The notes beneath the pieces were generated by a model that did not search any database, was not told where the DNA came from, and was given only the letters and a program-made list of their open reading frames with translations. The position numbers and the translations under genes were made by a program. A DNA stretch of 64,000 nt from Candidatus Hydrogenedentota bacterium (GTDB taxonomy: Bacteria > Hydrogenedentota > Hydrogenedentia > Hydrogenedentales > SLHB01). Positions within the stretch are counted from its first letter, which is position 1, and every line of letters begins with the position of its first letter. The stretch lies in assembly GCA_963745075.1 (NCBI GenBank), contig CAVUWV010000014.1:34900-98899 (forward strand). Direction: 5' to 3'. Positions 1-64,000 of the stretch are shown piece after piece.

Positions 1-1
1 C

Positions 2-1282
2 TATCCCACGGGCAAGAAGTGGAGTCAGTGCCGCAACGCCCTCGGGGAAACACGGTATGTGATCTGCAACGCGGACGAAGGCGACCCTGGTGCGTACATG
101 GACCGCAGTCTGCTCGAGGGGAACCCCCATTCCATTATCGAAGGGATGATCATCGGCGCTTTCGCGATTGGGGCCAGCCAAGGTTTTGTCTACGTGCGGA
201 AAGAGTACCCCCTGGCGGTGGTGAATACCGGGGTAGCCCTGCGCCAAGCGCAGGCGCTCAATCTTCTCGGTGAGAACATTCTGGGGACGGGATTCGATTT
301 CGACATCCAAGTCGTCCGCGGCGGGGGAGCATTTGTGTGCGGCGAATCGACCGCGCTGATGGCGTCGTTGGAAGGAAGGGTCGGCGAACCGCGCCCCAAA
401 GATATCCATACGGTTGAGCGCGGCTATTTGGGGCAACCGACGGTGCTGAACAATGTCGAAACGTGGGCCAATGTCCCGGCCATTATTCGCCACGGCGCGG
501 CGTGGTTTGCAGATCAGGGCACCGAGCAGAGTAAAGGAACCAAGATTTTCGCACTGACGGGCCAGGTGAAGAACACGGGGCTCATCGAAGTCGAGATGGG
601 CACGACCCTTCAGAAAATTATCTTCGACATCGGCGGCGGACCCAAGAACGGGCGCGAGATTAAGGCCGTTCAAACCGGTGGACCTTCGGGCGGTTGCTTG
701 CCGACGTCCCACTTTGACTTGCCCGTCGATTTCGACGCCCTATACGCGGCCGGCTCCATGATGGGGTCCGGCGGAATGGTTGTCATGGACGACTCGGCGT
801 GCATGGTGGACGTCGCCAAGTACTTCTTGAATTTTCTCCAGGACGAGTCGTGCGGAAAGTGTGTTCCGTGCCGGATCGGTGTAGGCCGGCTACTGGAAAT
901 CGTCACGGATATTTCCGAGGGACGGGGCACGCTGGAGCAACTCGAACTGCTGGAAGAACTGTCGTGGACGATCTCCGTCAGTTCGCTTTGCGCCTTGGGG
1001 AAGACTGCGCCGAATCCCGTGCTTTCCACATTGAAGTATTTCCGAGACGAGTACCTGGACCACATCGAGAACAAGCATTGCGCCGCGGGTGTGTGCCGCG
1101 CCCTGATTCGCTACTCCATTGAGGATCGGCTTTGCGACCGCTGTGGCAAGTGCATCACGAACTGTCCGCACAAGGCGATCAAAGGCGACAAGGAAAGCGG
1201 ATACACGATTGACGACGAATTGTGCAACCGATGCGGCATCTGCTCCGATGCCTGTGAACAGCACGCGATACCCGTACGATGA
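2..1282 (+). CDS. NuoF/HydB-like NADH-binding flavoprotein subunit, 5' end cut by window edge, with C-terminal 2x[4Fe-4S] ferredoxin domain
   Basis: Frame is open from base 2 ([46 protein letters not shown] = NuoF-family FMN/NADH/N3-cluster motifs). Tail has [12 protein letters not shown] and [11 protein letters not shown]. Confidence 0.9.
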
Positions 1283-1292
1283 GGGATGAATT

Positions 1293-1934
1293 GTGTCAGA
1301 GCCGGTAACGATTGTCGTAGATGACGTGACCATCGAAACAACGCAAGGGGCGAACGTCCTTGAAGTCGCCCTCGAGGCGGGAGTCTGCATCCCGAATTTG
1401 TGTCATTTGCCGGAAGTGACACCCAGTGGGGCCTGTCGCGTCTGCCTCGTTGAGGTGGAGCGCAACGGACGAACGAAGATGACGGCCGCGTGCGCACTCG
1501 AAGCCAAGGACGGAATGGTCGTTCGGGCTCACACGGAAAACGTGGAACGGGCCCGGCGTAACATTGTCGAGTTGTTGTTGGCGGAAGCGCCGGAATCGGC
1601 GGTACTCCAAACCTTGGCCGAGCGGCTCTGCGTGGAAGAGGTCCATTACCCCGAACGCGAACGTGACTGCATTCTGTGCGGGCGTTGTGTAGCGACCTGC
1701 GCGGAGATCGCGAAAGAAGGGGCGTTGGGCATGATCGGTCGGGGCGCCAATCGCCACACCGGGCTGCCCTTCTACAAGGAGGAATACTGCTCGCAGTGTA
1801 ATGAATGTCATGACCGCTGCCCCATGGAAATCTCGCCCTCCGGAAGGAGCGGGGATAAATGCGGGGTCTGCGGCTCGGAATTGTCCGTGAACGAGGAGAT
1901 TCCGGAAATCTGTGAAGAGTGCGTGCTGGGGTGA
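1293..1934 (+). CDS. Iron-sulfur subunit, 2Fe-2S plus 4Fe-4S motifs (NuoG/HydA N-terminal-like)
   Basis: GTG start 10 nt after the upstream stop. Cluster motifs: CHLPEVTPSGACRVC (2Fe-2S pattern), CILCGRCVATC and CSQCNECHDRC. Cys-rich tail. Confidence 0.8.
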   Translation: MSEPVTIVVDDVTIETTQGANVLEVALEAGVCIPNLCHLPEVTPSGACRVCLVEVERNGRTKMTAACALEAKDGMVVRAHTENVERARRNIVELLLAEAPESAVLQTLAERLCVEEVHYPERERDCILCGRCVATCAEIAKEGALGMIGRGANRHTGLPFYKEEYCSQCNECHDRCPMEISPSGRSGDKCGVCGSELSVNEEIPEICEECVLG

Positions 1935-2022
1935 TTGGATTCTTTTTTGAGCACGCGTAGGGGGGGCTCTTGCCGCACATTTGTAAGCGGACGTTGGGGG
2001 CCGGAACAGGGAGTGTTAGACG

Positions 2023-3630
2023 GTGAATCTGCAAAGACCAAATTCAAACGACGTATCTCAAACCGAAAACCGATCGCTGAACGTAGTGCCTCAGTCGGGC
2101 CTCTGTACCCGGTGCATCGACGGGTGCAAGGGCAACTGCGAAGTGTTCAAGGCGACGTTCCGAGGGCGCGAAGTCATTTATCCCGGGCCGTTCGGCACGC
2201 TGACTGCCGGTGGGGACAAGGATTACCCGGTAGACTACTCCCACTTGAACATCCTGGGATATGCGTTCGGTGCCGATGGGCTTCCCGAAGGCGTCCCGGC
2301 TGATTCGGATCACGCCGTTTTCCCCAAGGTGAATACGGAGACCAGCTTCGGGTGCGAAAACAAGGTGAAGATGCGCGTGCCCGTTTTCACGGGTGCACTT
2401 GGTTCGACCGACATCGCCAAAAACAACTGGGGCCACTTCGCAGTCGGTGCGGCCATCAGTGGAATATCCCTGGTTTGTGGCGAGAACGTCTGCGGTATCG
2501 ACCCCGAGCTTGAACTGGACAGTCACGGCAAGGTCAAGAACGCGCCCGACATGAAACGCCGCGTGAACACCTATCGACGCTATCATGAAGACCCTTACGG
2601 GGACATCCTGGTACAAATGAACGTGGAAGACACGCGGTTTGGCGTGGCGGAGTACGTCATCGACCAACTCGGTGTAACGACCATGGAATTGAAGTGGGGG
2701 CAGGGCGCGAAATGCATCGGGGGAGAAATCAAGGTCAATACCCTCGAACGCGCGTTGGAACTTCAGAAGCGCGGCTACATCGTTACGCCCGATCCGTCCA
2801 ACCACGCCATCCAGGCCGCGTTTAAGGACGGCGCAATCAAGGAGTTCGAGCGCCATTCCCGGCTTGGCTTCATCGACCAGGAGACCTTCATGAAGGAGGT
2901 CGAGCGGCTCCGCGCCCTCGGGGCCAGGCGCGTCACGCTCAAGACGGGTGCGTATAGCATGCGCGAGTTGGCTATGGCCATTAAATGGTCGTCGGACGCG
3001 AAGATCGATCTGCTGACAATAGATGGCGCCGGTGGCGGAACGGGGATGAGCCCGTGGCGCATGATGGAAGAGTGGGGGATTCCCACGTTTTACCTCCAGT
3101 GCATGGCCAACGAGTTGTGCACGATGCTGAGCGAGAAAGGTGCGTACGTGCCGGATATCGCCATCGCCGGCGGATTCTCGACCGAAGATCACATTTTCAA
3201 AGTGCTCGCCATGGGAGCGCCTTACGCCAAGGCTGTCTGCATGGGACGCGCGCTGATGATCCCGGGAATGGTCGGCAAGAACATCGGTGAATGGATCGGC
3301 GCGAACAAACTCCCCAAATCCGTTTCGCCTTTCGGCCGAACCAAGGAAGAGATCTTTGTCTGTTACGAAGAGCTTCGCGCCCGCTACGGCGATGAAGTCG
3401 ATGAGTTCCCATTGGGCGCTATCGGCGTGTATAGCTTTGTGCAGAAACTCGAAATCGGGTTGCAGCAGCTCATGGCGGGTGCGCGGCGCTTCCGTCTCGA
3501 TACCATCTGCCGCAAAGACGTAACAGCGTTGACCGAGGATGCGGCGAAAGTCAGCGGCATCCCGTATGTCATGAACGCCTACCGCGAAGAGGCCCTGGCC
3601 GTAATGAACGGCAATGGCCTTGCGAGTTAG
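2023..3630 (+). CDS. Glutamate-synthase-related FMN-binding protein (GltB domain-2 type)
   Basis: N-terminal CTRCIDGCKGNC cluster. IDGAGGGTGMSP and AGGFSTEDH motifs are typical of the GltS FMN domain. 535-aa ORF co-oriented with the two upstream redox genes. Confidence 0.8.
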   Translation: MNLQRPNSNDVSQTENRSLNVVPQSGLCTRCIDGCKGNCEVFKATFRGREVIYPGPFGTLTAGGDKDYPVDYSHLNILGYAFGADGLPEGVPADSDHAVFPKVNTETSFGCENKVKMRVPVFTGALGSTDIAKNNWGHFAVGAAISGISLVCGENVCGIDPELELDSHGKVKNAPDMKRRVNTYRRYHEDPYGDILVQMNVEDTRFGVAEYVIDQLGVTTMELKWGQGAKCIGGEIKVNTLERALELQKRGYIVTPDPSNHAIQAAFKDGAIKEFERHSRLGFIDQETFMKEVERLRALGARRVTLKTGAYSMRELAMAIKWSSDAKIDLLTIDGAGGGTGMSPWRMMEEWGIPTFYLQCMANELCTMLSEKGAYVPDIAIAGGFSTEDHIFKVLAMGAPYAKAVCMGRALMIPGMVGKNIGEWIGANKLPKSVSPFGRTKEEIFVCYEELRARYGDEVDEFPLGAIGVYSFVQKLEIGLQQLMAGARRFRLDTICRKDVTALTEDAAKVSGIPYVMNAYREEALAVMNGNGLAS

Positions 3631-3746
3631 TCGGGGATCCGTTCAAATGATCAACGCCCACCGCCGGTATCGCAGCCGGTGGTGGGCGCAATTGATTGGA
3701 CCGGCGCTGATTGTACCCCTGTCTCGGCAGTCCGTCTGGATTTTCC

Positions 3747-4058
3747 CTATCCGGCAAGTTTCAGATATAGATCTTGGGTGTTGGACTTTCCGTCGCGGAT
3801 GACTTCGACGGAGATGTGGTAGAACCCCGGCGCCCGGTAGGTGTGCTTGTTTGGAAACCAGTTGGTTTCGATGGTGCCGTCGCCCCAATCCCAGCGGAAC
3901 GGGCCGTCCGGATCCTGGATGGTGACGCCGTTTACGGAGACCGTCAGCCCGTTTACTTCCGGTTGGAGCAAGGTGATGGGGATTTTATGGTTGGTAGTGG
4001 CACACCCCAGGAATACCGCGCACAACAACATCGACAAGGGATGGATCGCGATTCGCAT
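3747..4058 (-). CDS. Small lipoprotein with PKD-like domain
   Basis: Internal ATG at 4058 preceded by GGAGG. Signal/lipobox MRIAIHPLSMLLCAVFLGC. WDWGDGT..HTYRAPGFYHISV PKD signature. The upstream part of the 148-aa track ORF is Arg-rich and non-genic. Confidence 0.75.
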   Translation of the reverse strand: MRIAIHPLSMLLCAVFLGCATTNHKIPITLLQPEVNGLTVSVNGVTIQDPDGPFRWDWGDGTIETNWFPNKHTYRAPGFYHISVEVIRDGKSNTQDLYLKLAG

Positions 4059-4176
4059 TCTCGTGTTCCTCCGATGGCCGTGCCCCTTTCTCCGCGATAC
4101 TACGTGATTGTGGCGAATGAAGCGAAATCCGGTTCGTGGACCAGTTGCTTCTGCGGTTATGCAAATCCGCCGGTAT

Positions 4177-4929
4177 CTACTTACCACCCGCAAGATCGAT
4201 AAATGTGCCGGTTGCGTACGACGCTTCTTCCGACAACAGCCAGAGGATTGCGTGAGCTACTTCTTCCGGCTGACCGCCGCGCTTCATGGGGATAGCGTCT
4301 TTAATACGGTCCACACGACCGGGTTCGCCGCCGCTTGCGTGAATGTCGGTGTAGATGAACGCCGGTCGGACGGCGTTGACGCGAATGCCCTCGACCGCGA
4401 CCTCCTGGGAGAGGCCAATGGTGAACGTATCGATGGCACCTTTGGAAGCCGCGTAGTCAACATACTCGCCCGCGGATCCGAGACGGGAAGCGGCTGAAGA
4501 TACGTTGACAATCGCTCCGCCATGACCGCCGTGTCGGGTCGACATGCGCCGGATTGCTTCGCGGGCACACAGGATACTTCCCGTAACGTTCGCCGCGAAG
4601 ATTCGGTTTAAACGCGCGGCGTTCATGTCTTCCACGCGCATTTGCGTTTCGAGGATACCGGCGTTGTTGACCAGGGCCGTGACGAGTCCCAGTTTTTCGT
4701 CCACCGTATTGAACAAGTCGACGACCTCGGACTCGACCGCGACATTTGCCGCGACGGCGATGGCCGTGCCGCCCCTGGATGTGATCTCCGACACGACTGC
4801 ATTCGCAGCGTCCCGGCGCTTCACGTAGTTTACGCACACCGCATACCCACGTGCCGCGGCCAGGCGAGCCGTCGCCGCACCGATGCCGCGACTGCCCCCG
4901 GTAATGACAATGACTTTATGTTCTTGCAA
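4177..4929 (-). CDS. SDR-family oxidoreductase
   Basis: TGGSRGIG Rossmann motif, NNAG, and YAASKGA catalytic Y-x3-K. Probable TTG start at 4929 after GGAG (the track ORF extends to 5031). Confidence 0.85.
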   Translation of the reverse strand: MQEHKVIVITGGSRGIGAATARLAAARGYAVCVNYVKRRDAANAVVSEITSRGGTAIAVAANVAVESEVVDLFNTVDEKLGLVTALVNNAGILETQMRVEDMNAARLNRIFAANVTGSILCAREAIRRMSTRHGGHGGAIVNVSSAASRLGSAGEYVDYAASKGAIDTFTIGLSQEVAVEGIRVNAVRPAFIYTDIHASGGEPGRVDRIKDAIPMKRGGQPEEVAHAILWLLSEEASYATGTFIDLAGGK

Positions 4930-5119
4930 TGGGATACTCCTAGCGTTGTGAAGCGGCAATAGTAACTTCGAGCCGGTCTTCAATTCGAGCGGGCCGGAAT
5001 GAACTCCTTTCTTCGGTATTCGGCGACGCATTTTAAGAACAGCTTAAATCGGTGTACCGTAGACGACGGTGAACACAGTTTGGAAAACTGCAATCAATCT
5101 TTCAAAGGAGCCAATAACA

Positions 5120-6400
5120 ATGTCTGAATCCCATACCATGACGCGCAGGAGTATATTGGCCGCGGGAGTGGCTTCGGTGGTGGCGCCGGCGATTCTTCGT
5201 GGGGCGGAGCCGACGAGTGACCCCGTGCGCGTGGGCCATATCGGCTGCGGGACGCGCGGCTGGAATCTGACCAAATATACGGGAAGCATTGCGGACGCGA
5301 AGGTGGTCGCGGTATGCGACGTGTATGAGCCGCACCGGCAACGGGGGTTCGAGGCGGGAAATAATCCCGATGCCAAGCGCTACGAGAAGTACGAAGACCT
5401 GCTCGCCGACCCGAATGTGGAAGCGGTGATCATCGCGGTGCCGGATCATTCGCACGAACCGCTGGTGGTGGCCGCAGCGAACGCCGGGAAGGCCGTGTAC
5501 TGCGAAAAGGGTTGGACGCGGTCCATCGAAGCGGCGAAACACATGCGCGAGGTCATTCGAAAACAGAAGACGGTGTTTCAGCTTGGCCACCAAGGGCGTC
5601 AGCACCCCGCAACCGCCGCCGCGGCTGAGTTGTTGCGCGATGGGCGGATTGGTCCCATCACGCTGATCAAGACTGGGCGTTATTTCAACGGCACCCTGGA
5701 ACGCGCACCCTGGCGGTGGTACGGCAACTACTCCTGGTACGACCGCCCCGACCCGAAGGAAGTGATCAAGAAACTCGACTGGGACAGGTGGCTCGGGTCG
5801 GCGCCGAAGATCGAGTTCAACGAGCGTCACTTCTGGCACTGGCGCTGCTATTGGCCGTACGGCACGGGTCAGGCCGGCGACTTGTTGTCCCACGAAATGG
5901 ACCACGTCCAGTGCGTACTGGGTTGGGGCATCCCGGACACCTGCCGGTGCACGGGCCAGCTCACGTATTACAAAGACGACCGCGATGTGCCGGACAATTG
6001 GTTGGCGGCCTACACCTTTGAGAAACAGAACTGTACGGTTACCTTCGAGGGCTGCATGAATTCCAACCGCTGTCAGGCCCCGGAGTACATCGGCAAGGAC
6101 GGGCGCCTCGTATTCGACGGCATCGGCCAGGACGCCGCGAATTACAACATCTTCGATGACAAGCCCGCGTATCCTTTCAAAGGCGGCACGACCGAACCCG
6201 TCGAAAGCTTTGATCCATCGAAGGCCCCGCATTGGCCCACGCACATGCAGGACTTCCTCCAATGCGTACGCACCGGGGGCCGCCCCAAATGCAACGAGGA
6301 CGAAGCCTTTATCGAAGCCGCGACGCTCCTCATGAGCGTGGAGTCATACAGGCAAAAGCGCGAAGTGCGTTGGGACCCGGTGGGGGAGAGGATTGTATAG
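5120..6400 (+). CDS. Gfo/Idh/MocA-family oxidoreductase with twin-arginine signal
   Basis: AGGAG RBS then ATG at 5120. MTRRSILAAGVASVVAPAILRG TAT-like leader. VGHIGCGTRG Rossmann motif and EKG motif. Confidence 0.85.
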   Translation: MSESHTMTRRSILAAGVASVVAPAILRGAEPTSDPVRVGHIGCGTRGWNLTKYTGSIADAKVVAVCDVYEPHRQRGFEAGNNPDAKRYEKYEDLLADPNVEAVIIAVPDHSHEPLVVAAANAGKAVYCEKGWTRSIEAAKHMREVIRKQKTVFQLGHQGRQHPATAAAAELLRDGRIGPITLIKTGRYFNGTLERAPWRWYGNYSWYDRPDPKEVIKKLDWDRWLGSAPKIEFNERHFWHWRCYWPYGTGQAGDLLSHEMDHVQCVLGWGIPDTCRCTGQLTYYKDDRDVPDNWLAAYTFEKQNCTVTFEGCMNSNRCQAPEYIGKDGRLVFDGIGQDAANYNIFDDKPAYPFKGGTTEPVESFDPSKAPHWPTHMQDFLQCVRTGGRPKCNEDEAFIEAATLLMSVESYRQKREVRWDPVGERIV

Positions 6401-6533
6401 CCGGTCGAATTGTCCTGACAACGTGGTGCGTCGGTGTAAGACTCACGCTTTCCGGTTGACAATATAGCTCCCCGGGCAAATTTTGGCGGGTGGGGAGAAT
6501 TACCCCGCCGCTACGCGCAATGAGGGACCAAAC

Positions 6534-7631
6534 ATGCCCAATCAACACGACCGCGATTGGAAGACGCCCTTCCGGATTCTGGCAACCATGAGTTTGATCC
6601 TGGCCATTCTCTCGTGCCCGCTCTTCTGGGTCGGACTCTGGATCGCATTGGGATATGTACCGAAGCCGGTGTCGGCCCTTCTCGCGAACCTGCCGCTTAT
6701 GGGGACCGTATCGTTGGGCATGGCCCTCTCCGCTATCGTGGCTGGTCACATGGCCGTCGCCATGAGTAGACGCGCCTCGAGAGTCCGTGGGAGGGTGTGG
6801 CATATCCGGTTCATAATCTTCCTGGGTTACGTGAACGTCGCCCTGATCGGTCTTGTCGCATTTGCCTACTTCAACAAGGGCCGCCCGAATGCGGACATGG
6901 TGGCCTGTGAAGGGAATCTCAGGCAGATGCAAACCGTGCTCCGCGAATACCGGGAGGCGAACCCAGGTAGATTCCCGCCGATGTCCCCGCGGCCCGGCGT
7001 GTTGATGTTCACGCCGGAAGCGATCCCACCGGAACGCTTCCCGAACCGCTTCTCCAAAGGGCTCCCGTTTACGTGTCCGACGATTCGCTCCGCTAGGACA
7101 CTTTGGATCACCCCAACCCCGGACAATACCGAGAGCGCGTACGATGATCAGAGCTACTTCTACCTGGGTTATGCCGTGTTCAACGACGACGATGTCGAGG
7201 CGTTTGCGAAGGCATATCGCAAGCGAATCGCGGAAGGTGGAACGTTTGACGATGACCTGATAGTGGAAGATGGCAACGGAACGCGGGTTCTCCACCGGCT
7301 GTCCGATCCGGTGCTCGTCCAGTATTGGGTCACCCATCAGGAAGATAAACTTCCGCATGTAACGAATCCGATTGAAGCGTTTGCGCCCTCGCTTGAGGGC
7401 AATCAAGTGGTGGCTTACCAAACCGTCGGCGTGGCTCCCACGGACGACGTTCCCCTCCTCATCGAGCGCGACCGGGACCACGTGTATACGGACTGGGGAC
7501 CGCCCGCTCCTCGTGGCGCCCACGTCCTCTACGCGTATCACGGCGTTCAGTTCATCGAGCGCGGCACCTGGCCCATGACGGAAAAGACGCAGCGCATCCT
7601 CGCGGAACTTGCCGAGTTGGAGGCGCCGTAG
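6534..7631 (+). CDS. Polytopic membrane protein with DUF1559-like motif, function unknown
   Basis: GAGGG RBS then ATG at 6534. Three or four hydrophobic helices, then CEGNLRQMQTVLREY resembling the DUF1559 / prepilin-like motif. The antisense 441-aa ORF is Arg/Pro-rich. Confidence 0.7.
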   Translation: MPNQHDRDWKTPFRILATMSLILAILSCPLFWVGLWIALGYVPKPVSALLANLPLMGTVSLGMALSAIVAGHMAVAMSRRASRVRGRVWHIRFIIFLGYVNVALIGLVAFAYFNKGRPNADMVACEGNLRQMQTVLREYREANPGRFPPMSPRPGVLMFTPEAIPPERFPNRFSKGLPFTCPTIRSARTLWITPTPDNTESAYDDQSYFYLGYAVFNDDDVEAFAKAYRKRIAEGGTFDDDLIVEDGNGTRVLHRLSDPVLVQYWVTHQEDKLPHVTNPIEAFAPSLEGNQVVAYQTVGVAPTDDVPLLIERDRDHVYTDWGPPAPRGAHVLYAYHGVQFIERGTWPMTEKTQRILAELAELEAP

Positions 7632-7701
7632 AGTGGGTCGTGCGCTTGGAAACATATGAGCAGAGGTGTAAGAGGAGATTGGATGCGGCCCGCGGTTTAC
7701 G

Positions 7702-8007
7702 CTACACGTTGTTATCCGCGATGGGCAGCCTCAATTCTCGGGCTGCGTGATGCACGGTTAGAATCTGAGCTTCGCCGGGCTGAAGTCTGTAGATGATCCG
7801 ATAATTTCCCAGAATGATTTCTCGAAAGGAAGGATCGCTCACTTCAGGAACGATACGTCCTGATTCGGGGAAGTCTGCCAAGCGATCCACGGCATCGAAT
7901 GCTCGTTCCGCGAATACGGAAGCAATAGGCGGTGCGTCGCGAGCGATGAATAGGCAGATGGCCTCCAGATCATCCAGGGCTTGCGGTGTCCACTTTACTG
8001 CAGCCAT
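7702..8007 (-). CDS. Type II toxin, ParE/RelE family
   Basis: WTPQALDDLEAI..FPESGRIVPE..REIILGNYRIIYRL..ILTVHHAAR is the canonical ParE/RelE pattern. Overlaps the upstream antitoxin gene. Confidence 0.9.
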   Translation of the reverse strand: MAAVKWTPQALDDLEAICLFIARDAPPIASVFAERAFDAVDRLADFPESGRIVPEVSDPSFREIILGNYRIIYRLQPGEAQILTVHHAARELRLPIADNNV

Positions 8008-8177
8008 TTCGCCATACGCTGACGTGCCTCGTCCTGGCTGATCAGCCGGCCGGCATCAGCCTGCTCGACGCCCTTATCAATCTTGTAGAGCAGATAGAGG
8101 CGTTCCAAAGCGTCCGCGACGTTCGCGTCCTCGGGCAAGTCTTCGATGGCCTTCAACATCTGTTGCTTTGTATGCAC
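7995..8177 (-). CDS. Cognate antitoxin (small, uncharacterised family)
   Basis: GAGGAA RBS plus GTG at 8177 (alternative ATG at 8159). 54-60 aa ending RLISQDEARQRMAKWLQ. 13-nt overlap with the toxin start. The rest of the 131-aa track ORF looks non-genic. Confidence 0.75.
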   Translation of the reverse strand: MHTKQQMLKAIEDLPEDANVADALERLYLLYKIDKGVEQADAGRLISQDEARQRMAKWLQ

Positions 8178-8272
8178 AGTGCATTCCTCACGTGGTTGCA
8201 GAGCAAGCTTAGCAGGCCGCCCTTCGGATCGGCAACATGGTACAGGTTGCGGGTCTCGGCCTGAAACCAACG

Positions 8273-8590
8273 TCACGTCAGGCGAACGGGCACGACATCT
8301 CGCGTCCACGGATACGCGTCGTGAATCTCTCGAGCGGCCGTGTCTTCGGAATCGTAGATGCTGGCTCCCCCCGAATACTCCATCCAGCACAGCGCGTATT
8401 GGTCATTGCTGAAATACTCGGAACGACTCCCAAATGTGCCGTCCGGATTCGCTATCAAGAAGATTCGTAACGTGCGATCGGTACTTGTCCAACGCGCTAA
8501 AGGCCTTTTGCCGTTTGCAAAGTTGGGCCAGTCGTCGCAACGCGGTTGACTTGACCCCAAGCCCTTTTTCTTTCCGAACGGCCAAAACAT
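8273..8590 (-). CDS. Hypothetical small protein (105 aa)
   Basis: ORF co-oriented between the two TA pairs. Balanced amino-acid composition and no recognisable motif. Confidence 0.55.
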   Translation of the reverse strand: MFWPFGKKKGLGSSQPRCDDWPNFANGKRPLARWTSTDRTLRIFLIANPDGTFGSRSEYFSNDQYALCWMEYSGGASIYDSEDTAAREIHDAYPWTRDVVPVRLT

Positions 8591-8643
8591 TTTACAAGTC
8601 CAATTCGGTTACCGACTAACGTCGCAAGCCTAAAATGGATTGA

Positions 8644-8967
8644 CTAACAATAGTCCTCGGGTTGGAGTCCCTGGTGCCGGATCTCCTCATCAGAAGCGGG
8701 AGTAAACTCAGAGAATCCATGCCGACCGCACGCGGTACAACAGTCTTTCTCACTGCACGTCGCTGATGCACGAACGTTGTGCATATCGAGGAATACGGTA
8801 CCGTCTTCGCAGCAGATTGCCACAAGCCGAGAACATCCCGGGCAAATACGAAGAACTAGCGACTCGCCCTGTTCACAGACCGGGCAGATCGCCTTGAGGG
8901 TCCAAATCGGTCTATCGATCTCCACGGTCTCATGCCTCTCGAACATACGCTGCCGCCGGTTCGCCAC
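8644..8967 (-). CDS. Cys-rich (zinc-ribbon-like) hypothetical protein (107 aa)
   Basis: CPVC..CPGC..CC..CC.AC arrangement. Starts 12 nt after the brnA stop. Confidence 0.6.
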   Translation of the reverse strand: MANRRQRMFERHETVEIDRPIWTLKAICPVCEQGESLVLRICPGCSRLVAICCEDGTVFLDMHNVRASATCSEKDCCTACGRHGFSEFTPASDEEIRHQGLQPEDYC

Positions 8968-8979
8968 GAGGAGCTGCGT

Positions 8980-9231
8980 TCAGGAGGCGTCTAGTTTCTC
9001 GCTGACCCACTCCTTGAGAACGTCCGTGTCCGTCATACCCCTGCTCTGGGCGATTCTGTGTAGCGCGTCGGCTTCTTTGTGGTCAAGAGAGACCTGCACG
9101 ACGATCCGGTCTTCGCGATCGAATACGGTCTCTGCAATCTCCAGCAATTCGTCTTCGAAATCAGTGATGTCGTGCGTGTCCCAGAACCGGGCCATTTCCT
9201 CAACTGCGTCCGTCTGTGGAATTTGTGTCAT
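8980..9231 (-). CDS. brnA: BrnA-type antitoxin
   Basis: EEMARFWDTHDITDF N-terminal motif plus a C-terminal RHH-like segment (ALHRIAQSRGMTDTDVLKEWVSEKL). 4-nt overlap with brnT. Confidence 0.85.
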   Translation of the reverse strand: MTQIPQTDAVEEMARFWDTHDITDFEDELLEIAETVFDREDRIVVQVSLDHKEADALHRIAQSRGMTDTDVLKEWVSEKLDAS

Positions 9232-9509
9232 CTCTTCCTCTGTTTGAATCGCCTTTTCTCGGCGTCCGTCATCGGTCGTGCCGTGACCGGATACCCGTTG
9301 CCTTTAGGAAATTGTATCACAACGCAGAAAAGATACTGCCCTGCGATGGTCCGTCCAAGGACGTAATAGACTGGATTCCGGTCTTCGGATCGGGCACGCA
9401 GCACGAGCGGATGGCCGAAGCAGACCTCCTCGACATCGTGTGGCCGGATGCCGTGTTTCGCGATATGCTCAACGCGATCTTGTGGCCCTATCAACTCACG
9501 GATCACCAT
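9228..9509 (-). CDS. brnT: BrnT-type (DUF497) toxin
   Basis: Internal ATG at 9509. HIAKHGIRPHDVEEV...YPVTARPMTDAEKRRFKQ matches the BrnT pattern. Toxin-first order, as in BrnTA modules. Confidence 0.8.
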   Translation of the reverse strand: MVIRELIGPQDRVEHIAKHGIRPHDVEEVCFGHPLVLRARSEDRNPVYYVLGRTIAGQYLFCVVIQFPKGNGYPVTARPMTDAEKRRFKQRKR

Positions 9510-9923
9510 AGCGGAATGGTTCTTCCGCCGTCTGAATTCCGCAAGAGCGGTGTTTGGGATTAAGCCGCCCCAAATCGGAGCACGTTCTATCGGGCCGGCC
9601 GCTTGAGAACGTAGAACGTGTCGCCTAGCCGTAACCAGTTCCCACCCGTCGGCGCCGAGTTCATTGAGTGCGTCCTCAATCTGGCTCTCGACTTCGGACA
9701 TCATTGCCGCACTTCCCTGGGGCGTGATCTGGGGAATTTGCGACGGCGAGTCCTTCTGCATCTGTTCATTCACCTGCATCGCGGCTTGCTGGACCAACGT
9801 GAAATGACTGAACACCTTGTACTCAAACCCCGCGTGCCCGCGGCTTGACGGCGTCGCTCCGACGAATACACACGCGGCAAACAAGAATGTGAGCAGTTTG
9901 TGTAGCTTGAACGTCTGTCTCAT
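9510..9923 (-). CDS. Signal-peptide protein with DUF4177-like GADGWELV motif; has no stop of its own and reads in frame into brnT
   Basis: MRQTFKLHKLLTFLFAACVFVGA leader. It is the N-terminal 138 codons of the 231-aa track ORF 9228..9923. Confidence 0.45.
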
Positions 9924-10158
9924 GGTTTCCCTCCCTCTATCGTACTGCCCGGCGAAAGTGCCGGCCCTTTTTTCGAAATTCCGCGCACGTGTCTACCGGT
10001 CGCCCCAATAGTCGAAGACGAGATACTTATTGAGATGGACGGCGAGCGTATCCCAGTACCGTGGAAACGTCGCATTGCGTTGTTTTCATCTGTGTTACTC
10101 GCAGTAGAAGTTCTGAATCTCCATCACAACATGTCACGACCACGTACCGATTCCGCCG

Positions 10159-10460
10159 CCCTTACAGGGCTTGATTGCGAGGGGATCCTTGGACCCAGGG
10201 TTCCGCTCGTGCCTCGCTCCACCCCGGGCTACTATCGAGTCGCCCCGTCCGGGGCTGACGCAACGTCCATCCCGTCTCTGAGCCGTGGACCGTCAACGTC
10301 CATCCCGTCTCTGAACCGTGGACCGTCAACGTCCATCCCGTCTCTGAACCGTGGACCCTCAATAATCCGGTTTTCATCTGCGGACCCGTTCTATCATTGG
10401 TTGCGGCTCTGCCGCGCTGGGCTACGGGACGGGCCGCCCCGTCCGGGGCTGCACGCAGGC
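10159..10460. repeat. Composite intergenic repeat cluster (dispersed-family motifs plus GC hairpins)
   Basis: CCCTTACAGGG..GGGGAT..GACCCAGGGT (10159-10202) recurs at 11930-11972. GGTTGCGGCTCTGCCGCGCTGGGCT (10399-10423) recurs inverted at 37603-37627. The 17-mer CGCCCCGTCCGGGGCTG occurs at 10241 and 10435. Confidence 0.8.
10261..10359. repeat. Tandem repeat, 3 x 33 bp
   Basis: CAACGTCCATCCCGTCTCTGA(G/A)CCGTGGACC(G/C)T repeated head to tail three times with 1-2 mismatches and no spacers. Confidence 0.95.
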
Positions 10461-10626
10461 ACCCGGCCAGGCGGACGGGCCTCGGACTAGGACTCGACGA
10501 AGTCGTTTTGGCCATTCCGATCCGGGTCATTGGGAATTGTCTCGGATTTCGTGCTTCGAATTCTGGCTTTGGACGCGGCTGCGCCTCGTTGTGCATGCCT
10601 ATACCGTCTGCGGTCAGGATGAACGC

Positions 10627-10839
10627 TCACGGTGACGGCTTCTCCAGGATTTCCGTATCGGACGGCTTTGGTTGGCTGTATTGTTTGACTTTCTTGAGGT
10701 TCTCCCGGTACTGCCGGTCAAACTCGGTTTCACCGAAGAAGGTGTGCCAAACGAATGTAAGGAACGTCACGAACAGTAGCGCGAGGATGGATAATCCGAC
10801 TACGGTCAGAATCAACGCGAACTTCAAGCCGTTGTCCAT
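10627..10839 (-). CDS. Small single-pass membrane protein (70 aa)
   Basis: ATG at 10839 after GGGGGA. LKFALILTVVGLSILALLFVTFLTFVW helix. Lies directly downstream of the GT2 gene. Confidence 0.6.
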   Translation of the reverse strand: MDNGLKFALILTVVGLSILALLFVTFLTFVWHTFFGETEFDRQYRENLKKVKQYSQPKPSDTEILEKPSP

Positions 10840-10914
10840 GTGCGATCCCCCGGATTTCGACACGATGACTTTGTAGCAGCAGAGGCGCCTGTGACTGCCC
10901 CTCCCGCGCATAGG

Positions 10915-11673
10915 TCAATGTCGACCGTCCTCTTCTTCTGCTTGCGCTGTCCGGGCTTGTTCGGCCCCGGCTGCGTCGGGTCGCCGCTCGCCATACCGAA
11001 CGTCCAGCCCTTCCCGCCGCTGGATGGATTTCCGTCCACCCAATGCCATTCGCGCCATAGTCCCGAGGATCTCGCGCGCCGAGTGGGCGCGGAGTTTTCG
11101 GCCGGACGTCGTCACGTACTCGCGCAGGACGACAAACCGGCCGTGACGGCGCAGCGCCCAGCTCATGGCGGCTTCTTCGGCGGCGAAGAGGCGCTCGTCG
11201 AAGCCGCCGGTCGCGAGGAAAGCGTCGCGGGTGCAGAACAGGAAGCACCCGCTCGCTAGCCTTAGGACGCGGTAAATGGGGACGGCCACTGTCATCATGA
11301 TACGGCCATAGAGGGGCACCGGGCCATCGAGGCGGAACGCGCAGCCGCCGCCCGCCGCGCCCTGACGCATGGCCTCGACCGCCCCACGAACCGCCGCCTC
11401 GGTGACAACGGTGTCCGCATCGACGAAGATGAACATCTCGCCGTTCGCTGCGTGTCCCCCGGCGTTACGGGTCGCCGCGATTTGCCGGCGGTTCACGTGG
11501 ATTACTCGGGCGCCGTGTTCTTCGGCGATCGCGGCCGTGCGATCCGTAGATGCGTCGTCCACGACGAATATTTCGAAAGGCTCCCCCAGCGCACGCGCAG
11601 CCACATCGAGCGCGTTCAACGTGCGACCGAGGAGCTGCTCCTCGTTATGGGCGGGGATGACGAAGGAAATCAT
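10915..11673 (-). CDS. Family-2 glycosyltransferase
   Basis: ISFVIPAHNEE, VVDDASTDRT and FVDADT (DxD) motifs. Confidence 0.9.
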   Translation of the reverse strand: MISFVIPAHNEEQLLGRTLNALDVAARALGEPFEIFVVDDASTDRTAAIAEEHGARVIHVNRRQIAATRNAGGHAANGEMFIFVDADTVVTEAAVRGAVEAMRQGAAGGGCAFRLDGPVPLYGRIMMTVAVPIYRVLRLASGCFLFCTRDAFLATGGFDERLFAAEEAAMSWALRRHGRFVVLREYVTTSGRKLRAHSAREILGTMARMALGGRKSIQRREGLDVRYGERRPDAAGAEQARTAQAEEEDGRH

Positions 11674-11810
11674 GACGATTCGCTACCAATCCTTGTTCTT
11701 GGCGAACGATACCGACTTGCTTCTCTCTGTCGTCCTTTGGATGTCTCAACACGTCATTATATCTTTAGCGACAGATGGAAGCGGCGTTGAGCCGCTGAAA
11801 TGGCCTTAAA

Positions 11811-12060
11811 GGCCTGCGTACCCATAGCTCCGGCTTGGCCGAGGCGAAGCGAGGACTAGCCGGGGTCCCAGAGTCCAATCACGTCGTGATTCCCTGAAAG
11901 GGATACATAGTGCGCGGGATTCTATGTAACCCTTACAGGGTATTGGGAATCAGGGGATTTTGACCCAGGGTAGGCCTTGCTGCGCGGCGGCCAATCACGC
12001 TTGCGGCGTGACTGTGAGTATTTTGGCCCTTCAGGCCACCGTGAGTCACATCGTCGACGA
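11811..12060. repeat. Intergenic hairpin-repeat cluster (same dispersed family)
   Basis: TCCCTGAAAGGGA, CCCTTACAGGG and GGCCCTTCAGGCC hairpins. The block 11930-11972 is homologous to 10159-10202. Confidence 0.7.
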
Positions 12061-12149
12061 GGAAGGTATGCATTACTTTGCCCCGGAGAGTACCGATGAA
12101 CTGTGTGGCGCGGTTGGCCTAGCAGGCGAAGTTATCCGTCGGTGCAAAC

Positions 12150-13364
12150 TTATCCGGCTTCCACCATCTCCTCCGCCAGCCGCCAGACGTTCTGCAACAT
12201 GCGCGGCAAATGGAACGCGGTTTTCCATTTGCTGCCCTTAACGGTGTTGGCGAGGGATCCGTCGTGATGGAGGTAGCCGAACCATTCGCCGTGGGTGAAG
12301 TCGGGGAAATGGGCGAAGGCGTAGGCGTCGATCTTCTCGAAGTTCTGCCAATAACGATTTTCGCCGGTGAGGTGGTAGGCGAGAAGGTTGGCGTAGAGGG
12401 CTTCGCAATGGACCCACCAGAGTTTCATGTCGTGTTCGTAGGGTTCCGGCGGTTTGCCGTCGATGTCGACGAAGTACAGGATGCCGCCGTATTCGTCGTC
12501 CCAGCCGAGGTCCATGGAGTAATCGATGATGGGCAGGGCGGACGCGATGAGATCGGCGTCGTTCCGGTGGCGGGCCTCTTCGAGGAGGAACCACGCGGTT
12601 TCGAGGGCGTGACCGGGGTTGATGCAACGGCCTTCGGGGATGTCGAGTAACAGTTCGCCGTCGGGTCCGACGGTTTCGAAGAGCGCGCGCTTCTCGTGGT
12701 TTAGGAAATGAGTCAGCACTTCATGGATGCAGCGGTCGATGATGGATGTATAGAAGGGGTCGTCGCCGTTGCGGCGCAGCACTTGCGTCATGGCGATGAC
12801 GATCATGGGCATGGCGTGGGATTTTGAAGGGCGCGTGGGGTAGAACTTCGGCGGCATGGACGCGTCCGGCGCGTCGTTGAGTTCGATGATTTTTTGGTAG
12901 AGGGTCCGCGCGCGTTCGACGGCGGACGTGTCACCGGCTGCCTTCCCGTATTCCGACAAGGCGATAACCCCGAAGGTTTCCGTGAATAGGTAGCGCCGCT
13001 TGCGCAAGGGGCGTCCGTCGCGCGTGACGGTATAAAACATGCGACCGTCCGTGTCGAACCCGTGCTTCAACATGAATTCATACCCGAGCCGCGCGAAGTC
13101 CAGCCATTCCGGCCGCGGCTTGACGTCGTTGTAGACCTTCGAATACATCCACACCGTGCGGGCGATCATCCAGAAGCACTTGTCCGTCGACACCACCGAT
13201 CCGTCCGCGTCGATATGGTGCAGGTATCCCCCCATTTCGTCGTCGCGGATGTGCCGCATCCAAAAGGGGAGGACGTCGTTCAGGAGCGTATCCCGGTAGC
13301 GGTCGCGTAGTTCGGAAAAGCGTTGCGTATTCACGTAGTTGCTCCACGTCAAAAAAGATGGCAC
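12150..13364 (-). CDS. AGE-family (N-acylglucosamine / cellobiose 2-epimerase-like) protein
   Basis: 404-aa ORF with an N-terminal LLNDVLPFWMRH..D.E.GGY pattern and alpha/alpha-barrel-like repeats typical of the AGE/RENBP family. Confidence 0.8.
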   Translation of the reverse strand: MPSFLTWSNYVNTQRFSELRDRYRDTLLNDVLPFWMRHIRDDEMGGYLHHIDADGSVVSTDKCFWMIARTVWMYSKVYNDVKPRPEWLDFARLGYEFMLKHGFDTDGRMFYTVTRDGRPLRKRRYLFTETFGVIALSEYGKAAGDTSAVERARTLYQKIIELNDAPDASMPPKFYPTRPSKSHAMPMIVIAMTQVLRRNGDDPFYTSIIDRCIHEVLTHFLNHEKRALFETVGPDGELLLDIPEGRCINPGHALETAWFLLEEARHRNDADLIASALPIIDYSMDLGWDDEYGGILYFVDIDGKPPEPYEHDMKLWWVHCEALYANLLAYHLTGENRYWQNFEKIDAYAFAHFPDFTHGEWFGYLHHDGSLANTVKGSKWKTAFHLPRMLQNVWRLAEEMVEAG

Positions 13365-13586
13365 TCGTGCTGTCTATGTTACTCCATCGGCAGGGTACTT
13401 GACTGGAGCCAAAATACCAAAGATGGATTCCGAAGCGACGATGGCGTGCGGGATCGGCCATGTTTCTGGTTTCACACTGAGGGTTCCCTCAACGGCTAAT
13501 CCTGCTACACTGGAGCGGGTGGGTGGGGTTGCTTTAACTTGCCGCGTACGCTGGTCGTCCGGTTCGAGCCGGACAAGGAGGTATCG

Positions 13587-14261
13587 ATGGTCATTAAACG
13601 CCTCGTTCCGTTCACCCTTCTGCTCGCGCTCACGATTGCACCCAACGCCTTGGCCCACCGGCTGGTTGAAAACGACGGTACCCACGTCGACGCCGCGTCG
13701 GCCCTGGTCGTCACGGAGCCGGATATCTCGCAGCTTATTCTTCACGAAGTGACGGTCGGAAACGAAGAAGTGTGGCTCACGTTTCAAGGGACGGCCGGCG
13801 GCTCCGTTTACCTCCAGCTCGGGGTCCCGGTCATTGACACCCTTTCGGACTACCATCCCGCCGTCGCGCTGGTCGGCCCGGGTCTGCCGGCCGCGATGCT
13901 GCCCTTCGACATACCAAACGGGACCGGCGCAGTGACGTTCAACGCGGCGGACTTCGTGCCCGACTTCTTCTCGGAACCGTTTACCGGTACGGAATCCTGG
14001 ATCTACGTTGAAGAGACGGTCACGCTTCCATCGGACGGAACCTACTACATCGTCGGTTACCACCCCGACCAGACGCCTGGGAAACTCTGGGTGGCGTTTG
14101 GTCAGGAAGAAGTCTTTGGCATTCCGGATATTCTGGCCTATCCAAAGACCCTGCGCGAAGTGCGCGCCTTCCACGAAGTATCTCAAGAACCGCTCGGCAT
14201 CATTCCGCGACTGTTCTTGATGGTGGCCCGCGTGCTGCGTCTGTTTACGTTCTTTTTGTAA
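13587..14261 (+). CDS. Secreted hypothetical protein with hydrophobic C-terminal tail
   Basis: AAGGAGG RBS then ATG at 13587. MVIKRLVPFTLLLALTIAPNALA signal peptide. No recognisable domain. Confidence 0.7.
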   Translation: MVIKRLVPFTLLLALTIAPNALAHRLVENDGTHVDAASALVVTEPDISQLILHEVTVGNEEVWLTFQGTAGGSVYLQLGVPVIDTLSDYHPAVALVGPGLPAAMLPFDIPNGTGAVTFNAADFVPDFFSEPFTGTESWIYVEETVTLPSDGTYYIVGYHPDQTPGKLWVAFGQEEVFGIPDILAYPKTLREVRAFHEVSQEPLGIIPRLFLMVARVLRLFTFFL

Positions 14262-14379
14262 ACCCGCGCGATCAAGCGACCTTATCCCGCTGTCTTCGCG
14301 GCGCTTTGCACGCAGAAGGTATTGTTGGGGTCGATGAAGTGACGGCACACGCGAGTCTACGGATTTCGCGTACGATGGC

Positions 14380-16068
14380 TCACAATCCGATTAAGGTGAT
14401 CTCGCCCCAATACGCAGCTTCGCAGTACCAGCCGGTCGGTTGGTTCAAGAGTTCAGCCTTAATCGTTTGGCCCGCGTACGGCGCCAAATCAACGTCGACC
14501 GTGAGCCAGCCGTCATGGACCGTGTCCGCGCTGACAGGAGTGTTCACCACGTCCTTGCCATTGATTCTCACGATCAGTTGCCAGTCGCCACCCTCGTGAT
14601 GACTGACCGTGAGCCGCAGCTTGCCCTTTGTATTGGCAGGAATGGTGCCTTCCCGCCAGATGACGCATGGCGTCGCGCCGTCGTCGGGGTGGGTGACCAG
14701 AACCCGTTCGCGTCCCCGGTACTCGGCGCGGATGCCGGGATCCATTTCCAGTCCGCAATCCTTGATTTCCCAGCCCGGTGCGAACTCCGCGACGACTGCG
14801 TTCATATCCGGGCGTCCGTCAGACAACTCTCTCGAACGGATTTGATCCTCCAATTCGGCATCGGTAAAGCGGCTATTCGCAATTGGACCGGGATCCCAGC
14901 TTTGCTCCAACGGCGAGGGCAGTGGTTTCTGGATGGGGATCAGGAACGTCTCATTCCCGTTTTCATCTACACTGACCTTGCCGCCCGCGCGAACGACGGC
15001 GGCGCGTGCCAAAGTTTCAGACACTTTCAGGAGCTGCGTGAAGGAGTAATCGGTATGGGAAAAGACTGTATCGCGATTCAACGCGGACGTGAATTTCTCC
15101 GGTACGTTTTCCAAAGCAAGTGACGTAAACAGGATGCCCGCGGCACTGGATGGATTGCAGTCGGAATCCTGACCGCAGCGTGTCGCAATCTGAATCGTTT
15201 TGTCCGGGTCGCCGGCACCGTATAGCAATCCCATCACGATGTATGCGCCGTTGATTTTGGCATCAATGTTGAATCCCTTCTTCGCGCCGCCGCACGAGGC
15301 CTTCCGATAGTCTGGATTCTCGTTGTACTTTGCCTCGACCAGCGTCCATGTCGCTTCCCAGTTTGCCGGGTCGGCTTTCCACCACGTAATGACATCGCGG
15401 ATGCATTCGGCATACTGGCTGCCGGACGGAATGCAGTCCAGACCCGCGAGGACGATCTTTTCGGGGTCGGACTCGAAGAACGCCGATGCGTACATCCCGC
15501 CCACAAACTGGCCGCCGTATAGTCCATCACCGTAGTTCATAATCCTGCCGAAAATCTCGCCGAGCGCGATCGGAACGTTCGGAAGTCCGGGTGCAATCAG
15601 GCCGGAATAATCAGCCTCGATCTGGTAGTCAATGTCGTCCGCGTGCTTGTTGAATTCCGGATGGCCGGAATCTGGCGGGGCGATCCCCGCGCGAAGGTTG
15701 TCGCGTCCGGTGCTGTTGGCATGCCAGAGGGGGTAGAGGCTCCGGGCAAAGTCAATGCCGGCCTGCTTACGGGACACGTCCCAGCCGTAGTCCTCGAGCG
15801 ATTTCAGGAACGTCATCTCGACGTAGAGGTCATCCTGCCAGAACTGGTTGACGAGTTCGGGTTTCCATTCCGGCATCTTGCTTTCCGGCACCATGTGTCC
15901 GTTGAACTGGAACTCGGTGGGCGCACCCCAGCCTACGCCGGCCATCTGCCCAATCCAACCGGCCGTCATCCGGCTGACATACTCGTCAACCGGCAACTGG
16001 AGGTAATCGTCTTGTGCCTGCACGATGCTGCACATACCGAAGAGGACCAGTATGGCGTATCGCTTCAT
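14380..16068 (-). CDS. ADP-ribosylglycohydrolase-family protein with signal peptide and extra C-terminal domain
   Basis: MKRYAILVLFGMCSIVQA leader. GDGLYGGQFVGGMYA and GQDSDCNPSSAAGILF are ARH-family metal-site motifs. About 170 extra C-terminal residues. Confidence 0.8.
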   Translation of the reverse strand: MKRYAILVLFGMCSIVQAQDDYLQLPVDEYVSRMTAGWIGQMAGVGWGAPTEFQFNGHMVPESKMPEWKPELVNQFWQDDLYVEMTFLKSLEDYGWDVSRKQAGIDFARSLYPLWHANSTGRDNLRAGIAPPDSGHPEFNKHADDIDYQIEADYSGLIAPGLPNVPIALGEIFGRIMNYGDGLYGGQFVGGMYASAFFESDPEKIVLAGLDCIPSGSQYAECIRDVITWWKADPANWEATWTLVEAKYNENPDYRKASCGGAKKGFNIDAKINGAYIVMGLLYGAGDPDKTIQIATRCGQDSDCNPSSAAGILFTSLALENVPEKFTSALNRDTVFSHTDYSFTQLLKVSETLARAAVVRAGGKVSVDENGNETFLIPIQKPLPSPLEQSWDPGPIANSRFTDAELEDQIRSRELSDGRPDMNAVVAEFAPGWEIKDCGLEMDPGIRAEYRGRERVLVTHPDDGATPCVIWREGTIPANTKGKLRLTVSHHEGGDWQLIVRINGKDVVNTPVSADTVHDGWLTVDVDLAPYAGQTIKAELLNQPTGWYCEAAYWGEITLIGL

Positions 16069-16410
16069 CTTCGCCCCCAATCTTCCGTCGTTGTACCAAC
16101 GACTTTTTCGCCTCATGGGATTTCAGCGTGACGGCTCGTCGTCTTCAATTGAATGCGCCGTCTCTATCCGGAACCGGGGGAAGTCTAGATCCCGCGTTAC
16201 GGGCGGTCAAGTCGCACGTCTAGGATCGTCGAGCCGTTCCAAGTAATGGACTCCGGGATATGAAGTTGGATACCCTGTTCATGCAGGGTGCCTGGTTGAC
16301 GAAACCGCGGGTCGAGGGGTCGAGAACGGCGACGAAACAACGTACGGGTTTGCGGGTTCCCGTCCTCGAAGTCTCTTAGCTCATTTCCTTCGATGGGGAG
16401 AAGGAGCGAA

Positions 16411-17409
16411 ATGAATTCGAGCATCCTTTCGGCGGAGCGTCTGCCAGCGATGGAGTCTGCTGCGGAGTACGGACCACGACGGTCCGCGCGCATCGCGAAC
16501 GTCGAGCGGCTGCGCATCCTGGCCATCTTCGAGATCATCGGGTTTCACGCCGCCACAGAACGGACCCTGTTCTTCGGCGGGGTTGGGCTGGCTACGTTTC
16601 TTATCCTGACGAATCTGTTCAACACCACCGTGTCCAACAAACGCGGGTTCACGTCGTTTGCGAAGGCCAAGATCCACCGGCTCCTGTGGCCGTGGCTGTT
16701 CTGGTGCGGCGTTTACGCGGTCTGGATTGCGTTTCACGCGTATCGGCACGGCCAACCGCTGTCGGGTGCGTTCAGTCCATGGATGTTGCTCTACGGAACT
16801 AAAGAGCATCTCTGGTTTGTGCCCTTTGCGCTCGTCTCGGGTGTCACGGTGGGCTGGTTTCAACACTCGTCGTTACAGTGGCGTGACGGTCCGCTCATCG
16901 CCGCCTGCGCAATTCTCGGCGGCGCGATCCTATTGATCAGTTCCGTCGTCACAACCTATTGCGGCGGATTGCACATCCCCATTCCCCAATACTTGTACGC
17001 ATTGCCGTCGACGTTCATCGGATTCGCGTTGGGGCGGTCGGTACTCATTCAGGATCCCGTGGCAAAACGTCGAGCACTAGGGGGGTTGTGCATTGGCGCG
17101 GCAGTCTACGGCGCGGCTTTTCTCGCGCTGGTCCAGGTCGTTCCTCTGCACTATATGGTCTTGCGCTACGCCGTCATGGTGATCGTCATCAGCGGGGCCA
17201 TCGTCTGTCCCGGCCGGGAAGATACGTTGACGCGCCTGAGTATTCCGCTGATGTTCGGCGTCTACCTGATTCACCCGTTGATCGTGGAGATCCTGTACCG
17301 CTTCGACGTGCTTCATCGGCACATTCTTCTTTATGCCCTCGTCGTATTCGTTCTCTCGAACCTTGCCATCTGGACCATGCAGCGGACGAAGTTGCGAAGG
17401 TTTACGTGA
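16411..17409 (+). CDS. Acyltransferase-3 family membrane protein
   Basis: GAAGGAG RBS then ATG at 16411. RLRILAIFEIIGFH motif. About 10 hydrophobic segments. Confidence 0.8.
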   Translation: MNSSILSAERLPAMESAAEYGPRRSARIANVERLRILAIFEIIGFHAATERTLFFGGVGLATFLILTNLFNTTVSNKRGFTSFAKAKIHRLLWPWLFWCGVYAVWIAFHAYRHGQPLSGAFSPWMLLYGTKEHLWFVPFALVSGVTVGWFQHSSLQWRDGPLIAACAILGGAILLISSVVTTYCGGLHIPIPQYLYALPSTFIGFALGRSVLIQDPVAKRRALGGLCIGAAVYGAAFLALVQVVPLHYMVLRYAVMVIVISGAIVCPGREDTLTRLSIPLMFGVYLIHPLIVEILYRFDVLHRHILLYALVVFVLSNLAIWTMQRTKLRRFT

Positions 17410-17457
17410 ATCTGCCGAAGTTTCGATGGCGCAATTCTGGAAACCCAAATAGACTCT

Positions 17458-18519
17458 TCAATCCCGCATACGGGCTGCTTCGGCAAAGGCGACAATATTT
17501 TCCCAGGGCGTTTCAGGTTGCACCATGTTTGAGGGACAGAGGATCGCGCGGTTATCCGGCGTACAACATTCGCGGATCCGGCCGATCCATTGCCGTATCT
17601 TTTCCGGCGTGCCGAAAGGAAAGAGTTTTTGTGCGCTGATCGTTGCGCACAGCAGGATGTCCTGGCCATATTGCTTGTAAGTAGATTCGAAATCCATGCA
17701 TTCGGGTTGAATGGGATGCAGGATGTCGAAGCCCACATCGATAATATCCGGGATGATCGCTTCGATGTTCCCGCAACTGTGCAGAAAGAACGCCGTATCC
17801 GGATGCGACCTGCGCACGGTATCAAGAATGTCGCGCCACTGGGGTCTAATGAACCGTCGCCACAGTTCCGGGTCAATCTGCATGCCCGTTTGCATCCCGG
17901 CGTCGTCGTAAAAGCACAACACGTCGATTCCGGCCGCGGCCGACTCGAGGGCAAGCTTCTTCGTGTAGTCCGCGACTTTTGCGATGACCGCCTCGGCCAA
18001 CGGCACATTGGTAAGAAGGTCCATCATGAATTGTTCCATGCCCCGCAGCCACCAGGACCATTCGTAGATGCTACCCGCATATCCGAAGACCGGGTACCCT
18101 CGTGCATGATACTCCTGCGACAACTGCTCCGCCGAGTTTCGTTCGATTAGCGGTGCTGGAAACCGTTCCACGTCTGTCACGGTTGCCACGTTGGCGAGTG
18201 GCGGAAAGGTCTTCTCATAGGTTCCGGCGGCGCCGCCCGCCCAATGACCGATGCCCCATTCATCAAATGTCGTCCCAGGTGGTACGGGTCCATGCACGGC
18301 GGCGGGATCGTCACCCCCAAACCGCGTCTTCAGGGAAACCGTTCGGAAGTCGTAATCAAAGTATTCCTCGGGCTGGCGGCTTCCGGTTTCCCGTTCAAAG
18401 CGTTCGAGCACCGGCGCCGTGAACCCGGGTGCACCGCCTATGTCGAGCGTAAAGGGGATCCAGTCGCCGTTGCCGGTCTGCAACATCTTCTGTAGATTCT
18501 CGAAGCAGATTGAACTCAC
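17458..18519 (-). CDS. Uroporphyrinogen-decarboxylase-family (URO-D / MtaA-like) protein
   Basis: 353-aa ORF with URO-D-like TIM-barrel pattern (FFLHSCGNIEAIIPDIIDVGFDILHPIQPE). Lacks the HemE N-terminal MRQAGR motif that is present in the true hemE at 52612. Confidence 0.7.
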   Translation of the reverse strand: MSSICFENLQKMLQTGNGDWIPFTLDIGGAPGFTAPVLERFERETGSRQPEEYFDYDFRTVSLKTRFGGDDPAAVHGPVPPGTTFDEWGIGHWAGGAAGTYEKTFPPLANVATVTDVERFPAPLIERNSAEQLSQEYHARGYPVFGYAGSIYEWSWWLRGMEQFMMDLLTNVPLAEAVIAKVADYTKKLALESAAAGIDVLCFYDDAGMQTGMQIDPELWRRFIRPQWRDILDTVRRSHPDTAFFLHSCGNIEAIIPDIIDVGFDILHPIQPECMDFESTYKQYGQDILLCATISAQKLFPFGTPEKIRQWIGRIRECCTPDNRAILCPSNMVQPETPWENIVAFAEAARMRD

Positions 18520-19036
18520 CGTTCAGACGCCCCCGCGTATATCCTCCGCATTATGCCGGACGTGATTCTACCTGTGGTGGTGGCGTCGTTCCTACTTCGT
18601 CAGGCGGCGTACGGCGATTGGATGATGGCGCACGAATTGGTGTACGTTCCCAACATGACAATTCGCTAATGCGTGCAGGGGATATTCGGGGGAACGCAAC
18701 CAGGATGGTTCTTCCTGGCCACCAACCGCACGAAGTGGACGCAACGACGATGGAACGTACTGCACTGCCCGTCCGGCGCCGGTAAGCAGACTCGATTCGC
18801 TGGCGCGCGTCCATTGGTATCGCTGCGCAGTCTCACCAGCCGATGTTTGTGCACTCCGTTGAGACTTGACCGCGCAAATGGAGCATTGAATGGCTTCGCA
18901 GCAATGAATTGACATTTTGCTGCGGTGCGTTGAGAATCGTCAGTGCGCGATCAACGGCGGTCAATTCGACGACATGCACGCGTACGGTCCCATTCTATGC
19001 GTGGTGAAAGTGAATGCCGCATTCAGGAGGTCATTG

Positions 19037-19453
19037 ATGAAATACGTTTTGTACTTTCCGCTGCTCGGGCTGGTCTTTGTAGCGTACAATATTGCCATGG
19101 CAGCGGGTGTAGACTTCGCGGCCAATGCGACGGTGTTGAATATTCCGCACCTGACGCGTGAAACACCGACCACGGTCGGGACTTCCGATTTGATTCTAGG
19201 AATCGGAATTATCCTGCTCTATTTCGAGATTCTGAAAGCCGCTCGAACCTCCCGGACCACGACCATCGATCACATGTTTTCCATGGTCGCCTTCATCGCG
19301 TTCCTGATCGAGTTCATCGTGGCGCCAGGCGCCGGCACCGCGACGTTCATGTTGCTCACGCTACTTGCGTTGATCGATGTGATTGCGGGATTCACCATCA
19401 GCATTGCTACCGCGCGGCGGGATTTTGCGGTCGGGGGAGGGGGACTCGGTTAA
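19037..19453 (+). CDS. Membrane protein, unknown function (138 aa)
   Basis: AGGAGG RBS then ATG at 19037. Four predicted hydrophobic helices. Confidence 0.65.
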   Translation: MKYVLYFPLLGLVFVAYNIAMAAGVDFAANATVLNIPHLTRETPTTVGTSDLILGIGIILLYFEILKAARTSRTTTIDHMFSMVAFIAFLIEFIVAPGAGTATFMLLTLLALIDVIAGFTISIATARRDFAVGGGGLG

Positions 19454-19489
19454 TAGGCAGAAGGCCAGAACGAGCCAGGAGATTCAACA

Positions 19490-20626
19490 ATGCTATGCAT
19501 TGGATTACGCGCGGCTATTACAGCGTTAGCGGTCTTTTCAGTATGGATACCGCACGATACGGCAACTGCCGAGGAGCCGAAATCAGCGCCGTCCACGCGC
19601 GTGCACGCCTTCTACTACGCCTGGTATCAGAACCCGGAAACCGACGGGGCCTGGAGCCACTGGAACCATGCCGTCTCGGTACGCAAGGGCACCCCGTTCA
19701 GCTACGAGCCGCCGGAGCAGATCGGTGCGAACTTCTATCCCGCCTTGGGGCTCTATAGTTCGAGTTCGCGCGAGGATCTCGCCGATCACATGCAGCAACT
19801 GAAGCAGGCGGGCGTGGGGGTCATCGCCACGTCCTGGTGGGGGCCGGGTGACTTCACGGACCGAATTCTGCCGACGCTGCTCGACGTTGCCGATGAGCAC
19901 GGGATCAAGGTCGCCATTCACATCGAGCCCATCGCGGGACGCGACGGCGCTCGCGCGCAACCGTTTCGCGATGCCATCGTGTATCTTGTCGATCACTACG
20001 GCGAACACCCGGCCTACTTTCGCGATGCTGCGCGGGGTAACAAACCTATGTTCTATTTCTATGACTCGTACTTGGTGGAGCCGTCTGACTGGGCGAGTCT
20101 TTTCACGGTCGAGGGAGACCGTTCGTTGCGCGGCACGAAGTACGATGGACTCTTCATCGGCTTGTACGTGAAGGCCGAAGATGGGGACGCGATTGTCGAA
20201 TCCGGTTTCGACGGATTCTATACCTATTTTGCCTCCGATGGGTTTACCTACGGATCAACGACCGCAAACTGGCCGTCGCTCATGCAGTTCGCCCGGGACC
20301 GCCGCATACTTTTCATACCCAGTGTTGCCCCCGGATACGACGACACGCGAATCCGGCCCTGGAATACCGCCAATCAACGCGCGAGGGAGGAGGGGGCGTA
20401 CTACGACCGCATGTGGGAAGCCGCGCTGGACGTTGGTCCGCCCTTCGTCTCGATCACGTCTTTCAACGAATGGCACGAAGGGACCCAGATCGAACCAGCC
20501 GTTCCGAAAACGACTCCGTCCTATATCTATCTCGACTATTCCCCCCTGGAGCCGGACTACTACTTGAAGCAAACCGCCGAATGGGTGAAACGCCTTACCG
20601 GCCGTCACGCGTTCCGTTCGCAATGA
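19490..20626 (+). CDS. GH99-like glycoside hydrolase (endo-alpha-mannosidase family)
   Basis: AGGAG RBS. Signal peptide. FYYAWYQNPETDGAWSHWNH, FYPALGLYSS and ITSFNEWHEGTQIEP are GH99 signatures. Confidence 0.85.
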   Translation: MLCIGLRAAITALAVFSVWIPHDTATAEEPKSAPSTRVHAFYYAWYQNPETDGAWSHWNHAVSVRKGTPFSYEPPEQIGANFYPALGLYSSSSREDLADHMQQLKQAGVGVIATSWWGPGDFTDRILPTLLDVADEHGIKVAIHIEPIAGRDGARAQPFRDAIVYLVDHYGEHPAYFRDAARGNKPMFYFYDSYLVEPSDWASLFTVEGDRSLRGTKYDGLFIGLYVKAEDGDAIVESGFDGFYTYFASDGFTYGSTTANWPSLMQFARDRRILFIPSVAPGYDDTRIRPWNTANQRAREEGAYYDRMWEAALDVGPPFVSITSFNEWHEGTQIEPAVPKTTPSYIYLDYSPLEPDYYLKQTAEWVKRLTGRHAFRSQ

Positions 20627-20847
20627 ACGGAAGAAGTTTCGGGTCCATATTCTTCATTGAGAATTCCCAAGAGACGAGGATACTATAGTAGCTTGAAATT
20701 CGTATAAGCGTTGTGCGCGAAGGCGGTTGGATTGGCGGTTCCAACGGCCGCACGACGTTAGCCGAAATGCCGCCTTCCAAACAGAGGAAATGATGGAAGA
20801 TTCCATATTCCGTGCGTTATCCAACGGACATCAACTCCTGTGTTGAC

Positions 20848-22695
20848 ATGTTGATGCCCGTTTCGATGAAGTATTTGCCCCTTGCGATTATCCTTGGCTT
20901 GTGCTGGTCGTGCGCCACTGCGCCGCCTGTTTGGACTCCGGAAACCGTCGCCGTGCCGTCGCCGGCCCGTGAGGGGATCGAACCGGCGGCGCCTCTGGAT
21001 GAACGCGCGGAAGAAATCCTCCCGGCCGGACAGACCATGGCCGAGACACCGGTTCCGCTTTCCCGCGACGGCGCGCTGCTCACGGCGATTTCCAATAACC
21101 GTTCCCTCGAAGTCGCCCGGTTCGGTCCCGAGATTGCCGGCACATTTGTGCCGGAGGCACGCGCCGCATTTGACCCGACGCTCCTCGGGACCCTGTCAAC
21201 GGGCCGCACGCGAGAGCCGCTTCCCGTCCGCCGCTTGTCGAGTACCAGCCGCACTTCCAGCAGTAGCCGCAGCTCCAGTGGAAGCACCGGCACTACAGGC
21301 ACTTCGAGTGGAATGACCCCATCCGGGGCCATGACTCAAGCCCAAAGAGTCCAACAGAATATCGCACAGGCGCAGCGCGTCCTTGACGACCTGGACAGCG
21401 CTTCCACCCTGTACGAGAACCGCAAGAACCCCTTCGTCGAAACCAGGAGTACGGATGGAACCGTCCTGCTTCAGGAGACGTTGCCCACTGGGACCCAACT
21501 GTTCTTGACAGGGGCCGCATCCCGGAACGAAGTGGCTCGCTCCGTCGATAACAATGCGGGATCCTGGGTCGTGGGGGCCAGTCAGCCCTTGCTGCGCGGC
21601 GCAGGGCTTGACGTGAATCTGGTGGAGCTGAAACAGGCCAAGAACGTGCGCGCTCAAAGCGAACACGTCCTTCGCGTCGAGGTTACCGACCTTGTCCGGC
21701 AAGTGGAAGATGCCTATTGGGAATTGGTGCTGGCCAACGAGGTGCTCAAGATTCGAGATTTCGCAGTCTCGCTGGCCGACGAGCAACTCAGACGGAATCA
21801 GGACCTCTACTCCGTCGGCAAGACGGTGGAAGGAGATGTTATGTCGGCGAAGGCAGAACGCTCGTCGCGCATCGCGGACCGGGCCGACGCCCAAGCGGCA
21901 ATCGAAACGGAGACCCTCGCGTTGATTCGGTTCCTGAATCCGGACGTAGAAGCGCCTTGGAAGATCCAGTTCCACCCCGTGGACCCGCCCGAAGTCGAGC
22001 ACATCGACGTAAATCCGGATGTCAGCGAGCGCCTGGCGAACATATACCGTTCCGAACTGGCCGAATCGCGACTGGAAGTGGCGAACAGCGACCTGGGTTT
22101 GATCCAGACGCGGAACGGCCTTCTGCCGAGGCTGGACCTGGTTGGCTCGTACGGGCGCTCGAGCAGCGGCTTCCGCGCCGGGGACATTACGCGCAAGTTG
22201 GACTCGCCGCAATACGACTCTTTCCAATTCGGTCTTGAATTCGAGACCCCGATACTTTATCGGGCCGAACGTGCGCGCAATCAACGGGCCAAAATGGTAC
22301 AGTCCCAAGCCAGTGCGAATCTGAGCGACTTCGAACAGGCGGTAGCCACCGAAGTGCGGCAAGCCGCCGTCGAGGTAGGCCGGCAATGGAAGCGAATCGA
22401 CGCTACGCAAGATGCCGTGACGAGCCGCAAAGAAGAACTGCGAATCGCCGAGGATCGCAACGCCGTAGGCAAGACCACGAATCTCGACCTGCAGATCGTG
22501 CAGCGCGATCTGATTCAGGCGGAAGTGGACGAGGTCACGGCCCGAATACATTACATCGAGGCGCTGACTGGGCTGTATGCGGCCGAAGGGACGCTGCTTG
22601 AGCGGCGCGGTATCCGGCTCCAGGGAGATACGTTATACAGCGGCGCGCAGAACATCCCGGGGGACGGGGAAAACGAGCAACGAGGTAGTGAATGA
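20848..22695 (+). CDS. TolC-family outer-membrane efflux protein
   Basis: Two OEP-type repeats. Signal/lipoprotein-like N-terminus (alternative start at 20866). Stop overlaps the MFP start (ATGA). Confidence 0.85.
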   Translation: MLMPVSMKYLPLAIILGLCWSCATAPPVWTPETVAVPSPAREGIEPAAPLDERAEEILPAGQTMAETPVPLSRDGALLTAISNNRSLEVARFGPEIAGTFVPEARAAFDPTLLGTLSTGRTREPLPVRRLSSTSRTSSSSRSSSGSTGTTGTSSGMTPSGAMTQAQRVQQNIAQAQRVLDDLDSASTLYENRKNPFVETRSTDGTVLLQETLPTGTQLFLTGAASRNEVARSVDNNAGSWVVGASQPLLRGAGLDVNLVELKQAKNVRAQSEHVLRVEVTDLVRQVEDAYWELVLANEVLKIRDFAVSLADEQLRRNQDLYSVGKTVEGDVMSAKAERSSRIADRADAQAAIETETLALIRFLNPDVEAPWKIQFHPVDPPEVEHIDVNPDVSERLANIYRSELAESRLEVANSDLGLIQTRNGLLPRLDLVGSYGRSSSGFRAGDITRKLDSPQYDSFQFGLEFETPILYRAERARNQRAKMVQSQASANLSDFEQAVATEVRQAAVEVGRQWKRIDATQDAVTSRKEELRIAEDRNAVGKTTNLDLQIVQRDLIQAEVDEVTARIHYIEALTGLYAAEGTLLERRGIRLQGDTLYSGAQNIPGDGENEQRGSE

Positions 22696-23945
22696 CGCAG
22701 TTCAAACAACACCGGCGGCGGTGCGGTGAGACGAGCCGAGGGATCCTGCTCGCCGCCGTATTGCTGCTGGCGGCAGTCACCGGTTCCTGCGGGAAGAAGA
22801 CGGAAGGATCTGCAGGAGGAAAGCCGCCCGCAGTCCCTGTCCACGCCGCCGAAGTGACCCAACGCGATATGCCCGTGGTGCTCGACTCCATAGGGGCAGG
22901 TGAGGCGTATTCCACCGTCAATGTGAAGTCCCAGGTAACGGGGGAAATTGTCGACGTTACGTTTCGCGAAGGCGACATCGTGCAGGAAGGGCAGGTGCTG
23001 TTTACGATCGACCAGCGCCCCTTCAAAGTGGCGTTGCACGAAGCCGAGGCCAACCTGGCCCGGGCGGAAGCCGAACTCGAACACGCGAAAGCCATGGTCG
23101 AGCGAGACAAGGCCGAGGCGGACAACGCGAAAACGGAACTGGATCGCGATACGACCCTGTTGGACCGGGGAACGATTTCGCAGGAAGAGTTCGACCAGAC
23201 GCGCACCAACGCCGATTCGATGCAGGCGTCGGTCCATGCGGATGAGGCTGCTGTAAAGTCCAGCAGCGAATCGATTCGCGTGGCCAGGTCGGCTATCGAC
23301 GACGCCAAATTGCAACTCGACTACTGCACGATCCGGTCGCCTTTAACGGGGCGAACCGGCAGTCTTCTCATCCATAAGGGCAATCTCGTGAAGGCCAACG
23401 ACACGGAACCTCTCGTTGTGATCAACGAGACGCGGCCGATCTATGTGAACTTCACCCTGCCTGAGGCAGCGTTGTCGGCGGTGAGAAAAGCCATGGCCGC
23501 CGGGCGCCTCGAGGTGCGCGCCGAGATTCCGGGCGAAGAAGCTGACCCCGTAGTCGGCAATGTCACCTTCGTTGACAACGCCGTCAACCAGGATACGGGG
23601 ACCATTCGCCTCAAGGCATCGTTTCCCAACGAAGACGACCGATTGTGGCCGGGTCAATATGTGAGCGTCTTCGTTCGCGTCGCCACAATTCCGAATGCCG
23701 TCGTGGCGCCTACGCAAGCGATTCAGATGGGCCAGGACGGGGCCTACGCGTACATCGTCAAAGCCGACAAGACCGTTGAGCTGCGGGAGGTCACCGTTGG
23801 GGATACCTACGAGGGCGACAGCATCATCGAAAAAGGATTGAATCCCGGTGAAACGGTTGTCACCGACGGCCAGATGCGGCTCGCGCCGGGCTTGACGGCG
23901 GATATCCTTCCCGACGACGCCGAAGGAGCCGCGAGCAGCTCATGA
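22692..23945 (+). CDS. RND efflux periplasmic adaptor (MFP)
   Basis: Coiled-coil hairpin plus barrel motifs (RSPLTGRTG). ATGA coupling on both sides. Confidence 0.9.
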   Translation: MTQFKQHRRRCGETSRGILLAAVLLLAAVTGSCGKKTEGSAGGKPPAVPVHAAEVTQRDMPVVLDSIGAGEAYSTVNVKSQVTGEIVDVTFREGDIVQEGQVLFTIDQRPFKVALHEAEANLARAEAELEHAKAMVERDKAEADNAKTELDRDTTLLDRGTISQEEFDQTRTNADSMQASVHADEAAVKSSSESIRVARSAIDDAKLQLDYCTIRSPLTGRTGSLLIHKGNLVKANDTEPLVVINETRPIYVNFTLPEAALSAVRKAMAAGRLEVRAEIPGEEADPVVGNVTFVDNAVNQDTGTIRLKASFPNEDDRLWPGQYVSVFVRVATIPNAVVAPTQAIQMGQDGAYAYIVKADKTVELREVTVGDTYEGDSIIEKGLNPGETVVTDGQMRLAPGLTADILPDDAEGAASSS

Positions 23946-26900
23946 ACTTCTCGGCCCTGTTTATTCGCCGCCCCGTGATGACCACGTTGCTCATGCTGGC
24001 CATCGTGCTCTTGGGTGTGCGCGGATACATGGCCTTGCCGGTCAGCGACCTTCCGAACGTGGACTTTCCTACCATCAGCGTTTCCGCGGTGCTGCCGGGG
24101 GCCAACCCGGAAACCATGGCATCGTCGGTGGCCACTCCCCTCGAACGGCAATTCTCGACCATTGCCGGCCTGGACTCGATGACGTCCGTAAGCGTGTTGG
24201 GCGGATGCGATATCACGTTGCAGTTTTCGTTGGATGTCCAAATCGATGCGGCCGCACAGGAAGTGCAGGCGGCCATCGCCCGGGCCAGCCGCCAATTACC
24301 TGAAGACATGCCGAGTCCCCCCACGTACCGGCGTGTGAACCCCGCCGACTCGCCCGTCATTTACATTGCGCTCACGTCACCCGTACTTCCGCTGTCAGTT
24401 GTGGATGAGTTTGCGGACACGTATCTCGCCCAACGCATCTCGACGCTCAACGGCGTCGCGCAGGTGAATATCTATGGCTCGCAAAAGTACGCGGTCCGCG
24501 CATTGCTCGACCCGCGCGCCCTCGCGTCGCGCAAGATCGGGATCGACGAGGCTGTCGACGCCATTCAGGCGGGCAACGTCAACCTGCCGACCGGGGACCT
24601 TCAAGGAACGCATCAGGCGTTCACCTTACAGGCCACGGGACAGCTTCAGACTGCAAAGGCCTACGAGCCCATCATCGTGGCATGGCGCAACGGTTCGCCG
24701 GTTCGTCTTCGGGATTTGGGAACCGTCGTCGATAGTGTGGAAAACGACAAGGCCGCAAGTTGGTACAATAACGTGCGGGCCATCGTGCTTGCCGTTCAGC
24801 GGCAGCCGGGCACCAACACCATCCAGGTCGTCGATTCCATCAAAAAGCTCCTGCCGACGTTTCGCGACCAACTCCCGGCGTCCGTCACGATGGAAATCCT
24901 GTTTGACCGCTCCGAATCGATACGCAATTCGGTGAACGAGGTGAAGTTCACGTTCCTGCTCACCATCGTCCTCGTGATACTCGTTATCTTCCTATTTTTG
25001 CGAAACGTGACTGCAACGATTATCCCCAGCTTGGCGCTCATTCTGTCCGTTATCGGCACCTTCGCCGTCATGAATGCGTTCGGATACAGCCTTGACAACC
25101 TCTCTTTGATGGCCCTGACGTTATCGGTGGGCTTCGTGGTGGACGACGCGATCGTCATGATCGAGAATATCGTTCGCCACATGGAAAACGGTGAAACCAC
25201 CATGGAGGCAGCCCACCGCGGATCGCGCGAAATCGGTTTTACGATCGTCTCCATGACGTTGTCGCTGTCGGCGGTCTTCATTCCCGTCTTGTTTATGGGC
25301 GGCATCATCGGGCGGCTGCTGCACGAGTTTGCGGTTACCATCAGCATGGCGATCCTGATTTCCGGATTCATCTCGCTGACGCAAACGCCCATGTTGTGCA
25401 GCCGGTTCTTGCGTCACTACGAACAAGAGCGGCACGGCGCGCTCTACAACGTGCTTGAACGCATTCTCCACGGCATGTTGCGGGTGTACGAAGTCACATT
25501 ACGCGGCGTCATGCGGCACCGATTAGTGACGATGCTGGCGCTCATACCGCTTATCGCGATCACCGGCTACCTGTTCTACTCCATGCCCAAAGGCTTTCTC
25601 CCGAGCGAAGACACGGGGCAGGTATTTGCCGTGACTGAAGCGGCCCAGGGAATCTCGTTTCAGGACATGGTGCGGCACCAGAAGGCGGCGGCAGCCGTTG
25701 TTGCCGCGGATTCCAACGTGGCCGGATTCATGTCCGCAGTAGGGTCGGGAGGCTCCTCGCGATCCGGAAATGAAGGACGCCTCTTCATGCACCTGAAACC
25801 CCGGGACGAACGCATCGGAGTGGACGATTTCATTCAGGAAATGCGCGCGAAACTGAGCAAACTTCCCGGGATACGCGTCTTCATGCAGAACCGCCCCTCC
25901 ATCACCATCGGCGGCCACCTCACGAAGAGCCAGTACCAATTCACGTTGCAGGGCACCGATATCAGCGAACTCTACCATTACGCGCCAATCCTTGAAGCCG
26001 CTATGGAGAAGATTCCCGGCTTTCAGGACGTGACGTCGGACCTTCAGATTACGAACCCGCAGGTGGACGTCACGATCGACCGCGACAAAGCGTCTGCGCT
26101 GAATGTGTCGGCGCGCAAAATCGAGGAGGCTTTATATACCGCGTACGGTTCGCGCCAAGTCTCCACGATCTACGGGTCGAACAATACGTACCGCGTCATC
26201 GTGGAATTGCAGCCCCAGTATGAACTGGACCCGAAGACGCTGTCCATGCTGTACGTGCGGTCGGATACGAACCAGTTGGTGCCTTTGAACACCGTAGCAG
26301 AAATCAAGCGATCGGTCGGTCCGTTGACCGTGACGCACGTGGGCCAGTTACCGGCCGTCACCGTCTCCTTCAACCTGGAACCCGGGTATTCACTGGGCTA
26401 CGCGGTCGATCGCGTCAACGAGGCGGCGCGCAAACTGCTCCCTCAGACCATCATGCCCAGCTTCCAGGGGACCGCCCAAGCGTTCGAGTCCTCGATGCGT
26501 GGGATGGGCTTTCTCTTGTTGGGTGCGGTGCTCGTTATTTACATCATTCTCGGCGTCTTGTACGAAAGCTACATTCACCCCATCACCATCCTTTCCGGTT
26601 TGCCCGCCGCGGGGGTCGGGGCGCTCTTGACGCTAAAGGTCTTCGGGATGGACCTGAACATTTTCTCGCTCGTCGGCATCATCATGCTCGTCGGCATCGT
26701 GAAAAAGAATTCGATCATGATGGTCGACTTCGCCATCGAGGCTCAGGCCAAAACGAACGCCCCGGCGGCCGAAGCAATTGTCGAAGCCTGCCTCATCCGT
26801 TTCCGCCCCATCATGATGACGACCATGGCCGCCCTCATGGGCACGCTTCCCATCGCCCTTGGTGTGGGTGCGGGCTCCGAGTCACGTCGTCCCCTGGGTC

Positions 26901-27043
26901 TCGCCGTCGTGGGCGGTCTGATCTTTTCCCAGCTACTGACCCTCTACATCACACCGGTCTTCTACGTGTACATGGAATCCTTCCGCGGCCTGTTCCACCG
27001 CAAAAAGCCCGGCCGCCAATCGGAAACAGTCCCCGCAAAGTGA
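23942..27043 (+). CDS. RND efflux permease (AcrB/MdtB-type)
   Basis: 1033 aa. MNFSALFIRRPVMTTLL start. 12-TM architecture with two large loops and VDDAIVMIENI motif. Confidence 0.95.
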   Translation: MNFSALFIRRPVMTTLLMLAIVLLGVRGYMALPVSDLPNVDFPTISVSAVLPGANPETMASSVATPLERQFSTIAGLDSMTSVSVLGGCDITLQFSLDVQIDAAAQEVQAAIARASRQLPEDMPSPPTYRRVNPADSPVIYIALTSPVLPLSVVDEFADTYLAQRISTLNGVAQVNIYGSQKYAVRALLDPRALASRKIGIDEAVDAIQAGNVNLPTGDLQGTHQAFTLQATGQLQTAKAYEPIIVAWRNGSPVRLRDLGTVVDSVENDKAASWYNNVRAIVLAVQRQPGTNTIQVVDSIKKLLPTFRDQLPASVTMEILFDRSESIRNSVNEVKFTFLLTIVLVILVIFLFLRNVTATIIPSLALILSVIGTFAVMNAFGYSLDNLSLMALTLSVGFVVDDAIVMIENIVRHMENGETTMEAAHRGSREIGFTIVSMTLSLSAVFIPVLFMGGIIGRLLHEFAVTISMAILISGFISLTQTPMLCSRFLRHYEQERHGALYNVLERILHGMLRVYEVTLRGVMRHRLVTMLALIPLIAITGYLFYSMPKGFLPSEDTGQVFAVTEAAQGISFQDMVRHQKAAAAVVAADSNVAGFMSAVGSGGSSRSGNEGRLFMHLKPRDERIGVDDFIQEMRAKLSKLPGIRVFMQNRPSITIGGHLTKSQYQFTLQGTDISELYHYAPILEAAMEKIPGFQDVTSDLQITNPQVDVTIDRDKASALNVSARKIEEALYTAYGSRQVSTIYGSNNTYRVIVELQPQYELDPKTLSMLYVRSDTNQLVPLNTVAEIKRSVGPLTVTHVGQLPAVTVSFNLEPGYSLGYAVDRVNEAARKLLPQTIMPSFQGTAQAFESSMRGMGFLLLGAVLVIYIILGVLYESYIHPITILSGLPAAGVGALLTLKVFGMDLNIFSLVGIIMLVGIVKKNSIMMVDFAIEAQAKTNAPAAEAIVEACLIRFRPIMMTTMAALMGTLPIALGVGAGSESRRPLGLAVVGGLIFSQLLTLYITPVFYVYMESFRGLFHRKKPGRQSETVPAK

Positions 27044-27223
27044 CGGCATCCCACCGCACGGTTGCGGTCTGGTTCGGACTTGTCAAGGGCGTCGGCCAAT
27101 GAGTTGAGATCCATACAGGATATGGAGACCTACACGCGAATTGAGATTGATAAGAAAGAACGAAGTGTGCGTGAGCGTAATGCGGGCTACTGGGCGCGGG
27201 ATTCGGTCGAGTGATTCTTACCC

Positions 27224-27316
27224 CACGGGAGACAGCAGCGAAAGAAAACTTAGAATTTGCTGGATCAACTGGATTAGCTGCAAAAGCTGACTTAAACTTT
27301 GTAACAAGCCGAAGAT
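27224..27316 (+). pseudogene. Decayed homologue of island ORF 35684..35851 (remnant of a second related element)
   Basis: Codon-colinear with 35756..35851 without indels, but carries 4 in-frame stops (tag, tag, taa, taa) where the island copy has cag, gag, cag, gaa. Confidence 0.8.
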
Positions 27317-27380
27317 CGTGGGCATATGATGGTCTCCTTTAGTTGGCCGCTCAAGTCACATACAAGTCGCATACATTTCT

Positions 27381-27422
27381 AAAATAGTACAGCGACTTAC
27401 AGGTAATTTCTGTAAGTCGCTG
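27381..27422 (-). terminator. Hairpin plus T-run downstream of the displaced tRNA 3' fragment
   Basis: CAGCGACTTACAG-7 nt-CTGTAAGTCGCTG followed on the minus strand by TACTATTTT. Confidence 0.45.
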
Positions 27423-27439
27423 TTATCATTTAACTTAAA

Positions 27440-27486
27440 TGGTCGGGGTGAGAGGATTTGAACCTCCGGCCTCTTCGTCCCGAACG
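27440..27486 (-). repeat. att direct repeat, distal copy (3' 47 nt of tRNA-Pro, no 5' half)
   Basis: 47/47 identical to 35976..36022. Flanking bases differ on both sides. Confidence 0.95.
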
Positions 27487-27616
27487 GATTTTTGCCGTGT
27501 AACGCGGTAGATTCTAATCCGGCCTTTCGAGGCAAATACCCCACAAAACCCCTGTAAACATTGGCTATCCGAAATTCATGCTTTTCTTTCGTCTTACACC
27601 GTGATACAATGCCGTT

Positions 27617-27635
27617 GGGTCACATACGGGTCACA
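27617..27635 (+). promoter_or_regulatory. GGTCACA-N4-GGTCACA direct repeats just upstream of int (candidate arm-type or operator site)
   Basis: GGGTCACATACGGGTCACA lies 32 nt before the int ATG. The first 17 nt are identical at 35887. A degenerate copy lies at 27353. Confidence 0.4.
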
Positions 27636-27666
27636 AAAGCGCACGCGCGATAGGGGAGCGATACAG

Positions 27667-28935
27667 ATGAAGGGAAAGTTGACGGCAAAGGACATGCCGA
27701 AGTACAAACCCCAGGCGGAACCCTTCGAGGTGAACGATACAGAGCTGAAAGGATTTTGCCTTCGCGTCATGCCGACCGGGGGGGCCACCTACTATTATCG
27801 CTATCGACTCCCGAACGGTACGCGGGGCCGTGTGAAGATTGGAAGCGCGGCGGCGCTGACACCGGCGGAAGCACGCGCGGAAGCCGTCCAGAAAGCCGCA
27901 GACGCAGCAAAGGGCATCGACCCCGGCCTAGACCGTAAGAAAGCCGCACCGTTGACGCTGGGGGCCTTCGTGGAGGATGAATACGATCCCCTGTGGCTAC
28001 GCTCGAAGCGAACCGGCGCGGCTACGCTCCGAAACATGAAATCGGCATTCGCAAGCCTTTGGAACCTTCCCTTGCAGGAAGTCACACCGGGCCGTGTAGA
28101 GAAATGGCGAGCGGCCATGATAGCGGGCGGCGCGAAGCCTACCACGGCAAACCGCTACCTTGACGATCTGCGGTCCTGTCTGTCCCGCGCGGTTGAGTGG
28201 GATCGCGTACCGTCGCATCCTATCGCCAAAACCAAGCGGCTGAAATTCGACCGGGCACCCAAAGTGCGATATCTGGACACCGACGAGGAAAAGGCACTGC
28301 TAAAGGCGCTGGACACCCGCGAGGAAGAAATGCGGAAACGGCGGACAACCTACAACAAGTGGCGGCTAGAACGTCACTATGTCGAATTGACGGACTTGCG
28401 CAAGCTGGCCTATGCCGACTACCTGAAACCCATGGTTATCGTGTCCATGAATACCGGCCTCCGGCGCGGCGAAGTGTTCAACCTGCGATGGGAAGATGTT
28501 GACCTTGACGGGGGCACGTTGACGGTATCGGGCCACGGGGCGAAGTCAGGACAGACGCGGCATGTCCCGCTGAATTCGATTGCACGGGCCACGCTCGAAA
28601 CGTGGAAGGATCAAGTACCTCCGCATGGCTACGTGTTCGCCAGTGCGAACGGGGGCCGTCTGGATAACGTCAAAACCTCATGGGAAGGGCTGATAGAGAA
28701 GTCGGGGATCAAGAATTTCCGCTGGCATGACCTCCGGCACCATTTCGCGTCAAGGCTGGTTATGGCGGGCGTGGACTTGAACACCGTGCGGGAACTGTTA
28801 GGGCACTCCGATTTGACCATGACGTTGCGGTACGCGCACTTGGCACCGGAGCACAAGTCCGAAGCCGTTGAACGAATCGCGGAACCACGGGACGCGAAAG
28901 TTGTGCGATTCCCGAGGAAGAAATGCAGCAAGTGA
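27667..28935 (+). CDS. int: Tyrosine integrase, P4-like (N-terminal arm-binding DUF4102-type domain)
   Basis: GGGGAG RBS then ATG at 27667. N-terminal FEVNDTELKGFCLRVMPTGGATYYYRY pattern. Catalytic RRGE, HDLRHHFAS and LGHSDLTMTLRYAH motifs. Confidence 0.95.
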   Translation: MKGKLTAKDMPKYKPQAEPFEVNDTELKGFCLRVMPTGGATYYYRYRLPNGTRGRVKIGSAAALTPAEARAEAVQKAADAAKGIDPGLDRKKAAPLTLGAFVEDEYDPLWLRSKRTGAATLRNMKSAFASLWNLPLQEVTPGRVEKWRAAMIAGGAKPTTANRYLDDLRSCLSRAVEWDRVPSHPIAKTKRLKFDRAPKVRYLDTDEEKALLKALDTREEEMRKRRTTYNKWRLERHYVELTDLRKLAYADYLKPMVIVSMNTGLRRGEVFNLRWEDVDLDGGTLTVSGHGAKSGQTRHVPLNSIARATLETWKDQVPPHGYVFASANGGRLDNVKTSWEGLIEKSGIKNFRWHDLRHHFASRLVMAGVDLNTVRELLGHSDLTMTLRYAHLAPEHKSEAVERIAEPRDAKVVRFPRKKCSK

Positions 28936-29052
28936 ATTTGAATGCGGAGGATTGGGTATTCTCCAATTCCGGGGACTAGGTTCGCTACCGAAAACCGCGA
29001 CCTTGGCGGCTGTCCCCGGATTCATCACAAGGGCGATTAAAGGAATCGCATC

Positions 29053-29406
29053 ATGCCGAAGAAATCCGATCCCGTCGAAACATGGCTTGCCGAAGTCCAT
29101 ACAATTGCGGAAATGTTCATTCGCTTGGACACCAAAACCACGGCGGGCGATCTGTCTGAAATTCAACAAGCGGCCAAGTCTGCAAGGCGAGCGTTGCAAT
29201 CCATCGAGAACGTGCGGCGCTACCGGGCCGACGGGGATACGGACAACGCGATCCTCGCGGCGGGACAAGTGGAGCGATTCAATTCGTCCATGGGCGCGGC
29301 ACTAAGCGCACCGAACCTCAATCTGAGGCGTAAAAGTGGCGCAAGGCCACCCGGAAAGTCTGAAGAAGCGCACGGATCTAAAAGAGAAGCGCCGCAAGAC
29401 TATTGA
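29053..29406 (+). CDS. Island hypothetical protein (117 aa)
   Basis: ATG after TAAAGGAA. Helical composition. The 3' end overlaps the next ORF in another frame, so the true end is uncertain. Confidence 0.5.
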   Translation: MPKKSDPVETWLAEVHTIAEMFIRLDTKTTAGDLSEIQQAAKSARRALQSIENVRRYRADGDTDNAILAAGQVERFNSSMGAALSAPNLNLRRKSGARPPGKSEEAHGSKREAPQDY

Positions 29407-29608
29407 CAGTGAGATCACGTCACGGTGGAATACCGGCCTAACGCAAGAACAAATTGCCAAGGCGATTGAAAAGAAGTATCACAAAGAAAGCGACGACGAC
29501 GAAGTCCAACTCCGGGACGGTTTCGACAGCCGCACGATTGAAAAGCGAATTACGGAACTCAAGAAACAAGGCGCACTGACAAAGCAACAAAAACCGAAAA
29601 AGGCCTAA
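29336..29608 (+). CDS. Lys/Arg-rich small HTH-like protein
   Basis: GTG start. WNTGLTQEQIAKAIEKK resembles a sigma-region-4 / HTH segment. Basic tail. Confidence 0.5.
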   Translation: MAQGHPESLKKRTDLKEKRRKTIDSEITSRWNTGLTQEQIAKAIEKKYHKESDDDEVQLRDGFDSRTIEKRITELKKQGALTKQQKPKKA

Positions 29609-29728
29609 TGGGTTTTTTGCGCAATTTCTCGCCACGAATTCCCGCCTTTTACTAGGAAATACACAGAATTTCCTACCGCAACCTTCGTACCTTCTTAAAC
29701 AATAAAGACGAGAAGGAGGCACGAAGAA

Positions 29729-29946
29729 ATGCCCACACTGGAAACCCGAATCGACTGCTCGATCCTAAAAGCGCGGCGTATTACATCGGCATGAGCGCGT
29801 CCTTCCTCGCGAACGCGCGGTGTCAAGGCAACCTCGCGGGCCGCACCCCGGCGCCCCCTTACCTCAAAATTGGGCGCACCGTCCGCTATGACGTTGCAGC
29901 CTTGGATAAATGGATTAACGAACGGGCGCAAGAATGCACCCGATAA
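29729..29946 (+). pseudogene. AlpA/excisionase-family HTH protein, apparent -1 frame break near 29755
   Basis: AAGGAGG plus ATG at 29729 opens a 21-codon frame. The HTH frame (LLDPKSAAYYIGMSASFL..YLKIGRTVRYDVAALDKWINER, 29755..29946) has no canonical start of its own upstream of the helix. Confidence 0.7.
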
Positions 29947-29972
29947 CTTGACCACCTGAAAGGATTCACAGA

Positions 29973-30179
29973 ATGGCGACTGCAACAAAGAAACGAGAAA
30001 CCGCAGACCAGGCGCGGGCGCGGATTCGCGCGAAGTTCCCGGACCTTGCAATTTCGGACGTAGTAGACCCAATCGAACGCGACCCGATGCGCGGGTTTTC
30101 CAGTCACCGGCATTTCTTCGGCGCGGTCATGGCAACCCCCGCCGGACTTCCCCGACAGAATCGAGCAATGCGCAAATGA
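29973..30179 (+). CDS. Small protein upstream of the capsid gene (possibly its N-terminal part)
   Basis: 68 aa. Its stop overlaps the next ATG (ATGA). FSSHRHFFGAVMA resembles N-terminal segments of some HK97-type capsid proteins. Confidence 0.5.
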   Translation: MATATKKRETADQARARIRAKFPDLAISDVVDPIERDPMRGFSSHRHFFGAVMATPAGLPRQNRAMRK

Positions 30180-31162
30180 AAAAGTATGCGCGGTTTCTTC
30201 GAGTGAACGGCATCGAACTCAGACTGAAAGCCACGGCGGGATCAGACGAACAGAGCACGTTCGCGGACCCCTACGGCGGCGCCCTTGTCCCTGGCGGGAT
30301 TCTCTCTGCGGATATTCTCGGCACCGGCTCAACATCCGATCCGTTGGCGGGTAGAACCCGGCGCTTTCCCGATGGATACCCGCACCCTGCGAATGGCCTA
30401 CCGCGTAGACAAGGACCACAGCGATTCGGTTTCGGGTGGCACCGTTTGGACGAGGCGCGAAGAGGCGGCTGATATCGCCGACGGTCGTGTTGAGATCGGC
30501 CAATTTCGTTTGGAAGCGTATGCACTCATTGGGCTGAACTTCACGACGAACGAACTTCTTCACGACTCCCCGAGGGCGGTTGCTTCGCTGGTTGCCTCCG
30601 GCTTTCAGACCGAACTCGGATCGCGGCTGCGTGAGATGAACGGCTGAACGGCACCGGCGTTGGCGAATTCGCGGGCATCAACAATTCCCCGGCAATGATC
30701 ACCGTTGAACCGGAAACCGGACAGGCAGCGGACAGCATCGTCTTTGAGAACGTAGTGAACATGCAGGGCCGAATGTGGGGCCAAGGGATTTGGCTTGCGA
30801 ACCCCGACACGCGCGTCTCGCTACTGTCAATCAACAAGGCCGTGGGCTTTCCGGTCTTCGTACCGCGTACCGCTGAAGATGAACCCGACATGCTGCTCGG
30901 CTTCCCGCTGTATTTCAGCGAGCATTGCGAGACGTTGGGCGATGCCGGAGATATCCTGTGCATCAATCCCGCCGAATACTTGGAAGGCGTCTACGAACCC
31001 CTACAGAGCGCGGAAAGCCTTTTCGTTCGCTTTGAATCCCACGAAAACTGTTTCAAGTTCTGGACCAGGAATGCAGGCGCACCCTGGTGGGATGCCGCGT
31101 TGACGCCAAAGAAAGGCGCGAACACTCTAAGCCCATTCGTTCGCTTGGCGGCGCGGGCCTAA
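30176..31162 (+). pseudogene. HK97-family major capsid protein, readable only by joining frames 2 -> 0 -> 2
   Basis: KATAGSDEQSTFADPYGGALVP.. (frame 2), then FPMDTRTLRMAYRVD..GGTVWT..EAYALIGLNFTTNELLHDSP (frame 0), then DERLNGTGVGEFAGINNSPAMITV.. to the end (frame 2). Breaks lie near 30363-30372 and 30630-30640. Confidence 0.8.
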
Positions 31163-31381
31163 CATGCGCGGTATTCTCCGATGGATTCTCAATCTACTCG
31201 CAGCGGATGAACCCGAACCGGCGCGGCGTGTGCTTCACGATTTCCGCATGTGGGAACCGATGGGCACCGAACCGCGCGACGAGGGTATCCACTGCGGCAA
31301 TGTGTCTTCCTCCGAACCCGGCCACGGGGCGCGGCATTGGGTATCGACTCCACCTGATGCCGTGCCCCCGGACGCGGGAGA

Positions 31382-32919
31382 ATGGCGGGGGCCGCGATGA
31401 ACACGGCCACGATACGGCGCAACGGGCACGCTCCTTCCGAAGCGACTATCGCGGCGTGCAAGGCGTTGCTCGGGAGCGCAATCAAAGGCGATGCCGATGC
31501 GGCGCGGGAAATCGCGGCAATACCTTCCCAAGCCTGGCCGGATAAGACGATGCGCGAAGCGGCGCGGCATATCATCGAACTCACGGCGGACGGCGCGGCG
31601 TTGGAACTCCCGATCCTTCTACACCGGCTGGCCGTAGGCGGGAAAGTGAGCACCGGCGACGTTTCGGCACTCACGAAGGCATCACCTGTCTACGATACGG
31701 AGGCCGTTGGCGACATCATTCGCACGACTACCGAGAGCGCGAAGGGCGGCATCTGGCGGACCTGCGGGCCAAGGGCGCTATTTCGGATACGGACCTTCGG
31801 CAAGCACTCGCGGAACTGGACACACACGAAACGGCCGGCAAGACTCCGGCGCTATCCCCGGTTGATACGGCGGAATGGCTCACCGGGGAACCACGGTCTA
31901 TTGAGTACCTATACGACGGGACTATCGCGCGGCGTTCGCTTGTCCTGCTTACGGGTCAGGGTGGAATAGGGAAAAGCGGCGTACTGCTCGTTATTGTGAC
32001 ATCCGGTTGCATTGGGCGGGCGTTGCTCCCTGCGTTTCGACCTGCGGGCCGGTTGCGCGTGCTGTGGCTCTGCTCTGAGGATGACGCAGAGGAAGTCTGG
32101 CGGCGTTGGGCGCGGTTGTCCGAAGCCTACGGACTGAGCGACGAGGATCGCGCGGCCTTCGCGGAGAACCTGCGGTTGTACTGCAACCCCGGTATTCCGT
32201 TGATGGACTCCACAGGACGGATGACGGACGCATACAAGTGGCTTCGCGCGGAAGTTGAATCGTTCAAGCCAGACCTTGTTTGCGTCGATCCGCTATGCCA
32301 TTTCCATCAGTTTGATGAAAACAGTAATGCTGAAATGGCCATCTTTATGTCTCGGTTGCGTGACTTGAGCACGCCACACGGCGCGGCGATATTGGCCGTC
32401 CATCACGTGCCGAAGGATAGAGAGAAGGAAGCAAAGTCGGCGGCGGCGCGTGGGGCTTCATCCATTCGCGACAGTGCAAGGTGCATGTTCGGAATTGTTG
32501 AATTGAACGAAAAGGAAGTCACGGACTACGGCATATCGAACCCCCGGCTATTCGCGCGGCTGGAACACTCCAAGGCGTCATGGACTCCGCTGTCTGACCG
32601 GGCCGTGTTCCTTCGGAATCAGGACGGCGTGTGGTTTGAATGTGACCTGACCGGACAGCGGGAGGAAGCGCAGCGGGAAATACCACCCGCATGGCGCGGC
32701 GAATCGGGGAACTGCTCGCCACGGATTCCGAAGGAACCTATACCCGGAGGGAATTGCAAAGCAACCCTGCGGCGCATGGATTCGCGAGCGGCTGGAATCC
32801 GGAATTCGGTACCAATGCGAACCGGACAACCTACTCTGGATGCTGTCAATCACGGCGTCAAAACCGGCGTGCTTTTGAAGAAGAAATCAAGCAAAAAGGA
32901 CGGCCACGAAGCGTTATAA
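31382..32919 (+). pseudogene. Replication protein: DnaB-N-like domain plus RecA-fold ATPase (RepA / AAA_25-like), frame-disrupted
   Basis: N-terminal domain is in frame 2. From about 31745 the sense continues in frame 1 (RHLADLRAKG..LLTGQGGIGKS Walker A, DLVCVDPL Walker B, AVHHVPKD). A possible further out-of-frame wHTH segment lies at 32691-32790. Confidence 0.7.
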
Positions 32920-32924
32920 CGGGC

Positions 32925-33146
32925 CTGTCCGAAACTCTTGCGGACAAGCGGACAGAGGCGGACAGCGGCGATCTGTCCGAAATTCCAACACCATGAGCAC
33001 TAAGGACTTAGATACTACCCATCGAATTACGGACAAGCGGACAGACAACCTTGAATTGTCCGTAATTCGTAAGTCCTTGCGGCACAATAACTTTGAATTA
33101 CGGACAGGCGAGCCTCAAGGGGGAGAAAAAACGCTGTCCGAAACTC
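32925..33146. repeat. Iteron field (candidate replication origin or operator array)
   Basis: 10 copies of CGGACA/TGTCCG at 32926, 32941, 32949, 32959, 32974, 33030, 33038, 33057, 33101 and 33135. Longer units CTGTCCGAAAYT x3 and GAATTACGGACA in both orientations. Confidence 0.8.
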
Positions 33147-33265
33147 CGCGTTTTTCTTCCCCCACCGGTTATTGGGCGGCGGCGCGGCGGACCTATCGAA
33201 TCAGTTGCGGAAATCATGCCAAGGGTTATCACCTTCACGGACACGGAACAAAAGGAGTCGGCAGC

Positions 33266-33523
33266 ATGAACACGATAGAAATACTTGAACGGGCAAACGA
33301 ACTACTCGGGGCGGAACTGGCCGGCAAAGATCAGGCCAGCACACCGACTACCGCAAGGATATCGAGACAGCAATGTACGTGGTTTGGTCTATGCGCGAAC
33401 GGGAGCGGTACGCGGTGGGCAGCATTGCGGCTCATAACAGCAACGCCCCGTCATGAGCACACGAACCACACGGGCGATCCGCTACACATGCCGTCCACCA
33501 TGCAGCTACGCGGGGCATATTGA
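33266..33523 (+). CDS. Small island ORF, 3' half doubtful
   Basis: AAAGGAG RBS then ATG at 33266 (MNTIEILERANELLGAELAG). An alternative frame ends at 33456 in an ATGA junction with the next gene, so the true 3' end is unclear. Confidence 0.35.
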   Translation: MNTIEILERANELLGAELAGKDQASTPTTARISRQQCTWFGLCANGSGTRWAALRLITATPRHEHTNHTGDPLHMPSTMQLRGAY

Positions 33524-33635
33524 CAAGCCACGGGGCAACGAACCCCTGCAACGGGGCAGAGCGTACTGTCCGCAATGCGGCGCGTTGCTCTATCCCGAGG
33601 ATGTTCGGGTACTGGCGAAGGAGCAAGCACAATGA
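33453..33635 (+). CDS. Zinc-ribbon miniprotein (60 aa)
   Basis: C..C....CPQC pattern. ATGA junction with the next ORF. Confidence 0.55.
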   Translation: MSTRTTRAIRYTCRPPCSYAGHIDKPRGNEPLQRGRAYCPQCGALLYPEDVRVLAKEQAQ

Positions 33636-33835
33636 GCTATATAGGCGTCAAATACCATTGTTGTGCGCATGATTGCCGTTACGAGTTTCGCGAGACCGTG
33701 AACCCACCGGGCTGCACGACGGCCAAGCGAAAGCCTATCGCAGTGCGCGAAGACTATCGCTGTCCTGAATGCGGGCATCCGATGGGCTGGACGTTGACTG
33801 TAGACCATTGGGACGACGACGGAAGCGAGGGGTGA
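33632..33835 (+). CDS. Zinc-ribbon miniprotein (67 aa)
   Basis: HCCAHDC....CPECGH pattern. ATG at 33632 overlaps the upstream stop. Confidence 0.55.
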   Translation: MSYIGVKYHCCAHDCRYEFRETVNPPGCTTAKRKPIAVREDYRCPECGHPMGWTLTVDHWDDDGSEG

Positions 33836-33874
33836 AGCAGATGTTTCCAAAAAAAATAGGGGGGAGGGGGTAGC

Positions 33875-34202
33875 GTGAGCAAGGCATGGGCAGACCTTGA
33901 ACGCGACACGGCAGAAGCCTTGGGCGGCGTCCGTATCAAGCGCGACCTATTCCAGAGCGAGGCCGACGTGTGGCTATCGGACTTCGCAATGGTCTATCGA
34001 CTGCAAGCGGCACAAACGTTGGGCGTTCCATACCCTACTCGATACCGTCAAGCGGAAGTACGGCGGCACAGCGATCCTTGTCACGCGAAGCCACGGCGGG
34101 CGGACCTACGCGACGCTCCCGCTTGAAACCTTCGCGGCGCTGCTCGGGGAAGTACGGGCGGCGCGGCGGACCACGACGAGCACGACGAGGCGGACAGGAT
34201 GA
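33875..34202 (+). pseudogene. PD-(D/E)xK-like nuclease (Hjc / VRR-NUC-like), +1 frame break near 33995
   Basis: Joining the two frames gives SEADVWLSDFAMV + IDCKRHKRWAFHTLLDTVKRKYGGTAILVTRSHG, a D...(I)DxK nuclease-core pattern. Confidence 0.4.
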
Positions 34203-34424
34203 GGCACACACGCAAGCCTTGCGAATTGCGAATCGTTTCATGTGCATCGAAGTACACGAACGGACAAGCAACGCGACAACGGGCCGTGGGCGCTTCCTAC
34301 GGGCGCGGCGGACACCCCATACCGTATAGAGGGGGTCAAGGCTCCAGACGCCAGACGTAGACCACGTCGCGCGCCACGCGCTTGCGTATGTGTACCCCGT
34401 TGTCGAAAAAGTGAGGATTGAGCG

Positions 34425-34892
34425 ATGAACGAACCAAAACCCCCGGCGCACCTGTCCAGAGCAAGCAAAGCATGGTGGAAAGAGATCGTATCCGGTTACG
34501 AATTGGACTCGCATCATTTGAAACTGCTCGAAGGCGCGGCGGTTCAATGGGACAGAGCGACCGAAGCACGAGAGGCTATCGAGCGCGACGGCGTGAGCAC
34601 GGTAGACCGTTGGGGACAAGTGAAAGCGCACCCGGCGGTAGAGATAGAACGGCAAGCTATGACGTTGTTCGCGCGTCTGGTGCGGGAATTGGCGCTTGAT
34701 GTTGATCCCCTGGCGAAGTTGGATGGCCGCCCAGTATCGGCGCGAACGCAGGACGGAGGCGGTAGAAATGCCACGCAAACGGCTACGCTCGAAATCACGA
34801 CGGGCACCCGCGTTGGGCGAATTCAATCTGTACCTTGCCGTGCGGCGTTTCGTTGCCTTCGAGGATACCGAAGCGCAGCGGGCCGGACTTGA
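34425..34892 (+). CDS. Phage small terminase subunit, P27 family (3' end uncertain)
   Basis: PAHLSRASKAWWKEIVSGYELDSHHLKLLEGAAVQWDRATEAREAIERDG..NPA-like core matches the P27-family TerS pattern. The last ~40 codons overlap the next well-supported gene. Confidence 0.7.
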   Translation: MNEPKPPAHLSRASKAWWKEIVSGYELDSHHLKLLEGAAVQWDRATEAREAIERDGVSTVDRWGQVKAHPAVEIERQAMTLFARLVRELALDVDPLAKLDGRPVSARTQDGGGRNATQTATLEITTGTRVGRIQSVPCRAAFRCLRGYRSAAGRT

Positions 34893-35160
34893 CGCGACTC
34901 GCGATTCATGGGAACCGTGGGCAGCACAGATTATCGAAGCACACGCGGCGCGGTCTACCGGTTGTCGCCCGTCGTTTTGGTGGCACTTCGATTGCCCGAG
35001 GGAGCATCGGCACATGGGCACGGTCTACCCGTACACCCTGGCGCATTTCCGCGAACGGTTGGAACTGCTCGAAAGCATGAACGCGCTACAACCCGGCGAG
35101 CGCGAAGCGTTGGAAAGCTGGATTCACGAAAGGGAACAACATGCCACGGGTACGGCGTAA
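34768..35160 (+). CDS. Island protein, paralogue A (MPRKRLRSKSRR...RPSFWWHFDCP)
   Basis: GGAGG RBS 9 nt upstream of ATG at 34768. Shares N-terminal basic motif and RPSxFW motif with the next ORF. Confidence 0.65.
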   Translation: MPRKRLRSKSRRAPALGEFNLYLAVRRFVAFEDTEAQRAGLDATRDSWEPWAAQIIEAHAARSTGCRPSFWWHFDCPREHRHMGTVYPYTLAHFRERLELLESMNALQPGEREALESWIHEREQHATGTA

Positions 35161-35479
35161 ATCAAAAGCACGAAGCACGGAGCGGCTATCCGATTTCGAG
35201 GTAATGCGCGTCGGCAAGTTGGGCGGCGAATTCCTTCGCAAGTATGCGCGGTATTGGCCGGCACACGGCGAAGAGTGGACACGGATGCAAGGGCACGATC
35301 ACCCCGGCACGCGGCCTTCACTGTTTTGGGAACTCGATCACCCGGAACTTATGGGCGAAGTAGCGGAGCTTGGCGAAACCGAGACACTACGGCGGCACGG
35401 ACTTTTGACGGACTATGAAATTGCGAGTTTTGAACGGCGCGAGAGGTTTGCGCAAAAGGGGAGCGACACGGATGAGTAA
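35141..35479 (+). CDS. Island protein, paralogue B (MPRVRRKSKARS...RPSLFWELDHP)
   Basis: 112-aa ORF overlapping the upstream stop region. Motif sharing with 34768..35160. Confidence 0.65.
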   Translation: MPRVRRKSKARSTERLSDFEVMRVGKLGGEFLRKYARYWPAHGEEWTRMQGHDHPGTRPSLFWELDHPELMGEVAELGETETLRRHGLLTDYEIASFERRERFAQKGSDTDE

Positions 35480-35687
35480 ACCATCGGCGGAATTTGTAGA
35501 ACGGCAGGACAAACTCGAATCTGCGGTATCGGCGGCATTCCTTGCCGTGGGCGCACACCCCGAGGAGGCATGGTGGAACCGGGCTTGTAATTCCGCAATC
35601 AGGGAAGCGACCCGAAACGGTCTGTTATGCGTTGCGGACACCCCACGGCGGACGGCGGACCCGGACCCGGACTATTTCGGCGGATGA
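35472..35687 (+). CDS. Small island protein (71 aa)
   Basis: ATG at 35472 overlaps the upstream stop. Its stop overlaps the next ATG (ATGA). Confidence 0.5.
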   Translation: MSKPSAEFVERQDKLESAVSAAFLAVGAHPEEAWWNRACNSAIREATRNGLLCVADTPRRTADPDPDYFGG

Positions 35688-35851
35688 TTCCCTTGGCAAC
35701 ATCGGGATCGCGGCGTGTGGGGCATCCTGGCGCGGCGGGCTACCGATTCCTACCTCACGGGCGACAGCAACGAGAGGAAACTCAGAAGCTGTTGAATCAA
35801 TTGGATGAGCTGCAAGAATTGGCTCAGACTTTGGAACAAGGCGAGGATTGA
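35684..35851 (+). CDS. Small coiled-coil protein (55 aa), last gene of the island
   Basis: ATGA-coupled start. C-terminus QKLLNQLDELQELAQTLEQGED. A decayed homologue exists at 27224..27316. Confidence 0.5.
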   Translation: MIPLATSGSRRVGHPGAAGYRFLPHGRQQREETQKLLNQLDELQELAQTLEQGED

Positions 35852-35886
35852 GGGCATCGGATAGATTCCTTTTGGTTTGGCTTCTC

Positions 35887-35905
35887 GGGTCACATACGGG
35901 TCATA
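35887..35905 (+). promoter_or_regulatory. GGTCACA-N4-GGTCATA repeat near the tRNA-proximal att
   Basis: GGGTCACATACGGGTCATA lies 70 nt from the att core. The first 17 nt are identical to 27617..27633. Confidence 0.4.
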
Positions 35906-35924
35906 ACGTATACTAGACATAATA

Positions 35925-35958
35925 CAGGGACTTACGCTAGCTATTTCGTAAGTCCCTG
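35925..35958 (-). terminator. Hairpin immediately 3' of tRNA-Pro (element-supplied terminator-like structure)
   Basis: CAGGGACTTACG-10 nt-CGTAAGTCCCTG. Same position and architecture as the hairpin at 27390..27422. Confidence 0.4.
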
Positions 35959-35975
35959 ATTTCATTAGATTTAAC

Positions 35976-36053
35976 TGGTCGGGGTGAGAGGATTTGAACC
36001 TCCGGCCTCTTCGTCCCGAACGAAGCGCGCTAACCGGGCTGCGCTACACCCCG
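35976..36053 (-). tRNA. tRNA-Pro (anticodon CGG), CCA encoded
   Basis: Manual cloverleaf: acceptor CGGGGTG/CACCCCG, D stem GCGC/GCGC, anticodon stem CTTCG/CGAAG with loop TTCGGGA, T stem GGAGG/CCTCT with loop TTCAAAT, discriminator A plus CCA. 78 nt. Confidence 0.95.
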
Positions 36054-36174
36054 ACAGAACGCGTATGGTACCGCGCCGCAGTGGGATGTGTCAAATTGAA
36101 GGACCGGCTGGAGGCTTCAGGTTGATAAGGCCGCGATCATTTCCTTCGAACCCGCCTGGTGTGGAAACCGGCCG

Positions 36175-37476
36175 TTACAAATCGGGAGAAACCTCGCCTT
36201 TCGTCCGCCCCAGTTTCCGCCGGATGCGTTCGAGGCGGTGGTGGAAGGCGGTGAGGGGAGTGGCTTCGAATTCCGTGGCGCGGCCCAGGGTGGCACGGGT
36301 TTCGAGGTATTCGATGGCTTCGACGCACATCCGTTCTGCGTCGGGTAGCCGGCGCGCTCGGTGCTCGTAATGCTTGGCGAGTTCAAGCCGCGCAAGGAGG
36401 TTGGTCGGGTTTTCCTGCAACAGCAGCGCGTAGCTACCCTCCATGCGTTGCCAGTCGCTCAGACGTTTCGCGGCGAGGGCGATGTATTCGAGGCATTCCT
36501 TGCGCAACTCGCCCTGTTCTTCGATTTCCAGCAGTTGTTCGCCTTGGACGATCGCGTGTTCGTACTTCTTCTGCAAGAAGAAGACGCGCACCATAGACAG
36601 CCGGTCCTCCGCGTGCTCGAATCCCGTACCGTCCGGACTTGAAAGGCACCGCGATAGCCACGCCGTCAGGGCCACCAGCGAGAGAATGTCCATTTTGTGG
36701 TGGTAGAAGACCCCATCAAGGCGCCGCGCGTCGCGCGTGCGGATATAGTCGAACCACATCTGCGGGATCTCGTAGCTGGGCACGTCTCCGTGGCGTTCGA
36801 TGCCGAGGATCATGCGCTCCACGTTGGTCAGGTTGCAGGCCCCCAAGCGGCGTTTCCAGAAGCGTCGCGCCGCGTGCAGGAGATCGAAGTGCATGATACT
36901 GTCGGCGCGAAAGGGAATGCGGTTCTGGATGAACCGAGTGCGGAGCAGCGGTAGATCAAAACTCTTGCCGTTGTAACTGACGACGGCTTTCTTCTCCTTG
37001 AACACCTCGGCCAAGTATTCAAGCATAGGCTCTTCGTCATCGTAATCGCGCATGAAACACTGGTCGAGGCGAAATCCATCGTCTACGAAGTAGCCCACGC
37101 CGATGAGGAAGGCGACGGTTCCCGTGCCGCCGGACAGGCCGCTGGTTTCGGTGTCGATAAAGAGGGCTTTCCGCGGATCGAATTCACATAGTTCATCGTC
37201 CGACGCAGACAAGGCAATGTGTTCGCCGCATACGTCCAGCACGGACCGCAAGGCGATCGCGCCTTGATGCGTGTCGAGGGGGAAGGTCTCCTGCACGAGG
37301 TAGAAACCGAGATCGTTGTCGCCGACAACCTGGCCGGGGACAACCTTGTCAATCTCAAAATCGCCGGACTCGCGTTGCTTCCGCAGATCGTCCAGCTTCT
37401 GGACCCAATCCGAGCCCCGCATGAGTCCGGGCTTCCCCGCGAGGAGTCCGTCGAGTTTGTCCTTCATGCCGGACAT
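36175..37476 (-). CDS. YprB/MrfB-like RNase-H-fold (DnaQ-like) exonuclease with C-terminal TPR-like region
   Basis: MSGMKDKLDGLL start. ALFIDTETSGL (Exo I), SYNGKSFDLPLL and HHKMDILSL motifs. The track ORF extends to 37629, but that extra N-terminus looks non-genic. Confidence 0.8.
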   Translation of the reverse strand: MSGMKDKLDGLLAGKPGLMRGSDWVQKLDDLRKQRESGDFEIDKVVPGQVVGDNDLGFYLVQETFPLDTHQGAIALRSVLDVCGEHIALSASDDELCEFDPRKALFIDTETSGLSGGTGTVAFLIGVGYFVDDGFRLDQCFMRDYDDEEPMLEYLAEVFKEKKAVVSYNGKSFDLPLLRTRFIQNRIPFRADSIMHFDLLHAARRFWKRRLGACNLTNVERMILGIERHGDVPSYEIPQMWFDYIRTRDARRLDGVFYHHKMDILSLVALTAWLSRCLSSPDGTGFEHAEDRLSMVRVFFLQKKYEHAIVQGEQLLEIEEQGELRKECLEYIALAAKRLSDWQRMEGSYALLLQENPTNLLARLELAKHYEHRARRLPDAERMCVEAIEYLETRATLGRATEFEATPLTAFHHRLERIRRKLGRTKGEVSPDL

Positions 37477-37574
37477 GGAATGCTTGCCTTTTGGGTCGAT
37501 GTCGGTGCGCCGACGCCACGAGTCAAAGAGGCCGATAGTATCAGCAATTGAGTTTTCGCAAACTGAGTTCCTAG

Positions 37575-37627
37575 ATTTTGGCCCGAAGGGCCGTAACATG
37601 ACAGCCCAGCGCGGCATAGCCGCAACC
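37575..37627. repeat. Dispersed repeat copy (hairpin GGCCCGAAGGGCC plus inverted 25-mer)
   Basis: 37603..37627 is the reverse complement of 10399..10423 with one mismatch. A hairpin is adjacent in both copies. Confidence 0.8.
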
Positions 37628-37709
37628 AAAAGTGAGGAGATGAATGGCGTTTCCCCTTTGCAGATACAATAGGTATCCGCAGTGGTCTAACACGAGAAGG
37701 AGAAACGCC

Positions 37710-39257
37710 ATGCTTGAGTTTATGCAGAAGTACCGGGATAAAGCCAGTTCGATTCTGAGCGGTTTTGATCGAATCGTCTTTCGAGGGCTTTTGCGGTCTA
37801 TAGTCCATCCAGACGGCATGAAAAGGCACTTGTCGCGGTGTGACGTTCCCCGCCGCAACTTCGGAGCCCATGTGGAGGAGACGACCAAGAAACTGAAAAA
37901 GGCCTCGTTGGCTCAGGCTGAACATCTGGATAGACCGGTCATCTACGTGCAATCGAGTCAAACCCGTAAGGAGACTATCGCCAGACAGGTACTCGCGGAG
38001 AATCCCGTCGATTCCGGTTTGCTGTGCGTGCTTTCTTGTGTGGAGCCCTGCATGACCTACGAGATGTATCGCAATCGGGAGGCCAAGAAACTGGAACTCG
38101 TCTATCGTCTGCGTAAGTGTCTCCACTTGTATCATTACTACGTCGATCCTCTGTTCGGCTTCATGCATGCCCGCATCCAAACCTGGTATCCCTTTCACGT
38201 CCAAGTCTGTGTGAATGGACGGGAATGGCTGGCTCGGCGAATGGATGCCGAAGGTTGCAAATACATCCGCTACGAGAACAGTTTCCCGCATCTAGAGGAC
38301 CCGGAGCGCGCCCAGCAATTGCTCGATGAACTGGTCCGTCTCAACTGGACCGAAACCCTTCACGAAATCGCCGCGCGGTTGAATCCTGCGCATCAAGAGA
38401 TCCTCGGTCCCTATGCCCGCTACTACTGGACCGCTCACCAAACCGAATGGGCCACGGACATCACGTTTACCTCGGCCCAAGACCTCCAAGATATCTATCC
38501 TCAACTTGTCTGGGGCGCCATCACCACCTTTTCCACACGGCATGTCATGCGCTTTTTGGGCAAACAATTCCAACGCCACTTTGCCGGCGAAGTCCAGAGC
38601 CATTATCACGACCGTCTCGACGGCCTCTCCGTCAAACATGCCGTCAACAACAATTCCGTCAAGATGTATGACAAAGGGGCCCAAATCCTTCGCATCGAAA
38701 CCACCATCAACAACCCCCACGACATCCCGGTCTACCGGCCCAAGGAAGGCGGTGACCCCAAAGACTTGGCTCACCGTTCCATGCGCAAAGGCGTAGCCAA
38801 TCTCGAACGGCGCACGCAGGTCTCTCAACGCGCCAACGAACGCTACCTCGAAGCCCTGACACCATTCGATACCTCCACTCCCTTGGCACAACTCCTCGCC
38901 CCCGTCACCAAAAGGGTCACCAAAAAAGGAACGACCTATCGCGGCCTGCGGCCTTGGGCACACCAAGACCTCGAACTTCTGCAAACCATCAACAAACCCG
39001 AGTTTCTCATCGCAGGCTTCCGCAACAAGGACCTGTCCGCCATCCTTTATCCCAAGGATTAGGGCGACCTCCGTGCCCGACGCGCCGCCTCCGGTCGCGT
39101 CTCCTATCGCCTACGGCTTCTCCGAGCCCACGGTCTTATTGCCAAAACATCACGCACCCGTCGCTACCAAATCACCACCAAAGGAACTCAACTATGCGCA
39201 GCCATACTCATGGCCCAACACGCAACTATCCAACAACTTACCCCCAAGGCCGCTTAG
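37710..39257 (+). pseudogene. Conserved hypothetical protein (possibly transposase-like) with C-terminal winged-helix; interrupted by in-frame TAG at 39060
   Basis: AAGGAG RBS then ATG at 37710. 450 codons, TAG, then 64 further sense codons in the same frame (RVSYRLRLLRAHGLIAKTSRTRRYQITTKG) ending at TAG 39255-39257. Confidence 0.7.
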
Positions 39258-39269
39258 ACAAATGCGAAA

Positions 39270-39495
39270 GTTTTTTACGATGTTTGCGGTTAGGGACCCA
39301 GGGCAACGCCCTGGGAAAATGGTGCGACCAATACGTTTTAGCCCTGAAAGGGCGAAACAAGAACAAAGAGAATAAGAGCTGTTACGCCCCTTCAGGGCTT
39401 GTGTTCTATATGCTGGCTCGTTCCCAGGGCGTTGCCCTGAGCTATCTTGTTGCGGCCCCTTCGGGGCGATGCAATGCGCCAAGTGTAACCCTGCC
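39270..39495. repeat. Intergenic hairpin-repeat cluster (same dispersed family)
   Basis: ACCCAGGGCAACGCCCTGGG, AGCCCTGAAAGGGC, GCCCCTTCAGGGC, CCCAGGGCGTTGCCCTG and GGCCCCTTCGGGGC hairpins in series. Confidence 0.75.
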
Positions 39496-39499
39496 TGTC

Positions 39500-39913
39500 C
39501 TACAGGTTGTCCCAAGAATACGTCCATGAAAATCCGTTCTTCTTCTCCAAGTCACGAGTGTCGTCTGTCCTACTCAACAACCCATCCAGACTACGGATGC
39601 TCAGTACGATGTCGACGGCATAGTGAGTAATCAATTCCAACTTTCCAGCATTTTGGACGTATTTAAGTCTTGAAAACTCGCAGTGACTGACCTCTTCTCG
39701 CTTGCTGACCTGGCACTCCAAAACATCGCGAAACGACAACGTATAAGCTCTCCAACGTCGGCGTCCTTCTTCTACGGTCTCTAATACCCAAATCTTTGTT
39801 GAGAAGTTAACGTTATCTTGATCGAATGTAATGGCATCCGGTCGGAATACGCCATCACCCAATATCGTGTTCACGTATTCGACATCAGCATTATCGGCGA
39901 TTGTCGTCACCAT
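39500..39913 (-). CDS. Hypothetical protein (137 aa), visibly AT-richer than its surroundings, coupled to the helicase gene
   Basis: ATG lies 1 nt after the helicase TAA (TAAcATG). No recognisable motif. Confidence 0.6.
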   Translation of the reverse strand: MVTTIADNADVEYVNTILGDGVFRPDAITFDQDNVNFSTKIWVLETVEEGRRRWRAYTLSFRDVLECQVSKREEVSHCEFSRLKYVQNAGKLELITHYAVDIVLSIRSLDGLLSRTDDTRDLEKKNGFSWTYSWDNL

Positions 39914-39914
39914 G

Positions 39915-42183
39915 TTATAAAGCCAACCGCGCCAGCTTCAGCGCGCCCTTCTTGCCTTTGGCACCGACTTCGAGGCCGGGGCCGACGCAACTGGGACATC
40001 CTTCCTTGCAATTGCACCCGCTGATGAGCGAGATGGCTGCTTCGAGCAATTGCCGGTGGTGGGTGAATAGCTTCTCGCTGAACCCGACGCCGCCGGGATA
40101 GGTCTCATACAAGTATACCGTGGGCCGTTCGGAGAAGGGCGCGCGCAACATGCCCAAGGCGCGGATATCCGTCGGGTCGCACAGCACCTGCACCGGCGCG
40201 ACCTGCCGCAAGGTGTTGGCGAGCCCGTGCAAGGCTTCGCCCAATTCCTGCTGCTTCATTTCGAGGGTTTCGGCCACGTCTTCGGGAAATTCGATCCAGT
40301 ACCCGGTCGTGTGCATCGTGGATTCGGGCAGCGCGATCTCACCCCAGCCGACGTTCTCATGCGTGCCGAACTTGATCTTCTTATAGACGCTCGGTAGCCA
40401 CGTCACGCTGACTTCACCGGTCCGTTTCGTCGCGTCGCCGACGGCCTCCTCACGGAAGGTGTCCAGGACTTTAAGATCTACCTTGATCTGCGCGTCTGTG
40501 TAGTAGTCCACGTCCACGGGCCGCGCGTAGGCTTTGCGGTCCTCCAGGTCGAGTTTATCGATGGTGTACTGTGCGCTTTGGTGGAGGTAGATTGCGTTCT
40601 GATAGACCTCCGTCGGCGCGGCGAACAAGTCGATCTCGCCGATGACGCGGCCGTTCTGCGACGTGTCGAGGATGACCACGTTTCCCGGCGCGGCCGTGCG
40701 CAGGCTGATGTCCTCGGCGGGATACGAGTCCGCGCTCCAATGCCACTTGTCCCGCACATGCCGCAACACGCGTTGCTCGGCGAGGTACTCGAGGATCTCG
40801 CCCGTCGATGCCGGCGTCCATGCCGAAAGCTTCGCCGTCCTTGAATGGGATCTCGAAGGCGGCACACTTCAGGTGACTCGTCATGATGATCAGGTTGTTC
40901 GGATCGACGGTCGCGCTTTCCGGGGTCTGTTCGAAGAAATACTCGGGATGGTTGATGATGTACTGGTCCAACGGCGCGCTCGACGCAACCAGGATGACCA
41001 GCGACGTGCCGGATCGCCGTCCGGCGCGCCCGGCCTGCTGCCAGGTGCTGGCGACGCTGCCCGAGTATCCCGTCATGATGCACACATCCAGCGACCCGAT
41101 GTCGATGCCCAGTTCCAGCGCGTTCGTGCTGACCACGGCCATGATTTCGCCGTCCCGTAAACCCTTCTCAATGGCGCGCCGTTCGGTGGGCAGATAGCCG
41201 CCGCGATAGCCGCGCACGAGATTGTGGTCCTTGCCCATTTTGCGTACGGCTTCTTTGAGGTAGGTGGTCAGGATCTCGACGCGCAACCGGCTTCGCGCGA
41301 ACACAATCGATTGAACGTTGCGGGACAGCATCTGCGTGGCCAGGCGGTTCGCTTCCTTCACCGACGACAGCCGGATGCCCAGTTCCGCGTTGACTACCGG
41401 CGGGTTGTAGAAAAGGAAATGCCGCTCGCCCGTGGGTGCGCCGTTTTTGTCCACGAGTTTGACGGGGGCTTCGATGATGCGTTCGGCCATTTCCTGCGGG
41501 TTGTTGATGGTCGCACTGCAACAGATGAAGGTGGGATTGGACCCGTAGAACTCGCAAATCCTTTTCAGCCGCCGAATCACATTGGCCAAATGGCTGCCGA
41601 AGACACCCCGGTAATGGTGCAACTCGTCGATCACCACGAACTCGAGATTCTCGAAGAGTTTCATCCAGATGGTGTGATGGGGGAGGATGCCCGAATGCAG
41701 CATGTCCGGGTTGGTCACGACAATATGTCCGGCGTTCCGAATCGCTTTGCGCGCCGAGCCGGGCGTGTCCCCGTCGAAGGTGTACGTGCCGATTTTCACT
41801 TCCAGGTCGTCGATGGTTGTCTTCAATTCGTTGACCTGATCCTGGGATAGGGCCTTGGTCGGGAATAGATACAGGGCCCGGGCATCCGGGTTCGCCATCA
41901 AGCGGTTCAACACCGGCACGTTGTAGCAGAGGGTCTTTCCCGAAGCGGTCGGCGTGACGATGCAGACATGGGAGCCCGAAAGCACCGAATTCACGGCCTC
42001 GCGTTGATGCGTATAGAGGTGATGGATCCCACGTTTTCCGAACGCATCCACGAGCTTGGGATTTAACCCCTCAGGAAAATCCGCATACTGTGGCGGCCGG
42101 GCCGGGACCACCTTCCAGGCAGTTTGGTTACGACGGATCTCCGGGTCCGAGCGAAGGCGGTCAACAATCTGTGCAACGTTCAT
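39915..42183 (-). pseudogene. MrfA/YprA-like DEAD/DEAH-box helicase with DUF1998 (zinc-binding) C-terminal domain, +1 frame break near 40800-40825
   Basis: TPTASGKT, VIDELHHY and QQAGRAGR helicase motifs in ORF 40555..42183. The C-terminal part continues in ORF 39915..40865 (STGEILEYL...CNCKEGCPSCVGP). The tails of both track ORFs in the overlap are nonsense. Confidence 0.85.
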
Positions 42184-42521
42184 GGAATGTATCCGGCGGC
42201 TTTAATAATCTGAATATAACATCAGTGGTTCTGGACTGCAAGCAGCACGGCGCCGACCTGCGAGCACGACACGAATTGTCCGGACATGATAAAATACCCG
42301 TAGATGCTGTCAACAGCGCCCAATGGTTGACGTGGAAATCATAAACTTGCCGACGGAAGATTGAAAGGTATCTCACGAAGGATTTCCGCGAGAACGACTT
42401 ACACGATTCAGGCTACAGATAATGCGTCTCGCCCGGTTCAACCGGAGACGGTGAACCGGCAACGGCAACCAAATCCTACAGCGATCGGAGGTAGGTCTAA
42501 GTTGCATCTTGACGGAGGTTT

Positions 42522-44075
42522 ATGCCGCAGTACGAATTGATTCTCCACAACGGTGACGAGCATCTCAGCAGCTACGACATTGGTTCGAGCGGTCTGGTAA
42601 TCGGTCGCGCGTCGGAGTGCGATGTTGTGTTGCCAGATTCCATGGTTTCCCGGCGTCACGCACGGATCTGGAATGATGGCAAGAGCTTGAAGATAGAGGA
42701 CTTAGGTGCAAGAAATGGCATCGTCGTTAACGGCCAGAAGGTCTCGAAGCTACGTGTGGACGAGGGGGACGAACTCACCGTCGGTACGCACACCTTCCGC
42801 ATTGCCAAAGTTACCCGGGACAAGAGCAAGGAAGACACCGGAGCCATGATCAGTTTTGAAAAAGCCGGTGACATGCACGCGAAAATGCTCAAGGAGCCGG
42901 ACTTCAACCGGCTCGTCCTCCTCTACAAGGCGTCCCAGTTGCTCGGCACCGTTTTCGATCTCGATGATTTGTTGAACCGGATTCTCGAACTGATTTTCGA
43001 AGCCTTGCCGGTGAAACGCGGGTTTATCCTGACGCTCTCGGGGCATGACAAGTTGCCGGAAGTTCGGGCGAGCCTTCCCAGCAAACGGAACAACGGCGGA
43101 CTCCCCTTGAGTCGCACGTTAATCGACCATGTTTTCACGCACCGCAATGCCGTATTGACCCTCGACGCCCACGAAGACTTTTCCGAGTCCGACAGCGTGG
43201 TGAACCACGGGATCCATGCGGCGATGTGCGTGCCGCTGTGCGGCCGGGAAGATATCGTCGGCGCCATCTACGTGGATTCGGGCGCGGACGACATCGTGTT
43301 TAAGAACGATCATTTGAAGCTGCTCACGGCGATTGGCCGCGTCACCGGTGTTGCCGTGGAAAACGCGTACCTGCACCAGGAAATGGTCGAAAACGAACGG
43401 CTTTCCGCGATTGGCCAGGCAACGGCCGGTTTGGGCCATTGCGTGAAGAACATTCTCGTCGGAATCAAAGGCGGCGCGGAATTTGTGGATCTCGCGCTCG
43501 AGACCAACGAGATCAAATACATCCAAAAGGGATGGCCGCTCATCCGCCGTTCGGTGGACCGTATTGAAGATCTTGTGTTGAACCTGCTCACATTCTCGCG
43601 CAACCAGAAAGCCGAGCGCACGAACACCGATCTCAATCTGCTGGTTGATGAAATCAAGGATACGGTTGCGGCGCAAGCGTCCCTGGCCAAGGTTACCTTG
43701 CAGATCGAGAAGGGTGACTTGCGTCCATTGCCGATGGACAGTCTGGGTATGTACCGCGCGATTCTGAATCTTGTCACGAACGCGATTGACGCGTGCGAAG
43801 ACGACGGCGGCACCGTGACGGTCCGTACCAAGTCCGGCGAATCCTCCTACTACGTCGAGGTTGAGGACAATGGGGTGGGCATCTCCCACGATTTTCGCAG
43901 CCGCATGTTCAAGGCGTTTGCCAGCACGAAAGGATCCCGTGGCACGGGGTTGGGTCTTGCGTGTGCACAGAAAATCGTCCGGGAGCATGGCGGAGCCATC
44001 AAGGTGAGGAGTGAACCCGGCAAAGGATCGAGGTTTACGATTCAGCTTCCGACCCAGACGATGGTTTCGAGCTAG
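42522..44075 (+). CDS. FHA-GAF-histidine kinase
   Basis: GGAGG RBS. FHA core (GRASECDVVLPDSMVSRRHARI), a central GAF-like region, an H-box (GLGHCVKNIL), and N/G1/G2 boxes (NAIDA, DNGVGI, GTGLGLA). Confidence 0.85.
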   Translation: MPQYELILHNGDEHLSSYDIGSSGLVIGRASECDVVLPDSMVSRRHARIWNDGKSLKIEDLGARNGIVVNGQKVSKLRVDEGDELTVGTHTFRIAKVTRDKSKEDTGAMISFEKAGDMHAKMLKEPDFNRLVLLYKASQLLGTVFDLDDLLNRILELIFEALPVKRGFILTLSGHDKLPEVRASLPSKRNNGGLPLSRTLIDHVFTHRNAVLTLDAHEDFSESDSVVNHGIHAAMCVPLCGREDIVGAIYVDSGADDIVFKNDHLKLLTAIGRVTGVAVENAYLHQEMVENERLSAIGQATAGLGHCVKNILVGIKGGAEFVDLALETNEIKYIQKGWPLIRRSVDRIEDLVLNLLTFSRNQKAERTNTDLNLLVDEIKDTVAAQASLAKVTLQIEKGDLRPLPMDSLGMYRAILNLVTNAIDACEDDGGTVTVRTKSGESSYYVEVEDNGVGISHDFRSRMFKAFASTKGSRGTGLGLACAQKIVREHGGAIKVRSEPGKGSRFTIQLPTQTMVSS

Positions 44076-44076
44076 C

Positions 44077-45387
44077 CTATCCCAGCGGCCAGTGCTCGCG
44101 GACCAGTGCTTGCGCCTCTGCCGCCGTGGAGACGGTACCCTCCAGTTGTGCATCTTCCACGGCCGACAGAATCTCCTTGAATAACGGTCCCGGCCGGTAA
44201 CCCATCGCGATAAGTTCCTTGCCGGTAACCAGCGGCGCGGGCCGGCACTCCTCCTTGGGATGGCGATCGAGGTAGTCCGAGATCCATGATATCGTATCCA
44301 GATCGCCGTGACTCGCCAGGCAGTCGATGCGTCCCAGTTCCAACAATTCCCGAAAGCCGTCTTCCCGCACGAACCGTTTCAGCTTGCTTTCGCGCATGTC
44401 GGGGGCGTGGGCGAGGCGCATGTGCTGCTTCACGAGCCACTCGATGCGATCCGTATCCTCGTTGGACATCCGCAGTCGGCGGCAGATGTCGCGTGTCATT
44501 TTCGCGCCGACCTTGTCGTGGTTGTTGAACCGTATCCGATCCGAAAAGGTGGCCGTGGGCGGTTTGCCAACGTCGTGCAGCAACGCCCCGAAGGCGAGCG
44601 AGGGAGACGCGTCCTTTAAGTGTTCCAAGACCATCATTGTATGGACGAAGACGTCGCCTTCAGGATGAAACTCCGGCGGCTGCCCGACGCCCTTCATTTG
44701 GCTTACCTCTGGAAGCACCTGTTCGAGCAGTCCGGTCTGATCCATGAGTTCGAAGGCGCGCCGTGCTCCGCCTTCCGTGAGCATTTTGGTGAGTTCGTCC
44801 CGGATACGTTCAGCGCTCACCGTGCGGATTGCAGGCGCCAGTGCGCGGATTGCGTCATGGGTGGCGTCGTCCATGACGAAATCGAGGCGCGCCGAAAACC
44901 GGATCGCACGCATCAGTCGCAGGTGATCTTCCGAGAAACGAGTCTCCGCATCGCCGACCGTCCGTATCACCCGATTCTCGAGATCGTGCTGACCGCCGAC
45001 GTAGTCGACCACCTCGTCCCGTTGCGGGTCATAGAACATGGCGTTGATGGTAAAGTCGCGCCGCAGGGCGTCTTCGCGTTCGCCGAGGAATTCGACCTGG
45101 CTTGGGTGTCGCCCGTCCAGGTAGGGACCGTCGCCTCGGAAGGTGGCAACTTCGAAGTTGCCTTCCGGGAGCACGACCAGCATGACGCCGTACACGGCCC
45201 CAACCGCGACGGTTTTGGGGAACAAGTGCGCGACCTCGTCGGGCCGGGCATTGGTCGCGACGTCGTAATCTTTGGGGGACGTTTCCAGCAGCAGATCGCG
45301 TACGCAGCCGCCCGCGAACAATGCACGATATCCGTGCTCGCGTAACACGCCGCATATCCGCTCCGCGGCGGCCCGCCGGTCATCCAT
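44077..45387 (-). CDS. cca: CCA-adding enzyme / poly(A) polymerase-family tRNA nucleotidyltransferase with HD domain
   Basis: GGCVRDLLL..DYDVAT head-domain motif. C-terminal HD region (LLHDVGKP). Confidence 0.85.
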   Translation of the reverse strand: MDDRRAAAERICGVLREHGYRALFAGGCVRDLLLETSPKDYDVATNARPDEVAHLFPKTVAVGAVYGVMLVVLPEGNFEVATFRGDGPYLDGRHPSQVEFLGEREDALRRDFTINAMFYDPQRDEVVDYVGGQHDLENRVIRTVGDAETRFSEDHLRLMRAIRFSARLDFVMDDATHDAIRALAPAIRTVSAERIRDELTKMLTEGGARRAFELMDQTGLLEQVLPEVSQMKGVGQPPEFHPEGDVFVHTMMVLEHLKDASPSLAFGALLHDVGKPPTATFSDRIRFNNHDKVGAKMTRDICRRLRMSNEDTDRIEWLVKQHMRLAHAPDMRESKLKRFVREDGFRELLELGRIDCLASHGDLDTISWISDYLDRHPKEECRPAPLVTGKELIAMGYRPGPLFKEILSAVEDAQLEGTVSTAAEAQALVREHWPLG

Positions 45388-47572
45388 CGGCGGAGACGCC
45401 CTTCGAAGGTAAGGACGAAGTTCCAGAGGTTCCGTCGGTCCTACGCATGGTAAAACCCCAGGAACCGATCAGCAGCAGGAACACGCCCACGGAACCACCG
45501 GCAAACAACTTCGCTGTCCGATCGGACCACGGCATGTGCTCGTAGGCGAACGTCCATGCCAAGGCGCCGGCCAGTACGAATACCGCCATCCACCGGTAGC
45601 GGTTCTCGCGGAAGACCGTCCCGAGGACGATGCACAAACATACGAATCCGAGCCAGAGAAGCTGGACGCTGTCGTCGGGCACAAATTCGCGCACGCTCAC
45701 GAAGCCCATCGCCGCGAACAACACGGAAAGCACGCTTCGCGACAACCGTTCCATCACCGCCTGCTCGCGTTCGACGCGCCGGCCCCACAACAGCGCGCGC
45801 TCGCTCAGAACCAACAGGACGAGTATCGCGACGGGAACGCCCCACGCGTCCAACGGCGTGGACCGCAGGCTCAGTTTTGTTACGAAGGGGTCGAGGAATA
45901 CCGCAACACCCGCGCACAACGCTGCCACGCCGCTGGTTTTGATGGGTCCGTCAATGATCGCGGCCCCCATCAGAATGAATCCCAAGCCGATGGCGCAGTG
46001 AGTGACCGGCACGTACATTGGCAGGATCTGTCGATGGACGACGGTAAGCAGCATGGCGGTCGCGACGAGATAGGGCACGGCCGCGCTGAAGTAATGTTCC
46101 CAGGGATGCCCTTTCTGCAACCTATGGAGGTACTTCTCCCAGCGAAAGGCCAGGAAATAGGTATAGGCGATCACGAGTACCGTGTACGGCAGAAAGTTGG
46201 GCTGATCCGAGAACTCCGTCTTGCCGATGGCGAGGAAGAAGTAATAGCTGACGTGGCTGGCGACGACTAGCATGACGGCGCTGACTTCCAGTTGGGGAAT
46301 CCGCAGCACGAACCCGAGCACCGCAAAGCCGATGCTTTCCGCCGCTAGCATGTACGGCAGGCTGGGATGATCCCCAAAGTCGGCAATCGTGAGCACCACG
46401 ACGATGAGCGCAGCCGCGGCCCCATGGAGCAGTCCCGCGGTGGTGGAAGGCACATCCCAGAAGGAATCCGCCAGAAACCAGTGTCCGCTGAGCCGCCGTT
46501 CATGCGGATCGAGGCTGCGGATGTGCCGTTGGTAGTAGTAGGCCGCGAACACCAACAGGCCGCAGGTGGTAAGTCCATATAGCCAGTTTTCGCGAAGCGT
46601 GACGCCCGCGACCGGTACTGGCGTGCCAAGTTTCGTCGCCCGAAGCGCAAGCACCACCGTTACTGCCAGCGCGGCGAGATTAAGCACTTTCAAGACGACA
46701 ATGCCGCTCGCGTGGTAGGCCGCCGCCAGGACCAGGCATTCAATGGCCAGGGCGAGGAGCAGCCTCTCTTCGCTCAGCCGGTCCTGCAACGCCACATTGA
46801 GCAGGAGGATGGCGGTTGCCGTGAACACTTGGAACAGGTAGTTGCGGTAGGAGCCGATGGATTCCGCGAGCACAGCAAAGAACCCGGCAAGGATCGCCAG
46901 CGCGATATAGATGTACCAGCCGGAATCGGGTGCGTAGCGTTGAATGATAAGATAAAGTGACGTGCAGAATGCGACCGTATTGGCCAGCGCCACCCACATG
47001 GCACGCTTACGGGCGCGACCGGGCCGGAGGGATTCGTAAATCCCAAGCCAGGAGGCAACAGCAAAACATAATGTAAGGTATATTATACTGGTCCAGAAAA
47101 GCCCTCTGGCGCTCAGGTTCAGCGGTTCGGCTATCCCTGCAATAAAAGTCCAAAATGTAGCATAAATACAAGTAAGGCAGATTGTTATGAACGTGAGAAA
47201 GCGCCGAAAAAAATAGGCGAATAGACTGACAGTACCCAGGCACGTCAGGCCCAGCAAAGTGTAATTGATATTAAACGTCGCGAATTGCCGCCAGAGATCC
47301 TGTTCGGACCCGGAACCAGCCATCGCTTGACGAACGACGGCCGTTGCGGCGGACGCCAGAATGGCAGCCATGAGGAGGAGCAGCAGGCGTCCCAACCAGA
47401 TCCGGCGCGCCAGCGGCGGTTCCGGTGGCTTGGGGTCGCCCGCTCTGCGGCCGCTCTGCGCCAGACGCCGCCGTTCGGCCCGCAAGGATTCCACCTCACT
47501 CGACAACGCGGCGACACGCGCTTCCAACTCATGGATGCGCTGTTCTGGGTCGTGTTGCCGTTGCGAAGCCAT
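45380..47572 (-). CDS. DUF2339-like giant polytopic membrane protein with N-terminal coiled coil
   Basis: EQRIHELEARVAALSSEVESLRAERRRL, followed by about 20 hydrophobic segments. 8-nt overlap with the cca start. Confidence 0.75.
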   Translation of the reverse strand: MASQRQHDPEQRIHELEARVAALSSEVESLRAERRRLAQSGRRAGDPKPPEPPLARRIWLGRLLLLLMAAILASAATAVVRQAMAGSGSEQDLWRQFATFNINYTLLGLTCLGTVSLFAYFFRRFLTFITICLTCIYATFWTFIAGIAEPLNLSARGLFWTSIIYLTLCFAVASWLGIYESLRPGRARKRAMWVALANTVAFCTSLYLIIQRYAPDSGWYIYIALAILAGFFAVLAESIGSYRNYLFQVFTATAILLLNVALQDRLSEERLLLALAIECLVLAAAYHASGIVVLKVLNLAALAVTVVLALRATKLGTPVPVAGVTLRENWLYGLTTCGLLVFAAYYYQRHIRSLDPHERRLSGHWFLADSFWDVPSTTAGLLHGAAAALIVVVLTIADFGDHPSLPYMLAAESIGFAVLGFVLRIPQLEVSAVMLVVASHVSYYFFLAIGKTEFSDQPNFLPYTVLVIAYTYFLAFRWEKYLHRLQKGHPWEHYFSAAVPYLVATAMLLTVVHRQILPMYVPVTHCAIGLGFILMGAAIIDGPIKTSGVAALCAGVAVFLDPFVTKLSLRSTPLDAWGVPVAILVLLVLSERALLWGRRVEREQAVMERLSRSVLSVLFAAMGFVSVREFVPDDSVQLLWLGFVCLCIVLGTVFRENRYRWMAVFVLAGALAWTFAYEHMPWSDRTAKLFAGGSVGVFLLLIGSWGFTMRRTDGTSGTSSLPSKGVSADG

Positions 47573-47581
47573 CGTCGTTGC

Positions 47582-50065
47582 TTACTCTTGTGTCGCGCGC
47601 TCAACGGGTCCCGTGCACCGGAACAGCCCGGTGCCGTCGACCGGTTCGTTGGCCAAGTCCGCAAACCGTACGGGGCTGAGAAAATCCATGGGTCCACCCG
47701 TAACGGTAACAAATCCGTTGTGCTGGGTGATAGTGCGGGCATGGGGCGCGGTCGTTACTACGTAATGGTGCGTCTGGCCCGGCCGGACCTTGACAGCCAC
47801 CACGAATCCGACCGACCCGTCCGCCGCCCGGTACGTTTGATACCAGTCGTTCCCGTAAATCTGCTGGTCGTGGAAGAGCCACTGGTCGCCCTGTTTTTCC
47901 CAAAGCATGAGGCCCCGGTAGCTCTTGAATCCTTCGACGAGAATCGGGGTCCAGTTGTCGCCGCCGGTCAGCGTAAACTCCGCGAACCCGCGGGGATCGG
48001 CTTTGACACGGCGGGGATATCCCGGAGCCGCTTCGCCATGCTCGACCTCAACCTTCGCCAACCCTTTGCCGTAAAGCGTGCATTGCTTTTCGGCGGGACG
48101 GTAATCCGAGTTTTGGTCGCCATACGGCATCACGAACAAATGGGCTTCAAGGTGGTCGCCCGCATCAAGTCGGGTCAGGTTTGACGGAGCGGTGAGAAAC
48201 ATTTCCGTCCATTTGGCGCCGCCGAAGCAGCTCAGTCCGAAATTATCGATGGGTTTGCCACCCAAGGTCCCCGATACGCGGTTCACAACAAAGGCCATAT
48301 TCCCATTCGGATGGGCGTAGGCCGCGGTAAAGGACGGCATCGCCTTCCCCATGGGCATGGCCTCCAGCGCCCAACGGTCGTCGGCGGGCAAATCGACCGT
48401 AACGGTGGATCCGTTTTCGGCCGTATAGGCGACGTGCGGCCAGACCGTGTGAACGATATACGCGCCGGCGTTCAGAAAGCGAAGGTTCCGCGCACTGCCA
48501 CCGTCGATGTCAACCGGCTCGACCACATCCACGAGCATCTTGACAAAGCTGCGCGCCTCGTCGTCTTGCGGTGCTTCGAAAACCTCCAGCGTGGTTTTGA
48601 TCTTTCCGTCTTCCGAGAGATAGTCCAGCGCGAAGTTGGCGAGGTTGGGCGACGTCAGGTATATGCGCGTGTCCTGTAGAAGATTGTTGATCCACTTGCC
48701 GTCGGACTTGTACCGCAACGCTCCCACCACGGAGACGTGATCGTGCTGGGGCTGCCCCGGCCACATGTCCTTGCTGAGTCCGCGGACATCCGCCATGAAG
48801 TAGTTGCGATTGTCGTCGCGAGGATATTCGAACGGCACGTAGCAGAAGGTTTCCGTAGGCCCCAACGATGCGTGGAAATAGTGGTGATAGAACCGGATCG
48901 ACGAGATTTGTTTGAGTGGATGGGTGCCCCAGTTTCCGAAAAGGTGGTAGACCCTTCCGCTGAATGGCGTTCTTGGTGAGACCGGAATCGGTACGTAGGA
49001 TTCCCCGTACGACGCGTCGCCTTCCGCTTTGCCTTCCTCTTTCTCGCCGCCGAAGTTTTTGGATACTTGGACCTGGACGGGCAAGGGATAGCCGTCCGAA
49101 TCTGTCAGCACGGCGGCTTCGAGGACGCCATAGTCGTTGCGAACATTACAGATCAGATCGGCGGGCGGCATGTCGTCCGGGGCGGAGACGGTCAAGTCGA
49201 CCTCGTACCGCTGGTTCGGATTAGTCCACGCGGTCTCAAAACTCCGTGGACCCCGGAATTCGGTCGTAATCTGGTAAAAACCTTTCAACGGTTGATAGCC
49301 ATCAAATCGGCCGCCAAAAACCATGAACTCGAAATCGGCCGCGCGCGTTTCGATTTGGGCCAGCCGGGCCAAGTCTTCGAACGACTCGCCCGCCGCAAGG
49401 ATTACCGCCGCCGTCCGCGTTCCTCTGTAGGCGGCGGGATAGCGGGATCCGGTCAGCAACCGCTCGGGCGGTTTCAGCGCGATGCGGGTTGGCACGCCGT
49501 CGCCCTCGGGAGTGCGTTGGCGCGGTACGAACGCCGCAACGCGCGGTTTACCCCCAAGCGCTTCGAGTTTGGCGACCGGATCGTCCTCGGGATTGACGAT
49601 TTCAATCGACTTCGTGACCGTACCCAGCCATCCGATTTCCAAATCGCGACTTTTCCCGTGAGGGGTTACGTGTATGTTGGCGAAGACCCGTTTGGCATAG
49701 CAATACAGTGCGATTTCGATGTCCGCATCGAGATCCGTCCAGTGCAGATCCCGGAGATGGATCTCATACATCTGGGTGCCGAAACTGTAGACATTGATGC
49801 GACCCGGACCTTTCACGGCGCCGGTGTTCATAATGGGGAGGAGGGCATACTCACCGATGAGCGTTTCGTCGCGGGACTGGAACTGGGTGATCGCGGCAAC
49901 GTTCCGATCGAGATGAAGCGTGTAGGTTTGTCCTTCGACAACCAGAACGTTTCGGTCGGGGGACGCATAATGCACCGAAACCGCCGCTTGGTCGTCCGTC
50001 GGGGCAAACCCGAGTGCAGAAACCGCCAACCCAATCCAACACGTAATACCCAACCAGCGTCGCAC
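47582..50065 (-). CDS. Large secreted protein, unknown function (827 aa)
   Basis: AAGGAG RBS then GTG at 50065. Signal peptide MRRWLGITCWIGLAVSALGFA. No motif I can assign. Confidence 0.75.
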   Translation of the reverse strand: MRRWLGITCWIGLAVSALGFAPTDDQAAVSVHYASPDRNVLVVEGQTYTLHLDRNVAAITQFQSRDETLIGEYALLPIMNTGAVKGPGRINVYSFGTQMYEIHLRDLHWTDLDADIEIALYCYAKRVFANIHVTPHGKSRDLEIGWLGTVTKSIEIVNPEDDPVAKLEALGGKPRVAAFVPRQRTPEGDGVPTRIALKPPERLLTGSRYPAAYRGTRTAAVILAAGESFEDLARLAQIETRAADFEFMVFGGRFDGYQPLKGFYQITTEFRGPRSFETAWTNPNQRYEVDLTVSAPDDMPPADLICNVRNDYGVLEAAVLTDSDGYPLPVQVQVSKNFGGEKEEGKAEGDASYGESYVPIPVSPRTPFSGRVYHLFGNWGTHPLKQISSIRFYHHYFHASLGPTETFCYVPFEYPRDDNRNYFMADVRGLSKDMWPGQPQHDHVSVVGALRYKSDGKWINNLLQDTRIYLTSPNLANFALDYLSEDGKIKTTLEVFEAPQDDEARSFVKMLVDVVEPVDIDGGSARNLRFLNAGAYIVHTVWPHVAYTAENGSTVTVDLPADDRWALEAMPMGKAMPSFTAAYAHPNGNMAFVVNRVSGTLGGKPIDNFGLSCFGGAKWTEMFLTAPSNLTRLDAGDHLEAHLFVMPYGDQNSDYRPAEKQCTLYGKGLAKVEVEHGEAAPGYPRRVKADPRGFAEFTLTGGDNWTPILVEGFKSYRGLMLWEKQGDQWLFHDQQIYGNDWYQTYRAADGSVGFVVAVKVRPGQTHHYVVTTAPHARTITQHNGFVTVTGGPMDFLSPVRFADLANEPVDGTGLFRCTGPVERATQE

Positions 50066-50201
50066 CGCGAACTCCTTTCCAAACCGCTGAACCGCAAGGC
50101 ATTGTAACGCGCATCCCCCTGCAATTCCATCATTTGAACGCCGTTCTAAGCGCCCCTATACTTGCGGCATCGTCGGCGTGGGTTTGGATGGGAGAAGAAC
50201 G

Positions 50202-50369
50202 ATGACGCTCATTGGAATTATTATGGCCATTGTGGGACTTGCCGGGTTGCTCGTGAACGTCTCGGGGATCTACGTGATGACCGGCATGGCTGGAGACCTG
50301 CGCATCTGGGGCGGGGTCGCCATCGTCGGCGCCGTGATTGCCATGCTCACGCGCCGGGCGCGCGACTAA
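50202..50369 (+). CDS. Small two-helix membrane protein (55 aa)
   Basis: GGGAGAAG then ATG at 50202. Two hydrophobic helices. Confidence 0.5.
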   Translation: MTLIGIIMAIVGLAGLLVNVSGIYVMTGMAGDLRIWGGVAIVGAVIAMLTRRARD

Positions 50370-50396
50370 ATCCTAAGGAAGACTGGGGGGAATAGC

Positions 50397-52544
50397 ATGT
50401 CGATGAAGTTGCAGCGTTTCGCGATCGTCTTCGCGGTGTTCTTTGTCCCGTATCTTGCCGCCGCAGACGATTTTGCGCCACGCATTGAGACTTTGAAAAT
50501 GCATCTGGAGCGCCTTCACGCGATCACCGTGACGGCGGACGTTCAGGACGAGAAGGAGGAAAAGCTGAAAGCCCTGGGCGTGGAGTTGGATGCCGGGGCC
50601 GATTCGGACGAAGCGTTTAACACGCTCTACCGCGACATGGACGCTGTCCGCATGTGGCTTTGGGACCATGCCGCGAACAAACCGCAGGTGGCCGAGGGAA
50701 CGTTTAACGAATCCGCCGACGCGTGGACGGTCACCACGCCAGATCTCCGGCTCGGGGTAAGCCGTTCGGACCTGTCCATGGCGATCAAGACGCCGGAAAC
50801 GGAGTGGCGCTTTCTTCCCAGCGACGATCACGACGTGGAACTCCAGGACCAGTCCTTCGCGTTGACGTCCGCCCAACAGGTCCAGGCCGAGGAGTTTCGC
50901 ACCGGCTACAGCGCGGGAATGATTCTGACGCTGTCCGATTTTCCCGCCGCGCCGGAACTCGTGTTGCGGCTGACCAGCAATCTCATCGGCAACGAGGTGG
51001 TGTTTGAACTTGCGGCCGTCGACGATTCGGTCACGGTCAATGCCATCAATTGGCCCAAAGCCGTCGAGACGGGTGCGACCGAGACCGACTTCGCCGTTAT
51101 CCCCAATATGCAGGGCATGCTGCTCCCCGGCAATTCACCGCAGGAATTCCACGAATCGAGCCTCTGCAATTCCCGGTCGCTGTACATGCCGTGGTGGGGC
51201 CAGATCCGCGACGGGCACGGCGTGGAGACTATCCTCGAAACCAGCGACGACGCCGGTGCGGTGTACGACCATGCGCCCGGCGGTCCGACGATCATGCGCC
51301 CCCGCTGGTACGCCAGCATGGGGAAGGTTCGGTATCTGCGGACGATCCGGTATGTCTTTGATGATGAATCGACTTATGTGCGCATGGCGAAGCGGTACCG
51401 GCGCTACGTCAAGGAAGACGGGCGCCTCGTCACGCTGGCCGAAAAACGGGTTCGTACACCCAACCTCGACGAAGTCATCGGCCGTCCCGTTGTGCACATC
51501 GGTGCGCTGTATCATTTCGTACAGGAAGCGGCATTGTTCAATAAGGAGCGCATCGAAGCGAATCACAGCCTGAATACCTTCGACCACCTCGCCGAGGGAC
51601 TGCGCGGCCTGAAGAAACGAGGCATCGTCGACGCCTACGTGCACCTCGACGGTTGGGGGTTCTACGGTTATGACAATGGGCACCCGGACGTGCTGCCGCC
51701 CGGTGAAGAGCAGGGGGGATGGGACGGTCTGCGCCGCTTCGCGGATACCTGCGACGATCTCGGCTACCTCTTTGCCGTGCACGATCAGTACCGCGACTTC
51801 TACTTGAACGCCGTGTCCTTTGACGACCGGCTGGCCGCGTACCGGTTTGACGGTAGTCGCGAGGAAAGCTCGACGTGGTGCGGCGGTCCGCAGACGATTT
51901 TGAGCAGCCGTTTCGCCCCGGGCTACGTTCGCCGCAATCACGATCTGTTCGCTTCGCACGGTATCAAGGTCAAAGGCGCATATCTGGACGTGTTTTCCGT
52001 GGTCCCGTTGGAAGAGAGTTCGGCGCCGGCCCATCCCGTCACGCGCAGCGAGTGCGCCCACTATCGCCAGCAATGTTTCGATCTGCTGCGCGCGCGGGGA
52101 TACGTTGTCAGCTCCGAAGAGCCGTCGGATTATTTGGCTTCGCACCTCGACCTCGTCCACCACGGGCCCTACGGGACCTATCCTCACTACGGCGGTGGCG
52201 ATGCGCGCGGTATTCCCGTCCCGTTATGGAATTTGGTCTACCATGACTGCCTGCTCCTTCCCTGGGAAATGGGAGAGGACGGTGGCTGGGGTATCCCCAA
52301 AGGTGACGCAGGTTGGCTCCATTGTCTGTTGAACGCGGGCCTGCCCTACGTGGGCCTCACGCCCAACGAAGAACAAGTCGCGCGTGTGAAAGAAGCCGCT
52401 GCGTTAAATCAGCGCCTCGCCACAAAGGAAATGGTCAATCACGAGTTCCTCGACAATACGTATCGCAAGCAGCGCACGACCTATGCCGACGGCACGACGG
52501 TGACGATTGACCTCGACGCGAAGACGTATACGATGAACCCGTAG
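50397..52544 (+). CDS. Secreted protein, putative glycoside-hydrolase-like (715 aa)
   Basis: Signal peptide MKLQRFAIVFAVFFVPYLAAA. VHLDGWGFYGYDNGHPDVLP and AYLDVFS segments resemble TIM-barrel glycosidase-like DUFs. The functional call is weak. Confidence 0.6.
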   Translation: MSMKLQRFAIVFAVFFVPYLAAADDFAPRIETLKMHLERLHAITVTADVQDEKEEKLKALGVELDAGADSDEAFNTLYRDMDAVRMWLWDHAANKPQVAEGTFNESADAWTVTTPDLRLGVSRSDLSMAIKTPETEWRFLPSDDHDVELQDQSFALTSAQQVQAEEFRTGYSAGMILTLSDFPAAPELVLRLTSNLIGNEVVFELAAVDDSVTVNAINWPKAVETGATETDFAVIPNMQGMLLPGNSPQEFHESSLCNSRSLYMPWWGQIRDGHGVETILETSDDAGAVYDHAPGGPTIMRPRWYASMGKVRYLRTIRYVFDDESTYVRMAKRYRRYVKEDGRLVTLAEKRVRTPNLDEVIGRPVVHIGALYHFVQEAALFNKERIEANHSLNTFDHLAEGLRGLKKRGIVDAYVHLDGWGFYGYDNGHPDVLPPGEEQGGWDGLRRFADTCDDLGYLFAVHDQYRDFYLNAVSFDDRLAAYRFDGSREESSTWCGGPQTILSSRFAPGYVRRNHDLFASHGIKVKGAYLDVFSVVPLEESSAPAHPVTRSECAHYRQQCFDLLRARGYVVSSEEPSDYLASHLDLVHHGPYGTYPHYGGGDARGIPVPLWNLVYHDCLLLPWEMGEDGGWGIPKGDAGWLHCLLNAGLPYVGLTPNEEQVARVKEAAALNQRLATKEMVNHEFLDNTYRKQRTTYADGTTVTIDLDAKTYTMNP

Positions 52545-52611
52545 CGCAGGCGTCTCGCCTGCATCTTTTTCTTATCGTGACAAGGTCGCTATAATCTACT
52601 TTTCAAACGCT

Positions 52612-53706
52612 TTGTCGAGCCAGGATTGTCCATTGCCTGATTACAAAAATGACCTGTTTGTTCGCGCCGCGCGAGGCGAAAAGACGCCCCGGACCCCGAT
52701 CTGGATGATGCGCCAAGCGGGCCGCACCGATCCCGAGTACAACAAGCTCAAGGAAGAATCCGGCCTGCCCTTGCACGAGTTGTTTCGGCATCCGGAACTG
52801 GCGGCGCAGATCTCGCTTCTTCCCAAACGCATCGGTGTGGACGCGATCATCTACTTTCAGGACATCCTGACGCCGCTCGCGCCCATGGGGGCTGAATTCA
52901 TCTTCAATTCGGGTCCGGAGTTCGAGAAGGATTTTCGCAAAGTCGCCGCGGTGGATGCGCTCCAACTTTTCGATGTGGCCGACGAATTGCCGTTCATCCC
53001 CGAAACGTTTCGCCTGGTACACGAGTCCCTGAGCGGCGAATTGCCGGTACTCGGATTCGCGGGAGCCCCACTGACGCTCGCGGTGTTCATGATCCAGGGC
53101 GGGAGTTTTGGTGCGCATGCCGACGCCGCACTATCCTTCATGCGCGAGGAACCCGCCACGCTTCATCGGTTACTCGACAAACTAGCCGACATGACCGTCG
53201 ACTATCTTACGCTCCAGATCAATGCGGGTGCCGCAGCGTGGCAGCTCTTCGAATCCGCGGCCTACTTGTTCTCCGTGGAGCAGTACCGTGAGTTCGCATT
53301 ACCGTATCAACAGCGCGTCTTCGACGCCTTGCGCGGGCACGTGCCTTCCATCATGTTTGCCCGGGACTGGTCCGACCTCGATACGCTCGACGCCTCCGGC
53401 GCGGACATTCTCAGCCTCGCGAAAGAACCCAGCATCGCCGACACGCGCGAACGGTTGGGGAACGATCGGGTACTGCAAGGGAACCTCGATAACAAGCTGC
53501 TGGCGACGGGGACCAAAGAAGCGATCGCCGATGCCGCGCGGGACTGCATTCGCCAAGGCGAGCACCGGGGCCACATTTTTAATTTGAGTCACGGTTTGCT
53601 TCGCGAAACGCCCTTCGAGAATGTGTGTTACCTCGTAGACGTTGTGAAGCGTACGGAGCTCGACGGTGGCTTGCAGAACTCTGGATTCCCGCTTTCGCGG
53701 GAATGA
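52612..53706 (+). CDS. hemE: Uroporphyrinogen decarboxylase
   Basis: NDLFVRAARGE..PIWMMRQAGRTDPEY and IIYFQDILTPL are canonical HemE motifs. Start uncertain (TTG at 52612 or TTG near 52633). Confidence 0.9.
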   Translation: MSSQDCPLPDYKNDLFVRAARGEKTPRTPIWMMRQAGRTDPEYNKLKEESGLPLHELFRHPELAAQISLLPKRIGVDAIIYFQDILTPLAPMGAEFIFNSGPEFEKDFRKVAAVDALQLFDVADELPFIPETFRLVHESLSGELPVLGFAGAPLTLAVFMIQGGSFGAHADAALSFMREEPATLHRLLDKLADMTVDYLTLQINAGAAAWQLFESAAYLFSVEQYREFALPYQQRVFDALRGHVPSIMFARDWSDLDTLDASGADILSLAKEPSIADTRERLGNDRVLQGNLDNKLLATGTKEAIADAARDCIRQGEHRGHIFNLSHGLLRETPFENVCYLVDVVKRTELDGGLQNSGFPLSRE

Positions 53707-53742
53707 CGGGGTCAGTGATTCGCGGTGTGTACACCCTCACCG

Positions 53743-55744
53743 TCATTCCCGCAGGTGCGCAAGCCGCTCCGGGTCGACGCCCATCCGGTAGCCTAAAAGG
53801 ATGAGCCGGTGCTTGAGCGTGAGCCGCCAGGCCCCAGCCGTTTCCCAACGCCGCGCGGAAGTAACTGCGACGGAATCTGCGATGCGTACCGAGCCCAGAT
53901 CGCGTAACCGCTGAACCAGCTCGTAGTCCTCGAGCACCGGCATCTCGGGGTATCCTCCGAATGACTGGAACGTCTCGCGCCGTACGAAGATCGCCTGATC
54001 GCCATACGGTAGCGGTCGCGTCCGCGAACGCAGGTTGGCCCCCCATTCGATAATGCGATACGCGAAACGGTTGCTGTCTATTCCAAACTGAAACGCGCCG
54101 GCACTCGTGCCTGATTCCGAAAGGAGACGATTCACGTCGGCCAGATAGCCTTGCGGCAATCGGGTATCGGCATGAAGAAACATCAAGACTTCCCCGCGCG
54201 CCGCGGCGGCGCCCGCGTTCATTTGCAGCGCCCGACCTCGCGCGGCGCATACGACCTGCGCGCCGTAGGTTTCCGCGAGGCTCACCGTCGTGTCCGAACT
54301 GCCGCCGTCGACGACGATGACTTCCACGTCCCGGTGATTCCCAATCGCTGCGAGCGTGGCGCCGATGCAGCGGGCCTCGTTCAACGCGGGGATGACGATA
54401 GAGAGAAAGGGTTGCTCCGGGGGCGCGGCGGGTCCGCACTTCTCCCATGTTGGCAGATCCTCGGTGGTATCCACATCTCGCATCGAACGCAATTGGCCTA
54501 TGGACAGATTGGCGGCTCGTGCGCGCGCCATGGTGGTCTCGAATACGGAATCGGTTCCCCAAACGATTTCGCCGAACAGTTGTGCGACCGGCTGTCGCAA
54601 ACCGACCAAATAATACCCCCCGTCATCCGTTGGCCCTAGCACCAAATCGTGGGTCCGAAGCATGGCGAATGCTTTTCGAATCAGTGCTGGCGACAAGCCT
54701 GGGCAGTCCGTTCCCACAATCACCGTGCGTTTTATTCCGTCATGGAAGGCCTGTGAAAAGACTTCGTGCATGCGATCGCCGAGGTCGCCCGGCACCTGCT
54801 CACGATAGGTGAGATCCGGCCCGAGCCAGGCCGTCATCTCGGATTCATTACCTCCCGTATAGTGCACTTGGAGATTCGTTCGTCCATACGGAACGCTTGC
54901 CGTGCGGTACGAAGCGTCCACGTCGCCATCTGCCGGTGCACGGCCGACGCTCCCTCGGAACCCAGCGCCGGAATGAGGCGCGTTTTGGCACGGCCCGTGA
55001 CGGGGTATCGCGTAAACACGACCAATCGCTCGGACGGTTGGGCAGTGCTTTCACGGCGAGAGACTGCTTCTCTGAATATCGTATAGAGGATTTTTGCGCC
55101 CGCGCTGACGACGCCACGGAGGGTTCCCGAAATCTTCGAAGTACCGATCCGCTTCCGGTATGACACGGGGATCTCGATGGACCGTATGCGCCGTTTGGCG
55201 GCTTTCACTTGAAGTTCGACCGTCCACCCCCAGTTTCGATCTGCCATCTCCAGTTCGAGTAAAGTCGACCATCGAATCGCCCGGAACGGTCCGAGGTCTG
55301 TGTGCCGTACCCCGTAGAGCCAGCGCATGAGCAGACAGGCCAGTCCAATTGCCGTACCGTTGTTGCGGGGTGAGCGCGCCGGGTTCGCAACTGCCCAATA
55401 CGCGGGATCCAATCACGATTTCGGTATCTCCAGACAGAATCGGATCGACCAATTGGGCCATTTCGGCGGGATCGTCACTGTAGTCCGCGTCGAGAAAGAC
55501 GACTACATCGGGCGATTCCAGCACGGTCCATGGCTCGCAGACACGCGGCGCCGTAACCCCGTTCGGGTTCGTGGACGACCCGCACGCCATGTTGCGCCGC
55601 CACGTCCGCTGTCCGGTCGGTGGACGCGTTGTCGGCGACCACGATCTGGTCCACCCAGGCGGGAATATCGTCGAGCACCCGGCCTATCGAGGCTTCTTCG
55701 TTGTACGCCGGTATGATGACCGCTATTCTGGCGTTCGTACGCAT
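53743..55744 (-). pseudogene. Tri-domain fusion GT2 (Dpm1-like) - DUF2064 (TIGR04282-like) - GT2 (TIGR04283-like), three frame breaks
   Basis: The sense sequence runs 55744 -> 53743 through four track ORFs with no stop between domains: IAVIIPAYNEE.. / VVVFLDADYSDDP.. / GPFRAIRW..SKISG..ERLVVFTRYPVTGRAKTRL / GDLGDRM..IVGTDCP..LSIVIPALNEA..FLHADT. Breaks lie near 55517-55522, 55346-55351 and 54875-54895. Confidence 0.75.
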
Positions 55745-55847
55745 TTGCGCCGGTTATAGAGCAACCGAGTACGCGATACAAGCGGACCGGCCTTGCCTGC
55801 CTGTACCTGCAACCGATATAACAAACGCAGAAGGAGGGTCCCCCACG

Positions 55848-56327
55848 ATGGAAGACCACGGCAACTACGATCGGGACTACTCAGTGCAACACCATTACGA
55901 ACCGGACAGGATTCAACACGACCTTCCCATCGGCGACATCCTGCAACAGGTCGTCCGCTTCGGCGGCGCGTTTGTTGGCATCGTGCTCATCGTGATAGGG
56001 CTTGCCTTCGCGATGAAGATTTTCGGCGTCATCGTGGCAACGCTCAACGCTCCCGGCAACATCCGCACTCTCGTCGAGGACTGGACCCGCATCGTCGGCA
56101 ACGAACAGTTGACCGTACTCTACGAAGGGAAAGAGATTGCCGTGGGTCCGGTGATTGCCGTCGGCATTCTTGGTGTGGGCGCGCTGGTCCTGGTGTCGAT
56201 ATCCATGCAGCTCATTACCAACGGCGCCAAAGTCATCTCCATCACCTTGGGCGAGCGGGAAGCGCTCAAACAACTGTTCAAGCAAGCGAGGTTGAGTGGA
56301 GCGCTCGGCAGTTTGGCGAAAAAATAA
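55848..56327 (+). CDS. Membrane protein, unknown function (159 aa)
   Basis: GAAGGAGGG RBS then ATG at 55848. Two or three hydrophobic helices. Confidence 0.65.
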   Translation: MEDHGNYDRDYSVQHHYEPDRIQHDLPIGDILQQVVRFGGAFVGIVLIVIGLAFAMKIFGVIVATLNAPGNIRTLVEDWTRIVGNEQLTVLYEGKEIAVGPVIAVGILGVGALVLVSISMQLITNGAKVISITLGEREALKQLFKQARLSGALGSLAKK

Positions 56328-56343
56328 GCTGGCAGAAGCTGTC

Positions 56344-57906
56344 TTATCGCTGCCATTCCAGGATTTTTGTGAAAACCTTCTTCAACATCGGGGTAAGCCG
56401 GGTCCGATTGTATGCGTCGGCGGCTTTCTTGATGATTTCCGCCTGTGTCGGATAGGGGTGAATTACATTCGCGATGTTGCGCAACCCGATTCCGGATACC
56501 ATTGCCAACGTAATCTCGCTAATCATCTCTCCGGCGTGCCGCGCGACCAATCGTCGCCCCCACAATCCGGTCGGTTCCCTTCCGCAAGATGGACCTTCAG
56601 CAACCCATCCGTCTCTCCTTCGAGAATCGCCCGATCCACCTCGGCCATGGAAACCTGGATCGTGTCGATAGCGGTGACCTTGTTCCGCCGCGTCGCGTTC
56701 GCTCAACCCTACATGGGCGATCTCGGGATCGGTGTAGGTGCACCACGGCACCGTCAACGCGCTGAGTCTTTTCTTGCCGGCGAATCCGAACAGCGCGTTC
56801 TGAATCACGATCCGTGCTGCCGCATCGGCTGCGTGGGTGAACTTGTGCTTCATGCACACATCGCCCGCCGCGAAGATCCGAGAGTTAGTGGTGCGAAGCG
56901 TGTCGTCCACGTGAATGCCGCCCCGTTCGTCGAATTCCACCCCGGCCACATCAAGTCCGAGCCTATCCACATTGGGTGCCCGCCCCGCCCCAATGAGAAT
57001 GGCATCCGTCTCCAGGACTCGTTCTCCACCGTTCACGGCAACCGTCACCCGCTTCGGCAGGTCCATTCCGTCCATGCGGTCCATATCATCCATACTGTCC
57101 ACACGAACCACGGCCGCGCCAAACACAAACTCGACCCCATCCCGCGCCATCGAATCCTGCACGAACTTCGCCGCATCAGGATCTTCCCGGGTCAGAATCT
57201 GGTTCGCGCGTTCGACGAGAGTTACCTGCGTGCCCAACCGCTGAAAAGTCTGGGCCAGCTCGCAGCCGATGGGGCCCGCGCCGATCACGACCATCCGGTT
57301 CGGCCGTTCGGTCAACGAGAACACCGTTTCGTTGGTCAGAAAGCCAGCGTCGGATAAGCCGGGGATGTCCGGCTCAGCGGCTCGTGCGCCGGTGGCGATC
57401 ACGGCTTTGGAAAAGCGAAGCGTATTGCCTCCGACTTCGATGGCATCGCGGCCGGTAAAACGGGCGTTACCCAAAAACACATCGACGCCCAAGTCCCGGA
57501 ACCGCGACGCGGAGTCGTTCGGACTGATCCCGCTGCGAATTCCGCGCATACGTTCCATCACGGCGGCGAAATCGACGGGTGGGGATTCTTGCGCGTCTAT
57601 CCCATACTGGTGCGCGTCACGCACATCCGCCGCCGTGCGCGCGCTCCGTATAATGGCTTTCGACGGCACGCAACCCACGTTCAAACAATCACCGCCCATG
57701 AGATGGCGTTCCACCAGCGCCACTTTTGCGCCCAGACCGACCGCCCCGGCCGCCGCTACCAGACCCGCCGTCCCTGCGCCAATAACGACGAGGTTGTAAC
57801 GCGGTCGGGGTTCCGGATTGACCCAGTCCCGGGGATGGACGTTGGCAATGAGATGCTCGTTATGGTCATCCATGGGGGACATGGAGATGTGTTCACGGTG
57901 GTTCAC
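56344..57906 (-). CDS. Flavoprotein disulfide reductase (mercuric-reductase / dihydrolipoamide-dehydrogenase-like), with an internal ~133-nt out-of-frame block
   Basis: VVIGAGTAGL..GGDCLNVGCVPSK redox-active disulfide. C-terminal dimerisation motif HPYPTQAE. The conserved segment VTAIDTIQVSMAEVDRAILEGETDGLLKVHLAEG / TDRIVGATI is only readable in the +1 and +2 frames between 56548 and 56680. Confidence 0.85.
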   Translation of the reverse strand: MNHREHISMSPMDDHNEHLIANVHPRDWVNPEPRPRYNLVVIGAGTAGLVAAAGAVGLGAKVALVERHLMGGDCLNVGCVPSKAIIRSARTAADVRDAHQYGIDAQESPPVDFAAVMERMRGIRSGISPNDSASRFRDLGVDVFLGNARFTGRDAIEVGGNTLRFSKAVIATGARAAEPDIPGLSDAGFLTNETVFSLTERPNRMVVIGAGPIGCELAQTFQRLGTQVTLVERANQILTREDPDAAKFVQDSMARDGVEFVFGAAVVRVDSMDDMDRMDGMDLPKRVTVAVNGGERVLETDAILIGAGRAPNVDRLGLDVAGVEFDERGGIHVDDTLRTTNSRIFAAGDVCMKHKFTHAADAAARIVIQNALFGFAGKKRLSALTVPWCTYTDPEIAHVGLSERDAAEQGHRYRHDPGFHGRGGSGDSRRRDGWVAEGPSCGREPTGLWGRRLVARHAGEMISEITLAMVSGIGLRNIANVIHPYPTQAEIIKKAADAYNRTRLTPMLKKVFTKILEWQR

Positions 57907-58658
57907 GATGCTTCCCCACCATCTTCCACATCCGATTCGCCGATAGACTCATTGACGGCCTTTCGCGCAAGGCGAGTAACGTAAACGACGACAAGGATTG
58001 TCGCAATCAGTCCGACGCCATAAAGAACCCACTCGGCTAGACTTCGGCCCGCACCCCCGGCACTGAGCGTGGCGAGGTCTCCGGCGACCGAGCCGATGTA
58101 GACGTACAGGATCGTTCCGGGCAGCATGCCGATCCACGTGGCGAGGAGGTATTCCTTCAGCGATATCCGGGTGAGGCCGAAGATGTAGTTCACGACGTTA
58201 AAAGGAAAAATCGGACAAAGCCGAATCAACCCGACAATTCTCCAGCCTTCCCGGGCAACGGCCTCGTCCAGCGCTTTGAACTTTTGGTTGCGGGCGATCC
58301 TGCGCGAAATCATGTCGCGGGCAAAATAGCGACCCACCAGGAACGCCACGGTCGAACCGAGCGTCGACGAGATAGAAACCACGATGGTACCCTCGACGAC
58401 CCCGAATAGAAATCCAGCGCCCAACGTGAGAATCAAACCTGGTACGAACAGGACACAGGCTACGATGTACGCAATACCCAGCACGAACGGCGCCACGGGG
58501 CCCAGCTTATCGACTCGCGCGAGGAAGGCGTGCAGCCAATCTGCGATCGGCAATGCGTACGATGCGACGGCCAGGACCACGATCGCGACGAGGAAAAGGA
58601 CGGGTTTTGCCCAATAGTTGTAGCGAACCTTGGATTCGGCTTTATCGGAAGCTTCCAC
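57903..58658 (-). CDS. TVP38/TMEM64 (DedA-related, VTT-domain) membrane protein
   Basis: Five or six TM segments. The LPGTILYVYIGSVAG pattern is typical of the family. 4-nt overlap with the reductase gene. Confidence 0.8.
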   Translation of the reverse strand: MEASDKAESKVRYNYWAKPVLFLVAIVVLAVASYALPIADWLHAFLARVDKLGPVAPFVLGIAYIVACVLFVPGLILTLGAGFLFGVVEGTIVVSISSTLGSTVAFLVGRYFARDMISRRIARNQKFKALDEAVAREGWRIVGLIRLCPIFPFNVVNYIFGLTRISLKEYLLATWIGMLPGTILYVYIGSVAGDLATLSAGGAGRSLAEWVLYGVGLIATILVVVYVTRLARKAVNESIGESDVEDGGEAS

Positions 58659-58667
58659 GCTTTTTCT

Positions 58668-59558
58668 CTATTGCTCGTTGAGTGACCAGTCGTAATCCAG
58701 ATACTGAGTGGAATACGTATTATGAATCAAATACGCGCGGTCGTCGGACGAGACATACCTGGATACGGCGCTCAGCACGGCACCTTCTATTTCACCATGG
58801 TTCGGTATTTCCTCCGTCCGGTACTTACCAAGATAATCGCTCCCGAACCAGTCGAAGATGGGGGAGAGGTACACCACGTTCTCCTTGCGATCGATGCGAA
58901 ACTTCTTCGGGTTCGACAGAAACCGCCGCATCTGGTCGTCCAATTGCGCATCCAGCTTCGCTCCGCTGTACGGTTCGTTCCGCAGCGGTGGGCATCCCAT
59001 CGCTGCACAAACCAGCGCGGCGTGTATTCTGGGTTCGTCGAATTTGCCACGTAGCACCTCATGCTCGATTGCATCGAGTGTGTAGGCGCGACCCATCACC
59101 GTCCACTCCAGGTCCGTCCACACCCCGGGAATCTGTCGAATGCTGTTTCGAGGATAGGCGAGACTGCGCAAAAGGCCCGCCTGGATAGGGTAGCGATCGA
59201 CGATGGCCTCAAGCGTCAACGCGTTGTACACATTAATCCAGAAAGCAATCTGTTCTTGCGCATCCCATTGTCCATACACGGAGGAATTCAAGACAGCAAT
59301 CGACGACAAATACGTGTCGAGATCGGATGGGGTAGCCTTGAGGCCCGCATAGTCGACCATGCCCGTGTCGTTCACGTACGTCGCCAAGACCCTGGAATAC
59401 GCGTCCGTAGTCACGGTTGAAGCCGTCGCTGGTTGCGCTGGCGCGGGCGCTTGGGTCTCGTCGGTGAATTCCAGGAGCAGGTAGTAGCCAAGTGCGAGCA
59501 CCGCACCCAGGACGCCGACCGTGATGGCAATTTTCTTGACCACCGATTTCTTGACCAC
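58668..59558 (-). CDS. DUF547-family protein with N-terminal anchor
   Basis: FWINVYNALTLEAIVDRYP and IHAALVCAAMGCPPL motifs are characteristic of DUF547. Confidence 0.8.
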   Translation of the reverse strand: MVKKSVVKKIAITVGVLGAVLALGYYLLLEFTDETQAPAPAQPATASTVTTDAYSRVLATYVNDTGMVDYAGLKATPSDLDTYLSSIAVLNSSVYGQWDAQEQIAFWINVYNALTLEAIVDRYPIQAGLLRSLAYPRNSIRQIPGVWTDLEWTVMGRAYTLDAIEHEVLRGKFDEPRIHAALVCAAMGCPPLRNEPYSGAKLDAQLDDQMRRFLSNPKKFRIDRKENVVYLSPIFDWFGSDYLGKYRTEEIPNHGEIEGAVLSAVSRYVSSDDRAYLIHNTYSTQYLDYDWSLNEQ

Positions 59559-59777
59559 CGATTTATACCCTATCCGTGAATGCTTGCAGATTAAGCAGGG
59601 ACGCCTACCTGTATTCCGGATGCCGTTCGCGTTAAGTCACTTGATTGTATGAAATTGAATGTCCATTCACCATTGCTCCCTGCCCCGTGGTACAATTCCT
59701 GCACTGGTGGCTGCATGCCGTGACTGGAGAGCCAAGAGCCTCGTGTGGTATAGGTGCTTGAGGTAAACGGAAAGGAC

Positions 59778-59930
59778 ATGCGAACAATGCGTCGTATCAT
59801 TGGGACTATAGCGGTTGTAATCTTGGGCGTAATGATGGCGGCGAGTATGATGGGCTGCAATACGATCCGCGGTGTCGGCAGGGATGTCCAGGCCGGCGGC
59901 CGGGCGATCGAACGCGCCGCGGAGCACTAG
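59778..59930 (+). CDS. Entericidin EcnA/B-family small lipoprotein (50 aa), absent from the ORF track
   Basis: MRTMRRIIGTIAVVILGVMMAASMMGCNTIRGVGRDVQAGGRAIERAAEH. The CNT.RGVG.D...GG.AI..AA segment matches the entericidin pattern. A lipobox Cys is present. Confidence 0.8.
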   Translation: MRTMRRIIGTIAVVILGVMMAASMMGCNTIRGVGRDVQAGGRAIERAAEH

Positions 59931-60234
59931 TAGTGCGTTTCTATTGAATTTGTGCACCACCAAATATGAGCGCCCCTTACAACGGGCCAACAAAGTAGAC
60001 GCGATTCAAAACCCCACCGTCCGATTCAATTGAAGCGGACTACTTGAACCGACCCGGCCCACGTCATTGGCCCTTCCGAGCAGGGCTCAATATCCCCGGT
60101 ATTCGTTCGCGGGCTTGAAATTTCGCTCGCCAGACTGCATCATGACCAACTCATTCGGCGTGCGGTGTGGGGGCGCGTTACGGATGCGCGTAAACCAACT
60201 CCCAGCGACGGAAAATCGATCGGAGAATTACACG

Positions 60235-61278
60235 ATGAGCGAAGTCGGTGTCGGCATTATCGGGTGTGGCAATATTGCGCCCATTCACGCGCAGAGCATG
60301 GTGGAAATCGAAAGCGCGAAACTGGTTGCGGTGTCGGATGTGGTCGAAGCGAATGCAAAAAAGCTGACCGATAGATTCCCTGCCGATATCTACACCGATT
60401 ACAACGAAATGCTTCAGCGTGACGACATTCAGGCAGTGAGCCTGTGCGTGCCCAGCGGTCTGCGTGCGGACATTGCCGAAGCCTGCGCCAAAGCCGGCAA
60501 GCATATCCTGGCAGAGAAACCGCTGGAAGTGACGACGGAGCGTATCGATCGGGTGATCAAAGCGGTTGATGCAGCGGGAGTCAAACTGGGCTGCATTTTC
60601 CAGTATCGGTTCGCTGACGGACCGGCTCACGTCCGCAAAGCCCTCGACAGCGGCCGCTTCGGCAAGCTGGTCCTGGGCGATGCCTACTTCAAGTGGTACC
60701 GGTCCCAGGAGTACTACGATAGCGGCGCGTGGCGCGGCACGCGGAAACTCGATGGGGGCGGCGTTCTCATGAATCAGGGCATTCACCAGATTGATTTGCT
60801 GCTGTGGTTCTTCGGACCCGTGAAGACGGTCACGGCGCAAACCGCGTTGGTCGGTCACACGAATATCGAAGTAGAAGATTTGGCCTGCGCCATGCTCACG
60901 TTTGAAAACGGCGCCATGGGCGTTATCGAGGGAAGCACCGCCATCTGGCCGGGGCATCCCGCACGGGTGGAAGTCCACGGCAGCGGAGGCAGCGCCGTTC
61001 TCGAGGATGGCGAGTTGCGATCCTGGCAATTCGCCCGAGAGATTCCGGAGGACAAGGAAGTACTTTCCAGCATCAAGGATTCCGCCATCGGCTCGGGCGC
61101 CAGCGATCCGATCGCCAGTCTCAAACATGAAGGGCACCGCCGCCAGATCGAAGACTTTATCACCGCCATCCGGGACAACCGCGAGCCGTCAATCGACGGC
61201 CGGGAGGGCCGGCGCGCGGTGGAAATTATCGAGACCATCTATCGCTCCGCAGAGTCTGGAAAGACCGTCACGCTATAA
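60235..61278 (+). CDS. Gfo/Idh/MocA-family oxidoreductase (cytoplasmic)
   Basis: GGAG RBS then ATG at 60235. VGIIGCGNIAPIH Rossmann motif and AEKP motif. Confidence 0.85.
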   Translation: MSEVGVGIIGCGNIAPIHAQSMVEIESAKLVAVSDVVEANAKKLTDRFPADIYTDYNEMLQRDDIQAVSLCVPSGLRADIAEACAKAGKHILAEKPLEVTTERIDRVIKAVDAAGVKLGCIFQYRFADGPAHVRKALDSGRFGKLVLGDAYFKWYRSQEYYDSGAWRGTRKLDGGGVLMNQGIHQIDLLLWFFGPVKTVTAQTALVGHTNIEVEDLACAMLTFENGAMGVIEGSTAIWPGHPARVEVHGSGGSAVLEDGELRSWQFAREIPEDKEVLSSIKDSAIGSGASDPIASLKHEGHRRQIEDFITAIRDNREPSIDGREGRRAVEIIETIYRSAESGKTVTL

Positions 61279-61418
61279 CCGTGCCAAGGCGGCCGGGGCG
61301 TCCGCACGACCCGAGATGGACGGCACGTTTGGCCGCCCTCACGTGGTTCTGTTACCATGCGTCAGTCGCCCGCATCGACAATTTACTGCAACGCGCGCAT
61401 CACCGGAGACTCGATGTC

Positions 61419-62477
61419 ATGAATAGACTTTCCCTCATAGTGCTTATTGCGTTCACGGCCGGCCTCGTGTTGACGGCTCCCCTCGCCGCCCAGGAACAGT
61501 CCAACCCGGAAATCGTGGCGACCATCGGCGATAAAGCGACTATCACCAAGACCGAATTCGAGCGAGCGCTTGCGGGTGCGTTGCAGGCGCGAATGGCCCA
61601 GGCCCGGCGGATGGGCGTGAAAGATCCGCAGAAGCTTGCGCAAACGCCGGTCAGTCACGAAGAGAAGCTCAAGCTCATCGACATGATGGTGAACAGCAAG
61701 ATTCTCTATCTTCTTGCCCAGCAGGCGGGAGTCAAAGTGACGGACGAGCAAGTGGACGCGGAGATCGACAAGCACCGTGCGGCACTTCCCCCCAACACGA
61801 CGCTCGAGCAGTTCATGGAAAAGCAGGGCACGTCCTTGCAAGAAATCAAGGACTTGACCCGCATGCGCCTCGCTTCCCAGGAGTATAGCCGCGAACAGGT
61901 TAAAGATATTTCAATCACCGACGAACAGGTTCAATCGGAATACGAAAACCTGAAGGCGAAGAATCTGTTCGATACCGCCGATATCGCGCACATCCTGGTT
62001 CGTGTGACCAGTGACGACCCCGGCGCATGGGAAGAAGCCAAGAAGAAGATCGACGCGGCGTACAAACGCATTAAGGACGGCGAAGATTTCGCGGTGGTTT
62101 GCAAAGACGTGTCGGACGACGACAAGACGAAGGATGATGGTGGCGTGATTAAGGGCGCCATGCGGGGCATTCTCGGTCCTGAATTCGATCAGCGGATGTT
62201 CACCCTTCCTCTGAACGAAGTCTCGGAACCGTTCAAGAGCCGTCTCGGTTGGCACATTTTGAAGGTGACCGACCGCGGAGTGGCGCCGCTGGAGGGCGTA
62301 TTGAAGGAACGGTTGACCGCCGGTTTGCTACAACAAAAGAAGGCCCAAGCCATCGAGAAACTTATCAGCGACGCCCGGTCCACCATGAAGATCCAGATAT
62401 CGCTTCCCCCCGAAGCACCCGCCGCCGAGGGCACGGAAGCCGCTCCAGCACCGTCATTGTTGGAAGGCGCCACCTGA
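61419..62477 (+). CDS. Parvulin-type peptidyl-prolyl isomerase (SurA/PrsA-like), secreted
   Basis: GGAG RBS then ATG at 61419. Signal peptide. Parvulin core AHILV...FSDD..GG.....F...F.L..GE.S.P....GWHILK. Confidence 0.85.
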   Translation: MNRLSLIVLIAFTAGLVLTAPLAAQEQSNPEIVATIGDKATITKTEFERALAGALQARMAQARRMGVKDPQKLAQTPVSHEEKLKLIDMMVNSKILYLLAQQAGVKVTDEQVDAEIDKHRAALPPNTTLEQFMEKQGTSLQEIKDLTRMRLASQEYSREQVKDISITDEQVQSEYENLKAKNLFDTADIAHILVRVTSDDPGAWEEAKKKIDAAYKRIKDGEDFAVVCKDVSDDDKTKDDGGVIKGAMRGILGPEFDQRMFTLPLNEVSEPFKSRLGWHILKVTDRGVAPLEGVLKERLTAGLLQQKKAQAIEKLISDARSTMKIQISLPPEAPAAEGTEAAPAPSLLEGAT

Positions 62478-62541
62478 AGAACGCAACCTTGGTCCCGCGC
62501 ACACATTCATCCGGCTCGGTGCGGAAAACGACATCGACGGA

Positions 62542-63810
62542 CTAATGTCTCGGTTTGACGTGGGGCGTATTGGCGTACACGATGTCAACCGTGTCGCCGT
62601 CACTGAGTATGGACAAGCGCGCCGCCTCGGTGACGAGTTCGTTCGTACTGGAGTTCGCGGGCGTGGCAATCAGCCCCTGTTGATCCGTCTCCCGGATCAT
62701 CGCCTGCCGCTTGGTTAGAGATTCGCCGTCACTCATTCCCTTCACTCTGTCCTCGATCTGATGGATTCGCGCAAGAATGTTCGCTACGGATTCATACCCG
62801 TAGCCGATTGGCTGTTCACCTTCCCCTAGCCACGGCACCAATCGGAAGAAATCGGGGCTGACGTAGTTGAACGCCGTGCCCCCGCATCCAATCCCCTCCA
62901 GGTAGCTGTGTGTGACGCCGCGGAACTGATCGTTGTGTTTGATCATGCCCGATTTACCGTCGCCCTCGCAGAACATCGTCAGGCACTGTTCGTTGCTGCC
63001 GGCGCCGTCGTCCGGATACCCCAGGCCATCGATCACCGAAAGGATCGCGCCATTCTCGTAGGTGACTCGGCCGTTGGCCCACATGTACCCTTCGTTGCCG
63101 TTGGGGAACTTCCCTTTGACGCCACTCACCGACACCGCAGTAGGGCGCAACCCGGTGATGAAGCTCACGAGGTCAACATAGTGGCAACCAACGTAGACGA
63201 AGGGATCGGATTTGTCCACCGTAAACCAATTTTGAAAATTTGAGAAGCGATACAGGTAAGGCTCGATCATCTTCGCTTCGCCCATCTGGAATTCACCGAA
63301 GTCCCCGCGCACGTAGTGACGTCGCGCCATGAGGGAGCGCCGATCCCAGCGCTTATGATATTCGACACCGACGAAGAGTCCTTTCTCAAGGGCAAGCAGC
63401 TCAATTTCGACCGCCTGGTTGTATTGCAGCACCAGGGGCTTCACGCAGAGCACGTGCTGGTCGTTCTTGAGCGCCTCCATCACGACGCCGTAGTGCAACT
63501 GATCGGGCATCGCGACTACCACGGCGTTGCGCGGCGGCATCGATGCAATTACTTCTTTGTACGTTTCCGGACGGTTCTCAGTCTCCGGGGTATCCAAGGA
63601 AGGGTACGGCGTGAAGTCTTGGCCCGGGAATGCATGTTTCAGTTCGTCGTTCGCTTTGAGTGCTTTGAGAGGCGGCGTGTTCAGCGCGCAAATGTTGATA
63701 CCCGCCACGATTTTGAGCCGTTGGAGGTGATAGACACACGGCAGGATGAGATCGTTTGTGATCATGCCTCCCCCGACAATCGTGACTTCCATGCTTGCAG
63801 TCGCACTCAT
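62542..63810 (-). CDS. Gfo/Idh/MocA-like oxidoreductase
   Basis: VTIVGGGMITNDLILP Rossmann-like N-terminus and CVKPL motif. Start at 63810 (alternative 63792). Confidence 0.75.
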   Translation of the reverse strand: MSATASMEVTIVGGGMITNDLILPCVYHLQRLKIVAGINICALNTPPLKALKANDELKHAFPGQDFTPYPSLDTPETENRPETYKEVIASMPPRNAVVVAMPDQLHYGVVMEALKNDQHVLCVKPLVLQYNQAVEIELLALEKGLFVGVEYHKRWDRRSLMARRHYVRGDFGEFQMGEAKMIEPYLYRFSNFQNWFTVDKSDPFVYVGCHYVDLVSFITGLRPTAVSVSGVKGKFPNGNEGYMWANGRVTYENGAILSVIDGLGYPDDGAGSNEQCLTMFCEGDGKSGMIKHNDQFRGVTHSYLEGIGCGGTAFNYVSPDFFRLVPWLGEGEQPIGYGYESVANILARIHQIEDRVKGMSDGESLTKRQAMIRETDQQGLIATPANSSTNELVTEAARLSILSDGDTVDIVYANTPHVKPRH

Positions 63811-64000
63811 AGTCCTACACGCACTCCTTTCTTTGAAAAATAACAGAACCCCGGTTTCTTGACGCATTTTTCAGACGACGGCCGCCTGAAAGAGTGCATT
63901 ATTATACCCATCGTCCCGCGCTATCCAAAGCTGACGGAAGTCCCGCCCATTCGGTATGCATCGATCGTGCTATATGACGACGGGGTTTCGAATAACGAGT

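Follow-up and report, generated by a model that had tools for sequence, protein, structure and literature searches.

A ~8.6-kb element at the 3′ end of a tRNA-Pro(CGG) gene, spanning positions 27440–36022 of a 64-kb stretch of DNA (hereafter the window), is best read as a PICI-type satellite that would follow the cycle proposed below, with the breaks in its reading frames being most likely consensus errors; we assign this reading as a whole a probability of about 0.62. The gene content fits the published Gram-negative PICI design of Int, AlpA, a replicase, an origin 3′ of rep, a capsid homologue and TerS in one direction (PMC6092414), as well as the five-component PICI model of SatelliteFinder (PMC10085698), and a capsid homologue accompanied by TerS is already known from PmCI172 (PMC6092414). 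A preliminary description of this DNA had proposed a helper-dependent satellite, as opposed to a prophage, of an undescribed kind. The first part was borne out by the restricted gene set and by intact relatives of like content, whereas the second gave way to the published designs: by its gene content the element is of a type already known, and its lineage and some of its parts are new.

The element is bracketed by a 47-bp exact direct repeat (27440–27486 and 35976–36022) that is, as initially described, identical to the 3′ end of tRNA-Pro(CGG), the sole tRNA of the window, called on the minus strand at 35976–36053 by ARAGORN with Rfam concurring (65.7 bits). The repeats enclose 8.5 kb (element GC, 58%), and their likeness extends outward to a length of 75 nt at 91%. 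The claim that every ORF lies on the plus strand was upheld for all genes with homology support. The same tRNA and an identical core are used by an intact 10.2-kb sister element from a Candidatus Hydrogenedentota assembly (L004, GCA_045863335.1), whose integrase and Rep share 88% identity with those of the window and whose flanking host gene shares 86%. The host of the window element, too, probably belongs to Candidatus Hydrogenedentota. Outside attL lies the right-end remnant of an older or tandem copy, with 88.8% identity to the right end of the element in a second assembly of the window locus (L264) and 90.7% to that of L004. The motif GTCACATAC occurs only three times in the 64 kb, each time at element ends, and a hairpin (35925–35960) that, read on the minus strand, comes just after the tRNA 3′ end can be interpreted as the tRNA terminator.

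Features of the element and its borders (window coordinates)
Feature	Position	Strand	Evidence
Right-end remnant of an older/tandem copy, outside the element	27213..27439	.	One GTCACATAC motif (27355) and hairpin; repeat families D1, D8
attL core, 47-bp copy of tRNA-Pro 3′ end	27440..27486	.	Exact repeat of 35976-36022; same core brackets L004 element
Candidate integrase arm-type site GGGTCACATACGGGTCACAA	27617..27636	+	95% identity with 35887-35906 (repeat family D13)
Tyrosine integrase, P4-type, 422 aa, intact in window assembly	27667..28935	+	Pfam Arm-DNA-bind_3 and Phage_integrase, E = 6e-32
int-alpA RNA motif (Rfam RF02996)	28969..29033	+	50 bits (gathering score 35.8), full model, E = 3e-8
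Regulator-like gene(s): 117-aa and 90-aa ORFs, overlapping, different frames	29053..29608	+	Match to L004 p208
alpA, excisionase/activator, 72 aa	29729..29946	+	HTH_17; PHROG 66 (excisionase)
HK97-fold major capsid protein homologue, ~390 aa, without N-terminal delta/scaffolding domain	29973..31162	+	Phage_capsid PF05065
rep, RepA-like replicative helicase (RecA-fold), ~533 aa, C-terminal winged-helix-like tail	31397..32996	+	AAA_25
Replication origin: two iteron sets flanking AT-richer segments, then GC-rich hairpin	32926..33165	.	Iteron count, GC, folding
Small conserved ORF or block of DNA ('GGPIESVAEIMPRV'), just past origin	33093..33269	+	L001 p72, 55% identity; block kept in L004, L006
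Three small ORFs: 33266-33523, 33453-33635, 33632-33835	33266..33835	+	Two with CxxC...CxxC zinc-ribbon-like motifs
Small nuclease-like protein, 109 aa	33875..34202	+	PHROG 244 'RusA-like Holliday junction resolvase', E = 1.7e-4
terS, short P27-family small terminase, 113 aa	34425..34765	+	Terminase_4 (Pfam), E = 1e-5, above curated cut-off
MPR-family protein 1, 130 aa (MPRKRLRSKSRR...CRPSFWWHFDCP)	34768..35160	+	L001 p130, 68% identity
MPR-family protein 2, 112 aa, paralogue of MPR protein 1	35141..35479	+	Alignment; MPR HMM E = 5e-22
Small ORF related to L007 p75	35472..35687	+	tblastn 32% identity, 56 aa; gene order as in L007
Right arm: g63-like ORF fragment, arm-type site (35887-35906), hairpin (35925-35960)	35792..35975	.	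Repeats and comparison with L004
tRNA-Pro(CGG); 3′ 47 nt (35976-36022) = attR core	35976..36053	-	ARAGORN, Rfam, repeat search

The P4-type tyrosine integrase and the AlpA/excisionase-like protein named in the preliminary description were both recovered by profile searches, the former aligning with the L004 integrase in a single frame (87.6% identity over 421 aa) and the latter with the HTH71 protein of L004 (68%). The alpA start codon is out of frame in the window assembly owing to a 1-nt gap at 29745; a Shine–Dalgarno sequence and ATG stand at 29729, and the L264 allele gives back the 72-aa ORF. Between int and alpA lies an RNA motif that L001 and L006 also have at the corresponding place, a feature that, from the sequences compared, looks lineage-specific and undescribed. 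The two overlapping ORFs that follow may be one gene: residues 34–105 of the 117-aa ORF match p208 of L004, which in turn matches p156 of L001 (E = 5e-12), and all three are encoded directly 5′ of alpA. Pfam and PHROG searches returned no match for these ORFs, leaving the label of basic HTH protein without an HTH match, while kinship to the protein preceding alpA in sister elements stands.

Of the proposed DnaB-N plus RecA-fold Rep, the RecA-fold assignment held (AAA_25, E = 2e-20 as found and 9e-33 after correction) and the DnaB-N part found no Pfam match. The frame is broken at 31724 and once between 32683 and 32876, and combining the window and L264 assemblies rebuilds a 533-aa ORF. The window protein is 88% identical to an intact sister protein (P0121), which served as the query for structural comparison and whose core matches the RSF1010 RepA helicase (1G8Y, E = 2e-12); E. 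coli PICIs, in contrast, encode a Pri-Rep replicase. The iteron field was likewise where it had been placed, directly 3′ of rep, with 10 copies of CGGACA/TGTCCG in 32926–33135 against 0.27 expected per 250 bp, the window-wide maximum. Between the iteron sets, GC drops from the element-wide 58% to 41% and 35%, and the hairpin that follows folds at -25 kcal/mol. L004 carries the identical motif in the equivalent place and L006, whose Rep is 40% identical, a different one, a comparison that indicates co-variation of iteron sequence with Rep. A Rep of RSF1010 RepA type, together with the SocA_Panacea and HipA-like kinase cargo of sister elements, might suggest a helper-independent integrative plasmid-like element or defence island with captured phage genes. 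We regard this as very improbable: a capsid and a small terminase would have no role outside virion packaging, Pfam and PHROG searches of the element found no conjugation or mobilisation genes, and the PICI architecture is matched feature by feature.

The HK97-type capsid assignment survived profile search, the largest fragment matching PF05065 at E = 8e-11 and the protein corrected for breaks at ~30145, 30369 and 30629 at 2.7e-20. Among 607 homologues the highest identity was 59%, and an alignment and NJ tree made the window capsid the sister of that of the L001 satellite. Ahead of the conserved core, its N-terminus measures 35 aa versus 84–114 aa in 39 homologues; the delta domain is missing from the window and L001 capsids and present in 39/39 others. 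This delta-less capsid looks to be a lineage-specific, undescribed form. SaPIbov5 Ccm, in contrast, keeps the domain, and a Ccm-like role would be one of analogy. A capsid gene without portal or protease cannot by itself assemble a head.

The P27-family small terminase claimed downstream also survived, with 72–79% identity to L001 TerS. A C4-versus-C5 run at 34706 puts its final 20 codons out of frame in the window assembly; the L264 allele ends in SIGANAGRRR and a stop, as in L001. The two proteins next to terS, first described as paralogous, both proved to belong to one family, MPR. L001 p130 was the only match to MPR protein 1 among 5.8 billion proteins, and a family profile retrieved 122 representatives; searches of Pfam and PHROG, and Foldseek with its AlphaFold2 model (pLDDT 82), gave no match. 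The N-terminus of MPR protein 2 is 59% identical to L004 p83. MPR comes after TerS in the window, in L001, L015 and L142, and in 36/43 metagenome loci with enough upstream sequence; most TerS–MPR metagenome loci have no nearby capsid gene, and the pair is absent from ~130 related canonical phage loci. By these comparisons, MPR looks to be a conserved partner of the short satellite TerS, lineage-specific and undescribed.

The genes between origin and terS are less clearly assigned. For the proposed zinc-ribbon miniproteins, Pfam zinc-ribbon matches were weak (E = 0.02–0.03) and PHROG gave no function. The sole match for the putative PD-(D/E)xK-like nuclease is the RusA-like resolvase family of the table; this ORF is split by a 2-nt gap at 33984 in the window assembly and intact (109 aa) in L264, and sister elements carry an ERCC4 nuclease in its place.

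As the preliminary description had it, several phage genes are missing: purpose-built family HMMs run across the 64 kb detected neither TerL nor portal nor protease, and no tail or lysis genes were found in the element. No helper phage was identified in the window or elsewhere. Could an ordinary full-length prophage have shrunk by deletion to this element? True phages with TerS-TerL-portal-protease-capsid modules have capsids 45–60% identical to that of the window, and no satellite-like case occurs among the 80 IMG/VR capsids most closely related to it. Instead of relatives embedded in full-length prophages, we found intact restricted gene sets: besides L004, a 15.3-kb cousin (L001/L007), 9.6 kb within 48-bp tRNA-Val repeats (L058), 8.8 kb within 38-bp tRNA-Phe repeats (L047) and an 11.5-kb IMG/VR contig (L142), the last four without TerL or tail genes. 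At least five independent elements share the same restricted content, with tRNA repeats 8.8–15 kb apart; the capsid clade and TerS–MPR pair are satellite-specific; the capsid lies between alpA and rep, and TerS precedes MPR, not TerL, unlike a phage head module; and the plasmid-like replication module (RepA helicase and iterons) is placed as in PICIs. On this evidence, and because its content fits the Gram-negative PICI design, the element is to be classed as a satellite and the prophage-remnant reading, to which we give only a few chances in a hundred, rejected. A tape-measure gene does occur in L255 (with an MPR gene) and L026 (with a related capsid gene), both with related TerS, making the boundary with defective phages not sharp.

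A different origin is conceivable within the satellites. The window capsid and TerS-MPR-MPR-p75 module have their nearest kin in L001/L007, where a portal and an S49 protease follow the capsid gene, and the Int-AlpA-Rep backbone is of L004 type, indicating a recombinant. The element could therefore be a reduced form of an L001-type capsid-forming satellite, its capsid now a roleless leftover and any spread relying on TerS-directed packaging, in keeping with the many TerS–MPR loci that have no capsid nearby. We consider this improbable, since no trace of a portal or protease can be detected, the capsid frame can be restored without nonsense codons, and the intact L004, L058, L047 and L142 keep a capsid gene without portal. 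Capsid-only satellites are moreover functional, as in SaPIbov5 (Ccm) and PmCI172 (PMC8569155, PMC6092414).

The frame disruptions flagged at the outset are real in the window sequence, at ~10 sites in 8.6 kb; the ~55 kb of host DNA has one confirmed indel (1 nt, in a helicase gene at ~40814) and perhaps one further disruption. This contrast raises the more serious alternative that the element is a dead fossil of the same PICI-type satellite, its alpA, capsid, rep, nuclease and terS genuinely frameshifted and its excision, replication and packaging lost. L264 argues otherwise: it has the frame-preserving allele at 9/10 break sites and a different private set of its own, including five in int. 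Over the 3.3-kb host flank the two assemblies differ by 2 mismatches and no gaps (99.94% identity), whereas the elements differ by 1.7% and 40 indels, which in-situ neutral decay cannot explain. Thirty of these indels are single-base, many are homopolymer length changes, and 23/40 co-localise with mismatches against 8.2 expected. Corrected frames contain no in-frame nonsense codon, and amino-acid identity to L004 (88%) exceeds DNA identity (86%), indicating purifying selection over nearly the whole divergence. In favour of a fossil, the substitutions look partly real, with synonymous changes enriched (23, against 26 non-synonymous) and a transition/transversion ratio of 88/63 (1.4), so that there are two true alleles and real changes may be among the indels; in both assemblies the capsid gene is out of frame at the ~30369 break; and the remnant beside attL indicates that decay does occur at the tRNA-Pro site. 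Weighing these, we hold the fossil to be unlikely, though the strongest of the alternatives, and somewhat favour, over decay, a consensus made noisy by mixed or tandem copies of near identity as the source of the breaks. The initial caveat of a decaying or poorly assembled element thus leans toward poor or heterogeneous assembly, and the element probably either is intact or ceased to be so only very recently.

By analogy with characterized PICIs, an HK97-like helper phage of the TerS-TerL-portal-S49 protease-capsid type would trigger the PICI-type element through a control region of int-alpA RNA, regulator-like gene and alpA, and the integrase with AlpA would excise it at the 47-bp core. The RepA-like helicase would then open the iteron origin 3′ of rep for replication, and the short P27-type TerS with its MPR partner(s) would mark satellite DNA and engage the helper large terminase. 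The scaffold-less capsid may co-assemble with helper capsid, portal and protease, much like SaPIbov5 Ccm, favouring small heads that fit 8.6–10 kb, with tails and lysis supplied by the helper. The element belongs to an uncharted environmental lineage of satellites with a packaging module of its own.

Judged by its sequence-level features, the window element is a genuine PICI-type satellite with well-defined ends; it belongs to a known kind and does not represent a new one. Gram-negative PICIs carry int, alpA and a replicase with the origin directly 3′ (two iteron sets with an AT-rich stretch between them), are transcribed unidirectionally rightward, and encode capsid-morphogenesis genes and, in some cases, terS (PMC6092414). 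PmCI172 of Pasteurella multocida encodes both a capsid homologue and TerS (PMC6092414), and SatelliteFinder models PICIs on these five components too, disallowing any portal, connector, tail or holin gene (PMC10085698). The window element resembles PmCI172 and E. coli EcCICFT073 in its end-located int, site-specific integration, genes in one direction, alpA, origin 3′ of the replicase, capsid homologue, lack of portal, tail and lysis genes, and size class (~9-15 kb), and resembles PmCI172 in its TerS; each sequence-level feature of the published PICI design thus has a putative counterpart here. The preliminary description was right to call a satellite and not a prophage, and overstated the case in proposing an undescribed family, since the element fits the published Gram-negative design (PMC6092414, PMC10085698).

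tRNA-Pro(CGG), the only tRNA that ARAGORN detects in the window, closes the element on the right, and the left end holds an exact copy of its 3′ 47 nt, bearing out the direct repeat first proposed; weaker likeness extends outward for another 28 nt. An intact P4-type integrase (Pfam) adjoins attL, so that, as in PICIs, an integrase at one end accompanies direct-repeat, site-specific integration. GTCACATAC is confined to the element ends and marks candidate arm-type sites, and we infer integration at the tRNA core. The 227 bp just beyond attL resemble the element right end (88.8% identical to that of L264, a second assembly of the locus, and 90.7% to that of the sister element L004), contain a hairpin and the arm-type GTCACATAC motif, and look like a remnant of an earlier or tandem copy; a counterpart remnant, including the small ORF g63, lies left of the L004 attL. 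A 10,166-bp Logan contig (L005) was considered as an excised circle and discarded: both its ends break inside the 47-bp core, which is uninformative because any repeat longer than k gives such breaks.

Five genes between the core copies are backed by Pfam: the P4-type integrase, an AlpA-type HTH (weak), a Phage_capsid fragment, an AAA_25 ATPase (Rep) and a P27-family small terminase (TerS; Terminase_4). Frame-joined, the capsid covers the whole Pfam model (PF05065, E = 2.7e-20) and Rep matches AAA_25 at E = 9e-33; capsid and TerS would together fill the PICI slot for a capsid morphogenesis gene and/or TerS. AlpA, the PICI regulation-module component, matches HTH_17 and PHROG 66 and is 68% identical to the L004 AlpA; its start codon is out of frame in the window assembly and in frame in L264. 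Pfam profile searches upheld the earlier capsid and small-terminase calls, and the integrase, AlpA and ATPase likewise stood; the DnaB-N domain, PD-(D/E)xK nuclease, zinc ribbons and basic-protein HTH proved weak or unverified in Pfam and PHROG searches. All homology-supported genes lie on the + strand, as first described and as in the unidirectional PICIs; a 328-aa ORF runs antisense to terS and the MPR genes, the two paralogues 3′ of terS discussed below.

Profile HMMs made from the TerL, portal and protease genes of related loci found no match anywhere in the 64-kb window, and among the element ORFs scanned with Pfam and PHROGs none was a portal, head-tail connector, tail or holin gene. The element has no unassigned stretch big enough to hold TerL or portal, and the reported absence of TerL, portal and tail genes survives these scans. 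In tblastn, queries with proteins of the phage contig L003 and of L001, a 15.3-kb cousin, matched only the window capsid and TerS; the prophage order TerS-TerL-portal-protease-capsid is absent, as are tail and lysis genes or their remnants. No recognisable cargo was found in the window element. Likely accessory cargo lies near the ends of the sister element L004 (a SocA_Panacea-domain gene) and of L047, a Dehalococcoidia relative (a HipA-like kinase with DUF3037).

The replicase is a RepA/AAA_25 helicase and not of the Pri-Rep family found in E. coli PICIs; an intact sister of the window Rep matches the RSF1010 RepA helicase structure 1G8Y. Rep is rare, with 7 matches among 5.8 billion proteins, the best of them (72% full-length, 88% in the core) from Candidatus Hydrogenedentota GCA_045863335.1. 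Directly after the gene, CGGACA/TGTCCG occurs ten times against 0.27 expected per 250 bp, confirming the suspected iteron field as real, and the segments between iterons are 41% and 35% GC versus 58% for the element, giving the PICI arrangement of two iteron sets around AT-rich DNA directly 3′ of the replicase gene. L004 keeps this arrangement. Because the iteron changes along with Rep in L006, a relative whose Rep is 40% identical, we infer Rep-iteron specificity. A block or small ORF reading GGPIESVxEIxPRV is conserved after the origin in four elements (see table) and is common to elements with unrelated replicases (AAA_25 RepA-like versus PrimPol/D5).

Between int and alpA lies the int-alpA RNA (Rfam RF02996), a full-length match scoring 50 bits against a gathering score of 35.8. 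Both L001 and L006 have it in the corresponding position, whereas in L004 it scores below gathering. The RNA sits just 5′ of a conserved regulator-like gene preceding alpA (p117 in the window, p156 in L001; p208 of L004 is the same gene), and the evidence suggests that RF02996 may be a cis-acting leader of the regulator-alpA operon.

About ten indels in the window assembly disrupt alpA, the capsid gene (three sites), rep (four or more sites), the nuclease gene and terS; the integrase and MPR genes are open. An exact-protein look-up recovered the second assembly of the locus, L264 (ENA ERZ25039549 contig_52488). Across 3.3 kb of host flank the two assemblies differ by 2 mismatches and 0 gaps, versus 149 mismatches and 40 gap blocks inside the element. 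L264 has the frame-preserving allele at 9 of 10 window break sites and has private breaks of its own, including five in int; alleles chosen between the assemblies rebuild AlpA (72 aa), Rep (533 aa), TerS (113 aa) and the nuclease (109 aa), with a Rep C terminus that aligns with that of L004 and a TerS that ends as in L001. Single-base indels account for 30 of the 40 and homopolymer length changes for 17; 23 of the 40 adjoin mismatches, where chance predicts 8.2 and none of 2000 permutations exceeded 16. We therefore consider it probable that two near-identical copies, strain variants or a tandem pair, were present and that a mixed long-read consensus produced most of the indels; contig_52488 begins exactly at the core, which fits strain variants and a tandem pair alike. 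Real recent decay would account for the capsid site that is out of frame in both assemblies, and for substitutions between them that look partly real (23 synonymous, 26 non-synonymous; transitions/transversions 88/63), but it is the less likely explanation given the intact alleles in L264, the clustering of indels by mismatches and the absence of nonsense codons from the corrected frames. Of the earlier caveat that the element was decaying or poorly assembled, the breaks themselves stand for this assembly, and the L264 alleles favour assembly of heterogeneous copies over decay. When metagenomes are assembled from long reads, clustered frameshifts in a mobile element can reflect mixed or tandem copies, and a call of pseudogenisation needs reads.

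Several local readings of these breaks were dropped. The doubled TGAACGGC in the capsid gene was rejected as an 8-bp tandem duplication proving real mutation: the repeat is native, because the phage homologue P0001 reads LLDERLNGTG and L264 reads SRLVDERLNGTG, and the break there is a 2-nt insertion. The TerS break, once taken for a 4-nt deletion, was reassigned by comparison with L264 to a C4/C5 run. Nor is the element convincingly enriched in short tandem duplications, since it holds only 9 of 28 TRF rows. Four clustered substitutions in the L264 tRNA-Pro/att core would break the T stem; they look like a consensus error patch and bear on trust in either assembly. Among host genes, a DEAD/ResIII/MZB helicase is split in two ORFs by a 1-nt insertion, judged against a 92-93% identical orthologue beside L004; either faulty assembly or true pseudogenisation could explain the split. 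In another ORF the Glycos_transf_2 match is limited to profile positions 80-132, the N-terminal part being missing or in another frame, and this ORF may be a second disrupted host gene. Two overlapping ORFs without a Pfam match contain a 33-bp tandem repeat (3.1 copies, 97% matches).

Coordinates of features in the window and in related loci
Locus	Position	Strand	Feature
Window	10035-10490; 10397-10876		Overlapping ORFs
Window	10261-10362		33-bp tandem repeat
Window	27213-27439		Segment resembling element right end
Window	27440-27486		Copy of tRNA-Pro 3′ end (attL)
Window	27487-39300		Span of L264
Window	28969-29033		int-alpA RNA
Window	~30369		Capsid break in both assemblies
Window	30629		Capsid 2-nt insertion
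Window	30637-30652		TGAACGGC x2
Window	32926-33135		Iterons
Window	33180-33266		GGPIESVxEIxPRV block
Window	34035-35021	-	328-aa ORF
Window	34706		terS C4/C5 run
Window	near 34733		terS 4-nt deletion (replaced)
Window	35976-36053	-	tRNA-Pro(CGG)
Window	36002-36015		Substitution cluster in L264
Window	39915-42183	-	Split host helicase
Window	~40814		1-nt insertion in helicase
Window	55051-55590	-	Partial Glycos_transf_2 ORF
L001	14121-14186		int-alpA RNA
L001	17477-17695		GGPIESVxEIxPRV block
L004	7102-7271		Remnant left of attL
L004	~11780-11860		GGPIESVxEIxPRV block
L004	16686-17246	-	SocA_Panacea-domain gene
L006	8783-8855		int-alpA RNA
L006	~11600-11660		GGPIESVxEIxPRV block
L026	8842-14592		Short TerS, tape-measure gene
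L047	7103-8736		HipA-like kinase, DUF3037
L228	2031-3296		Tandem MPR paralogues after TerS
L255	80-5987		Short TerS, tape-measure gene

The search for intact copies in related genomes that had been proposed yielded L004, an intact 10.2-kb element in GCA_045863335.1, bracketed by an identical 47-bp core at the same tRNA-Pro. Its genes run int, a 208-aa protein, AlpA, Rep, a 157-aa protein, TerS, an 83-aa protein, a 450-aa capsid, a 237-aa protein, a small ORF and an ERCC4 nuclease. Identity to the window counterparts is 88% for integrase and Rep and 86% for the flanking host gene. The window capsid and its TerS-MPR-MPR-p75 block differ from those of L004 and are nearest to L001/L007, the 15.3-kb element, which lies at tRNA-Arg and runs int, capsid (392 aa), portal, S49 protease, AlpA, PrimPol/D5 primase, ERCC4, TerS, p130, p68, p75, more ORFs and host genes. 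No TerL or tail genes were found in L001/L007, and HNH and connectors were likewise not recognisable. With its L004-like integrase and Rep joined to an L001/L007-like capsid and TerS block, the window element is therefore a mosaic that draws on two lineages of satellites. A capsid alignment run against GTDB species genomes and IMG/VR gave ~130 loci, nearly all in the canonical phage order TerS-TerL-portal-protease-capsid; a few are small tRNA-bounded islands, such as L058 from Rhodoferax (9.6 kb between 48-bp tRNA-Val repeats) and L047 (8.8 kb between 38-bp tRNA-Phe repeats). Two further loci, L026 (Terriglobia) and L255, pair a related short TerS with a tape-measure gene and lack TerL and portal; L026 also encodes a related capsid and a gp10-like head-tail protein and is flanked by IS elements, whereas L255 has an MPR gene as well. 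Both may represent another type of defective or dependent element, one that carries tail genes, and were left out of the count of clean satellites owing to the tape-measure genes.

The capsid itself departs from its phage homologues. Across an alignment of 41 capsids, 35 residues precede the conserved core in the window and 33 in L001, versus 84-114 in the other 39 of 39, where these N-terminal residues form the coiled-coil delta/scaffolding domain. In a neighbour-joining tree the window and L001 capsids are sisters on long branches beside a phage clade. Given the short N termini and sister placement, the scaffold was lost a single time, in a satellite capsid lineage.

For a satellite that has a capsid gene and no portal, the closest precedent in mechanism is Ccm of SaPIbov5, which takes pentamer positions in small hybrid capsids built with helper proteins (PMC8569155, PMC5052747). 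Both elements encode an HK97-fold capsid homologue and neither portal nor protease; however, Ccm keeps an N-terminal delta domain that the window capsid lacks, and SaPIbov5 uses the helper cos site and has no TerS, whereas the window element has one. No close sequence relationship between the two was detectable. The cfPICIs, defined by capsid, protease, portal, head-tail connector and adaptor, HNH, TerS and TerL (10.1101/2022.09.08.507074, PMC10085698), share Int, alpA, replicase, capsid and P27-type TerS with the window (EcCIEDL933 type), and portal and protease also with L001/L007. The window head set, in contrast, consists of capsid and TerS only and falls outside the cfPICI definition, and of protease, portal, connectors, HNH and TerL, L001/L007 has only portal and protease. 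By description, VEIMEs (10.1101/2022.07.26.501625) and PICMIs (PMC10803314), environmental satellites known from virus particles or marine genomes, are similar in being small integrative elements of uncultured hosts with integrase, AlpA, replicase and sometimes TerS; capsid genes are missing from most VEIMEs (10.1101/2022.07.26.501625) and all typical PICMIs (PMC10803314). P4-like satellites are likewise tRNA-integrated, ~10 kb and equipped with a P4-type integrase and AlpA, but their capsid strategy is not the same, and Pfam and PHROG scans of the element ORFs found no homologues of Sid, Psu, Delta, epsilon or alpha-primase. Besides its replicase, the window element differs from described Gram-negative PICIs in host (Hydrogenedentota here, Chloroflexota and Betaproteobacteria for related elements), in its delta-less capsid, in its pairing of TerS with MPR and in its int-alpA RNA between int and alpA. 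We found no literature description of a delta-less capsid, the MPR family or int-alpA RNA in such elements. By analogy with known satellites, a helper phage would trigger AlpA-dependent excision, TerS (with MPR) would direct packaging by the helper TerL, the scaffold-less capsid would co-assemble with helper head proteins into small heads, and tails and lysis would come from the helper. Candidate helper types are HK97-like phages with capsids 42-60% identical, including L010, a contig from a Hydrogenedentota MAG, and L003.

Of the leads from this element, the TerS-MPR module holds the most interest. What had been described as two paralogous basic proteins is indeed one family, MPR, with the signature MPRxRRRxKxRR ... 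PGTRPWAWWxFDAPExRR ... ESExxYLxRhgLL. A word-indexed search returned 1 homologue and a full HMMER scan 122 representative clusters; MPR has no Pfam or PHROG match, and a cluster look-up gave no names. AlphaFold2 pLDDT was 47 with 3 sequences and 82 with 40, and the latter model, all-helical and confident, has no Foldseek neighbour at E <= 1 in PDB or BFVD. In the satellite-like settings of the window, L001, L015 and L142, a short TerS is immediately followed by MPR, and in L143 MPR is near a Rep; none of the canonical phage loci compared has it. A motif scan of metagenomes recovered 54 MPR loci, 43 with enough upstream sequence, and TerS lies immediately upstream on the same strand in 36 of these 43. 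Seven also contain an integrase and five a replicase or primase; a TerL fragment occurs in one and a portal in none. L196, where MPR adjoins the last 116 aa of a TerL on a 2-kb contig, was set aside as an MPR-TerL pairing, the contig being degraded and the TerL merely partial. Two MPR paralogues follow TerS in tandem in L228 and L220, as in the window, and MPR duplication is therefore recurrent. A single-protein TerS query of IMG/VR had no match.

We give a probability of roughly one in three (0.35) to the reading that the short P27-type TerS and MPR form the packaging-hijack module of a large, undescribed environmental PICI-type lineage spread over several phyla in soil and other metagenomes, with MPR as a new kind of TerS partner and the delta-less capsid as a second, Ccm-like weapon. 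If so, MPR would recruit or retarget the helper large terminase, or block the helper's own TerS, and the delta-less capsid would need helper scaffold, protease and portal to form small heads.

Satellites have been studied almost solely in Proteobacteria and Firmicutes; the window element and its relatives carry the PICI design into Hydrogenedentota, and Chloroflexota and Betaproteobacteria hold related elements. This set offers two testable leads, a conserved TerS partner and a delta-less satellite capsid clade: a capsid clade without its own scaffolding domain is a natural experiment on capsid assembly, and MPR, used as a marker, may bring many further satellites to light in metagenomic data.
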